Positions 1 to 64,000 of a DNA stretch of 64,000 nucleotides are shown here, in pieces. Within the stretch, counting starts at the first letter, position 1. The number at the start of each line of letters is the position of its first letter. The notes under the pieces were generated by a model. It worked only from the letters and a program-made list of their open reading frames with translations. It made no database searches and was not told where the DNA came from. This DNA comes from Dipteris shenzhenensis (Eukaryota). The stretch lies in NCBI GenBank assembly GCA_047967505.1, contig CM106538.1; one strand, 5' to 3'. The translations under genes and the position numbers were made by a program.

Positions 1-1085
1 CCAGAGAGTCATTTTGGACTCAAATGGGAGGTAGGGTCAACAAGCAGTTCTTCTCTACTCTTGGCCCAAGACATAGTAGGGAGAGCGTCTCACAGCTTGT
101 TGACATAGGCAGAGTTCTTCGGACACATCCAGATGCCGTCTTGCAAGTTGCCATCGATTTCTATGCCTCCCTTCGGGCCACAGATGATGCTAGAGTGGTT
201 ATTTGGCGACACTTACCTCGGTAAGTGACAGGGGATATGACTGTCTCACTTGATGCACCCTTCACCAACGTAGAGTTTAGGACTGCTCTCTCTGCCCTTC
301 ACAAGGGCAAGTGTCCTGCTTCAGATGGACTTACCCCCTTGTTTTTTATTACTTTTTAGGATCAAATTGGGGATCACATTAACTCACCCCACAAGGTGTA
401 TGGGACTCAGGTGAGATGCCAGACTCACTTACGGAGGGCCTCATTTGATTCCGAAAGGGGGTTTCAGGAATCTAGTGTCTCACTGGAGACTGATTACCTT
501 GTATAAAATCCTAGCTAAAGCTATCAGCCTTCGTCTGCAGCCCTTTCTCCCATATCTTATCCATGATACACAGACGGGTTTTGTGCATGGCAGGAGCATC
601 TTTGATAACATCTCCTCATTTTGGGAGGCTTCAGATTGGGCCATGCATAATGGCCACAGGCTGGCCATTCTACTCTTGGACTTTGAGAAAGCTTATGACA
701 GGGTAGACTAGGGCTTTCTAGAAGGCACACTTACTCGCTTTGGTTTCTCAGATGCATGGATCAAAGGGGTGTCAGCCCGCATTGCAGCTTGGCATATTTG
801 GAGAGCCAGGTGTACAGAGGCTATGGAGGGTATCCAGGTTCACCCTTCCCACGCTATGGCTAGTATTTGGACCGACACAGTACACACTCTAATGGCCATA
901 TGGGCGAGTCTGAGTCTCCCTCAGGATTGAGGTGGCATTTTCAGCCTCCGCCTCGGTTTTTTATTAGCTCATTTTGAGCTTTTTTTTCCTCATGCATTGC
1001 ATGATGTACTCCCGCATTTGAGCTTGCTCTCGCGGTTTTCATTTATACTTCATGAAGTAATTTTCTTGAAGAAACGAAAAAAAAA
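1..1085 (+). mobile_element. Degenerate non-LTR retrotransposon (L1/Tx1-like LINE), ORF2 reverse-transcriptase fragment and 3' end
   Basis: ORF 445-711 has LINE RT motifs (WRLITL-YKILAK, QTGFVHGRSIFDNI, LLLDFEKAYDRVD). The frame has stops and an internal deletion near 780. An A-run at ~1077-1085 may be the tail. Confidence 0.85.
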
Positions 1086-1312
1086 CTATCCATACTAGTG
1101 ATGGGAATCCCTATGTCAATTTCTACCATTCACGTGCCTTCCCCCCTCAAATGAGAGAGTGCCTACTCGCATGACTCTACCTCCATGGAAAGGCGGCTCC
1201 AAGTCCCAAACGACCTAGCTAAGCCAGTATCCCCCTGAGCCCAATCGAAGTGTGTCCACTAGCCAAGAATAAGTCCCTCCCGATCCCTAACCTCCACATG
1301 CCAAATGAGTGG

Positions 1313-2712
1313 TGTCACGGGGACGTGAAAAGTGATGTAAAGTATCTTTGTAACTCAACCCACGCTTAACCCGAGGTTAACCATGGTTAAGTGTAGTGAT
1401 GGTTTGGCCATGAGGAAGAGGGCCAGCAAAGGGCCCTTATATAGGGCTGCCTGCATAAAGTCGGCCAGGGGGGGGCAGAAAGTCGGCCAGAATGAGGATG
1501 CTGGTCGGTGGATTTCCAGCCCCTTGGGGGCTATATAAAGGGGCCATTGTGCCCTCACAATTCATCCAGCACTCCAGCAAATCCAGTTGCTATAGATAGA
1601 GCTCAAGAGGGCTGGTACCTTGGCTGTCTCCTAGGGCAGCAAGGAGCTGAGGTCAAAGGATGGAGAGTCTACATATGCTCAAGGTGGAGCACGCAGGCTC
1701 GAGTCTAGAGATATCCGGCAGATAGTAGAAGCACCTTGTGGTAAGATCAAAGTACCACGCTCTGGTGGAGCTTTGGATCTATCTCTCTTTTCTTGTGTCC
1801 ATAGTTTTGGACGGAAATATATTATTTTGGTAGCTTCTATATCTGGCTGGTTCATTATCTATTGACGAGTCTGCACATCTATGATGCACATCGTTTAAGA
1901 AGTTAGTGATCCACTCCCACACACACACAATGTGAGCTCTTGGGCTATTCTATCAGTCTTCTGCTATGCATACCCTCTGTTGGTCGATTTCTAACAGAAA
2001 CCTCCTGCACCCTGTGGGGAGCCTAGACAGAGGATAGGTGCGAGGAAAGAGCTCGCCCCTCTGCCTCAGACAGCGGGATTTGGTTCCAGGTTCTGTTTTT
2101 CATTGGTTTTTCCTGCTTTGGAGCTTTTTGCAGTGCATGTATGTTGTTTGCAGTCCTTTCAGGACTCCTACAGGTTCTAGCAAGTACCCAGAGGCAAGGG
2201 TGTTCCTGTGGAAGGCCTAAGGATAGTGTGGATGCATGTGATAGCCTGGAGGCTGCTTTGAGTTCAGTTTGCCAGTGGATTGGATGCTTGGATGCTTCTC
2301 ACTTGGGTCAGTTCAGAAGTGGATGCCTAAGATTGCCTTGCCAATTGGATTCTAGTGGTGCACTTAGATCGGATGGCCAGAGGATAGATAGAGGATTTTG
2401 CAGAGAGGAACAGTGCAAGGGTGAACCCCTTGTGTAAAGCATTTTCCATTTAGAAGCATTAAATAAATACCATAAGGGGCGCCAAGGCATTTGGGGCCAA
2501 TGGGTGCATTGTGTACTGTTTTCACTGAGCAAGGGCATTCAAGCCTCCCCTTTGTTGTTGTTGAAGTTTGTTTCTAAGTTTTACTAAGTGGTTGAAGTAA
2601 CTGAAGCTTGCATTGTGGCTATTTATGAAGTTTTTGACTGAGTAGAAGAAGATCATTGCCCTTTGTCTATTGAAGGCCGGTTTCAGTGGTTCCATTGCCG
2701 GGATTGTCACCA
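1313..2712 (+). repeat. Putative 5' LTR of the 1313-6565 element (3' boundary uncertain)
   Basis: TG start, TATA box, ends ...TTGTCACCA ahead of the gag leader. 1599-1961 aligns by eye with 18773-19141. Confidence 0.5.
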
Positions 2713-2931
2713 TCTTCCTATAGAGGTGAGCCCTGGTAGTGTTCAGTGGAGGACACCTTCATTGCAATTGTTGCTATAGCCATCAATCTTAGCAGGAGGG
2801 GCAAGAGGAAGACAGAGCATCAGAGAGCTTTGAAGAGGAGCACAACATCAGCAGGGGTGATTAGCAATAGGACAGTGGGGCACAGGCCGTTTCTCCTGAG
2901 CATGCCACTGAAGATTCACAGGATGAGGTAG

Positions 2932-5900
2932 ATGAGGCAGAGGATCTTGATCCCAATGCCCTTTTTCAAGCTGCAAATGCAAAGTGTAGTGGGAGCCCTG
3001 TTGCAGTTGCAACATGCCGTCACAGAGATTATGCAAGCTCCTCCCCCTGTGGTTGCTTCCCCTGGAAGCAAAAAGACAGCTCAGAAGAAACATAAGAAGC
3101 ATAAGAAGGCTCACAGGCGTGTATCTTTCAGTGGACAGCGTTCAAAGACACCCACATTCACCCCTGTAGCGGGTAATGCCAATAACTTTCACTCAGTCAA
3201 TCAAGGACAGCAAGCCCTTCCTCAGCCCATGATGCATCCAGAATACTTTGGAGGAGATCAGTTTTTCAAGTAATGGTGGAACCGCCCATAGAAGGGCCCG
3301 GAATGCCAGGCAGCTTTATGGGCAGCATGCAGCCCGGAATGCAGCCCCCTACAAATGCCAATATGATGTACTCAAACATTGGGATGCAACCTGGAATGCA
3401 GACAGGAATGCCTGGGACAATGGGCAATACTTGGAATATGCCACAGATGTAGGGAGTGGGACCAGGAATGCCTAACACCACCATGGGTACAGGTGGTATG
3501 GCTCCGAATGCGGGAGCAATGACGACTCTGCCCTTCTAGCACCTAGTTTATGACAATCTCACCCCTAAAGGCAAATTGAAAGACTACAAGGAGGGAGGGG
3601 CAGCTTTAAAGTTTGAAACCTTTAATGGCATGCAGGACAGATTGAAGGCTTTGACATTTGTGCAACTGTTTGATGCCGCCTACTCAAGTGGACACTTTAT
3701 ACAGTCTTCCAAAGTCCAAAAGGCAGCCACCTTTCTGAAGGGCAATACACTCCAATGGTGGAGCAACCTCCTCTTGCAAGGTAGAGCACCTACCACTTGG
3801 ATCGAATTCAAACAAGTCTTCTCAGCAACATGGCTCACTACCACTTTCGAGGTAGATATCATGACCGCCTGGTACAAGTTAGATGCTGCAAATTGCAGAA
3901 ATTTGGAGGATTACAATAAGTTTTAGGAAGCCCTACTACCACTAAATTCTTACAAACATGTACCGCTGTCCGAGCAAATTGAAAGGTATTGCTGCGGGTT
4001 GCCAAAGGAGATTCGGGACTACTGCACAAAGACAAGGGTCTCCAACATGTCACAGTTGATTGAGAACGCCACTACTGCTTTTGCACTCATGCAAGGGAAA
4101 GTTTTTGGGTTCAAAGGTAGCTCACAGGAGACATCAAAATCAAAGGGTAGCAAGACGGAATCTCCTAAGAAATTCAGAAAGTTCTAGCAGCCCATGAAAG
4201 AAAAGTTTGTTGCAGGATAGAGGCGAGTCCCGACCCGTATGTCAAATGAAGAAAAGCAAATTCTTTATGATGCCAACAAGTGTTATATTTGTAAGGAGGA
4301 GGGCCACAAGGCTTTTGAATGCCCACATAAGAAGCGGAAGTTCCCTCCTACTGAGCAGGGTGAGCACAAGGAGGAGAAGAGGACGGATCAAAAGAATAAA
4401 AAGCCCAAGCCCACTGCTAGTCTTTTGCCAGACTTGATTGGGGCTGTTCAGAATATAGATGCTACAAAGTTATGCCGGGCATGGGGCACGATAAGAGATC
4501 AAACAGCTCTAATGTTTTTGGATCCAAGAGCCAAGGCTAACTTTATCTCTCCAGAGCTGGCTGGAAAGTTGGGAATACGACCAAAAGAGATGGGTCCCTT
4601 GTGTGATGCAGATATGGCTTGTCCGGGGCTCAGCCAATTGTTTACTCTGGTGATAGGCAAGCTGCGAATGCATTTTCAGAGCTACATGGACACATAAGAG
4701 TTCTATATTATGCGGTTGAATGGTTGTGATGTGTTTCTGGGGATACCCTGGCACTTCCCTGTTGGGGCTGTTTTGGATACAAAGAATAAAACAATCACAA
4801 TCACTCACGTTCTTGATGCTAAATTGAGGGGAGAATCTATCCCTGTTGTATCTGCTTCTGCCATTGGCAACGTAATGAAAAAAGCACCTTTCAGCGTACT
4901 TAGTGTTTGCATCTGAAGTTAGTAGAAGAAGAGTCTCATTTTTCTAAGCTGGAAAAACAGCGAACAAAGTGACTTTTTCAGTTTAAGGAATGTTTTTCTG
5001 ACTCACTTCCACAGGATTGCCCCTTGAAAGGCCAGAAAACCATAAGATAGATATAATACCTGGTAGCAGCCCTCCTAACCAACCTCCTTATAGGGTCAGT
5101 GCAAGCCTAGCAAAAGGAAATTATGAACTAGGTCAAGGACCTGTTGCAGAAGGGGCTGATTCAGCCCAGCTCTTCACCCTACTGCTCACCCATGCTCTTG
5201 GTCCAGAAGAAGGATGGATCTTGGCGGATGTGGATTGACTACAGAGCCCTCAATAAAATTACCATTAAGAACAGATTCCCTATACCCAGAATAGATGATA
5301 TTTTGGATAGGTTACAGGGGTCTGGAATGTTCAGCTGCATTGATCTGAAGAGTGGCTATCACCAGATCAGAATTCAGCCAGAGGATGTGCACAAAACAGC
5401 ATTTTGTACCACATTTGGTCTGTACGAGTTTCTTGTCATGCCATTTGGATTAACGAATGCACCTGCCACCTTCAACAGAATGATGGACAAGATTTTTTTC
5501 GCACACCGAGCCTACGTTGGCACTTTCTTTGATGACATCATCGTGTTCTCTCAGGATGAGGCTGTACACAAGAAGCACCTGGCAATTGTTCTTGAGGAGC
5601 TACAGAAGCATAAGTTGCTTGTCATGCCAAGAAAAGCAAATTTTTCATGCATGAGATCTATTTTCTCGGGCACATTGTTTCCAAGGATGGAGTTAGGATG
5701 GACCCCGCCAAGGTAGAGGCCATCAGAAATTGGCCACACCTGAAGAACATCCATGAAGTACACAGGCGGTACTTTCTCACTCAAAGAAAGTTGTCTGAGA
5801 AGCATATGAGGTGGGCAAGTTTTCTTTCTATGTTTCATTTTCAGATTGTGCATGTGCCTAGGAAGAAGAATGTTGTTGCAGATGCACTCTCACGAAAGCC

Positions 5901-6565
5901 CACCCCACATGCAATGACTGTTAAGCCACAAGTTTCAGCCATAACCATTGCATATCATGATGAGCTTGATGCCATGAAGGATCAATATGCCAAAGATGCT
6001 GATTTTTCACGGATTTATGATCAGTTGGTTGATGGTCAGAGGCATGAGCACTCTACTCTCAAAGATGGTTTTCTGATGATGCATGGCAGACTGTGTGTCA
6101 CGAAACAGTTGAGGCCAAAAGTGTCGACAGAGAGTCATGCTCCACCCTATGCAGGACACAGAGGCATTGATGCCACCATCAAAGCTGTGGAGCACTATTT
6201 CTTTTAACCATCATTGAGGAAGGATGTCGAGGCATATGTTAGGACATGCATCACCTGCCAGAAGGTGAAATATGACAGACAGAAGCCCGCTGGCTTGCTG
6301 CAACCTTTACCTATTCCTAATTGACCCTGGTAGAGCATTGCCATGGATTTTACCTTTGATCTTCCTCATACACCAACGGGACATGATGGGATATGGACCA
6401 TTATTTGCAGATTCAGCAAGCAGGCCCACTTTATTCCCATAAGGAAGAAAATTACAGCAGGGCAGATGGCGAGACTTTTTATGTCTCATGTGTTTAAACA
6501 TCACAGGATGCCTCAATCAATTGTCAATGATCGAGACCCGTGGATAACAAATCTTTTCTGGACTT
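2932..6565 (+). pseudogene. gag-pol of a Ty3/gypsy element, frameshifted with stops
   Basis: Gag (ATFLKGNTLQWW), zinc knuckle CYICKEEGHKAFEC, protease FLDPRAKANFIS, RT (IDYRALNK...MPFGLTNAPATF...FFDDI). RNase H is largely deleted at ~5760. Integrase remnant HAPPYAGHRG...MDFTFDLP. Confidence 0.9.
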
Positions 6566-7288
6566 CTTCCATGATGGCTAAGAGATGTGATATTTCACAC
6601 CCCTAACTGAGGCATTCTTAGTTTCTTTCGATCTGCACACTTTGTATGGCAGTTCCTTTACTTCAGAATTTTCCAATCACCATAAGTCTCTAGCAGCCTT
6701 TTGTCACTCACTGTGCTCCAAGTTGGTGATGCTTGCTGCAAGGTTTCCTTGGGGCTAGCTGCACTGTTTTGTTCTTCGAAGGGTAGTCACAAATTTCCAC
6801 TACACCTTCTTCCTTCCAGTATCATTGCACTTTTCTATGCACCAATGGGCCTCTATGCCTAAGTTACCTCTACATAGCATGCGTGCTACCACTTGTAGGT
6901 TCCATTTTACCACAATTGAAAGTCGCCTTCCATCAACAGCTTGTGTAAAGGAGACAAACATGAATGCATTTCTCTACATATATCAAGGACAAGGGAGTGC
7001 AGAGCTGCAGGTAGCCCGGATGGACCTATACCATATGTTAGTCCCAGTATTTCAACAGTCCAAATAGTGCATTGTTTATGAGACGTCACGAGAGTCTCGT
7101 TTCTACCATCCTCCTATATGCATTAATGCGGACCCCTTTGGTCGGAAGTTACCAATAACCAGGGAAAATTTTGATAGATTAGAGTCTTTAGTACAATGGA
7201 GATTCACTTGAAGCTTCTAGTTGTTAAACGATTACTTGATTAATGAGATCAAATATAATATTTGAAAAACGAAGATAAAGATACACAC

Positions 7289-8788
7289 AGCTTTTTTCTC
7301 TTGTTTGAACTTGTTGCTAACAGCTGCAAACCGTGCCAAGACCTGCACGCTCAAAACACGAACTTTGAAGCCACATAAGATTTCCTTCTGCATGTGTTAC
7401 ATAGATGAAGCGAAAGACTCTAAAAGATCGATGTTGCAAGAATCAAACGTGTGCAAAGAGGTCTGTCACAAGAATATAAGAAAACTGGCCTCTTTGTATT
7501 CCAGCTCAAATTGCCTTAATTCATTTCGTTTTGATAATAACTGTGCTTCAATAGTTTTAAGCTTCTCTGTAGAATCGTGGAAGGATTCGGCAGAAAGCGC
7601 CTCAATTGTATATGTTACACTCGTAAAAAAATTATCACCTGGAAAAGAAGCCACACTCTAAAAGATAGTACACACAATGTATTCCTGCAAAAGTACTGAA
7701 GAACCAGTAGCATGAATCAATATGAAAAGCATCACATCTCTCACCATAGACAGCAAAAATGTGTGCTCCAGCTTTCAATTCCGATAATTCACATGGCTGT
7801 AAACCCTCAAGCTTCTTAAAGAAAGCAGCATCTAGATCCTTAGCCATCGCCAACTACGGCGAATGTTTACATCAATCTTTAGAAAAGCATAGAGTTTTGG
7901 AAATTTTATGACATAGCATAATAAAGATCTCTAGAAGCCAATGTTGGATGTGCAAAAAAAAGGGTCCCTTTATATTATTATATTAAAAACAAGCTTTAGT
8001 TTCTCAACGAGTCACTCAAAATGCATGTTTACTGTCTCCAAGATAAGCATTTCAGCATAAACCATCATGAAAATTATGACATATCTTTGGCTTTTTCAAC
8101 ACAATGCCCGCTTTTGTCTAAGAAAATATCTGTGTATACCGCATTCATTGTGGGGTCTTGCCGATACACTTGAAAATGTAGAAAATACATTCCTGCTGAT
8201 GTAACCCGTCCGGTCTTTAAGCTGTCCTCCTGGAGTGTAGTAAAATAAGATTTTAGCAATTCACTTTACCCCAAAGTTTACTGGTGCTAGAAAACACTGT
8301 TCTGACTAAACATGCATGCATGCATGTGCGCACGCACACACGCACTTACACATTTGGTAAAGTCTATTTGTATTACAAGAAGCAGTCCCAAGATTGGGAA
8401 CATGCGACCACCACATCAAAAGATAGCATTGTATGACACGCATGCAAGATAATCCAATTGACAAGCACGCAGACAATCAAAGAAAGATTGCCGTAGAGAC
8501 GCCCAGAAGAAATGATACTTGACTAGAGACGGATCACCCAAACTGTGTGTGTGTGTGTGCGTGTGCGCGCGCGTGCGCGTGCGCTTCATAGTTTGACAGT
8601 TGTTCTTTTTCCGCTTTTCTCTATGTACTTTTTAGTGGGTTTTTACCTCTGTTGAGGCTTTCCACTCAGTAATATAAGACTTACCAAAAAAAAGTGTGTG
8701 TGTGTGTGTGTAATACATATACAATACACATACATACCCAAAAGAAAAAGTGTGTAATACATATACAATACACATACATACATACATA

Positions 8789-8819
<31 letters not shown>

Positions 8820-11800
8820 ATGTGCGTGTGTGTACAGACACACACACGCTCACACACATTTTTTTTTGTGAAATCCATTTGTCACTATATTACATAGACA
8901 GTCCCATGAAAAGGGACAGCCAATTACAATTATCAAAAGATATCATTAAATGACAAGAAGGCACGATAGTCTAAATCCCGAGCATTAGACAATCATACAA
9001 ATATTTCCTTAAGGATGCCCGGAAGAACGGATACTTAGCTAGAGAGGGATCACCAAAAACTCGATGGTTACGGTCCTTTCATAGAGTCCATAGTGCCCAA
9101 TAATGAACCTAGTAAAAGACAAGATCACAAACCTACCTTACTGGATGAAAACCAAACAGCAAAAAATGCTTGTCAAGACAAGCACTGGGAAAAACGAGCT
9201 TGAAGCCTTTGCCTTAGCAACAACAAAAAATTATAGAGCAATGCCAAAACATATGAGGCACAAAATCCCACGAAGACCAACATCATTGACAAGTGGCAGG
9301 AGCAATATGACGATGAGCCAAAAGTTGTCAGAACCGGACAGCACCAAGTAAAACTCGCCACTAGAAGAACTTTTGCCAAAGAGGCAGTTTTGAATACCAA
9401 GTTTATTGCAATCTTTGGCGCCACCACCCAAAGGAGTGTGTGACTGACCAATGCAATTGGCATGAAGAGAAACCCAAGGAAGAGGCAGCAAGGCCTTATA
9501 TACAAATGCAACCGTGACATCTGCCAATAGTACTCAATTGTAAAACCCAGTCTTTAAGGCGGTCCAGTATCTCAAGACGAGGTATGGGCAGATAATCATG
9601 TAGCATCTCTGACAATAAAGACCAAAGAGGTCTCTATTGTCACACACACATTCTTTTTTGTGAAATCCATTTGTCCTTTGCCAAGTCATTTCTAGAATTG
9701 TGTCTCGATTACCTCTTGTGTGCACAAGAGAGAGGAGTGAGATATGAGTGTTAATCTGATCTGTGAGAATCCACCCTTCCGCTATAGGGGTAGTGAGGTG
9801 TATGCTGCCTTATTATCTCTGACAGTGCACTGGCTGGGAGGTGAATGAATTTGAGCTGCTCCTGCATGTTCTGAAGGAGGCATGCTTGTATGACAAATTG
9901 TAGCATCATCACAAAATGAGGAGAGCGTGGGGGAGGACCTAGGGTAGAAGATGTCCAAAGAAGAGAGAGAGAGAGAGAGCGGGGCTGCCACATGGGCAAG
10001 AGAAGAAGAATGCAAGAGATGGCACCAAGTACAACGCATGGAAATGGTTTGGAAGGAGGCAGCTTTGGAAGAGCAGGAAAGGGCCAAAAGCGCCTAGGAT
10101 GGCTGGCCTATGGGCAGGTTAGGGGCTTGGCAGCAGCAAAGGGAAGGGCTGCAATAGGGCAGCACCCTGCCCTTATAAAGGGCCATGGAGCTGGCTGGTC
10201 ACCCATATGGCCCAACCCACAACCCCATACATAGGGGGGAGTGGAGGGGGCCAGCCACTCAGCTGGCACACAAAACAGGGGGATGGGCCCTGTCACGAGG
10301 GTGTGATTTCTGGCGCATGCAATGAGCAAGGCCCTAGGTTGCTTGGAATGCTAGAAACCCTTGGGAGAGCAAGGAACAAGGCCCTCGGTTGCTTGGAATG
10401 CTAGAAACCCCTAGCAATTAATGCCTTGGGGGTAAAAATGGTGGTTGGGTCCAAGAAGGGGCAAAAAGCCCTAAGGATCCAAGGTTGGGCCATTGGAATG
10501 GTCCCCATAGAAGGGGCAAGGGGCAAATGTACCTTAAGTTGGTCATTGGAGTTGACCTACTACAAGGCATGGGGGCAAAGGCAAATTTAGGTCCAAGGGG
10601 AAATCCAAAGTGTGGGCTGCCACATGGCATGCCCATGCAAATCAAAACGGAAAGGGTTTACCTTGGAAGAACCGGGGTTGACCGGCGGGCGTGAAAAAGG
10701 CGTGAACAGACGGAAAGAGGTGGCACAAGCGTCGATGGGGAGGACGTAGGACGAATTGGCCTCGGGTTGAAGGGGATCTTGGGCTGGGCAAGTGGCACCC
10801 AACGGAGGGACAAGCTAGTCGGCACTAGTGGTTGTGGGCTAGTAAGCCAAAGTACAAATGCTTCCTTTCTCCCTTATGCTGTGGGCAGCTCAGTGAGGGG
10901 CTGGCTGAACATTCCAAATCTTGGCTGGCCAACGAAGGGCAATTCTTTTGATGTTGGTTGTATTTATATGCTTTATTTCTCTGCTCGGAGCATATAAATG
11001 GCCATGGAGGCCCTGGTAATGATTATGTGGGACTGTGTGGCCTGGTAAGGCTGCTAGAAACAGTTTTGGGCTAAGTGTCATTTGTTGGATTAGAATTAAA
11101 TGCTAACTGTTAAGCTTGGTGAGAGCAATGCATAACAAAGTGTAAGCATGGGGCATCGATGCCTACAGAGTGTTAAGCCTTGCCAATGGATGCTAGCTCT
11201 GTATCCTTGCTTTATCCTTGTCCTGAGCAAGTGAATGGCTAAGAGGGCACTCAAGGCAGCTAAGGGAGTCTGTGTGACCAAGTATTGGTTGCTAGGGACA
11301 GGCCTAAGCTGAGTGCAAGTGATTTGGACCTGAAATGGATGCTCTTTAGCTATGCTTGATGGAGGTCACTTTCAATAGAGATTATGCTTTGGTTTCTTTA
11401 AGAGATGGGTCACACAGAAGGTGGACTCATGCCAGTTGGCCTTGATTGTATTGAGGCAGCTACAACAGAGTTTCAAAAGCTTCGTTACGACTGTGACAGT
11501 AGGACAAAGGATCAAACCTCTAACTTTTGAGGAGTTGGGTCCATTGTTGCTCTAGGAAGAAGCTAGGGAGAAGCTCTACAACAATGACAACGATGACAAG
11601 GCGTTGCTAGCAAAGTGTCATGTGCACGGATTGGTATCTGACGTGTACTAGGTACACAGAACTAGCTCAGGTTAGCCTGGGGAGGCTTAGAGCTAGGCAG
11701 GCTTGATTCTCGGGTTGAGTGGCAAGGGTACGAACTATTTATAGGTCTTCGCTATTTTTGGCGCCGGGGCCCGAGTCTATAAAAGAGGCCCAGGGGGTTC

Positions 11801-14800
11801 AGTTCTTAGTGTGCAGTTGGGAGCAAGTCTCGTTCCCAGGTGCTAGGTCTGATCCTGGATTGAGCCGCGGACGCGCGCCTGCATCTTAGCGTAGCCCAAG
11901 GCCCAGTGGCAGATCCAGGGCTTCACAGCGCCACCTGGTGGTATGGGACACCAGGCTGGTTTGGATCTGATTGGGAGTTCGTGCCAGTAGCTCAGCTCGT
12001 GGCTCGGAGGGGACATCTTCTGATTCGGGATCTTATCCCGTAGATGTCACGGTTGGGTGGTGAGCAGCCTGCTCAGTTCTGATGTTGTGTGTGGTTATTT
12101 TGCAGATCAGGGGTTTCAGGAGTGCTGGGACGTGTCAGTTGGTATCAGAGCCAACTCCTGAGGTAAAAACTTCTGATGCGAGAATTTTGACGGATTTCTC
12201 TTCCAGGTATGCCCTAAAATTCGAGATTTCCTGCTGCGTTTTTGCTGACTACCTGGGGTAGAAGGGGTGAAGAGAAAAGGAAGAAGAAGAGGAGTGAGAT
12301 AGAATCGAAATTTCTGAAGGCTACGGAGAGAAGTTTAGAGGGAGGAGAAAGAGAGCAGAAAAGAAGGAGCGATGTGCAGAAAAAAAGACTGCAAGGGACG
12401 AAGGGATGCGGAGCTTAGGAAGGGGCGCAGTAGGCGAGGCAGTAGAGGCGGGACAGCCTGTGTAAAAGGCTGTCCACAGCCAGCGCAATAGGCTGTCCAC
12501 AGCCTGCGCAACAGGCTGCGAACAGCCTGCGCCTAGGGCTGCGTGCAGCCTGCGCAGGAGAAAGGTGCTTTTTCCAAAAAAAGCACCCCTCCAAAGCTGG
12601 AGGGGCTCAGGTGCTTTTTTCGAAAAAGCACCCCTCCAAAGCTGGAGGGGCTCAGCCTTTTTTGGAAGCCCAGCTTCCAAATCAGGCAGCCCTGCACCCT
12701 ATATAGGTGGGGGCTGGGTGCTAGGCTACCCACAAGCAGCCCCAAGATTCGAGATCTTACCTCGAGTTTCGTGCCCAGCCAGCCTCGTCCTACAGCCTGC
12801 GCCCTGTTTCGATCAGCTCCCCTGCATCAGTCCTCGCCTGCGTCAGCCCTGCACAGCTCCCGCAGCTTCTGTACCAGTCCGTACAGCTCCAGCGACAGCC
12901 GTACAGCCTGTACGGACTGTTCCGCCTGCTCCTGTACCTGCTGCTGCTCCGAACAGAGGCTGCGCCAGCACCTGCAGCCACCGTACGGCCTGCGTCAGCA
13001 GCCGTACAGGCCACGTCAGCAGTCCGCACAGCTTCTACTGCAGCCGGCGCATCCGGTTTGCGGGTTCGGGGAGACTCCAGGACTTGTGGTCTTCCGATTT
13101 GCCAGATTTCAGCATCTCCTTCCGTCAGCTTCATCTGGGACGGTTTTCTTCTGTTCCATCTACCTCTGTGCTTCGTTTCAGTCAGTTATTTCTCTCCGTT
13201 TGTAATCAAATCAGATTTCAGCCATGTCTGATGCTCCAAATCCCGAGTTCACTATGGGAGAGCAAGACTTAGATTACACTCCAGTGGGAGAAATGATCAG
13301 GGTCTCTACGACGACCTGATAACTAAGAAAGCCTTCAGTGAGTTTACGACTGCTCTTGATGGTAAATTTGAGCAGGTCAACGCTAATCAATCGGGGTTGA
13401 CACAGCAACTCCAAGGGATACAAGCAACTCTGACTCTTCTGGCTAGCACGGTTCAGGCGCTCACGCATGTGGATGCCATGGCTTCCGTGCTAGGCCCGAA
13501 TATCACTCCGGATCCCTTTCCAGGTGACCAAAAATCAAGAACAAAGGAGGTGGTTGACACTTGGTTGCACAAGTGGCAAGTACACTTCCAATTCCACCCC
13601 TATCCAGACGAGAAAAAGATTCAGCTTGCAGCAGGGTTTATGTCAAGTAAAGCCTTGCTATGGTGGAAGGAACTCCAGCCTAAGCCTGATACTTGGACAG
13701 ATTTTGAGGGGATCTTCAGGAAGGAGTTCCTAAAGAAGGAGGATGATTACGATATCGTTGGTAAGCTCAAGGCCCTCGATATGTCAAAATTAAACTTGAC
13801 CTTTGAAGTTTAGCTTCAAAGATTTAGGGATCTGCAAAGCAGGGCCACTAAAATGGATCCAGTGACCTTGTTAGGTTTCTTCGTGGATGGTTTGCCAGAC
13901 TCCTATAAGTTGCAGATAAAGAACAACAAGTGCACAACATTGTAGGAGGCCATGACATATGCGCGCATATATGATGATACCATGGCCGGTACCAAGGCAA
14001 CCACAGTTACCGAAACGAGTGGAAAGAACAAACGCAAGTTCTTTCAGCATGCAACTGGTATTGGGGAGACGAAGTCTACGGACAACGCCTCCAGGAAAAG
14101 CTTAACTCCTGCGAAGAATGGTAAGGCCCGTTTCCTTCGCACTCTCAGGCTCAAGAAAGAAGGCCGATGTTTTTATTGCGAGGAGCGGGGCCACACAAAG
14201 AATGAGTGTCCTAAGCGGAAGAACCAAAAGTTGGTGCTAGGACCGAAGCTCTAGGCGGGTCCACGTACCGCAGCCAAGGGAGCCAACCAAGTCACGATGA
14301 CAGGTATTTCAGTAAATATCATTACCTGCCCCCTTTCTTGTAATTGTACCTTTAATACTTCGTTGTTTGGTTCCCATGATCTTTTCCGAGTTTATGGAGA
14401 AGTTAGGGACCAACAGGTTCATATTCTCTTTGATCCGGGCAGCTCTCACAATTTTGTTAATTACAAATTTGTGCAGAAGATGGGGCTGTCCACAGTACCT
14501 AGCGACCACACCTACGAGGTGCAGCTTCAAGCTGGGAAGCAGTTTTGGGATCGCAAGGTTGAAGCGCTTCCCATCCGGATTCAAGCCTACACGGGAGCTC
14601 TCACATGTTATGTTATGCATCTAGAGCATGTAGACTTGCTGATCGGGATAGAGTGGTTTAAAACCCACAATATTCAGATCGGATGGACGGAGCATACGCT
14701 TTCTTTTGTAGACAAGGACACCCAATTTTGTATTCAGTGTGATAAGATTCCCCCTTCTCAGGGGCCTATTGTATCTGCGATGCAGCTTCGGAATATATTA

Positions 14801-17800
14801 AACACTTCTCATTATGATGTCTATCAGTGTGTTTTGATTCCACTTTCTTCATTTGTTGTTTCGGTAATTAACAAAAATGAATTAAGTGTGTTTGAACACC
14901 GTGAATTGAGAATGTTGTTAGATAATTTTAAGGACGTATTCCCAGCTCAACTGCCGGAAGGTTTACCTCCAGAACGGGCAGTAGATCATCGCATAGACTT
15001 AGTCCCAGGGGCTCAACCTATCAGTGTGCCACCTTATAGGATGAGCCAGGTAGAGGAGGATGAGTTAGCTATCCAGCTTCAGGATTACCTGAATATGGGC
15101 TATATCCGCCCAAGTAAATCACCTTGGGGTGCACCTGTCCTCTTAAGAAAGAAGAAAGATTCTTCCTGGAGAATGTGTATAGATTATAAACGATTAAATA
15201 AAGTTACAATTAAGAACCGCTATCCTTTACCTCGTTCTGATGATTTGATAGACCGTTTGGCCGGAGCGAAGTATTTCACTAAGATTGATTTGCGCACGGG
15301 TTATCATCAAATCTGTATCTATGCTAAACACATAGATAGGACCGCATTCCGGACTAGGTATGGTCATTACGAGTTCCTCGTATTACCTTTTGGTTTGACC
15401 AATGCTCCTGCTACTTTTCAGCAGATGATGAACGATTTGTTCAGGGATTATCTGGGCAAATTTGTTGTAGTGTTCTTAGATGACATCTTGGTATATAGTA
15501 AAACGCTTGAGGATCATATAGGACACCTCCGGGTTGTCTTACTTGTTCTAAGACAGCATAAGCTTTATGCCAAGATGAGTAAATGTGACTTCTTTATGAA
15601 GGAGATCATTTACTTAGGACACAAGATTTCTTCTGAAGGTATTAGCATTGATCTGGATCGTATCCAGAAGGTTTTAGAATGGCCTATCCCTCAGTCTGTG
15701 AAACAACTTCGTTCTTTCCTAGGATTTACGGTATTTCTTCGGAAGTCAGTGCGTGATTATTCACATATCACGGCACCTTTGACCAACATATTGAAAGGTC
15801 GTGGACGCAGGTCTACTTAGCCGATCCCTTGGAATGATGCAATGAACAAGGCTTTTGAAACCTTGAAGTTATCTATCAAGGAAGCACCCGTTCTTGCATT
15901 ACCCGATCCTACCCGGCCTTATGTTTTAGAGGCCGATGCGAGCGATTATGCGATTGGGGCAGCTCTATTCCAAGAGGGCAGACCTGTAGCTTTCGAGAGT
16001 AAGAAGCTAGACGACACTCAGTATCGTTGGCCCACACTTGAGAAGGAACTTTATGCTGTAGTGTATGCTCTCAAGGTTTGGAGACACTACTTGTATGGTT
16101 CAAAGTTCCTTGTATTGACTGATCACCAGTCAATTAAGTATGTGTGTGATGGCTCAGAATTGAGAGGAAGGAAAGCTAGATGGGCAGAATTAATGCAGGA
16201 TTTTGATTTCGAAATACGTTATCGTAAGGGTTCGTTGAATAGTGTGGCCGATGCCTTAAGTCGAGTTAAGTTTGTAAATGCTTTGTCATTTACGGAAATA
16301 TCCTCAGACCTATTTCAATCCTTGAGAGGGCTATACGCAACTGATAGTCATTTCAGTTCTTATTGGCAAAGAGTCCAGGATGGGAGCTCCATGGTTGACC
16401 AGGACTCAGGGATTGTGCCACCTAGGATACAGGTGGCGGGAGGTCAGTGGATGATTAGGAACGGCTTGCTGTTCCGGAATGAAAAGATTTGTGTGCCTGA
16501 TGTTCTGGACCTTAAATCCAAGATTCTCTGGAAGTGTCATGATGCTCCTAGTGCGGGGCATCCAGGTATACATAGGACCCTGTCTCTTGTGAAGCATACC
16601 TTTTATTGGCCTAAGATGCGTGCATTTATAGAGAACTATGTAGTAGGTTGCCAACTACTCTAAGTATGAGTTCCTCGGATCATGCACAATCCGATGGCAG
16701 TACAGAAAAGGTCGACCAGTTGGTTGAAGACATGCTTCGAGCATATGTATCTAAGAGACAGTCTTCATGGGAAGATTATCTACCCATGATTGAATTTGCT
16801 TACAACAGTGCAAAGCATTCTAGTACAGGTTACAGTCCTTTTATGCTTATGTACGGGTTTCAACCTAAGTCACCAGTTATGGTAGGATTAAAAGGGATTC
16901 AGAATGATGCTGCTAATAACTTCTTGCAAGACATGCAGGAAATGTTGCAGTTTGCCAAGGAGTCTATTAGAAGTGCCCAAGATCGGGACAGATTTTATGC
17001 TAATAGACATCGTTCACCCAGAGAGTTCTCTGAAGGAACGATGGTATATTTGAGAATTCCTAAGGAATCCAAGAGCCTAAGTACTGGTGGTTTGGTTCCG
17101 AAATTATCCCCCAGATACTGTGGCCCATTCAAGGTCATTAAAAGAATTGGACCAGTTGCATATCGACTAGAATTGCCTCCTGATGTTAAAGTACATCCAG
17201 TCTTTCATGTCAGTAGACTGAAAGAAGTATTGGGTGCAGATGATCAACTTGTTTCTCCTCATGAGATTATAGAAGTTACAGATTTGACTTTTATTCCTCA
17301 CGAACCTAAATCTATTCTTGAATTTCGTGAAAGGCAGATTCGAAATCGTACTATCACGGAATACAAGATTAAGTGGAAGAATCGTGTTGAGGAGGATGCA
17401 ACATGGGAGACATTACAAAACCTCCAAAGAACATTTCCGGATTTCTTAGCGAACTCAGGAGTGAGTTCTTAGAGGAGGGGGAGTATGTCATGTGCACGGA
17501 TTGGTATCTGACGTGTACTAGGTACACAGAACTAGCTCAGGTTAGCCTGGGGAGGCTTAGAGCTAGGCAGGCTTGATTCTCGGGTTGAGTGACAAGGGTA
17601 CGAACTATTTATAGGTCTTCGCTATTTTTGGCGCCGGGGCCCGAGTCTATAAAAGAGGCGCAGGGGGTTCAGTTCTCAGTGTGCAGTTGGAAGCAAGTCT
17701 CGTTCCCAGGTGCTAGGTCTAATCCTGGATTGTGTCGCGGACGCGCGCCTGCATCTTAGCGTAGCCCAAGGCCCAGTGGCAGATCCAGGGCTTCACAGCG

Positions 17801-20800
17801 CCACCAGGCTGGTTTGGATCTGATTGGGAGTTCGTGCCAGTAGCTCAGCTCGTGGCTCGGAGGGGACATCTTCTGATTCGGGATCTTATCCCGTAGATGT
17901 CACGGTTTGGTGGTGAGCAGCCTGCTCAGTTCTGATGTTGTGTGTGGTTATTTTGCAGATCAGGGGTTTCAGGAGTGCTGGGACGTGTCACAAAGGATAA
18001 CGCTGGCAAAGGAAATGTTTCTATTGTGACACGCCAAGCCATTTTGCGAAGGATTGCAGAAAGAAGAAGGCGGATCAGATGAACGAGGAGGAGTAAGATA
18101 CAGATGGTGACACAAAAGCCAAAGCTAATGTGGCAATCAGAGAACTATTCTTGGTGACGTCCCCATGTGTTACTGAGGTAAGATATGCAGACCTAAAAGC
18201 CACAGTAAAGATGTCTGACATTGAGATGTGGGCTGACAACAACTCAGAAACCTTTGTGAAGGTGAAGGGCAGCATGGAGTGCTTGGGATCTTCAAGTGCG
18301 TGGCTGTCGATGCTGACACAAGGGTGGATTCCATGGAGTGCCCTAGGGATTTATGTTCAGATAGTTTCTGTAATTCAGAAGGGGGCAGTACAGGATTGCA
18401 CAAGTTATTGGTATGTGCCTCAATGAGGTGCATGGTTTCCTTTCAGAGCAAGCACACAGGCAGTACGACTATCTAGTATATACTTGATGTTCTAAATTTG
18501 ACCCTTTATAGCATGCTGTGGAGAGAATCTGCTCTTCATGTGTCTCGGGTAATGCAAGATTGGAAGGAACGAGCCTTCTTCGAAGGCAAAAGGAGAAGTG
18601 TGGGTGCTTCTTCAAATCTCAGACGTAGGTTGCTGGAAGGTGATTATGCACAAGGTGTACTGAAGCCAGAAGAGTACTTGCTTGAGAGCTCAATACGAGT
18701 TCGTGGTCCAGGTTATCTGGAAATATTATTGGAATTTCATTTCTCGAGGTGGTTCTTTTGTTGCGGCGAACTGAGCTCAAGAGAGCTGGTACCTTGGCTG
18801 TCTCATAGGGCACAAGGAGTTGAGATCTTTGAACAGAGAGTCTACATACGCTCGAGGTGGAGCACGCGGGCTCAGTGTTCTAGAGATATCCGTCCGGCAG
18901 ATAGTAGAAGTACCTTCTGGTAAGATCAAAGGATGACACTCCGGTGGGACTTTGGATCTATTCCTTTGTATTGTGTCCATAGCTTTGGACAGAAATATAT
19001 TCCTTTGGTGGTTTCTATATCTAGCTGGATCATTGTCTATTTACTAGTCTGCACATCTATTTGAAGCACATAAGTTAAGAAGTTTGTGATTCCACACCCC
19101 ACACACACTGTGTGAGCTCCTAGGCTATTCTATCAGTCTTCCCATCCCTCGTCCTTGGAACTAGTTCCCACAAAACTTAGGGGTTGTGGCTTAGAAGAAA
19201 GGAGTATACTATGGAGAATAAGGGTCCACCACATGAGGAGAGCATGGGGGAGTGAAACCTGTAAGATGTAGGGGGATTTACGAGAGACATAGGCGGCTTC
19301 CACATGGACAGCGCATTGGTATATAGGCAGCATGCAGGGATCCTTCGTTCGTTTATCCTTCTTGTATTAGTTTATGATCCACCCATTCGAGCAGATCTGT
19401 CTTATGGACAGCCATGGTGTCAACCATCCATTGGACCACACAAGGGCCCTGATATGAGGAGAGCAAGGGGGGTGACATCTGTAAAGATGTAGGGACAGAG
19501 GGGCTGCCACATGGGCAGCGCATTGGCTGCCATGTGGGAAGCATGCATGGATCCTTCATGGTTTTATCCTTCTTATATCAGTTTATGATCCACCTATTAG
19601 GTCAGCCAGAATGCCAGCCTTTATAGGGCTGCTACAGGTGGCCCAACAGAGCTAGGGGGTTGTCCAGCAGGTTGGCCATCCCTACAGACCAGATCAGCCA
19701 AAGAGGCAGGCCATCTAGGGGGCTATATAAAGCCCCCATTTGGGGCGAAAAAGTATTCAGTTCTTGCATTGGCAAGGTGCATTCCAGACATCAACAGAAG
19801 GCCAAAAAGGACAGCTCAGTTTAAGACACCTGGCAGTCACCGTAGGGTGCACTCCAGGCACGAACAGTGGGCAGCAAGTACAGCAATTCATTGCATCCAC
19901 ATGCACCTCAGATCTAACATCATTGGCATAGCCCCCCCGTTGTCCACATGGTGTAGGTTGTGAGCAATGTTTTTTTCTTGGAGACCCCCCAAATAACTTC
20001 CACTGAATATTGCCTTAGCCATAATACACGTGCAGTTTTATGCTCAAACAACCAAGAAGCCTGTAAATTTAAAACCTTAAACAAAAAGCAAGAGAAGCAG
20101 CTGCACTGTCAAAATTGACAAACATGGTGGACTTCTCAAAACAAGAAAATTTGGCATTTTGGAGACCGAATTTTCAAAATGTGAAGTTAATAACCAGAAA
20201 CAATCTCTCGTACCTGTAGAGCTAAATCCAAACCACCATTCTCCACTTGCTGAAAGTATAATAGCTGCCAAGACACTACATTTAGTTACTACTCTTTCTC
20301 ATTAAATCTGCCTCTCTATGAACAATAAAAGAAAAGATGAATTAAAGCACCACCATAAATGTTGCAAGTCAACAGTTGGAGCTCTTCAATACTAGATAAG
20401 GCAATAAGTATGAGATCCCCCCCCCCCCATGCAAAGTATAGATGACATCATGCTAGATATTCACGAGGGTGGCCGCAAGTAGGGTCTGCTGCCCCCCATC
20501 ACAAAATACATCGCCACCCAGATATTCCAAGCTGTGTCCCAAACGCTGTCCTCCGGCGAGAGCTCTGGGAGCCATCAAGTTAGAGAGGGCCTCCTGGCTG
20601 GCGCCCTGCTCACAGTCAATGAAGTAGGCAAGAGAGGTCTTCTCGATGAAGAAAGCATGCCTCCCCGCTATCAGCCAGGCCACCATCCCCCACATGAAAA
20701 TCCTGAAAGAGCCCAACCAAATCCTAGGTCAGGTTATAAGCAACCTTCCCGGATTCCAAGGGGAGCACACCTGATGGCAGCACAGAAGTGGAGCAGGAAA

Positions 20801-23800
20801 GAGCCCCTCTCTGGCTGTATGGGGGACAGAACAGCCCATCGAGAGGGCTGACCACCAGACCAACGCCCAAAGGGCCTGGTGACCTGCAGCAAGGGGTCAC
20901 ACTATATGGCACCTTCCACAGCTCCAAGGGGAGCAGAGATCAAGCGAGGCAGAAGGCAGGAAACGGTGGAATGGAAGGAGGGGGAGATGACAGGCACAGG
21001 GAAGAGTGCCAGTAGATCACCCCCCGTGAGCAGAGTGCTCATAGGCGAACAGAGCAGGCAGAGAGGGTGGAAGGAAAGGAAGAAAGGGGGTCGAAGTTCA
21101 CAGATTGACAGTGGGGGAGTGGAAGGGGAGCAGGTTCCAATCAGACAAAATTCATCTTTTATCAGGACTACACAATGAGTCCCACCATCAGAAAACGGTC
21201 AAGGGAAAGTATGAGCTCATCCGGTACACTAATCCCAAAAAAAAAATCTTTCTTCTTTGAAAGGGTTGAGGAACCAAACTTGAAAAAACTCCTTACCATT
21301 TTATTAAACTGAGATTCCTATGCTATGTTTAATTACGGGTCAAACTCTCCCTCTAGTCCCTAAATTTCATTTCATAAAATGCAATACATACCTTAAATTT
21401 ACTTTGTGCATTCGACATTACTCGGACCACAACTCCAGCATCTGCTTGGACCTCTGAAATAGTCACTCTGTAAAAATGAGCACCCTGCTTTTCAACCTGT
21501 TCATATCACACAATAAAATATTTCAAATACAAACCATTTCACATCAGCAACGTTTTCTACATAATGCGGCCAAAATTTTCAGTGAAAGGCTTACCTTGTC
21601 AGTTAGAGGTCTACCCAGTGGAAGTGTTTTGATTGTCACTGTACCAGTAAGAGCGTTCTCTAGCACATAAGTAGATATTGATGTTTTGAAAGGCACACCA
21701 AGCTTGCTGAAACGAGAGACAGTATGACTCAAAAACCTTAGGAATGCAAGTTCTCTAAAAAAGATGTGTGGTACAGTGAGAACTCAGTTTTTTTTTTCGA
21801 AGGGGGGCCCCGGGGGGTAATAATAGCTTTACCTAAATAGAGCTGCAAACATAGTATTGACAGTGCCAAGGTTTGAAAGATCAAGTTCATCAACATCCAC
21901 AGCCTAACACAAAAACCATCAATCCATCGGTAATTGTCAAATCATAGTTCATTGTAGTTGAACAGAAAATCCTACAAACACACTTTGGCTATACACAGCT
22001 GTTTCACAGGACTTTCATAGCATATCACATCCTTACAAAGTGGTAATTCTTAAATGTCTAGATCGCAGTAAAATATCAAGAATGTACATAGATGCATTAC
22101 ACACATTAGTACCTCAAAACCAGCGAGATCATATTGTTGGCGTTTTGCTGGATCTGACAATATACCATAAGAACATGCTACTTCTTTAAACATTTCTGCA
22201 GCTTCTGGATTGTCGATATTCTTGTCAGGGTGAAACCTGTTACAGAAGCAAAGCCTTGAATTGTGCTTGCTTCTTACAACTTAAAAGTTTCATGAAGCAT
22301 AAACTGGTTCAAAGTACGTTAATGGTGTACATATGGACTATTCTGCACTAGAAATTCAGTCCTGGCTTGAAAACCAGAATATGATTAAAGCTCCAGGATG
22401 CTCTATGCATGACTAACACAGCAGACCATTTAAATACAAAACTTGCTCCATAGACATAAATAGCTTGTTTCTATTGTTAAGGAAATGATGAAGAGATGAC
22501 AATACAATTGGACAACAAATTCAACAAAATTGACCTTCATCAGAAGATTAAGAAGCATAAAGCAGCTGCTTTATTTCTAGGAGTTGGGGGTCGCCACATC
22601 GATAGTATGATTGCAAGTACATGAGTTGAAGCAATCGCGATTCTGGCGAATGTAAGGATTCTTGATCCCATTACTGATACTCCTCAATATTAGGAAGAGT
22701 AAGAATATGGGATTGGGTTCTAATATGTGATACAAGCAACACAATAAAAGCTAACCCTCATAGAAAAGATATCCAAACCTGAACGGAATGATGATGATAC
22801 ATGTGGGGTTTATAAGAAGGGGTCACATGCTCAAAAGGATAGGATTCGAAGACAAAATCACAGATTAAAGGGCATAAAGACTTGAGTATCAGAGGAGCTC
22901 ACTCCAAACCGGCTTAAACAAAAAGCCACAAAACTCAATAAAGTAAGGGAAGGTCGAAAGAAGGGTCAATGGACTGCTTGCACAGAAGGGACAGCAGTCC
23001 TCAAAGCCTCAAGACTAAACTGAACGACTTTCAACCTTGAATTGATGTAATGGGGCGTAGCTCACTTTGTGATTTTTACCATACTATGCCAACAATAATA
23101 ATTACAAACATGCTTTATGCACTCCCACTTTGGGGACTTGATCTAATGGCTAGTTATTGGTCCCATAGAACTTTTTGGTCTTCCATGGACACTCAATCCC
23201 GCCTCAAAGTGCTTAACCGCAAGCATCACTTGGGCACTCCATATGGAATAATGAGGACCTTATGCGGAGTCAATACGCCCAAAAGCTCAAGGAGTTGGAA
23301 AAAATCAGGACAGCAAAAAAGGAAGGTAAACATGCATACATGAAAGATGGAAAAGTTGTAATTACAGAAAAAAGCAAGGGGGGAGAGAAAGAAGCATAGG
23401 GACTCGAGACCCTCAGGATCAAAGTGTGGAGCTTAGGAGGTTGGACCATGGACAAAGTCATCGCACTGGAAGAAGAAATAGTTGAACAGACATACTTATA
23501 ATTTTGGAGGCATGGCAGCATGAGGCCCAGAAATTCAACGGTTCATAAAAACTTCAATCTGGAATGCAAAAACACACATAGGGGACGAGGGCTTGGTGGG
23601 ATAGCATGCTGCATAAGAATGACATGGGAAACAACAGCAAAAGTTGTAGAAGAGGACCAACACAAACAATACATATGGATGGATATCATGGCAAAGGATG
23701 GGAATATCAAAATGGCAGCATGTTTATTTTGCACCCTCACAATCACCCATCTACAAAAACAGCAGCGACGTATACCAAGAAGACCCCCTCGTGCATTCAG

Positions 23801-24745
23801 GGGAGGATATAGCCAGGTTCTCTAAAGAGAGCACAATTATTCTCATAGGAGACTTCAATGCATGAACAGGATCAATGCAAGGCATCCTAACAACGGAGGG
23901 GAGAGACCCCATATGGATGGACGAAGTGGAAGAAAATAACGAAGAAACAAGAGGATGGAAAAGGACATCAAATGATGCGGGGGAAATCACTCATTTGAGA
24001 AGGCAACTCCTCACATTGTGTGGATGCTTTGGCCTACAAATATGCAATGGCACAACAAACTTTCAAGGCACAGGAGGGTACACATGCAAGACATGACCTT
24101 TGTAAGACTAGAATATATCCAATCGTGCAAATTCAGATTTTTGTTGTTCTAAAGTCCTAAATTCTACAATGAAAATAACAGAGAAAACGAAAGATGAGCT
24201 AACCAAAAAGAAAAGAAAAGAAAAAGATAGACATACCTAGCAAGCAAAGAAATGCTTATGTCATCATCAGTGCCCAAGCATAAACAGCTATACTGGGTTT
24301 CTAAAGACCCGCGGAGTCTCACATGCAAGACAGCCCAAGGGTCAACTGTAGTTGATTATGTGATCACAAACTCACATGCAAAGAACATGATTGATTACAT
24401 CTAGATCCAGGAGGAGTCTCTTGACTCAGGCCATAGAGGAATGTCTATAGGCATAATGGGAACAAGCAATGCTATGGAAAAAATAGAAAATTACTGCACA
24501 CCTCAGGCTAAGCATGGACTATACAAAAGCGCATATGTATGAAGCGTAGAGGACGTCAAATTAGACTAAGGTCGAAAATGGCGATACGATCGTATTTCTT
24601 ACTTGAGAGCCATTTTCCGGTACGCTGCCTTTATTTGCTGTTCAGATGCATCTCGAGGGACATTCAAGACTTCGTATGGATCCCTTCTCAGCTTTGAAGA
24701 AGTGACTACATCTTCCTCTGATATGCCTTTGGCTTGATTAGACAT
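7289..24745 (-). CDS. ARG1: ARG1/AtJ15-AtJ16 family DnaJ protein (ALTERED RESPONSE TO GRAVITY 1-like); multi-exon, last exon not found in the window
   Basis: Exons on minus: 24745-24603, 22236-22113, 21903-21833, 21706-21595, 21496-21392, 20264-20214, 8229-8140, 7853-7745, 7638-7490, 7342-7289. Splice phases are consistent and there are no stops. Protein MSNQAKG...[35 protein letters not shown]...DLSNLGTVNTMFAALFSKLGVP...SKFKLLYFQQ...VTSAGMYFLHFQVYR...LEGLQPCELSELKAGAHIFAVYGDNFF...KRNELRQFELEYKEVLARF is colinear with Arabidopsis ARG1 as I recall it. The HPD motif is intact. Confidence 0.93.
8545..8860. repeat. Compound (GT)n/(GC)n/(AC)n microsatellites with a short tandem duplication, in intron 6
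   Basis: Dinucleotide runs at 8545-8585, 8694-8710 and 8789-8858. GTGTGTAATACATATACAATACACATACATAC occurs twice (~8705 and ~8750). Confidence 0.85.
9919..11290 (+). repeat. LTR-like retroelement fragments
   Basis: 9919-10000 shares motifs (GAGGAGAGC..GGGG, GGGCTGCCACATGGGCA) with 19234-19600. Contains a TATAAA box, TGTCAC at ~10291 and a 50-bp-period duplication at 10328-10411. No coding remnant recognised. Confidence 0.4.
11616..12137 (+). repeat. 5' LTR (522 bp)
   Basis: TGTCATGTGC...GGACGTGTCA; near-identical to 17486-17990. Confidence 0.97.
12140..12152 (+). promoter_or_regulatory. Primer-binding site (tRNA-iMet)
   Basis: TGGTATCAGAGCC, 2 nt after the LTR. Confidence 0.95.
13224..17472 (+). 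pseudogene. gag-pol with C-terminal chromodomain, disrupted
   Basis: Gag (KALLWW), knuckle CFYCEERGHTKNEC, protease LFDPGSSHNF, RT FLDD, RNase H EADASDYAIGA. Integrase core is deleted at ~16660 (GCQLL joined to SMSSSDHAQSDG). GPF motif, then chromodomain EPKSILE...EYKIKWKNRVEEDATWE. Several in-frame stops. Confidence 0.93.
17486..17990 (+). repeat. 3' LTR (505 bp)
   Basis: Follows the PPT at 17471-17483. Differs from the 5' LTR by about 8 substitutions and a 17-bp deletion, counted by eye. Confidence 0.97.
18773..19141 (+). repeat. LTR fragment of the same family as 1313-2712
   Basis: Colinear similarity with 1599-1961 (GAGCTCAAGAG.GCTGGTACCTTGGCTGTCTC ... GGCTATTCTATCAGTCTTC). Confidence 0.85.
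19234..19598 (+). repeat. Diverged tandem duplication (~220-bp period) in LTR-like DNA
   Basis: GAGGAGAGCA...CCACATGG.CAGCGCATTGG...TTTATCCTTCTT.TAT.AGTTTATGATCCACC occurs at ~19234 and ~19456. Confidence 0.7.
22550..24550 (+). mobile_element. Degenerate LINE (ORF1 end and AP-endonuclease domain) in intron 1, antisense to the host gene
   Basis: ORF1-like end ELEKIRTAKKEGKHAYMKDGKVVI. APE motifs GRGLGGIACCI, IILIGDFNA, LQICNG...YTCKT/AQGSTVVDY...DSGHR. No RT domain. Confidence 0.8.
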
Positions 24746-26799
24746 TCTTCTTGCCGAATTCGACGATCAAAATATATATTGTCTTTTTGAGGTGTTCCTG
24801 AATAGAACGCAAAGTTTTTAGCCGCGCCCAGATTCGTGTGGCATCAGTAGCCCACTGCTACGTCAGAAACCGCAGGCACAGCTTCGGCTTCGACGCGAAT
24901 GCTATGGTTACGCTGCAATCCTCCGAGTCGGTACAGAGAGATGTCGTGTGCTCAAAGACTTCCATGGAGCATTTATTGACAAAAGGTGTGGAAACGAAGC
25001 GTGTACTTCCAGGTGAATATGACAGCGGGTACTGTTGCGAGAGCATAGACACAATCGCCATAGCATGCGGCTGCTAGTCATGTCTTGTGCGAGCAACGAG
25101 TCACGCCTGCTGAATATCTCCATAGCTAGAAGCTCCTCGGCCTCGTAAATTCCTGATTCAAATCTTTCGCTCCAAATTCAACTTCCTGAGCTTAATATCT
25201 CCAAGATCCTCAAGCCCACGGCTCCATATCACCAAGCGCCTCAGAGCTTCAATATTGATGCTCCATAGCAGCTTAAGTCATCTTGGGTTTTGGAGCTTTC
25301 ATGGAGAGGGGAATCGCTTTGCATGGGAGCTCCCAAGCAGTTGGTGCCCAGAAATGGACACAAATATGTTAAAAACTAGTGGAAATGGATGTCGGGTCAC
25401 GCTTACATGCTATCAAGGAATGTATATGTATTATGTCCATGTGTGTGTGTTTTTTTTTTTAGGCAGATAGCATTGTGGAATGAAAAGAAATTCTGGTTGA
25501 GCCACGTGTCACTCTATAAACCTAATCGAAGGGTTGTGGAATTTGGCAACTGCCGCTTCCTTGGTTCCCAACTCGTTCAATCTTTCCTGCACCATATCGT
25601 CCTCCTCTCCTTTCCCATGTCAAGGACCTCGCCAAATTTGCCATCTTCTCGCTTCGCCACCCCATTTCAGCGATTGAAGCCTGCCAAACTTTGAGATTTC
25701 TCTGTGCTCTCTCTCTTCTTGGGTGGGTTGGCTGGCTTGCTTGCTTGTTGTAAAGCAATTCATAGAGGTGCTCTCTCGGTAGATTTTCATTTTCTGGTTG
25801 TGGCTTCCAATTCCAAAGATCTCGAAACTTGGACGTCTTCTGAAAATTTGCCAGATTTCTTCTCAAGACAATTGATGTGGAGTGCAATGATCAAGCACAT
25901 GCCCCTCTTGATCACAAACCTCTAGATGCCAAATCAAACGTTGGCACTAAAACTTCCCTCTACACTATGGGCTGGTTTGGAAGGGGAGGGGTACCATCCC
26001 AAGCAACAAAGGATTAACTGATGTGGAGGACCTGGTGTTGATAAGCCAAGCTTCATCTATACGTGCCTGGCTGCATGCTATGTATCTCTTATATTTAATA
26101 TCCACTGCTGCTCGGGATCTCAGTTTTTATTGCTACTAGCTAAGGAGGATTTTAATATCCAAAAGAATTGGTGTGGAATTGTCATGGTCACCTAGCATCA
26201 GCATGGACAGTGGCTGATATCAGCAATACAAGTCTTCATCCAAAAGTGTAGGTTGGAAGCCAATTCGAAGTCGCCATAGGGCCTACACGATAGATGGCAG
26301 TACATAGCAGACAGCCGACTACCACGTGGCAAGTTCGGGCTGCTCCGGATTAGTTGAGGGAGCCTGACTATATAAAGATCACTTACCTCCTTATTTCATC
26401 ATCAATTTCAGCATTCTTTAGCTTAGCATTAGCCCCTTTAGCCCATCAGCAGATCCACGTGGACCAACAATGCTTTGATCATTAGTTAGGGAGAAGGAGA
26501 AAAGGAGAAGCATGTCTCTCTCCATCTCCTCATGGAGCTTCTCAAGGTATAGGCTGACATGATTACCTATTGGAGTGGTCTAATTGCTTCTATAGTGAAG
26601 ACCTAGCCATGCAGAGAGAAGGTTACACAAGGATTTCTACAAACACCATCATGTTGAATCTTTTCCCTCTCCCTTGTACATAGGACCCATTTAAGAAGGC
26701 AGGCTGCTACATGTCCATATCACATAAATTGGATTTGAATATGATGTTGTAGTGAATGAGTCAACACCAAGAAGGAGAGAGGAACATCCAGGCATTGAA

Positions 26800-28180
26800 G
26801 TGGATCTTGGCTTGTACGCTTCAGTATTGTGCTTGTGTAAGGATGCAAAGGCCTTGTAAGAAGGTAAGCGCGTTCATAGACAAATTATTGAGAGTGGCCT
26901 CAAGCAAAATATTGTTTTGGAATCCCTGTTCATACAAATGTATGGTGAATGTGGGGCCCTAGAGGATGAACTGGCGGTGTTTATCACCTTGGATGAGCGT
27001 CGTGTTTCTTTGTGGAACTTCGTCATTAGAGCACATGCCTGAAAAGAGAATAGTAAGGAGGCCCTCTGACTTCTAAAAACTATGCAACTACAAGGAATGA
27101 TGCCAAACACGTTTACATTCGCTTTTACTCTTACTGCATTTGCCATGCAGCTTTAGAAGATGGCGAATGGCTGCATGCTCACATCCAGGAGGTTGGGTTC
27201 AAGGTATATGTTTTTGTGGGTACTCCCTTCTCAGTATGTATGCCAAGTGTGGTAAGCTCAGATCATGCACTGCAAATGTTCGAAAAAATGCCAAAGCGAA
27301 ATGTAGTTTCATGGAATGTCACGGTGGCAGTGCATGCTCAGAATGGCAAATCCAAGCAGTCTCTTGAAGTTTTTGATGAGATGTAGCAAAATGGAGTAAT
27401 GCCAAGTAGGGTTACTTTTATTTGCATTATCAACACCTAGTAGCCAGGCAACTCTAGCTGAAGGTAGGTAGGTCCATGAATGCATTCTAAAGAGCGAATT
27501 TGACCGAGATATTGTGGTGGGAAATGCTTTGATCCATATGTATGGGAAATGCGGAGTCCTTGAGGATGCACAGAGGACTTTTGAGAGAATGAAAAAACAG
27601 GATGTGGCATCTTGGATTGCTATGATTTTAGCTTAAGCCTTCTATGAGAAGGGCCGGGAGGCTGTCCAACTGTATTTTCATATGCAAATTGAAGCGGTAA
27701 ATTCAGATAAGGTGACTCTTGTTGCAGTTCTAGAGGCATGTGCAAACGAGGCTTTGTTACCTGAAGGAAAGTAGTTGCATTTGTAGATCTCAAAGAGTGG
27801 CATCCAGCCAGATATTCTCATGGGAAATGCTCTTGTTAGTATGTATGGAAAATGTGTATGTTTAGACCATGCAAATGAGGTTTTTGACAAAACGCCCAAG
27901 CAAGATGTAGTTACATGGACTGCTCTGATAGCAGCATATGATCACATGGGCTAGGAGAGGAGGCTTTTCAACTATTCAATAGAATGCATCTCAAGAAGGA
28001 ATAAAGCCAAACAATGTGACCTTTGTTTGTGTTGTCAATGCATGCACGGGCTGTGGAGCATTAGCTGAAGGTTAATGAGTGCATGCCTGCATTTTGGATC
28101 TTGAATTGGCTCAATATGTTGATTTGGCAGCTGCTCTTATGAATATGTATGGAAAGTGCGGCAGCCTCCAACAATGCTTC
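26800..28180 (+). pseudogene. PLS-class pentatricopeptide-repeat (PPR) pseudogene
   Basis: Repeated motifs such as LSMYAKCGK, MPKRNVVSWN, VGNALIHMYGKCGVLEDAQRTFERMKKQDVASWIAMI, MGNALVSMYGKC...QDVVTWTALIAAY and ALMNMYGKCGSL. No introns evident; many stops and frameshifts; no E/DYW domain seen. Confidence 0.9.
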
Positions 28181-29659
28181 TGCTCCTACATCTCCTCCAG
28201 ATTTGGCTAGAACTGTGTTGGAAATGACCAGATCTAATGCATGTTGACAGGATGCATGTAGATGACTCCTAGAGAAGTGTTGCATTGTTGTTGGAGACTA
28301 AGGAAAGGGCAGTTCTGAGGGTGGAGGAGGCAGAGGAGAACTGCAACAGCATATGACAGTTGAATGTATCAAATGTAAGGATTAGAGCTGCTTTTTGTTT
28401 GTGAGGTAGGTCACAAAAGATCATGCAAATGCAACAATGAAGGGTGTCATGTAGATGTAATACTACTGGGTATCATGAATGTTCAACACTACAGGGCATC
28501 ATGTTGATGCAACAAATGGTCATTCTTGTCATAGTTCTTTAGTGGCATTGCTAAATCAATCTCACTTCATTCTTTGCAAGGAAGGATCTCTTCGTAGTTG
28601 GATAGGTAGGAATCGATATATATAATAATCCCTTCTGAACCTGATGTATTTGTGGGACGGGAGGAATTCTAGGTTATAGGATAGTGTTAGTTACCTTAGT
28701 GCTAACATTACAACCTATACGAGTGCTTGAATAGCTTTTACAGTGACCTAGCCATGCAAAGAGAAGCTTACATACCGGATTTCTATAAGCTATGCTGGAT
28801 AGTTAACTCACTGCCCCAACTATAAACACCTTTGCAACTATTTGTTCAATTGAGGTAAAAGGCTTCAAGAAAAAAAATATGATGACCATCTCTGTTATCA
28901 CTATTTATAGTCATATAGGTCTGATTGTTGATAGGAGACGATAATTTCCCTCAACCTTGGGTAGTTGTCATGATGATGTAGTTCTACTTAAGGCTATTTG
29001 TGATGCTTCTATCTCATGTTTGTTCATGTCATTGTATTAATCTATGCTATCATCATTTAGTTGTAATTGCATTTTTCTTTTGCAATCTGCTAAATCTAAT
29101 TTTTAGAAAACTAAACATGTGGTTATTTAAAAAATGCAAACTGCTATTTAATTATATAATACAAAAATCATTGTCTCATTTCTGGAATTCAAAATCAAGA
29201 TTATATTTTTTCAATTCCAATCTTTGTAAAATGTCTTCAACTTTAGGATATTGGTATTTATAAAATGCATAGTGCTATCTAGTTATACAATACAATAGTT
29301 AGTTATCTTATTTCTAAAATTTAAATTGAAGATCACATTTTTGAATTCTTATCTTTGTAAAATATCTTCAAATTATTTTACAGCTCTATTCAATTGGTAA
29401 TTTTCAAGTCGTTCATTGGACTATGATCTGGGACAACAGAAATACAATAGGTACTTCTACGCTAGCATTTAACTAAATTCACAAACATGAAAACGTAAAT
29501 TAGGAGAAAAGAAAAAACAACTTCTTATATTAGCATTCAATTAACAAAAATTCCTCATGGTAATTAATTAATAAAGTTCTTGAATAATAGAACATTTCTT
29601 ACTTTATTATGAAGATGCTATTTTATGTATTTAATAATAAACTAGATTTTAACATTATG

Positions 29660-30890
29660 ACCTAAATAAAAAGTGCTATGTACTAAATGAAAGTGCTATA
29701 TGCCAAATTCAAGTTGCTACATGCTACTTGCTAAATATAAACTGATATGAACCCAAGGAAGGACACGTTCCTTGGTCTTGTTGTTTTTAGAGAGGAAGTG
29801 TGCAACTCTCCTCCCACACTATACATGTGGTTATTGGCTAAATACAAAGTACTATGTGCAAAAGGCAAAGTGCTATGTGTGAAATTCAAATTGCTAAGTG
29901 CTACATTGAAACTACTTTGTGTTAAGTGCAAATTGAAAAATACTATGTACTAAATGAAAAGTGCTATATGCTAAATTCAAATGGCTAGATGCTATTTGCA
30001 AACTGATATGAACCCAAGGAAAGGCACATTCCTTGGTCTTATAAATTTTGGAGAGGAAGTGTGTCAACTCTCCCCCCACACTATATGTGTGGTTATGTAC
30101 TAAATGCAAAGTACTGTGTGCAAAAATGTAAAGAGCTATGTGCAAAATTCAAATTGCTAAGTGCTAAAATGAAGTTGCTTTATAAAGTGCAAGTACCCAA
30201 GAAAGGGCACGTTTCTTGGTCTTATAATTTTTGGAGAGGAAGCGTGCCAACTCTCCCGCCACACATATGTGTGGTTATGAGCTAAATGCAAAGTATTATG
30301 TGCGAAATGTAAAGTGCTACATGCAGAATGCAAAGAGCTAATTACCATGTGCTATATTTGAACTGTTGTATGCTACATTCAAATTGCTATGTGCGATATT
30401 CAAAGTGCTATAACATAAAGTAGAGGTGTTATAAATTCTATGTGTGAAATATATAGTGTTAAATTCATATTGCTATGTGCTATATGAAAAATGCTATGTG
30501 CTAAATGCAAATTGATATGAACCCAAAGAAAGGGACGTTCCTTGGTCTTATAATTTAAGAGAGGAAGTGTGCTAGTTTCTCCCACACAAACATATGGTTG
30601 TATGCAAAATGGAAAATTATATGTGCGACATGCAAAGTCTTATGCGCTAAATTTAAATTCCTATTACTAAATTTAAATTTATATGTCTTAAATGCAATTC
30701 GAATGAGCCTTAGAAAGTGCACCTTCCTTCGTCTTATAACTTTTGGAAAGATACTGTGCAAACTCTGTCCCCACAAAAACATGTGGTTATGTGCTAAATG
30801 CAAATTACTATGTGATCTTATTAATTTTGGAGAAGCAACGTGCAAACTCTCCCTCCACACTAATGTGTGATTATGTGTAAAATGCAAATT
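29660..30890. repeat. Degenerate AT-rich tandem array: ~90-bp core repeated 5-6 times, separated by ~21-bp subrepeats
   Basis: Core ATGAACCCAAGG..GG.CAC.TTCCTTGGTCTT...GAGAGGAAGTGTG.CAACTCTC...CCACAC...ATGTGGTTAT near 29747, 30008, 30194, 30517 and 30703, partial at 30815. Spacers resemble AAAGTGCTATGTGCTAAAT. Confidence 0.8.
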
Positions 30891-31060
30891 GTCATCTTTT
30901 TTGGTAGATAGAACTGTGCCATAAAATGACAATTTGAGCTCTTCTTGAACCATGTATCAAAGTTTTCTCAATAGCAAATATTAATACTAAATTTTTGGGG
31001 AATGGCAAGAAATTAAGCTGAAGTATATTCTAGCTCAATATAGCTACCTGCTCGGAACTA

Positions 31061-32067
31061 GTTGTATATGTGTGTTGGAGTGTTCACATGAAAACCTCCA
31101 AACTATATACAGTGAACATTCACCCGTAAAAAGTATTTTCTCAATTTTATAAAATCTACAAAATTTTAGGCAATTTAGTTATATTTTAGCTAAAAATCGA
31201 CAAATTCTCGGGAAAAACCTTCAAATTTTAACACCCTAACTTTTGTGATTTGTTGAGAAAAATGTTTTTTGTGAACACTGTGTTGGTTACACATATGCAT
31301 ATGTGTATGTATGTGGTAGTCTAAGAGTCAAAGGGTGGTAATCAAAGAGGTAGTTATAGTCAAAGAGTCCAAGGGTGGCGTGTGGTACATTTCCTAAGCT
31401 CTTCTCTTTCTCTTAGAAGTTAAAAACCCATCCTCTTGCTTTTTATCAATGTGGCTAATAGGTAGAATAGATGCCTTTGAGTAATGGGATTATGAGGAAT
31501 CTTTTATATGTGCTCCTTCCAAACCCTGCTTTTGGGAGAACCGTCGCCACTATGTGATGTTTACACATGGTAGCTAAAAAATATGGTTAGAAGGTTGTTG
31601 CCAAAAGCATAACCACATAGGTTCAAATCTTGACTTCTGCAACCTGCCAAATTTTCTAATTAGTTAGAGCTATCTTCACCTATACTTGAGGAGGGGGTGC
31701 CCATCCTCCCAACCCTAGTAAAAAAAATTTTAGTTTTGCTTTTTTTGACATGAGGATTTCTCCAAGCAAGGAGAGTCACCCAAGAATAGTTTGACCTTGG
31801 TTGTGTTCAAAGTCTTAGGTGACTTTGATGTAGTGAGAGAATATTTCCTTATTATTGCATGAGAGAATGGATGCTTCTTCAAAGCAACAAACAAGACAAT
31901 TTAAAAGCATGTCAACTATGTCCAAAGTTTTAAAGTGAGTTTGCACTTGGAAAAAGCTTAGAAGAAGCATAGAGCTCATAGTGTTTCCCAATATGACTTT
32001 TGAAGTGGGAGGTTGGAAGTGGGCAAAGAAAAAATTGGTCTTAGAGTTTCTCCCTTACACATACAAC
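31061..32067. mobile_element. Putative ~1-kb non-autonomous element or solo LTR
   Basis: Imperfect inverted ends (GTTGTATATGTGTG ... CACATACAAC). Both ends recur, joined together, at 40358-40579. No TSD found. Confidence 0.45.
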
Positions 32068-34142
32068 ATTCTAGGCACAATATTCACTCCACCTGACACA
32101 AATTTTTGCAACACCTTTTGTGTCACATAGCCACATGACCAAACAACCAATTGTATTTCACCCATACAATTCACCTGAATTGTATTTTGCCAATACAACC
32201 AATTGTATTTTGCCCATACAATTCACCTGAATCAAGATTCTATTTTCACCTTGAGTCAAAAGAGAGAAATTTACAATAAAAAGGCATAATTTACTCAAAC
32301 TTGCAACTTGAATCTAGGGTGTCTCTTGCCGAGTGTAGCTTCTTCTCCTTCTTTAAGCTAAAAAGCTTTTGCAAAGGGATGTTAGCATGGTACTTGAAAA
32401 GTTGAGATGTAGAGGAAAAGTTTGTGAGGGTAACAAGTGGAATAACACCTTATTCAAATCTTCCTTTTAGAAGTGATGCATCCCTAGAATTCACAACTAA
32501 AGTGTTCCACAAAATGTAAGGGACAATTAGCATGTTAACAATCTCACACCTATTGCAATATGTTTGCTCTAAGTTGGCACATCCATTGGAGAATGACACA
32601 TTGATTTCATATGTCTTTACACATCAGTATTGCAAAATTTACTCCCTTTGTTAATCTTGACAAGCCACAATATGTAATGAAATTGGTACCACATCAATAC
32701 CTTTATGTGCTTGTCCCACCTTCTGTTGTTCCAGAGTGATGCCCTTTCACGTATATACTGCCCGCTTTGTCACATTATCATGCGTATTAGTGTAGGGAGG
32801 TATGAGATCAAGGGTCCTTATTGTAGTATATCAAATCACAATTTTACGGAGCTTGATATTAAGACCATATGATTACCTTTTACTTTGGGTAGACTCTTTT
32901 GCAAAAGTAATGTATAACTTGGGAATTATAACATTGGTAAAGTAAAGTACACATAAAAAATTACATAAAAAATCACAAACTTGAGCCTCCTCTCATAGTC
33001 CAATAGGTAGGTGGCAGAAGAGCATGTACATAATACAAGAAGAACGATTAGTGATCAAAGGTCAACAAATATTAAACATGTATACCAACTGGATCTTAAT
33101 ATAGCATCCAATGTACAAGGCACAACATAGCTATGTGGTCAATGACCCACAAGAACACATGATGGAAATCTTATTTTCTCACATTATATAAGGCTAGCTT
33201 CATACGGGGCAGTACCATTTATGCAAAAGAGTGTTAATTGATTGGCATGGCACAAGGCAATTCACCCAAGGACATGGCCAATGGAAGGAAAGTTGTTCGG
33301 CCCCCATACAACACTCATTACCATGATTCTACGTAATTGAACTCAGAAATTCATTTGTGCCAATTGATTTTAAGATCACCCAACTAGGATACCCAAAATA
33401 ATAAACAAACAAAATGAGAACTGAGAATTGTGGTAATGAATGAGTACTGTATGAAGCTAGAAAGCATTCCATGTAAGATTAATACTCTTGGCAATCTAAT
33501 TTCCAATTCTAAAAGATAGACACCTTTATAATTCATGAAGATGAATGCTTGCAAACATCATTCTCTAGTGTCACTCTAGCGACTCCCAGCTTGTTGCAAT
33601 CATGAATCCATAAGAGAAGAAGTGGGAGAGGAGAGGGGAATGGAGAAGGGAGAGGGAGAATGTAAGGAGAAGGGGAAGATAGACCTGATAAAGATGAAGC
33701 AACATTAGAAATGACATATTATTTTAAAAAATGCATATGAATATATTCCATGAAGACATTAATCAGTTATTGTCACCAATATCTTGAACCATCCTGCCCT
33801 ATGATAAGAAGTTTAGTAAATAAAACCAATAGATTCATATGAAATTTAGCCATGTGCTTAAAATCAAAGATCTAAGAGAATCACTTGCATATCACAACAG
33901 GTTTTGTAACAATCACCAAATGCTCTTAAATGTTCATAGAATCACAAAAAACGAGGATCAAGTTGTGATTCTATAAAAACTATTCACTTGGGCCGTGATA
34001 GTCTTGGGCCCACAATACTTTATATAATCCCAACAAGTGTAGAAAAAGAATAATGGGTTATGTTTATAATCATTTGGAGGGCGTACCTCCTTGATGTATT
34101 GGATAGATCCCCACAACACGTGAGTCACCGCAGGAGACCACA

Positions 34143-37080
34143 TTTTTAGCACCGCTGTTGGGGAGTTGCCAGGTATGCTTTTGCTTGCATTGTCTCTCTC
34201 ATTATCTACCCATTTCCCAATTTTGAAAAAGGCTATTGGTTTTTGGACTGTAGGAAGTGTAGGTGAAAGGAAGGTGTTTTGAAGTGATTTTGACTTTTTT
34301 TAAAAATGTTTTTGAAGTAGAATGAGTGTGAAGTTGAAGGAGTATATAGGCATTGTCATTGCTAAGGCCTTGATATTATCAAATCAAAAGAAAAGATGGA
34401 GAAATTGATGAATTTGAGCAAATTTCAAATTGATTTGTAGAGGCAAGAGCAATCCAAATTTTGAAAGTCTTCATTTGTGTCAAATCTTATTCTTTTTCAT
34501 TGTTTGTTTGATTCAGTAGGTAGTGTAGATTACATAGGACCCCAAAAACCCAGCACAAAAACTCCACATTGCTTGAAAATCCTTGAAACTTAGTTGGCAA
34601 AACTATTTGTACTGGTAATGCTAAATTAGCCCTAATTCAGTGCACGCTGAATTAGCTTTAGCACATGAAATTACAAAAGTCGACGCTAAATTATGAAAGT
34701 CAGCACTGAATTACGAATTCAGTGCATAGTGAATTAGCTCGGACAAGCTGAATTACAAAAGTCAACAATGAAATACTAATTATGTGCACTGAATTAGCTA
34801 GCCCCACCTACCCCTAACAATTTTCACCTAATGACCAGTTAAACATTAAATGCTGACAGGTGGCATGTTAGCACCATGTTGAATTAGCCAAAAGTTAATT
34901 ATGAGTTACTAATTCAATGCATGCTGAATTAGCTTTAGCATGCGAAAGTCAACTTTGAAGTAACAAAGTCAATGCTAAAGTAGCAAAGTCAATGCTAAAT
35001 TACTAATTTCATGCATGTTTAATTATCAAAGTTGACACTGAATTACAATATCAACGTTGAATTACTAATTTAGCGCACAATGGATTACCTTTGGCATAGT
35101 GAATGAGCAAAGTCAACGCAATGAATTACCAGTTCAACATTGAATTACTAATTTAGCGCACCTTGAATTAGCTCCGGTATGTTGAATTAGCAAATTCAAT
35201 GTACTGAACTGCTAATTCAGTAGATGGTGAATTAGTTGCTAAACTAAAGGTTGGCTAGTTGTTGTAGATTTACACAAAAATGACAAAATTTGCATGCAAT
35301 TTGCATTGAAATAAATCTCGTTTCTTTAAAAGAATCGTTGGGCCACTGCCCTTGCACCCTGCCAGGACGTTGTCCCTAGACCTTTCCCTACTATCGTGCA
35401 AGGAAGCCACAATAGGCTACCGCCTCTTGACCGCACATCAAAATGGACTCAACCTAAAATTGGGGCTTCAACTGGACCGAACAACATATGCACTCGAAAT
35501 CAAAAAGAGTCCTAGGAGATAACCTTAGTGCCTCAAATACCCTCTTGTCAACCTACACACCTCGCTTTGCATCCTTAGGGTAAAAAAACTCAAGTGTGAG
35601 CTTTTAACTGTGCGCAAATCACCCCATGGTGACCTATCCAGCTCAGAAAAGTCTATGAGCCTGGACGGAGCCATGGGAGAACTCTCCAACATTGGCTTAA
35701 ATGATCCCTGGTCTTCTACCCCTTCTACAATAACTAGATTAAGGGAAACCTTTTCTGACATGATGGGTAGGCTTGGACTAATTGAACCAAAAGATATATT
35801 AAATCTGTTTACTAGGTGGAATGGGGTGCTGATAGAACCTTAGGTTTCAACCCAACCATCGGTGTCAAAATTAATTAGGGAACCAAGGCACATCGTATCT
35901 ACTAGCAAACAACCACCACCATATCCATTCTTTGATGAAAACTAGTCGTATAGGGGTGAATTTTGCCCCAGACTCCCCCAACAGTTCCAAATGCTAGAAC
36001 AAATTGGACAAAAAAGTAATCCAAAAGGTCCACAAATAATATCCCCCACATCCAAAGTTCCATCATTTCCTACTTGCCCACAAACATGGGAGGTACGTCA
36101 TACCCAATGACAGCCCCTCACAGGCCTATATTTGGGGTGAACATGGCAATTCCCACAAGACCTTTAGCCCAACTTGTTAGGCCCACCAACCCCAAGTCAC
36201 AATGCAAATGCCTAGTGGGTAAGAGTCCTCAAATCCTACATTTATACTTGGAACCCTCCAAATCCTACATTTATACAGCCACCAAATACCCTCCATTGGG
36301 AACCCCAATGTACAAAGTAGGGTCACCACATCCTCGAGTTCTTCCTATGCCACAAATGGTGCTTACCAATGAGGCAATGGGGATCCTAGTGCAAGCACTA
36401 GGAAAGGGGGCCACACCTCTAGCTTTTATAGAATGCTATACATGTCAAGGTCCTCACAAGGCTAATGAGTGTCCATATAACAGAGTGACTAATCTTCCAA
36501 TCTCATGTTTTAAATGCTAAGGACCTCATTCCTTGAAAGGCTCTCACTACAAGGATGCCCCACCATCACTAGTCATGGTCCCATCAAACACACAAGCACC
36601 ATTGTGCATTGGGTGTGGGTTGATCACCTCTACAAGGATTGCCCAATGTGAAGCCCAACTAAAACCACCGCTGACCCTAAAACCAGCATTAATTTGCTTA
36701 GTGTTGAGAGAGGCCACATATCTTTGATATCCTTGTAAATACAAGGGCCCAAGCCAAGGCCTTTATTAAAGAGCTGCATAAGCAGGAAAAAACAGACAAG
36801 GCCAGCACATCACAACCTAGAGAGGCAACTAGATCTATGTGCAAATATGATAAAGGTGCCACTAGGATTGGAAAGGTCCATGATAAGATAATCATCCAGG
36901 ATGGGTCTCATGAAGACATTGCCACCCTTTTGGTGGTACTTCCTCCAATGGCGGCCTACTCAATACTCTTCTCGGACATGTCGAGGAATCGCAAAGAACC
37001 CCTATCCTAGGCAGAGCCACAGAAGGCCCAAGGTTCACCATGATTACCCAAACCCCTTGGTAGAGAAACAAAACCTTATC
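34143..37080 (+). mobile_element. Highly degenerate Athila/Tat-like LTR retroelement leader and gag remnant
   Basis: After ...CCACA comes TTTTTAGCACCGCTGTTGGGGA, resembling the TGGCGCCGTTGCCGGGGA PBS. The gag-like region has knuckles CYTCQGPHKANEC and CFKC*GPH. The upstream LTR boundary is not resolved. Confidence 0.5.
34618..35240. repeat. Minisatellite-like array of (G)CTGAATTA(G/C) motifs
   Basis: Many GCTGAATTAG/TGAATTAC/GCTAAATTA units at ~20-bp spacing, with AAAGTCAA linkers. Confidence 0.75.
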
Positions 37081-38595
37081 CAGGCACAAAACATGAGTTA
37101 TTTTACATGGGAGCTCACACCTGCAAATATTTTCTCCAAGCTTTTTCGCGTTAAAAATCCCTTATATCAAGTTTTGGCACTATGTATTGTAAGTCTTTCC
37201 CTTTTTATTTAAGTCTCTCGTATAAAGTTTTGCTATGTATTGTAAACCTTTTAAAGAGTTATTTTTCTTATAATGACATGGCAATCATGGTAAACTCATG
37301 GCATACCAAGATGGCGTGTTTTCTCACTGAACATTTTAAGCAACCTTGGTCCCCTCGAGTGACACTATGACTCTTGGTTCTCCATTGGTGACCTTTGATC
37401 CACATCATGGCAGTCCAATTCTTGTTCTACTTCAATATCTCTTGGAGTTTCTCACTAAGCTGACACGCATCCAAATTCTCAAATTTGGAACTTTGACTTC
37501 GGAAAGTCCTCCTAGTTCTTACAAATGAGCTCATTGGTCTAGTTTGACTTTTGAACTGGATTGTTGATGTCACTCCAAACACACTGGAGCTGTAAATGAG
37601 CTAGGCCAAGTACCCAATGCTCCAAACCAAGCACTATATTCCATCGCTCCTCCTGTGGTGTCAGTATACACTCCTTTAAATTGTCCTTCTGCCCAAGAAT
37701 GGCATCATGTTCCATGATCACATTCTGTGCCATATGCTGTTACCAAGATGTCCCATGTACACTATCAATCACAATCTCCTCCAAAATCCACGATCCTTCA
37801 ACATGTTATCGACAAATTGACAAAGAACCTAGGATGATGAATACCTTACAGGGCCAAGCAAGCTATATGCCACCACAAACATAGTATTTCGTCCCCTACT
37901 TGTGACGGACAACTCAACATGGAGTACATATTACTGATGGGTGAAGGTTGCAATCAACATGACATCTACCTTATTCTCTTCAAATGGAGAAACTAAGTAT
38001 GTGTGTTTGGGGGGGCGGGGGGCATCCACGTGCACACGCTATCATTGTCACATATCAGACATCCAAAAGCTTTTTGGTGCTATTCAAGAATATTGCTTTA
38101 AAGGAAACTGATTATAAAAGACCTCCATAAGCAACCATCCTCTCAAAATTTTAGAAAAATTGAGGTTAGTACCAACCAACGAAACCACTTTGCAGTAATA
38201 GATGAACTTGTATAACGACTTATTAAGTTGTTTTTGAATCCGTTTTCACATGCTATTTTCTTAGTGGCTCTTTTTTGTTTATGATAGGGTGTTTTTTTTA
38301 AGGGCCTCACCCATGCTCTAAGAGTGCTTGACTGGGTATGGTTGTAAGCTAGGGTTAAGTTGAAAGAGAAACTAGACACCTTTTCATAACAGAAATTAAG
38401 TACAACATGTGTGAGTACTACTTGCTATGTCTGTCATGAAGAATCAAGATGTAACAATGGGCCAGAATAAATAACAAGGGCGCACATCATGTGCTCGGAC
38501 AACACTACTTTGTTTAACTTTTATGGAGTAGATCGATTATTGATGTGGAAGGGGAGAGCGAGCTCATGCAAGAGAGAGAGAGAGAGAGAGAGAGG

Positions 38596-39288
38596 GCGGG
38601 GGGAGAGAAAGAAAATAAATAAATTTTATTAAAAGTCTTTGGAAGACCAAGAGGGTCTATGAGACTAATAAAGAAACTGGTACAATGAGCTGAGGGTGGA
38701 GCTAGCATCAGCACCCATGGTGAGTACAAATAGAAACCCAAAGTCCCGAATCGTAATGGCATCTTTACACAGTAAGAGTTCTCTGGGCTCTCGGAGTGGG
38801 AACAAAAACAACTATCAACTCTAGGAGGGGGGCGTCAATGTACGAGGTTGATGTGTCCATGATAGGTTCGTAGCGACTATCAACAAGTGTGGTCCGTTGT
38901 GGTCTCTTGACTATAGCCCTGCAACGAACGACTGCTACCATCATTCCTGTGAGTTTGGTGAACGGGGAAGGGAGGTCCGCAAGTGTGATATGTGCCTCTA
39001 TTGCCTGCGGGTCCGGAGTGTCTCTAGCTCTAGCTTGGGTCCTCGAGGTCGCCCTCTCCATGGGTCTTGCCGATCAGTGCTATTTGGTTGGAAAAACTCA
39101 GTGATCGTGCTCTGATTGGGGTTTGGCTGTGTGGCATGGTCCTCTCTATGTGTTCTAAGTAACCGCTCCCTATATTGGACAACCTCATGGATGAAGGCCA
39201 CCAGGATAGGAAGCTAGATAAAGATCCATGATCGTGTCTGAAAAGGCAGTAGTAGTGACCTTTGATCTCATAGGCACTCTCTAGGTAT
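38596..39288 (-). mobile_element. 5'-truncated LINE 3' end (RTE-like) embedded in (CT)n
   Basis: Minus strand reads AYEIKGHYYCLFRHDHGSLSSFLS...VAFIHEVVQYRERLL, like a LINE ORF2 C-terminus. A 3' UTR follows with AATAAA and a (CT)n tail. (GA)n tracts lie on both sides. Confidence 0.55.
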
Positions 39289-39472
39289 GAGAGAGAGAGA
39301 GAGAGAGAGAGAGCTCTTAGTGTCCAAAATTGATTGGGAGAACACTTTTATGAAAATGTTAGTAGAGCGGCTGCAAGGCACCGCTTTAAAGAAAGAATAG
39401 CAACTCCAGACATGCTCTTTGAACGTCAAATTAGACTAAGGTGGAAAATGGCGATACAATCGTATTTCTTAC

Positions 39473-39610
39473 TAGAGAGCCATTTTTCGGTACGCTGCCT
39501 TTATTTGCTGTTCAGATGCATCTCGAGGGACATTCAAGACTTCGTATGGATCCCTTCTCAGCTTTGAAGAAGTGATTACATCTTCCTCTGATATGGCTTT
39601 GATTAGACAT
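39473..39610 (-). pseudogene. Orphan duplicate of DnaJ exon 1 (copy 2)
   Basis: [39 protein letters not shown] with the GT donor kept. A 5-bp deletion just after the ATG shifts the frame, and AA>TA occurs at the exon end. Confidence 0.9.
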
Positions 39611-40579
39611 TCTTCGTGCCGAATTAGACGATCAAAATATATTACGTGCTTTTGTGGTGTTGAATAGAACACAAAGTTTTTAGCTGCACCTAGATTCGTC
39701 TGGCATCAGTAGCCCACTGCTACGTCAGAAACCGCAGGCAGAGATCAACATCAAGCTTTGGCTTTGACGCGGCTCGATAGACAACTCCCAAATGGATGCT
39801 ATGGTTACGCTGCAATCCGCCGCGTCGTTAGAGAGAGAGGTCGTGTGCTCAAAGACTTCCATGGAGCATTTATTGACAAAAGGTGTGGAAACGAAGCGTG
39901 TACTTCTAGGTGAATATGATCGCGGGTACTGTTGCGAGAGCATAGACACAATCGCCATAGCATGCGGCGGCTAGTCATGTCTTGTGCAAGCAACGAGTCA
40001 CGCCTGCTGAATATCTCCATAGCTAGAAGCTCCTCGGCCTCGTAAATTCCTGATTCAAATCATTCGCTCCAAATTCAACTTCCTGAGCTTAATACCTCCG
40101 AGATCCTCAAGCCCAAAGCTCCATATCACCAAGCGCCTGAGAGCTTCAATATTGATGCTCCATAGCAGCTGAAGTCATCTTGGCTTTTGAGAGCGAGAGG
40201 GGAATCGCTTTGCATGGGCGCTCCCAAGAAGTTGGTGCCGAGAAATGGACACAAATATGTTAAAAACTACTCGAAATGGATGTCGAGTCACGCTTACAAG
40301 CTATCAAGGAATGTATGTGTATTATGTCCATGTGTGTGTGTTTTTTTTTTTGTGAACATGTATATATGTGTGTTGGAGTGTTCACACGAAAACCTGCAAA
40401 CTATACACAATGAACCTTTATTCGCCCATAAAAAGTATTTTCTCAATTTTATAAAATCTACAAAATTTTAGGGAATTTAGTTATATTTTAGCTAAAAATC
40501 GACAAAGTCTCGAGAAAAACCTTCAAATTTTGACGCAACGAAAAAATTGGTCTTAGAGATTCTCCCTCACACATACAAC

Positions 40580-43500
40580 CATGGACCAGGCCGCCCCAGG
40601 AAGAAGGTATCCTTCTCAGAGCCCTTAGATGCTGAGATGGCAGACCCACCAATAGAAAAGACTAAAAGATCTTGCAGGAGTAAGTGGTCGCCCTTGGATT
40701 TTTCCATCGGCTCGAGGCAAGAGGACTATTCGGTTGTTCAGGATCTTGCTCATCGGTCTTTGAGCATCACGCTCCCTCAACTAATAGCATTAAGCCCTAA
40801 GGTGAGACGTGAGCTGCAGTAAGGGCTCTCAACAAGGAGGAGCAAGAAAAAGGGAAAGGTGCGAGAGGTCTCTTCTATCTCTAAAGAAATTGATCGGCAC
40901 CCACATATAGTAGATGTCATCATAGAGAATTGCTGTGTCAAAAGTGTGTGTGTTGATGGGGGAGCTGCATGTAATATCATGGTGCCCCGAATCATGAAGA
41001 AATTGAATTTGAAATGCACAAGGCGTTCCTCCACTTGAATCAAGGTAGCAGATGGTCGACGACTCGCCACCCTGGGAGTCATTGAGGATTTTCCCATCAC
41101 TGTCAATGGGTTGACCACCACCATCAATTTCTATGTAGTGGACATCGAAGATACAGGTAGGAGTTTCCCAGCCATACTCGGGAGACCATGGTTGAGAAAG
41201 AGTGATGCAGTCAGCTATTGGAAGATAGGACACATGTCTTTTGGTGCTTCTAAAGAGAAGATCCCGGTGCAACCAGGTGCCACGAAACCAGAAGAAGAAG
41301 AGGAGTAAGACAGTGATACTCTCTCATGCTCTGTGTCTGAATTAATGGAAGAATCAGACGGGGGGGAGGAGTTCTCAGAGGAGAAAGTTTACATGATGGG
41401 GGTGTCTTCGACCCCGCCACTTGCAGAAAAAGTAACAGCTAGTCCTCAATAGCTTGAATCTATGCTTTCCCCTGACCTCACTCCGAGTGAGAAAGATGAG
41501 TTCCTAGAAATGTTCAAAGATTTCCCTGACCTCTTTGCAACTAGCTACCACCACCTTCGCCATGTGACTGCCATAGAACACAAGATAGAGCTGAAGCCTG
41601 ATGCTAAGTCTGTGGCTCAGAAGTATCGGAGATTAGGGCCCTTACAGACCGATGCTTTGTGCTCAGAGTTGCAGAAACTTGTAGAAGCTGGGTTTATTGT
41701 TCCGGTTCACAATACTGAATGGGTTTCACCAGTGGTAGTCACCCCAAAGAAAAACAAGTGGCGGGTCTGCATCGACTATAAGAAACTCAATGCAGCCACC
41801 AAGAGGGACCATCATCCTCTTCCCTTTCAAGACCTCATTCTTGAGAAGGTAAGTGGTCATGAGATGTATACTTTCTATGATGGTTACCAGGTTTTATCAA
41901 ATCAGAATTGCTGAGGAGGACATGCTTAAAACCACATTTGCCACACCTTGGGGAACATTTGCATTCAAAGTAATGCCATTTGACCTCACCAATGCTCCTG
42001 CTACCTTTCAAACATTTATGCAGATGGTGTTTGCTCCTTATTTGGAGGTTTTCTTGGAGGTGTTTTTAGATGATTTCTATATATTCTCGGCATGTAAGGA
42101 GCACGTCATGAAGGTTAGGTTGGCCTTCCAAAGGTTTAATGATGCAAATGGCAGCCTCAACCCTGATAAGTGTACCATTGGAGCCACTCAAGGGAGGTTA
42201 CTGGGACAAATTGTCTCATCTGAGGGCATTAACCTGACCCCGAGAAGGTAGAAGCTATCCTCAAACTCTCCCTGCCAACAACCAAACGTCAGGTATGCTC
42301 ATTTGTCAATCTAGTAGGATACTATCGCTGGTTCATTGATCGATATGCTGCTTTGACGCGACCCATGACTATGCTATTAAAAGATGGAGTTGATTTCTCT
42401 TGGGATGAGGATTGTGATCATGCGTTTGTACAAATCAAGAGTGCTCTGGCTTCAGAACCCATTCTACACAATCCTGATTAGTCAAAGACTTTCTATATCT
42501 TGGTGAGCACACTCTGGCAAGTTTTCTTCTCTAGCAAGGGGAGGATCGGTTCATGTGTCTCGTTCGATTTGCTTCTCGATAAATGCTCGAAACTGAATGA
42601 TGCTACTCTGAGGCTAACAAGCATGCTTTGTCTTTGGTGTTCTGCATTGAGAAATTTAAGCATTATGTGGCTGGAAAGTCCTTTATCATAATCTGCAGCA
42701 ATGGTCTTGCAAAGCAGGTTCTTCAATCACCAAATCCCATGGGCCGGTTGGCCAAATGGTTGGCAGTTTTACAAGAATATGATTTTTCTTTCAAGATTGT
42801 AAAAGGGGGTTGTTCCAACTTGAAGAATGCTTTGATTGATTTAGAGGAGGGCCTCGATGTAACCCTTGTAGCGGCCATAGAAGTTGGGGCTCCATGGTAT
42901 GGTGGTATCTCTAGGTTTCTGACCGCTTTCTCCTTTCCTCCAAAAAGTACTAGCTATGAGAGAAAGAAAATCCGTAGAGATAGTAGGCGCTATACTCTCT
43001 TTGATGGGGTGTTATACCGTCAAGGCCTGGATGGGGTACTAAGACGGGCCATTGATGCAAATGAAGTACCTAAGGTATTGAAGCATTATGATGGATTTTG
43101 TGGAGGCCACTATGCCAGTGACTATACAGCTAAGAAGCTTTTACATGCTGGGTACTATTGGCCAACCTTGTTCAAGGATGTTACTATGTATTGCAAAACT
43201 TGTAAACCATGCCAATTCTTTGGTAGGAAGGATTTGTGTCCTGGGCAACATCACCCAGTGATGTCCATCCATCCATTTCAGAAGTGGGGAATAGATTTTG
43301 TTGGGCCCCTGCCCATGACTGCCCGCAAAAAGAAGTATCTTTTGGTAGCCACTTAGTATGTCACTAAGTGGGCTGAAGCTATCACCCTCCCCACTTTAAA
43401 TCGTAAGGCAGTTTCAAATTTCATATTTGAACGTATCTACACAAGGTTTGGGACACCCATGGAAATAGTATCTGACCATGGGAGTCCATTCTTAAATGAA

Positions 43501-44379
43501 GCAGTGGAGTTGCTCATGGATCGCATGGGTATTGATCACTGCACTTCTAGCATCTATCATCCAGCGTCCATGGGACAAATGGAGTGGACCAACGGCCTCC
43601 TTTGTAAAACCATGGGGAAAATGGTCACAAGGAACAAGAGCCAGTGGGATCAGAAGGTCACCAAAGCCATGTGGGCTTACAACATCACCCATACAATGTC
43701 TACAGATCACACTCCTTTTGAGTTGGTGTATGGTACTGAGGCAGTTTTACCACTAGAGATAGAGATTCCGGCCTTGAGATTGGCACGAGAATAGATGACA
43801 GAAGATGAACATGTAGAGGCCAGGTTGGTACAACTTGAGAAGCTAGATGAAACCCGACGCCTTGCACTCCATCAAATAGAGATCCAAAAGAACCGACAAA
43901 AGGCCCGCATGGATGCTGAGATTCACAAGGGATGGGAAAGACACTTTGCTGAGGGGGATGTTGTGCTATGCTTTGATAACAGATTGGACCACGAAATGGA
44001 TAAGAAGTTCCTGCCACTATGGACTGGTCCATACAAAGTCATCAAGGAACATAGCAATGCGTCTGTACAAGTTCAGGAGTTGCATGAGCCATATGGCAAG
44101 AAGGTGATCAACAAGCATTATCTCAAGCCCTTATTTGTGCGTGATGGTCCCAGGCATGGAAATGCTATGGGGGGGAACTGTTATGGATAAATTTGACCAA
44201 AGTTAAAGGCATAAATATGTGTGTGTGCTTGTATGTGTGGCAATAGTATAATAAAATATGGTGTGCATAAGGCCCAGGGATGAGGTGGCAGGGCATGACC
44301 ATGTGCCACCCTTCCATGTAAGAGGACCCATAAGGTGTGTTGTACATAATCCATGGTAGTATTAATATAAAATGATAAG
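40580..44379 (+). mobile_element. 5'-truncated non-chromovirus (Athila/Tat-like) Ty3/gypsy: pol, PPT and start of the 3' LTR
   Basis: Protease VDGGAACNIM...ILGRPWL; RT EWVSPVVVTPKK...IDYKKLNAATKRDHHPLPF...FLDD; RNase H; integrase HPFQKWGIDFVGPLP, SDHGSPF, WTGPY. PPT GGGGGGGAAC, then LTR TGTTATGG at 44179. Confidence 0.92.
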
Positions 44380-44408
44380 GGGAAGTAGCAAGCTAAGGGT
44401 GTCCACTT
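44380..44408 (+). repeat. Left terminal inverted repeat
   Basis: GGGAAGTAGCAAGCTAAGGGTGTCCACTT. Confidence 0.95.
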
Positions 44409-45720
44409 TTTGTTCACTCCCCAATCCTTAGGAGGTGGAAAAACAAGCTTTTTAGCACACAAAAATGCAAATCTCACCTACTTCCCTATGGATCTAGTCT
44501 TTGAAGTCTTCAGACACAACATCACACATGCTATTGTGCACACAATCGTATAGTCTGATCGAAAATTCGATGCACACAAAAAAAATTTATTTGTGTCACA
44601 CGGCATGGTTCTAGGGCGGTCACACCTTTGTCACGAAAGTATCATATTAAATTCTAAATTTCTCACTCATTTTAGATTAAATGTTATTGAAACTTTGTAG
44701 GTGGTCTCTTTACATTATGAGAGCTTAACTTGATTTATTGGTAATTATTTGAATGATTTATCTAATTATAAATAATTATTTATAATAAATAAAGTCATAA
44801 AATACATGCATTTTAGTAGCACACCACATTTTTTTAGTATTTTGAATAATTAAGCAAATGCAATTCGGTGGAAGGTCAGTAGGCACATAAGGGTGTGTGG
44901 TTCAATCATCAAATCCCAAATCCAACGGTTAGATTTAGGAAGATTGAAGTTTAATTTTTACTTTTACTCCTTAGAGGATCAATAAAGAATATTAAAAATA
45001 AATCTAGTAATTCTCAAACATGACCAAACATTTCAAAAATGTCAATATTTTTAGTCCTCCGCATGATGAATAAGAGGAAAAAAATTTGGTTAAATTTGAG
45101 TAAGGGAAACATACAATATGGCCTCCAAGAGTGAAATCTTCCTTTTGTGAGGGAAAAAGGGCCACCCAAGCCTAATACCAAGACAAGGTAGGCTTGGTAT
45201 TAGGCTTGGTGAGGTAGGCTAGGAGCATCACTGACTCTAGTGGCAAGCCTTTGGAGTGTGCATGCTGCCCATGTGGAAGGCTGAGTCATCTATTTTTGCC
45301 TGCAACCATGCCACGTTGTTAGACCGCATGGTGCCATGTCATCAAGGAGATGTGACATCACTCCTTGCCATGTCACCTTAGATTGCCACACGTGCTGCCA
45401 CATCAGCCACATGTGCCACCTCATCATTCCATATCATAGGAACTCTTGGAGCCATGTCATCACACCTTGCCACCTTGGCATACCTCGTCAACCTTGCCAC
45501 ATCACCAATCCCTCCACCTCAATTTGCCATGTCAATCTACCACCTCATGAATGCCAACTCATCATGCCACATCACATTTCCACGTCATGGAAGAGACTCA
45601 TATATTCCACTCCATATTGCCACATCATCACCATGCATGGTGCCACATCAGCCACATGTATACACATCATGATGATGGCGAGCCACATCATCAACATGCA
45701 TGGTCATGTGATTTGAGTGC

Positions 45721-45898
45721 GTGAGGCATAGAATACCACGATCAAGGTTTATGACCACGATGTGTGCGAGGCATAGAATACCTCGATCGAGGTTTATGAC
45801 CGCGATGTGCGTGAGGCATAGAATACGTCGATCGAGGTTTATGACCTACGTGAGGCATAGAATACCTCGATCGAGATTTATGACCACGATCGAGGTAT
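45721..45898. repeat. About 4.5 tandem 39-45-bp units, each with the palindrome ACCTCGATCGAGGT
   Basis: G(T/C)GAGGCATAGAATAC units start at 45721, 45766, 45811 and 45850. Confidence 0.92.
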
Positions 45899-46261
45899 TT
45901 GGAGGTATAGGCACATATGTTATGTGAATATTAAATTGAAATAAAATCAAACGATGCAAATATTCGAAATTAACATTGGATTCCATGTATATATAATATG
46001 ATTAAAATCAACTTATTTGAGTAGACCACAAAAATTAGTTTCAAAACAAAATCAAACGTAATTTTAGTAGCCAATTAGTTTCAATCTTAGCACCTTCTCC
46101 ACCAATAATAATCAAGAGCAATCTAGTGGATGAGTAAGAGCAATCTAGTGGATGAGTTGAGGCTCTCTATAAGACACCACGTTTTGGTTCATTTCACCCA
46201 TTCTTAGCCATTCTTGCCTCCCCATCACTTTGTCACACCTTCCATCCTACTTTCATTGAGA

Positions 46262-49202
46262 ATGGGTTCTCAAAGCCGTAGAGCTAGTAGACGTGAAAGA
46301 TGTAGGAACCCCCCCCAAATCTCATTGATGAGGAGTGCAAGCGGAAGGCTCGTGAGTGCAAGAGAGCCTCTAGAGCTAGAGCTCGCGCTGCCACCACTGA
46401 TCCACCTCCACCTCTACATCCCACCTCCACCTCCACCTCCACCCCCACCCCCACCTCCATTGTCCCCCCCTCCACATCCTCATCTGCTCCCCTACCTCCA
46501 GTCTCCGCCCTTCCCCTAGCCACCTACATTTTGACCTCCACCTCTACCTCTTCCCCCTCCACCCTCCCCCCTCCCCCTCCCCCCCTTCCCCTTGGTGCCT
46601 CCCTTCCCCCCTCCACCCTACCATCTCCCATTGATCCCCTTGCCCCACCTTGCAGCAGCAGTGTTGCTTCACGACGTGACTTGCTGAAGTCCACTATCCG
46701 TCGTCGTACTAGCAAGATCGTACAGTCTTTTTTTAGTGACCTCACGCCAGCTTCGCAGTCTGCTCTTCTCACGTCCCTGATTGATCACCCTGACTTGGTA
46801 GAGTGTAGGAGGCTTGCTGGTCTTGGTGCACGTAGAGATAGGGTTGTATGTAGCGAGGTCCTTAGCAGTGTTCGACGTTCCTATGCTTCTATTAAGCATA
46901 GGAACTCTAGTGATGCCTTGGCAACACGTCGTGCTATTGTGGCTGCCATTAGTAGACCTCATATGATAGGCCATGTGCGTATCGCTTCACATCTTCAGAT
47001 TGCACCGCGCACATTGCGAGCAGGCATGATTAGGAGGCAGAGTCTAGAGGATAGTGAGACTGATGCTCTTTGGGCTTCGAGTGGTTGTGCACCTCGCAAC
47101 AATTGATTGTTGGATGATTCCACTAGGTCCTTCATACAACAGTTTTGGGAGGAGCATTGTAAAGCATCCCCGGTGTTCAAGAAGGCATTGCAGAAGAGGG
47201 TGTCATGCGGTGTGTACATTGAGCATGGTGCATGTTTTTTGGAGTGTACCCAGACAGAGTTGTACACTCAGTTTGTAGAGGCACACCCGGAGTTCAGGAT
47301 TGGGCAGAGGTCATTTGAGCGATGCAGAGGTCATTTGAGCGATGCAGGCCATGGTTTATGCGATGCTCTCAGGAGCGTGACACATGCTGTTGTCGCTACC
47401 ATGTGGATTTTGGATTGATGTATGACATATTTCGTTCCCTTGATGGTCATAGGGGAGTGGTTCCTACTAGCCCTCACGACTTCATTCATTGCATATTGTG
47501 TACACGAGATGGCGATGCTTTATTCCACTCCCTTGATTGTGTGGAAGGTAGGTGTACTTTGTGTGGTGACTTTGCTGGAGTGCCACGAGTTGCACTAGAT
47601 ACTTGTGATGTGCAAATGGTTTGTTGGCAGCAGTATGAGTGCAGTACCTTGACATTAGATGGTGGTGCACAGTCGAGGAGGTTGCAGCTTGTGGGGAAGG
47701 AGACACCACATGTTGTATTCATTGATAGTTTTCGAGGGAAGCTGTACTGCTACATACACCACTCGCACATTGCGAAGTGGGAGGATCGTCAGTTTCGTGC
47801 ATGTTTGAGGACATTTCCTATAGGGGTGGTTGTCTCAGTGGTGGACTTTGCAGAGAATTATACCTTTGCACCATAGCATGAGATCCAATTGGAGTATTAT
47901 TTCTCCGAACAGGTGACGTGTGATTGAGTTATTGGTTTTTTTATGGCCTCATTATATTGAATTATTTCAATAGTCATATTTTTTTTCAATGCCATATTGC
48001 AGGTTGCTATATTTGTGCACATTAGCTATCGTCATGCACAGGCTCATGTGGATGGGATTGATAGCACCATGGACTCACGTGTCATTGTGCGAGAGTATCA
48101 CTTCTACATTAGTGATGATCGATCGCATGATGCCCATTTTGTGCAGCATTGCTTCACTTTGCATGATAGTTTCTTGAGGGATCATGGTGTCACATGGCAG
48201 TGGCACTGGATCTGGTCAAACAGCTGTGGTGGTCAGTTCAAATCTGCTAGACACGTTTATTGGTTTTGCAGATGGCACTGTGAGACAGGCATTCCGATCA
48301 CATGGAGCTACTTCGAGACAAGGCACGGTAAGGGAGAGCATGATGGTGTAGGTGCTTGTGTGAAGCGTGCTTTGCGTCGATACCAGTTGCATCACAGTGC
48401 CGATTGCTTCAAGGATGCACATGATGTGGTGCGGTGGTGCAGCCAACACTTATCCACTAGTGCTATCTCCTCATTTTAGTCGCGTGATGATAGGGTGGTG
48501 AGCCAGTATTTTTGGTGCATGGATATTGGGAGTCTTGATTGGTCCAGGCCTTTTGATTGTTGTTCAGTGTCTGGCACTCTTGATTTCCATTTCATCAGGA
48601 GCATAGGTGAGTCTCACCCCGCGATCTTTTCTCGACGGTTTGCATGTTTTTGCTCTGCATGCATTGATGATGATTGGGGAGGGTGCTCCATGATACCATG
48701 GGCCGATCCATGGGCACGGCAAGTGCTTTCTCCCTTCCAGCCTTGGGAGGAGGTACATGATGATCAGGATGCAGGATTCAGTTCCTTTAGAGATTATGAC
48801 CAACTTATAGATATGTTGCGTATTGGTGATATCTTCGCGGTCAATGCTTCGGAGGGCAATGAGGAGGGTGTGGATTATTACTTGTTGCGATGCTCTATGG
48901 TGAAGAGTGTGCTGAATGAGGATACAGTGGATGGGCATGGGATGCACTTCAATGCTCGTAGCATGATTATAGGTGGCCACTATTTTCAGCAGATACAGAG
49001 GCGTGGTCACTATATTGAGTTCCAAGAGTACATGGCGGATCAGAAGGCATACATGTATTCTCATCTTGTTGTTGTGATCAAGATTACTTTGAGTCGTGTT
49101 CGCACTTGCAAGGCGACATCCACTCCACGATGGCGCCTTGCAGTGGAGGATCACGGGAGCATACTTGCAACTATTGGCATGAGAGCCGATCCTGAGGAGT
49201 AG
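46262..49202 (+). pseudogene. Sola2-type DDD transposase; two exons (intron 47913-48002), disrupted
   Basis: TATAA at 46168 and ATG at 46262. Pro-rich N-terminus, Cys motifs TCCCRYH and CVEGRCTLC, then VVDFAENY...EIQ.EYY..EQ|VAIF...ISDDRSHD...WSNSCGGQFK...WSYFETRHGKGEHDGVGACVKR, and C-terminal ACFCSAC. Lesions: TGA 47104, TAG 47874, TAG 48477, a 20-bp duplication at ~47304-47343, and a stop plus frameshift in the Pro tract. Confidence 0.85.
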
Positions 49203-49519
49203 CACATTACATATCATAGTTTTGGGATCATTAGTTGATCAGATAGATGTTTATTGGGTATCACTAGTTGATTTCATATTTTTGTATTCGATATGTATAG
49301 GCTCACTGTGTGACCGTACCATTGTAATTTTCATGGACTCATATTTTGTATTTCACTATGATGGTTGTATAGACGTTCATACACATCATTGTATTAGATT
49401 CTATTTTATACATGATGTCCGTTGTCTTCTCAATGGGATTTGCTGTTTTTGTTTAAAAAAAAATTGTTTATTAGTAGTAATGTTGTAATTGTGTTTTGTG
49501 CTTTAGGACATTTTAAAAA

Positions 49520-52380
49520 TGTGACTAAGAAAATTCGTGCATGTACTAACCAAATATGCATGTTGACTTATCTGTTGGGGATTAAACTTTGCACGGCTCT
49601 TAGGCTACCCTAGATGTACATCCATGCAAGATTTGGTCTCTAACTAATTTGGTATGTGCCACATGGAAGGTATAATGCGTACATTTTTACAATCCCTGCT
49701 AGTGACTACGTATGAAAAATGGCGCACGTACTAACCAAATAGGCATGTGGACTTATATGTTGGGGATTAAACATTGCACGGCTCTTAGGCTACCCTAGAC
49801 GTACATCCACGCAAGATTTGGTCTCCAACTGATTTGGTATGCACCACATGGAAGGTATAATGCGTACATTTTTACAATCCCTACTAGCACAACTATGTAT
49901 GAAAAATGGCGCACGTACTAATGAAATAAGCATGTGGATTTATCTGTTGGGGATGAAACTTCGCACAGCTCTTAGGCTACCCTAGACCTACATCCACGCA
50001 AGATTTGGTCTCCAACTAATTTGGTATGTGCCATGTGGAAGGTATAATGTGTACATTTTTGCAAGCACTCCCTACTAGTGACTAAGAAAATTCACGCACG
50101 TACTAACCAAATAGGCATGTGGACTTATCTGTTCAGGATGAAACTTCGCACGGCTCTTAGGCTACCCTAGACCTACATCCACGCAAGATTTGGTCTCCAA
50201 CTGATTTGGTATGTGCCACGTGGAAGGTATAATGCATACATTTTTGCAAGCACTCCCTACTAGTGACTACGTATGAAAAATGGCGCACGTACTAACCAAA
50301 TACGCATGTGGACTTATCTGTTGGGGATTAAACTTCGCACGGCTCTTAGGCTACCCTATTCCTACATCCACACAAGATTTGGTCTCTAGCTAATTTGGTA
50401 TGCACCACGTGGAAGGTATAATGCGTACATTTTTACAATCCCTACTAGCACGACTACATATGAAAAATGGCGCACGTACTAACGAAATACGCATGTGGAC
50501 TTATCTATTGGGGATGAAACTTTGCGCGGCTCTTAGGCTACCCTAGATGTAAATCCATGCAAGATTTGGTCTCCAACTGATTTGGTATGTGCCACGTGGA
50601 AGGTATAATGCATACATTTTTACAATCCTTACTAGTGACTACGTATGAAAAATGGCGCACGTACTAACCAAATAGGCATGTGGACTTATCTGTTGGGGAT
50701 TAAACTTTGCACGGCTCTTAGGCTCCCTAGACCTACATCCATGCAAGATTTGGTCTCCAACTGATTTGGTATGCGCCCCGTGGAAGGTATAATGCGTACA
50801 TTTTTACAATCCCTACTAGCACGACTATGTATGAAAAATGGCGCATGTACTAACGAAATACACATGTGGACTTATCTGTTGGGGATGAAACTTCGCACGG
50901 CTCTTAGGATCCCTAGACCTACATCCATGCAAGATTTGGTCTCCAACTGATTTGGTATGCACCATGTGGAAGGTATAATGCATACATTTTTACAATCCCT
51001 ACTAGCACGACTACGTATGAAAAATGGTGCATGTACTAACGAAATAGGCATGTGGACTTATATGTTGGGGATGAAACTTCGCATGGCTCTTAGGCTACCC
51101 TAGACCTACATCCATGCAAGATTTGGTCTCCAACTGGTTTGGTATGTGCCACGTGGAAGGTATAATGCGTAAATTTTTCAATCCTTACTAGTGACTACGC
51201 ATATAAAATGGCGCACATACTAACCAAATAGGCATGTGGACTTATCTGTTGGGGATGAAACTTTGCGCGGCTCTTAGGCTACCCTAGACCTATATCCACG
51301 CAAGATTTGGTCTCCAACTGATTTGGTATGTGCCACGTGGAAGGTATAATGCGTACATTTTTACAATCCCTACTAGCACGATTACGTATGAAAAATGGTG
51401 CACGTACTAACAAAATACGCATGTGGACTTATCTGTTGGGGATGAAACTTTGCATAGCTCTTAGGATCCCTAGACCTACATCCACGCAAGATTTGGTCTC
51501 CAACTGATTTGGTATGTGCCACGTGGAAGGTATAATGTGTACATTTTTCAATCCCTACTAGTGACTATGCATGAAAAATGGCGCACGTACTAACCAAATA
51601 GGCATGTGGACTTATCTGTTGGGGTTGAAACTTTGCAGGCTCTTAGGCTACCCTAGACATACATCCACACAAGATTTGGTCTCCAACTGATTTGGTATGT
51701 GCCACGTGGAAGGTATAATGCGTACATTTTTACAATCCCTACTAGCACGACTACGTATGAAAAATGGCGCACGTACTAACGAAATATGCATGTGGACTTA
51801 TCTGTTGGGGATGAAACTTTTCACGGCTCTTAGGCTACCCTAGACCTACATCCACGCAAGATTTGGTCTCCAACTGATTTGGTATGTGCCACGTGGAAGG
51901 TATAATGCGTACATTTTTCAATCCCTACTAGTGACCGCATGAAAAATGGCGCACGTACTAACCAAATAGGCATGTGGACTTATCTGTTGGGGATGAAACT
52001 TTGCGCGGCTCTTAGGCTACCTTAGACCTACATCCACGCAAGATTTGGTCTCCAATTGATTTGGTATGTGCCACATGGAAGGTATAATGCATACATTTTT
52101 ACAATTCCTACTAGTGACTACGCAGGAAAAATGGCGCATGTACTAACGAAATAGGCATGTACTAACGAAATAGGCATGTGGACTTATCTGTTGGGGATGA
52201 AACTTCGCACGGCTCTTAGGCTATGCTTGACCTACGTCCATGCAAGATTTGGTGTCCAACTGATTTGGTATGTGCCACGTGGAAGGTATAATGCGTACAT
52301 TTTTACAATCCCTACTAGTGACTACGTATGAAAATGGCACATGTACTAACCAAATACGCATGTGGACTTACATGATGGGG
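49520..52380. repeat. Tandem array of about 15.5 x ~185 bp inside the transposon
   Basis: The CATGTGGACTTA anchor recurs at 49559, 49744, 49931, 50116, 50305, 50492, 50677, 50863, 51049, 51233, 51420, 51603, 51789, 51971, 52175 and 52359. Confidence 0.97.
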
Positions 52381-52580
52381 ATGATTTTGGACCAATCGTA
52401 CATAATCATGTATTAATGTTTGACACATGTTACTACCAATGAGCACCATTCCATGCTACACATTGCCATTTTTTTCTTAATCTACAATTTACAAAAATTA
52501 GTGGCAATATTAGTGTAATAATTGCAAGCATTGATATATATGAAATTCAATATGATATTCAAAATGATAAAGTTCATAGC

Positions 52581-52582
<2 letters not shown>

Positions 52583-52651
<69 letters not shown>
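52583..52651. repeat. (GA)n microsatellite, about 34 units
   Basis: Uninterrupted GA run. Confidence 0.95.
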
Positions 52652-52655
<4 letters not shown>

Positions 52656-52980
52656 TACTTGAACACCTTTTCAATGCTTAATGTTTATAATTACTTCACA
52701 CGGCATTATTTTTAAAATACCTTATGTATTATATGTGTGAATTGAGATATCTAAAATTCAAAATGATACTCCTAATTTTAAATGTTTATGTTAGATTTGA
52801 ACAAACTATAAACTGAGATAAACAAAGTAAGAAGAACATCATGAAAGTACCAAAATGCTCATATATCATAAAAGTAAGAACAACATCATGAGAGTACCAA
52901 AATGAATGTGTACATCATCATCATCATCATCATCGTGCAGAAGTGCATCCCTAAACAAGATATGTGTGAAGCCTAAACAA

Positions 52981-55900
52981 TCATCCTGAATCAGAATCTG
53001 ATAACTCCACATATGATCTTCTAGTCATCCTCTAACGTGGCTCCTGTATGACCCGCTGTCCAACCGTTCGCTGTGTGCCCTCAGGCAAAGCCGGATTAGA
53101 TGGGCCAGCCTCATCTCCTGGAGCAAATGGGCTAGCCTCATCCTGATGAAGAGGAGGGCATGCTGCACGAGCCACTGCTACCATCTCTGCCTCCCTCGCC
53201 TCCTCTATGTATGCGCGCCTCAGCTCCCAAAGTCATTCATCTGTGAATACTCGTGCCTCAAATCCAGTGTGAGTAATCATCTCTACATGTAGAAGACACT
53301 GGTCTTGACCTCGCCCAAGCTGCTGCTCCACCCACTGCTACAATGATATATGAAGCTCTGCCTCTTGCTCAATATGACATGCCTTCTCTGCTTGTGCCTC
53401 GTCACCTGGCATGAAATCACCATATGAGAAGCGTCATGAAACACATGCTGCAACCACTGAAGTATCAGTACCCTCCTACTGCAGCAACGCTCTCTGTGCC
53501 TCCTCCCTGTAGTGCTCTATCAAGACGACGTGGGCAAATGGATCAATGGCCTGACGATGACCAGGATATAGATCATCCATGCCTAGTCCTCTGTATGTGG
53601 CCACATCAATGTCAACAAAGCATATAAGGCACACTGATCATGCCACCATGTGGTGGGTCATGCAATGGAGATGTGTGATGTGGCCGCACCCTAGTCCAAA
53701 CCACACTACGGTGTCAAAATCCTCATGGCAAAGGACGCAAGTGGCAGTAGGAAGCCCGTGACTGGTGCATCTATGGGTGTCCTAGTCGGCACATCTACAG
53801 GAGGAGCGGGGTATAGGGCCACACTGGGGTCGATCCTATGGCGATATGGATCACGACTAATATGTCTCAACTGCAAAATATAGTGCTCCGCTTGGTGGTA
53901 GGCTATGCATGTCCAAATCCTCTGCTCCTCCAAATCTACCTCCAACTGTCGTACACGAGATGTCGTACACGAGAGTCCACATCCTGTCACAATAGATGTG
54001 CTTGCCAAGCAAACATGTCGCGTACATGGTGAGAATGAACCAAAAAACTTCAGTTCAAAACACGCAACAAAAAATTAAACTAAAATAATCAGAATAACTA
54101 ACCTTGACCCTAGACTTAGCCAACAATGCCTCCAACTCTGCAATCCGTGCATCTCGAGTATCCAACTCATGCTGAGGCGGTGTAGATGTGGTTCGAGGTG
54201 GTGTAGATGTGGGAGGCTCCATAGATGTGGGAGGTGGGGGAGGTGGAGTTGAAAGTGATCTCGATAGGGCAGAGACCATGTCGTGCAAGGATGAGGCCAC
54301 TGAATGAACATCCCCCCTAATCCGTCCTCCAACAGCTCATAATGCTAGTGCAGGGATAGTGTGCAGCTTTGGTGCCTCGCATCGACACCGAACACCTGTA
54401 GTCTGATGCTCCTGACGCCCCATCCTACCATGTCCCACTCCGGATCCTGGACGGGTACTAAGGTAGTCTACCTGATGACCAAGCACAAACTCAACGTATA
54501 GCTGCATGGCAAATGACCTGGCTATTTGACGGTTGTGAGGCAATCGACCACCATTCGCAGCGAGATATCTCGAATAAATGTGTGCTGCTATGACGGGGTG
54601 CCTACAACGTAAAATATAAAAGGGCAGCCTTGATCATGGTCACATCGCCTCAGTGTGACCATCCCAAAACATATCCTCTAAGGCCTGCCTATGAGGTGAC
54701 TCATGCTCAAACAACTCTTGAATGGCTCTCCAATCCAAGCCATGACCAGTGATCTCTGCCTCAGCCTGTGCCTACAAGGTATCCAAAATGTCCTCAACTG
54801 TGTCTAATCGACCTAGAGCATCAATGACTGAATCTAGACTCACAACCAAGTGAGGGGGTGCCCTAGCATCCTGCAGTGCCCTCATCTCAGCTCTCAAAAT
54901 CGCTATTTGCATACGAACAATGGTGCCAGAATGGCTAGTGCATGCACAAAAAAAACACATGGAAATTAATATTCTATTTGGATAATGAAAATTAATATTC
55001 TATTCAATCGGACTTAATAATCTATTTATGTAATGAAAACTTTTAGGTAGCCAATTTTGATTGAATTTTTGCAAAAGCTCATGACAAGGTTTCATGGAAT
55101 TACATAAGTCTTTGTATTTGTCTATGTAACTATATCCATACATAGATCTACAACCTTCCCTAGTTCCCTATTTCTATAGTTTCACGTGCCACCTAAAGGG
55201 ATTGCATGCCACATGACCTACCCTCTCCTATTTGTTTGATTGATTACACTTAGTCATGTACTCCTTGATGAGGTAGGATGTCGTTGGGATCATCCTATGC
55301 ACCTAGCGGTAGATGGGCCAAATGTGTGGCTATGCCTACAACAGTGCTATGTTGCAAATGCAACACATGCACTCCCTACATGCTCTAAGTTGCTCCACTC
55401 TTCAATGGAAGATGCACACAAAATAGTTATTTAACGGTGTTATTAAAAAAGGGATTTAGATACATCCTTGGTCTTATTTCATTTTCAAAGAAATTTCAAA
55501 CTTCGTGTTAAAGATGCTACACTTCCCTAATTTGAAAAATAATATAAAAACTACTTTAATCTCTTTTTTAAAATAAACGAAATAGATGATTTTAAAAAAC
55601 AAAATATATACGTTTTGACATTTAAATAAAAACTTCACTAACTTGAAAAATAATATAAAAGCTACTTTAAACTCTTATTTTCTTTTTTTTAATAGATGAT
55701 TTCTAAAAACAAAATTTAAACGTTTTTATATTTAATTCAAAACTTCACTAATTTAAAAAATAACATAAAAACTACTTTAATCTCTTTTTTTTTTAATAGA
55801 TGATTTTAAAAAACAAATATATTTATTTTTTGACATTTAAAAAAAAACTTCACTAACTTAAATAATATAAAAGCTACCTTAAACTCTTATTTTCTTTTTT

Positions 55901-56281
55901 TTTAAAATATGATTTTTAAAAATAAAATTTAAACATTTTTTTATTTAAATAAAAATAGCACTAATTTAAAAAATAACATAAAAACTACTTTAATCTCCTT
56001 TTTTAAAATAGATGATTTTAAAAAATAAAATATATACATTTTCACTTTAAAAAAAAAAACTTACGTAATAAAAAAAATAAATTAAAAAAACTTTAAAATG
56101 CATTTGAAATTTTAAAATATTTTACAATTAAATTAGATATTCCTATAAACTAAAATTTCACAAAAAAAAAAGCTACATTAAAAAAACCTTACCTGGAATC
56201 CCTCGCTCCGTCCATCTTCGTCGTTGTCCATCGGTCCTTGTCTGTCGCTGCCACAATTCCGTCGAGCTCTCGCAAATCCAT
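52981..56281 (-). pseudogene. Transposon accessory gene: unknown domain, Pro tract, coiled-coil-like segment and RING-H2 finger; spliced, disrupted
   Basis: TATATAAA at 56346-56339 and ATG at 56281. Candidate exons 56281-56193, 54934-54103 and 53983-~52981 have phase-compatible GT-AG ends. ORFs 54772-54960, 54337-54543 and 54055-54300 share one frame broken only by TAG/TGA. CVLC-x13-CGHITHLHC-x10-CLIC at 53739-53620. Confidence 0.72.
55520..56060. repeat. AT-rich tandem repeat, about 5 x ~108 bp, in the first intron of the accessory gene
   Basis: CTAC(T/C)TTAA anchor at ~55551, 55662, 55772, 55874 and 55985. Confidence 0.85.
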
Positions 56282-56299
56282 CGATTTTGATGAGAAGGA

Positions 56300-56935
56300 G
56301 CTCGATCGAGGTTTGAAGAATGACGGGGGGTCCCTCTCTTTATATACAAAAATTTAGGGTTTCACTACCTTGATCGAGGTATTTCACATGCCACATACAC
56401 ATCGATCCATCATACCTCGATCGAGGTATAGACATGCCACGATACCTCGATCACATGCCACGATACCTCAATCAAGGTATTTGACATGCCTCATATACAT
56501 CGGTCCAGCATACCTTGATCGAGATTTTGACCTGCCACGATACCTCGATCGAGGTATGTCAGTTGCCAGCTGGATGCCACATACCTCGAACGTGGTATTG
56601 GATATGCTGCCAAGTCATCGGGCCAGCATACCTCGATTGAGGTATGTGGACTTGCCACAGTACGATCGAGGTATGTCATCTACCATGTCGGATGCCACAT
56701 ACCTCAATCGTGGTATTTGACACGATCGATGTCATCTATCCACGATACCTCAATCGAGGTATGTGGACTTGCCACAATACCTCGATCGAGGTATAGGTGG
56801 CTTGCCACGATACCTCGATCGAGGTATAGGCTCGGTTCGGTGAAAGAAAGTCTAGGACCTCGATCGAGGTATTGGCTTGGCTCGGTTGTCCTTGTGTGTG
56901 AATTTCATTGGAGACAATACCTCGATCGAGGTATT
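56300..56935. repeat. Cluster of about 16 copies of the 18-bp palindrome ATACCTCGATCGAGGTAT
   Basis: Perfect copies at 56412, 56540, 56777, 56810 and 56917. The others are variants or half-sites with variable spacers. Confidence 0.93.
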
Positions 56936-56995
56936 TCACACCGAAGCAAAACCTTTGTATTTTCACTCGAGGGGGTGTCACACTCACCCGTCCGG

Positions 56996-57024
56996 AAGTG
57001 GACACCCTTAGCTTGCTACCTCCC
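56996..57024 (-). repeat. Right terminal inverted repeat
   Basis: AAGTGGACACCCTTAGCTTGCTACCTCCC. Confidence 0.95.
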
Positions 57025-57028
57025 TAAG

Positions 57029-57833
57029 GTGGCATGGGTCCTCCATACACCACCCCTCCACCTAGGCGGTCCCCACGCCTGCATTTAGTGAGATATGGCC
57101 CAAGGACCATGGGAGAAGTAATATAAAATAGGTGGAGATGGATATTATATTGGATTATTCCCTCCATGTAGGATAGGCCGATGTGGTGGGGGGTATAGAA
57201 AGTCCAAGAATGCAAGTTAAATAATGGGAAAGTAGGATGAGGTGGCAAGATTCCTTGTGCCAACCCTCCACTTGTCCTCCTAGATGTTTGAACGTATTAT
57301 AAAATTGGGAAGAGGCCAAGGGAGTATCTTAGACTTGGGATATGGGGGTTGATATATGTGGAAAAATGAGGCAAAGGGTTGTCACACACAATTGAGAGTG
57401 CATAACTGCCTAGCCCACATGGGACACTCTTCCAGACACACCATGCATGTGGGAGGATGCATTTATTGGGAGAGACCCCCTCTCTTCGCTATAAAAGGAG
57501 GGGGCTATTCCTTGATGGAACACGCTCATTCTTGTAAAGCCACCTAGTTAGTAGTTTGATTTCTTCCCCCCCATCCTTCCTTTCAAATAAAGCATGACCC
57601 TCCTCCCTTGATGTCTCCATCTCTACATTCCTCGTCCCATTATGTACATGCTCCTCTTTCCCCTCTCCCTCTTCCCTTGTGCCATAGTCTCCCTCTTCAT
57701 TCCCACCCCTCTTAATCCCTTTTCCCCACCCATGTTAATGCTTCTCCCCTCACGTTCCCTTTTCCTACATGGCCCTCGAGTGTCGCCATGCCTAGCGTCT
57801 AGCCTCTTGTCTCGAATTCTTTTCTAGTTAATA
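57029..57833 (+). repeat. Continuation of the gypsy 3' LTR split by the Sola2-like insertion (end uncertain)
   Basis: Follows the TSD. Shares motifs with 44250-44345 (ATAAAATA.GGTG, CC.TCCATGTA.GA, GGATGAGGTGGCA). TATAAAAGG at ~57490. Confidence 0.65.
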
Positions 57834-58176
57834 GTACCAACCAACCAAACCAATTTGGAGTAATACATGAACCTGTACAATGACTTATTAAGATGTTTCT
57901 GAATCTGTTTTCACATGCTATTTTCTTAGTGGCTCTTTTTTGTTTGTGATAGGGTATTTTTTTAAAGGGCCTCACCCATGCTCTAAGAGTGCTTGACTGG
58001 GTATGGTTGTAAGCTAGGGTTAAGTTCAAAGAGAAACTAGACACCTTTTCATAACAAAAATTAAGTACAACACGTGTGAGTACTACTTGCTATGTCTCTC
58101 ATGAAGAATCAAGATGTAACAATGGGCCAGAATAAATAACAAGGGCGCACATCATGTGCTCGGATAGCACTGCTTT

Positions 58177-58220
<44 letters not shown>

Positions 58221-58939
58221 CCGGGGGGAGAGAAAGAAAAGAAATAAATTTATTAAAAGTCTTCGAAAGACCAAAAGGGTCTTTAAGACTAATAAAGAAA
58301 CTGGTACAATGAGCTGAGGGTGGAGCAAGCATCAGCACCCATGGTGAGTACAAATAGAAACCCAAAGTCCTGAATCATAATGGCATCAGTACACGGTGAG
58401 AGTTCTCTGGGCTCTCGGAGTGGGAACAAAAAGAACCATCAACTCTAGGAGGGGGGCGTCAATGTACAAGGTTGATGTGTCCATGATAGGTCTGTAGCAA
58501 CTATCAACAAGTGTGGTCCGTTGTGGTCTCTTGACTATAGCCCTGCAACGAACGATTGCTACCATCATTCCTGTGGGTTGGTCCCTAGTTTGGTGAATGG
58601 CAAAGGGAGGTCCCCAAGTGTGATATGTGCCTCTGTTGCATGCGGGTCTGGAGTGTCTCTAGCTCTGGCTTGGGTCTTTGAGGTTGCCCTCTCCATGGGT
58701 CTGCCAGTCGGTGCTATCTGGTTGGAAAAATTCAGTGATCATGCTCTGATTAGGGTCTGGCTATGTGTCATGTCTCTACATGTTCTAAGCAACTGCTCCC
58801 TATGTTGGACAACCTCATGGATGAAGGCCACCAGGAATCTCTGGTTTAGGTAGGATAGGAGGCTAGATAAAGGTCCATGACCATGTCTGAAAAGGCAGTA
58901 GTAGTGACCTTTGATCTCATAGGCACTCCCTAGGTATGC

Positions 58940-58987
<48 letters not shown>

Positions 58988-59905
58988 TCTTAGGCGATGA
59001 GTGTCCAAAATTGATTGGGAGAAGACTTTTATGAAAATGTTAGTAGAGTGGCTACCTTGCAAGGCATCGCTTTAACGAAAGAGTAGTAACTCTAGACATG
59101 CTCTTTGAATGTCAAATTTGACTAAGGTGGAAAATGGCGATACGATCGTATTTCTTACTTGAGAGCCATCTTTCGGTACGCTGCCTTTATTTGCTGTTCA
59201 GATGCATCTTGAGGGACATTCAAGACTTCGTATGGATCCCTTCTCAGCTTTGAAGAAGTGACTACATCTTCCTCTGATGTGCCGAATTAGATGGTCAAAA
59301 TATATTACGTGCTTTTGAGGTGTCGAATAGAACACAAAGTTTTTAGTTGTGCCTAGATTCGTCTGGCATCAGTAGCCCACTGATACATCAGAATCCGCAG
59401 GCAGAGATCAACATCAAGCTTTGGCTTTGATGCCACTTGAAGCTCTAAAAAATGAATGGTATTCTTGAGAGGAATCTCGATAAACAACTCCCAAATGGAT
59501 GCTGTGGTTACGCTGCAATCCTCTGCGTCATTAAAGAGAGAGGTTGTGTGTTGAAAGACTTCCATGGAGCATTTATTGACAAAAGGTGTGGAAACGAAGC
59601 GTGTACTCTAAGTGAATATGATAGCGAGTATTGTTGCGAGAGCATAGACACAATCGCCATAGCATGCGGCAACTAGTCATGTCTTGTGCGAGCAACGAGT
59701 CACGCATGCTGAATATCTCCATAGCTAGAAGCTCCTCGGCCTCATAAATTCTTGATTCAAATCATTTGCTTCAAATTCAACTTCCTAAGCTTAATACCTC
59801 CAAGATCCTCAAGCCCAAAGCTCCATATCACCAAGCACCTCAGAGCTTCAATATTGATGCTCCATAGCATCTGAAGTCATCTTGGGTTTTGGAGCTATCA
59901 TGGAT
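57834..59905. repeat. Local segmental duplication, copy B (paralog of 38168-40190)
   Basis: Colinear LINE 3' fragment (58212-58941, minus), (GA)n tracts, DnaJ exon 1 and upstream region. Confidence 0.93.
59159..59278 (-). pseudogene. Orphan duplicate of DnaJ exon 1 (copy 3), start codon deleted
   Basis: [40 protein letters not shown]|gtaag; the ATGTCTAATCAA segment is missing. Confidence 0.9.
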
Positions 59906-59989
59906 CGTGTCGCGACATGATTATGGGGTAATCCTACTCCATGGAGAGACCTCTCGGATTGGATGAATGGGATAATAGTACCTCTTGAG

Positions 59990-61050
59990 GCCACTTACCT
60001 TGAGATGGCAGAACCCCCAAATGTCTACCAACACTTTCCTAAAATACTATCAAAAAATTTGGCCAGTACGTTGAAAGTGTCGACACCAGCCCAGTACTTC
60101 CCATCTGCTACCAAAATAAGAGTGTGATTGCTGCAACCTTGGATGGAGGAGCGGGTGTAAGCATAGTCACTAAGCAATGTTGGACCAAGTGGGGATGACC
60201 TAAGATGGATAGCACAAACCTTATAGTCAAATTGGCTTATGGAGCAATAGCCCAACCGGTAGGATTTCTAATGAACTTAAAAAACCAACTAGATGGCCAT
60301 GAGATCATATTTGGTAGACATTTCATGTGTACTAAAGGATCGATCTCCATGACTGGAGCTCGAATAGAATATATTTAAGTAAGGACGAGCACATCATGAG
60401 GGTCAATCTCCAAACATGGAAGGCTCACCCTATGTCCAAAAATCTATTCCTACTTGAATCTAACACTAGGAATAGGTCAACATTAATAAATGCATTCAAA
60501 GCTTATAAGAAAGTGGAAAACATGAAGAGTCTTAAAGATTCTTGATATGCTCCTTTACATGAGTGAGAAGACTCACCAAATTGGATGCATACATTGGTCA
60601 TAATAAATCTGCCAACTACTAAAGGAACTTAGACGATGCACCTTGACACTGATAAACCTACTACCACTACACCTATTTACACCATAAGAGTGGTACTATT
60701 AATGAAATTGAACCTACAATTAACTCCATTGATACTAAGGAGATAGATATTACTCCATCTCAACTTTGGTAGATCTGACATCAACAAGTTTGAATACAGG
60801 CCCTGGAAGATGGTTGAGTGAGCAACAACCTCGTCTCTTGAGAGGCATTGAAACATCTAGGCCATGTAATGCTTGAACTTTGTGGTTTTGAAACTCAATC
60901 CATAGGAGGTATCTCAATAAAGGTTGTTGGTTCTTTAATGATGTATTTTCCATGGACAATCACATTGTTCCTTGCAAGTTTTTTGTAACTCTTGTAGGTA
61001 CCTTAATAGTAGTAGCAATTCTTGGTAGAAGTTGGATCCAATTCACTTCT
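59990..61050 (+). mobile_element. Degenerate Ty3/gypsy protease remnants
   Basis: TLDGGAGVSIVTKQCW...LIVKLAYGAIAQPVG at ~60135-60262, and AILGRSW at ~61015-61035. Confidence 0.55.
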
Positions 61051-62689
61051 AGAGGGTCATTTGGTGATGAATCAACCCATAAAGATGTCCATTACCACAT
61101 GGACCAACATTCAAGCATCGACCTCAACATCTCTTCCTCTACAAAAGCCACACCAAGCAAAGATGACAAAGAAGAAGAGCAGCCAAGCAAATGTGGGTTT
61201 GAAAGGATCCCAAGGGTACTTTGAAGGTGAATCATAGATTTGGATTCCAACGAATGCTTAACATCAAAGTCACCCCATCATGTAAACAAGAAATCTCAAC
61301 GTCAAAGAAAAAAATGATGCCATCCAACAAGGAAGGTACAATACCTTGGGTTACCACAACATTGCTAGAGGCCCAAGGATATTACCTTGGAAACATGTAT
61401 ATTTGGATACCCAAGGTAATAGGTGTAACAAGATCACCTTCATCATCTTCAAGCAACAATGATAATGTGCTCTAAAAAGAGTAGAATAAAGATTCTAAAA
61501 GAATGGAGGCCAAATCCTCTAAAATCGTCATCATCAACAAATGAGGGGCAACCATCAAATTCAAGCCTACCGATGATAAAAAATCAAAGTAAATATTGGA
61601 GAGTAAAACCACAAGGACCTATCTTGAAAAAGGTAGAACCACAAGAACCTGCTTGTAAGGACAATGGATAAGCACGAAGACAGGAGGATCACACACAAAG
61701 GACATCCTCTACCTCCTATCAAGTAGTTACACAAGAACCTGTTTAAAAAGAGAGAAAGTAACATAGGAATAGACTCAACCACTAGCCTATCAAAACGTCC
61801 TTGTATTCATTGCATCATCTTCATGACAAACAGAAGCTACACAAGAAAATGTTTCCAAAAACGAGATAGTAGCACAAGAACTTGCCATGAAAAGAATGGG
61901 ATCTACTTTGGGAGATACACAAGAATCTTCCTTAGTGAGAAATTCAACATCAATATTCATGGCACCTACACCAAAACCTGTCACACAAACTATGCCATAC
62001 ATGGTGGAAGTCATGCAAGAACCTTCCAATGTGAATGATGAATTATATTCATTGATAACTTTCTCAACAAAAATAGAAGATCTCCGAGACGTTGCAGTCC
62101 TACTCACATTTGCTACAAAGAACATATATCACTTTATTACAAGGATACAATGAATTAGGAACCTGTAAGAGGATGTAATTGACAAAGATACAAGAAGTTG
62201 GGATCAGGAAGTAACTATTGCAGCCCAAGGATATTATGATTGCAACACTCAAATGTGGATCCCTAAGCCTCATCAACACAACAACCCACCTTCTCTTATT
62301 TTGCCTGAAAGGCAACTTCATCCCTCTATAGCCATAATAGTTAGAGTGGAGACCCTAAAAGTTTGAGCCTACAATACCAACAGTGAAGAATACACTGGCA
62401 GTAGCTACATGCGAACCTGCTCCTAAAAATGGAGTAGTGACACAAGAACCTACTGCAGAGAGAAGCCTACCAATGAGGTCTGATATAGAAGTGCGTCCTA
62501 GTGTTGATTCCCTCGAATATAGGAACAACATTGATCATGCTTACTACCCACATCAGGTAGACCAAGGACCATCTGTTCTCAAGAAACTGATGTAGTGCTT
62601 CAACATTCAAGTGACCAAAACCAAAATTCCATAGGTCACGGTGAAGGGAGGACATGACCAAGGAAAGAGCGGACAAGGCATAAATCTCT

Positions 62690-63925
62690 TGATTCACCAT
62701 ACTAGTTTGAACTTGGCTGGTAGCTTTATCCATGACCTCCACAAAGTGTTCATCGAATAGGATAGTAGGTAGCAATCTCATACGTAGACAATAGATTAAA
62801 GCCAAGGGAGGGAAGAAACAGTACCCTGGGAGAGTGCATCCCTCCTTTGCTATTGGGGATAATGTCGAGATTGCCTTCATCACATACTTTAATGATAGAA
62901 TTATAACTGATACAAATATCCCCCCTTGAAATCACAAAATTTGTGAATATGATTGGAGAAGGGCTCATGTTATGAGATGCCCCACTTAGAACAATCCAAG
63001 TCCTGGAATCTTTAGCTTGAAGAGCCATGACTCCCTCTCTAATAGAGGAAGCCAGAGAATCAATAATTTCAATGTGAAAATAGGCAACAGTAATGGCTAT
63101 AGAGGAGGAACTGGTACCCTTATTGGTTGTCCATAGGGGGCACTTCCTCTAGTAGTGGCCTTTTTTGCCACAATGATTACGTCAACGCTCCACCTTGAGT
63201 GCTTCCTTCTCTGCTTCTGTCCTCATATCAGGGGTCCAACAACTTTGATTCTTTCCTTGCTCTGTGGAGCTAGTAGATCATCGGAGCCACCACTATGGGA
63301 GGAAGTCTGAAATCTCTCCTCTTGATCTAGCACCATTGGTACCAAATTCTTCCCAGGTCAAGGTGTTCCTGCCGCTAGTGATTAATGACAAATAGAAGGT
63401 ATACTACTATGAAGTCAAGTGAGAGATTAGGGTAATGGCCATATCCTTGGAGGAAATTTCTTTTCCAGCTTGACGAATCTCTTGTTGAAGTTCTTAAAGC
63501 TTATTGATATGCTCCCGCATTGATCAAGACTTGGTAGGACCCAACAACCACATCTAAACTTCAAGAGAAACCCTCTTTATGGGGGAAGTCCTATTATATA
63601 AGAGTGTCAAGTGTTCCCAAATACTTTTGGCAACCGTCATATGCTTTACATTATTTATAATTTGAGGAGTACAATTCAAAAAAAATGAAAGAATGTACCC
63701 TTGCATTGACTCTGTCCTAGAGCTGAGCCAAATACTTGATCTAGGATACTTAAAACCTTTGCAAGGGTGTATGGCCGTTCGACACCCACCAGAATGAAGT
63801 CTGGTAAGTCATAGGACTAAAATGGACTCCATTATGACATGCCAAACACCATAGTTGCTCCTATCTAGCTGACTATCTACAAGAACATGGGTAATACTAG
63901 AATCTTTACCTTATTCTCTGCCATC
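62690..63925 (-). mobile_element. Degenerate Ty1/copia gag-protease
   Basis: NYGVW gag start, UBN2-like MREHINKL...MAITLISHL, knuckle HCGKKGHY*RKCP, protease WIVLSGASHNM...VLFLPSLGFNLLS. Confidence 0.85.
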
Positions 63926-64000
63926 TCTATTAGGGAAACCATTTGGATAGAAGTGGAATAAACGAGCGAAGTTGGGGGGAGGGTAAGAGAAAGAGGTATG

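Follow-up and report, generated by a model that had tools for sequence, protein, structure and literature searches.

A RING-H2 finger relic in the probable second gene of a DNA transposon from Dipteris shenzhenensis

Second genes of plant transposons and known RING-H2 proteins

Plant DNA transposons with terminal inverted repeats (TIRs) can carry a second gene beside the one for the transposase. Known examples are the Myb-like ORF of PIF/Harbinger elements, TnpA of CACTA elements, mudrB of MuDR and VANC of VANDAL elements. VANC is an anti-silencing protein and one of the few informative cases in which the accessory gene is understood. We know of no RING domain in the Harbinger Myb-like ORF, TnpA, mudrB or VANC, and no plant DNA transposon with a stand-alone RING gene was found in the full-text literature searched. 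RAG1 and the Transib-derived recombinases possess an N-terminal RING; in RAG1, it belongs to the same polypeptide as the recombinase.

Here, a stretch of 64,000 nucleotides from Dipteris shenzhenensis (assembly GCA_047967505.1, contig CM106538.1) was analysed, which is referred to as the window. An initial annotation had proposed that a RING-H2 finger is hidden in the second gene of a transposon located in this stretch. Like the accessory genes named above, the gene in question lies inside TIRs beside a putative transposase gene, and as in RAG1 and Transib, a RING is tied to cut-and-paste transposition. In contrast to RAG1, however, the RING is encoded by a separate gene on the opposite strand, and the two are unrelated in sequence.

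The finger itself is an ordinary RING-H2. It shares the C3H2C3 ligand order and the standard spacing with the zf-RING_2 E3 ligases, such as RNF38, the RNF165/Arkadia-like proteins, RNF12 and the plant proteins EL5/ATL and RMR1, which are both the top sequence matches of the window finger in the PDB and the top fold matches of its relative P0010. What is unusual is the architecture and the fact that a TIR transposon carries the finger in a second gene of its own. In contrast to the zf-RING_2 ligases, the finger is preceded by an N-terminal coiled coil rather than by a transmembrane segment or another N-terminal module, it is followed by a post-finger motif of its own and a long helical acidic tail, and its genomic context is a transposon. 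A long helix ahead of the RING is also found in the RNF8-like coiled-coil RING dimers; however, the FHA domain of RNF8 is absent here, no sequence relationship extends beyond the finger, and the dimer of the present family is a modelled one.

The closest description of the element as a whole is that of the Sola superfamily. A passage in PMC10741241 describes Sola elements as reaching >15 kb, with a DDD transposase, TIRs of 11-1124 bp and duplications of 4 bp, and reports them from the moss Physcomitrella and as seemingly uncommon in flowering plants. The Sola transposase is referred to in a passage of PMC5751038 as having no Pfam model. The element in the window resembles these descriptions in its 4-bp duplication (TAAG), its 29-nt TIRs, its length of 12.6 kb and a Pfam-less first gene with conserved acidic motifs. 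Sola is the best lead for the element by description only, and no assignment is made.

The transposon and its surroundings

The element is surrounded by Ty3/gypsy sequence, with gypsy reverse transcriptase (RT), RNase H and integrase domains at 41853-43791. Two direct repeats of 2 kb, which are 85.5% identical (38167-40194 and 57832-59895), flank the region. Clear TG...CA ends were not seen in these repeats, and the term "LTR retrotransposon 38167-59895" is for now a working description and not a resolved annotation. The rest of the window is likewise a nest of gypsy elements.

Within this sequence, the ends of a DNA transposon could be located (Table 1). The two 29-nt arms of its TIRs are complementary at 28/29 positions and lie 12.6 kb apart. 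Directly outside both arms, the sequence TAAG is found, which is read as a target-site duplication; the chance of such a 4-nt match is 1 in 256. A TAA duplication combined with a 1-nt difference in the TIRs is a possible alternative reading. Near both ends, an 18-nt palindromic motif is repeated. Allowing for ≤3 mismatches, it occurs 18 times in the window, and all 18 copies are located in the two subterminal zones, with 0 copies expected from 100 shuffles. Inside the element, a plus-strand gene is followed by an array of 187-nt tandem repeats and a (GA)34 run; next come the minus-strand RING gene and an AT-rich array of 110-nt tandem repeats. The two genes are convergent, and the RING gene is situated within the TIR pair and between the two palindromic arrays. 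That the RING finger is part of a transposon's second gene, as the initial annotation had it, is well supported for this locus, which lies inside the TIRs and is the one locus from which the linkage between RING gene and transposon is drawn.

Table 1. Positions of the transposon, its two genes and the parts of the RING gene in the window
Feature	Position	Strand	Basis
DNA transposon with TIRs, 12.6 kb	44380-57024		TIRs, TAAG duplication, subterminal repeats
Left terminal inverted repeat (TAAG before it at 44376-44379)	44380..44408		arm complementarity
Left subterminal array, 18-nt palindromic motif, 5 copies	45723..45898		motif scan
First gene, decayed, Pfam-less, putative DDE/D transposase	46636..49199	+	P0004 alignment
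Tandem array of 187-nt units, 15.2 copies, separating the convergent genes	49539..52384		repeat analysis
(GA)34 run after the 187-nt array	52583-52651		repeat analysis
RING gene, second gene of the element	about 54999-52981	-	same-frame run and tblastn of relatives
Upstream exon(s), coiled-coil and proline-rich, four in-frame stops, 5' end uncertain	54103..54999	-	same-frame run
Inferred GT-AG intron, 157 nt, T-rich	53946..54102	-	sequence and frames
Exon 2 ahead of the RING, with the last part of the coiled coil and a conserved stretch ending LYP	53758..53945	-	open in its own frame
Frameshift zone between pre-RING region and finger	53740..53757	-	tblastn pieces abutting here
RING-H2 finger relic, eight ligands C3H2C3	53620..53739	-	translation, regex control, Pfam, alignment of relatives
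In-frame TGA between ligands 6 and 7	53638..53640	-	translation; Arg at aligned residue in 7/13 relatives
Post-RING motif and C-terminal tail, five premature stops	52981..53619	-	tblastn and stops
Right subterminal array, same 18-nt palindromic motif, 13 copies	56365..56934		motif scan
Right terminal inverted repeat (TAAG after it at 57025-57028)	56996..57024		arm complementarity

The first gene, referred to as gene 1, was compared with P0004, a protein of 942 aa whose residues 79-919 align to it at 47-51% identity. It is disrupted by one frameshift near 47325 and by stops at about 47104, 47874 and 48477. A Pfam scan of gene 1 returned no family. It does have clear relatives, which are representatives of clusters with 4 to 420 member sequences, as would be expected of a repeated element. 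One of the weak relatives is named as a hypothetical protein of Taxus chinensis. Acidic motifs are conserved in the gene 1 family (alignment A3), and at one of them the window has an Asn where the relatives show an Asp. In the Protein Atlas, gene 1 was placed with DUF7869 clusters (score 0.96, 214/256 features shared). This match is a lead; the DUF7869 Pfam model matched none of the six gene 1 relatives scanned (P0003-P0008), and no mention of DUF7869 was found in the literature searched. An AlphaFold2 model of the relative P0007, built from 8 sequences, reached a mean pLDDT of 46.7, which is too low for the order of strands and helices in this model to be used as evidence, and too low for a fold search, in which matches to such a model mean nothing. 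Gene 1 is a putative transposase gene. Like the RING gene, it is dead.

The RING gene, its decay and its relatives

Translation of the minus frame from 53760 gave a peptide identical to the one quoted in the initial annotation, and all eight RING-H2 ligands are present. Their spacing is C-x2-C-x13-C-x-H-x2-H-x2-C-x10-C-x2-C, starting from the Cys codon at 53739 and ending with the Cys codon that ends at 53620. All six frames of the window were scanned with a broad and a strict regular expression for RING-H2 fingers, with ≤1 stop tolerated, and each expression gave a single match, both of which are this finger. Neither of the two matched in any of 200 dinucleotide-preserving shuffles (0/200). 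In the Pfam check that had been suggested for the finger, zf-RING_2 (PF13639) matches the window finger with an E-value of 3.3e-4, and the family qualifies through its other members, but the window copy scores 21.3 bits and stays below the curated cut-off of 27.3. The remaining RING models rank below zf-RING_2. Among solved structures, the RING of RNF38 is the top sequence match (E 0.002), and RNF8 is found among the weak ones (E 0.086-0.1). As the shuffles yielded no match, the pattern is real and chance is excluded, although the Pfam score below the cut-off shows that the copy is eroded.

The finger is embedded in a gene for which tblastn of all relatives revealed a single locus in the window (53978-52990, minus strand). 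Further upstream, residues 18-71 of P0020 match 54621-54457, colinear with the RING match of the same protein (pairwise E 2e-4). Based on the sequence and the reading frames, removal of the putative 157-nt intron would place exons 1 and 2 in one continuous frame. The pre-RING frame is open from 54074 to 53709 on the minus strand, and residues 50-106 of P0010 align to 53936-53757 with 42% identity. Six of the relatives (P0010, P0011, P0012, P0014, P0018 and P0019) align in two pieces each, which are in frames -3 and -2. The frame -3 piece, which ends near 53757, comprises the last part of the coiled coil and the conserved pre-RING stretch, and the frame -2 piece, which contains the finger and the tail, starts at 53739-53754; this split places a frameshift in the roughly 18 nt that precede the first Cys. 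Downstream, residues 115-386 of P0010 and 92-366 of P0018 align to 53739/53742-52990, and the gene ends with a TGA at 52983-52981. The acidic sequence ahead of this codon matches P0010 and P0018 at their ends.

Six premature stops interrupt the finger and the remainder of the gene: the first is the TGA inside the finger, four others follow it up to 53035, and the last is a TAG at 53034-53032. The single TGA of the initial annotation holds for the finger but not for the gene as a whole, which also contains the frameshift, five stops further downstream in the same exon and four in the upstream exon. The proposal that this TGA arose from CGA is plausible, given that the aligned column shows Arg in 7/13 relatives; in the others, Gln (2), Leu (2), Phe (1) and Ala (1) are found. 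Of the stops that are covered by a relative, three fall at Arg or Gln columns, a change that would be expected from C-to-T decay. The finger was said to be absent from the ORF track, which fits the data, as the two open pieces span 47 and 53 codons. Because its frame is shifted and interrupted by at least six stops, the window copy cannot make a protein; it is a pseudogene and does nothing today.

Relatives of the RING protein were identified with HMMER, which was run exhaustively against 1.84 billion representatives; the query consisted of 249 codons from just upstream of the finger to 53035, with stops written as X. This search detected 15 relatives at E≤0.001, including 6 at E≤1e-10. A word-index protein search detected none, either with the 101-residue finger peptide or with the 655-residue read-through as query. 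The best HMMER relative, P0010 (388 aa, E 1.2e-18), covers query residues 13-249, which comprise the finger and the whole tail of 190 residues. P0015, a protein of 85 aa without a RING, matches the tail only (E 1.3e-12), so the homology does not rest on the Cys/His pattern alone. P0013 is 59% identical to the window copy over residues 9-72. One relative, P0022, contains two RINGs and has another architecture (E 5e-5), and was excluded from alignments A1, A2 and A4; A4 also excludes P0015 and the row of the window.

Alignment A1 contains 14 relatives, 12 of which span the finger. The identity of the finger as a RING-H2 and the conservation of its ligands, both raised in the initial annotation, are borne out by this family: 11/12 finger-spanning relatives have kept all eight ligands, the exception being P0013 with a Tyr at 4/8 ligand positions, and 12/15 relatives have a match to a RING-family Pfam model at E≤0.01, with 8/15 reaching the zf-RING_2 cut-off. 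A conserved motif directly follows the finger in the alignment consensus. Furthermore, several relatives retain the Pro after ligand 7 and the Arg after ligand 8, two positions that would have a role in E2 contact.

The relatives differ in their state of preservation. P0010 and P0018 appear complete and unbroken, and P0011 contains an N-terminal KIX_2 domain besides the RING according to Pfam. KIX_2 is a plant domain; this domain and the Taxus chinensis name of one weak gene 1 relative are the only direct pointers to seed plants. In view of the two unbroken proteins and the KIX domain of P0011, some of the relatives could be host genes. The closest relatives of the window copy, P0013 and P0015, are decayed as well, which suggests that several dying copies exist; tblastn showed that the frame history of P0013 is unlike that of the window copy. 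In the Protein Atlas, P0010 was placed with generic RING clusters alone, with every score <0.9, which is a lead only.

The properties of an intact protein were approached with models of P0010. An AlphaFold2 prediction from 15 sequences was mediocre overall (mean pLDDT 63.7, pTM 0.35), with a long N-terminal helix of residues 2-72 at a pLDDT of about 90, a finger at residues 115-165 with a pLDDT of 76-86 and a tail that is partly helical at low confidence. The PDB matches listed by Foldseek for this model were overwhelmingly RING E3 domains, many of which have been solved together with an E2; they include RNF12, RNF165, RNF38, gp78, HRD1, EL5 and RMR1. The finger of P0010 and RNF165 superimpose with a TM-score of 0.85 (normalised to the target) and an rmsd of 1.7 A over 51 columns. 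The E-values of the matches are between 0.01 and 0.1, and none in the PDB has an E≤0.001, because only about 50/388 residues align. The tail of P0010 has no Pfam family and no Foldseek match in the PDB.

A homodimer model of P0010 residues 1-180 obtained a score of 0.50, compared to 0.00 for the best control, with a contact agreement of at least 74% between runs and a partner pLDDT of at least 67. The mark for a dimer is reached by 20/30 one-chain pairs and 1/23 single-chain solved proteins and, for eukaryotes, by 17/29 pairs and 0/30 single chains; these benchmark counts are rough, since an own alignment served as input. The modelled dimer is parallel, with contacts in register along the helix and including the finger region. 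As coiled-coil RING dimers have already been solved, this result may reflect likeness to those structures and not the behaviour of P0010.

Origin and possible role of the RING gene

Taken as a whole, the segment is likely the decayed zinc-finger core of the second, convergent gene of an old 12.6-kb TIR transposon, which is nested in Ty3/gypsy sequence. The sub-threshold Pfam score of the window copy and its interruption by a stop would also be compatible with a chance arrangement of Cys and His codons in non-coding DNA; however, homologues with E-values down to 1.2e-18 extend far past the finger, and together with the shuffle control they led to the rejection of this explanation, to which we assign next to no probability. 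A different unit could also have contributed the gene, either the surrounding Ty3/gypsy element, of which it would be an extra antisense ORF, or a further element nested in the DNA transposon. Extra antisense ORFs do occur in plant gypsy elements, and the region lies between the 2-kb direct repeats that also flank the gypsy RT, RNase H and integrase domains. Such an origin is nonetheless highly improbable, as the gene is enclosed by the 29-nt TIR pair and by palindromic arrays that are specific to the transposon, and self-comparison finds no LTR or TIR pair that bounds the gene alone.

The rival that deserves more weight, although we consider it rather unlikely, is that a gene of a host RING family was captured whole by one element through transduplication and decayed neutrally without ever serving the transposon. 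Plant DNA transposons are known to capture host genes, and P0010 and P0018, being unbroken, as well as P0011 with its fusion to a KIX domain would fit host proteins. However, the whole gene is present and not a fragment, with an N-terminal region shared with P0020 and a C-terminal end shared with P0010 and P0018; it has its place in a convergent two-gene layout, and the decay of the nearest relatives, P0013 and P0015, points to several dying copies. We infer that the RING gene is a regular accessory gene of the transposon family and not a one-off passenger.

The product of an intact copy would be about 370-390 residues long, or longer, and consist of the coiled coil, the RING-H2 finger, the post-finger motif and the helical acidic tail. 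According to the structure models, intact members are probably parallel dimers held by the coiled coil. By analogy with RING-H2 domains in general, their finger would recruit a ubiquitin-charged E2, which would make these proteins E3 ligases, and the tail is a candidate for the substrate-binding part. A more far-reaching reading is tentatively put forward, in which the gene is a so far undescribed accessory gene that encodes a stand-alone dimeric coiled-coil RING-H2 ligase of a Sola-like transposon family of seed plants; it would have been selected across deeply diverged lineages and would ubiquitinate a host factor, e.g., of the silencing machinery, or the element's own transposase. The ideas of the initial annotation that such a ligase targets silencing factors or controls the turnover of the transposase are speculation.

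As a possible accessory gene of transposons, the coiled-coil RING-H2 family is a lead of moderate interest. The element itself may also be of interest: it combines a 4-bp duplication with a Pfam-less putative transposase, lies in what looks like a large plant genome, and may belong to a superfamily that is called uncommon in flowering plants in a passage of PMC10741241. Accessory genes are among the few ways in which a transposon can act on its host. Many viruses use RING E3 ligases against the defences of their hosts. If the proposed role is true, a DNA transposon with its own ubiquitin ligase would resemble these viruses, and the ligase would give a testable handle on how such an element acts on its host.

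Subterminal palindromes and flanks of the transposon

In the window, the 18-nt perfect palindrome is confined to the two subterminal zones of the 12.6-kb transposon, and its copies are likely to be binding sites for the transposase. The arrays are asymmetric: the left one lies about 1.3 kb inward of the left terminal inverted repeat (TIR), which is much deeper than the position of the right array. The 40-nt similarity immediately outside the two transposon ends is in direct rather than inverted orientation; the retrotransposon around the element may contain this module in repeated form. A motif in the right flank also resembles the initial 10 nt of the TIR.

Features of the transposon and of the retrotransposon sequences
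Feature	Position	Strand	Remarks
Compact Ty3/gypsy chromovirus	11616-17990		Capsid, protease, RT, RNase H, integrase, chromodomain
2-kb repeat, partial third copy	24553-25460 with 31065-31232
2-kb direct repeats	38167-40194 and 57832-59895		85.5% identical; on either side of gypsy pol domains
40-nt direct similarity	44278-44317 and 57235-57271		Immediately outside both transposon ends
18-nt palindrome arrays	45733-45898 and 56365-56934		Subterminal zones; 5 and 13 copies
Gene 1	46636-49199	+	Conserved Pfam-less family
187-nt tandem array	49539-52384		Inside transposon, between gene 1 and RING gene

Surrounding gypsy repeats and a compact chromovirus

A clear TG...CA was not found at the ends of the 2-kb repeats. 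Their partial third copy, which runs on into internal sequence, is split by a 5.6-kb insertion (25461-31064); within this insertion, a 21-nt unit in dense arrays is found together with 80-nt repeats (29645-30819). The compact chromovirus has long reading frames and terminal repeats with an identity of about 95%.

Genes of the transposon and their relatives

The relatives of gene 1, the putative DDE/D transposase gene, have a length of 324 to 942 amino acids and share strongly conserved acidic motifs with it. In one of these motifs, the Asp of the relatives is replaced by Asn in the window copy, which also carries a frameshift and stops. Sola is a lead for the superfamily of gene 1. The tandem array that separates gene 1 from the RING gene comprises 15.2 copies with 88% matching, and a 372-nt higher-order period scores slightly better. 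P0011, a relative of the RING protein from outside the window, possesses a KIX_2 domain at its N-terminus (E 1.6e-24); this protein could be a domesticated form, a chimeric form or a gene-model fusion.
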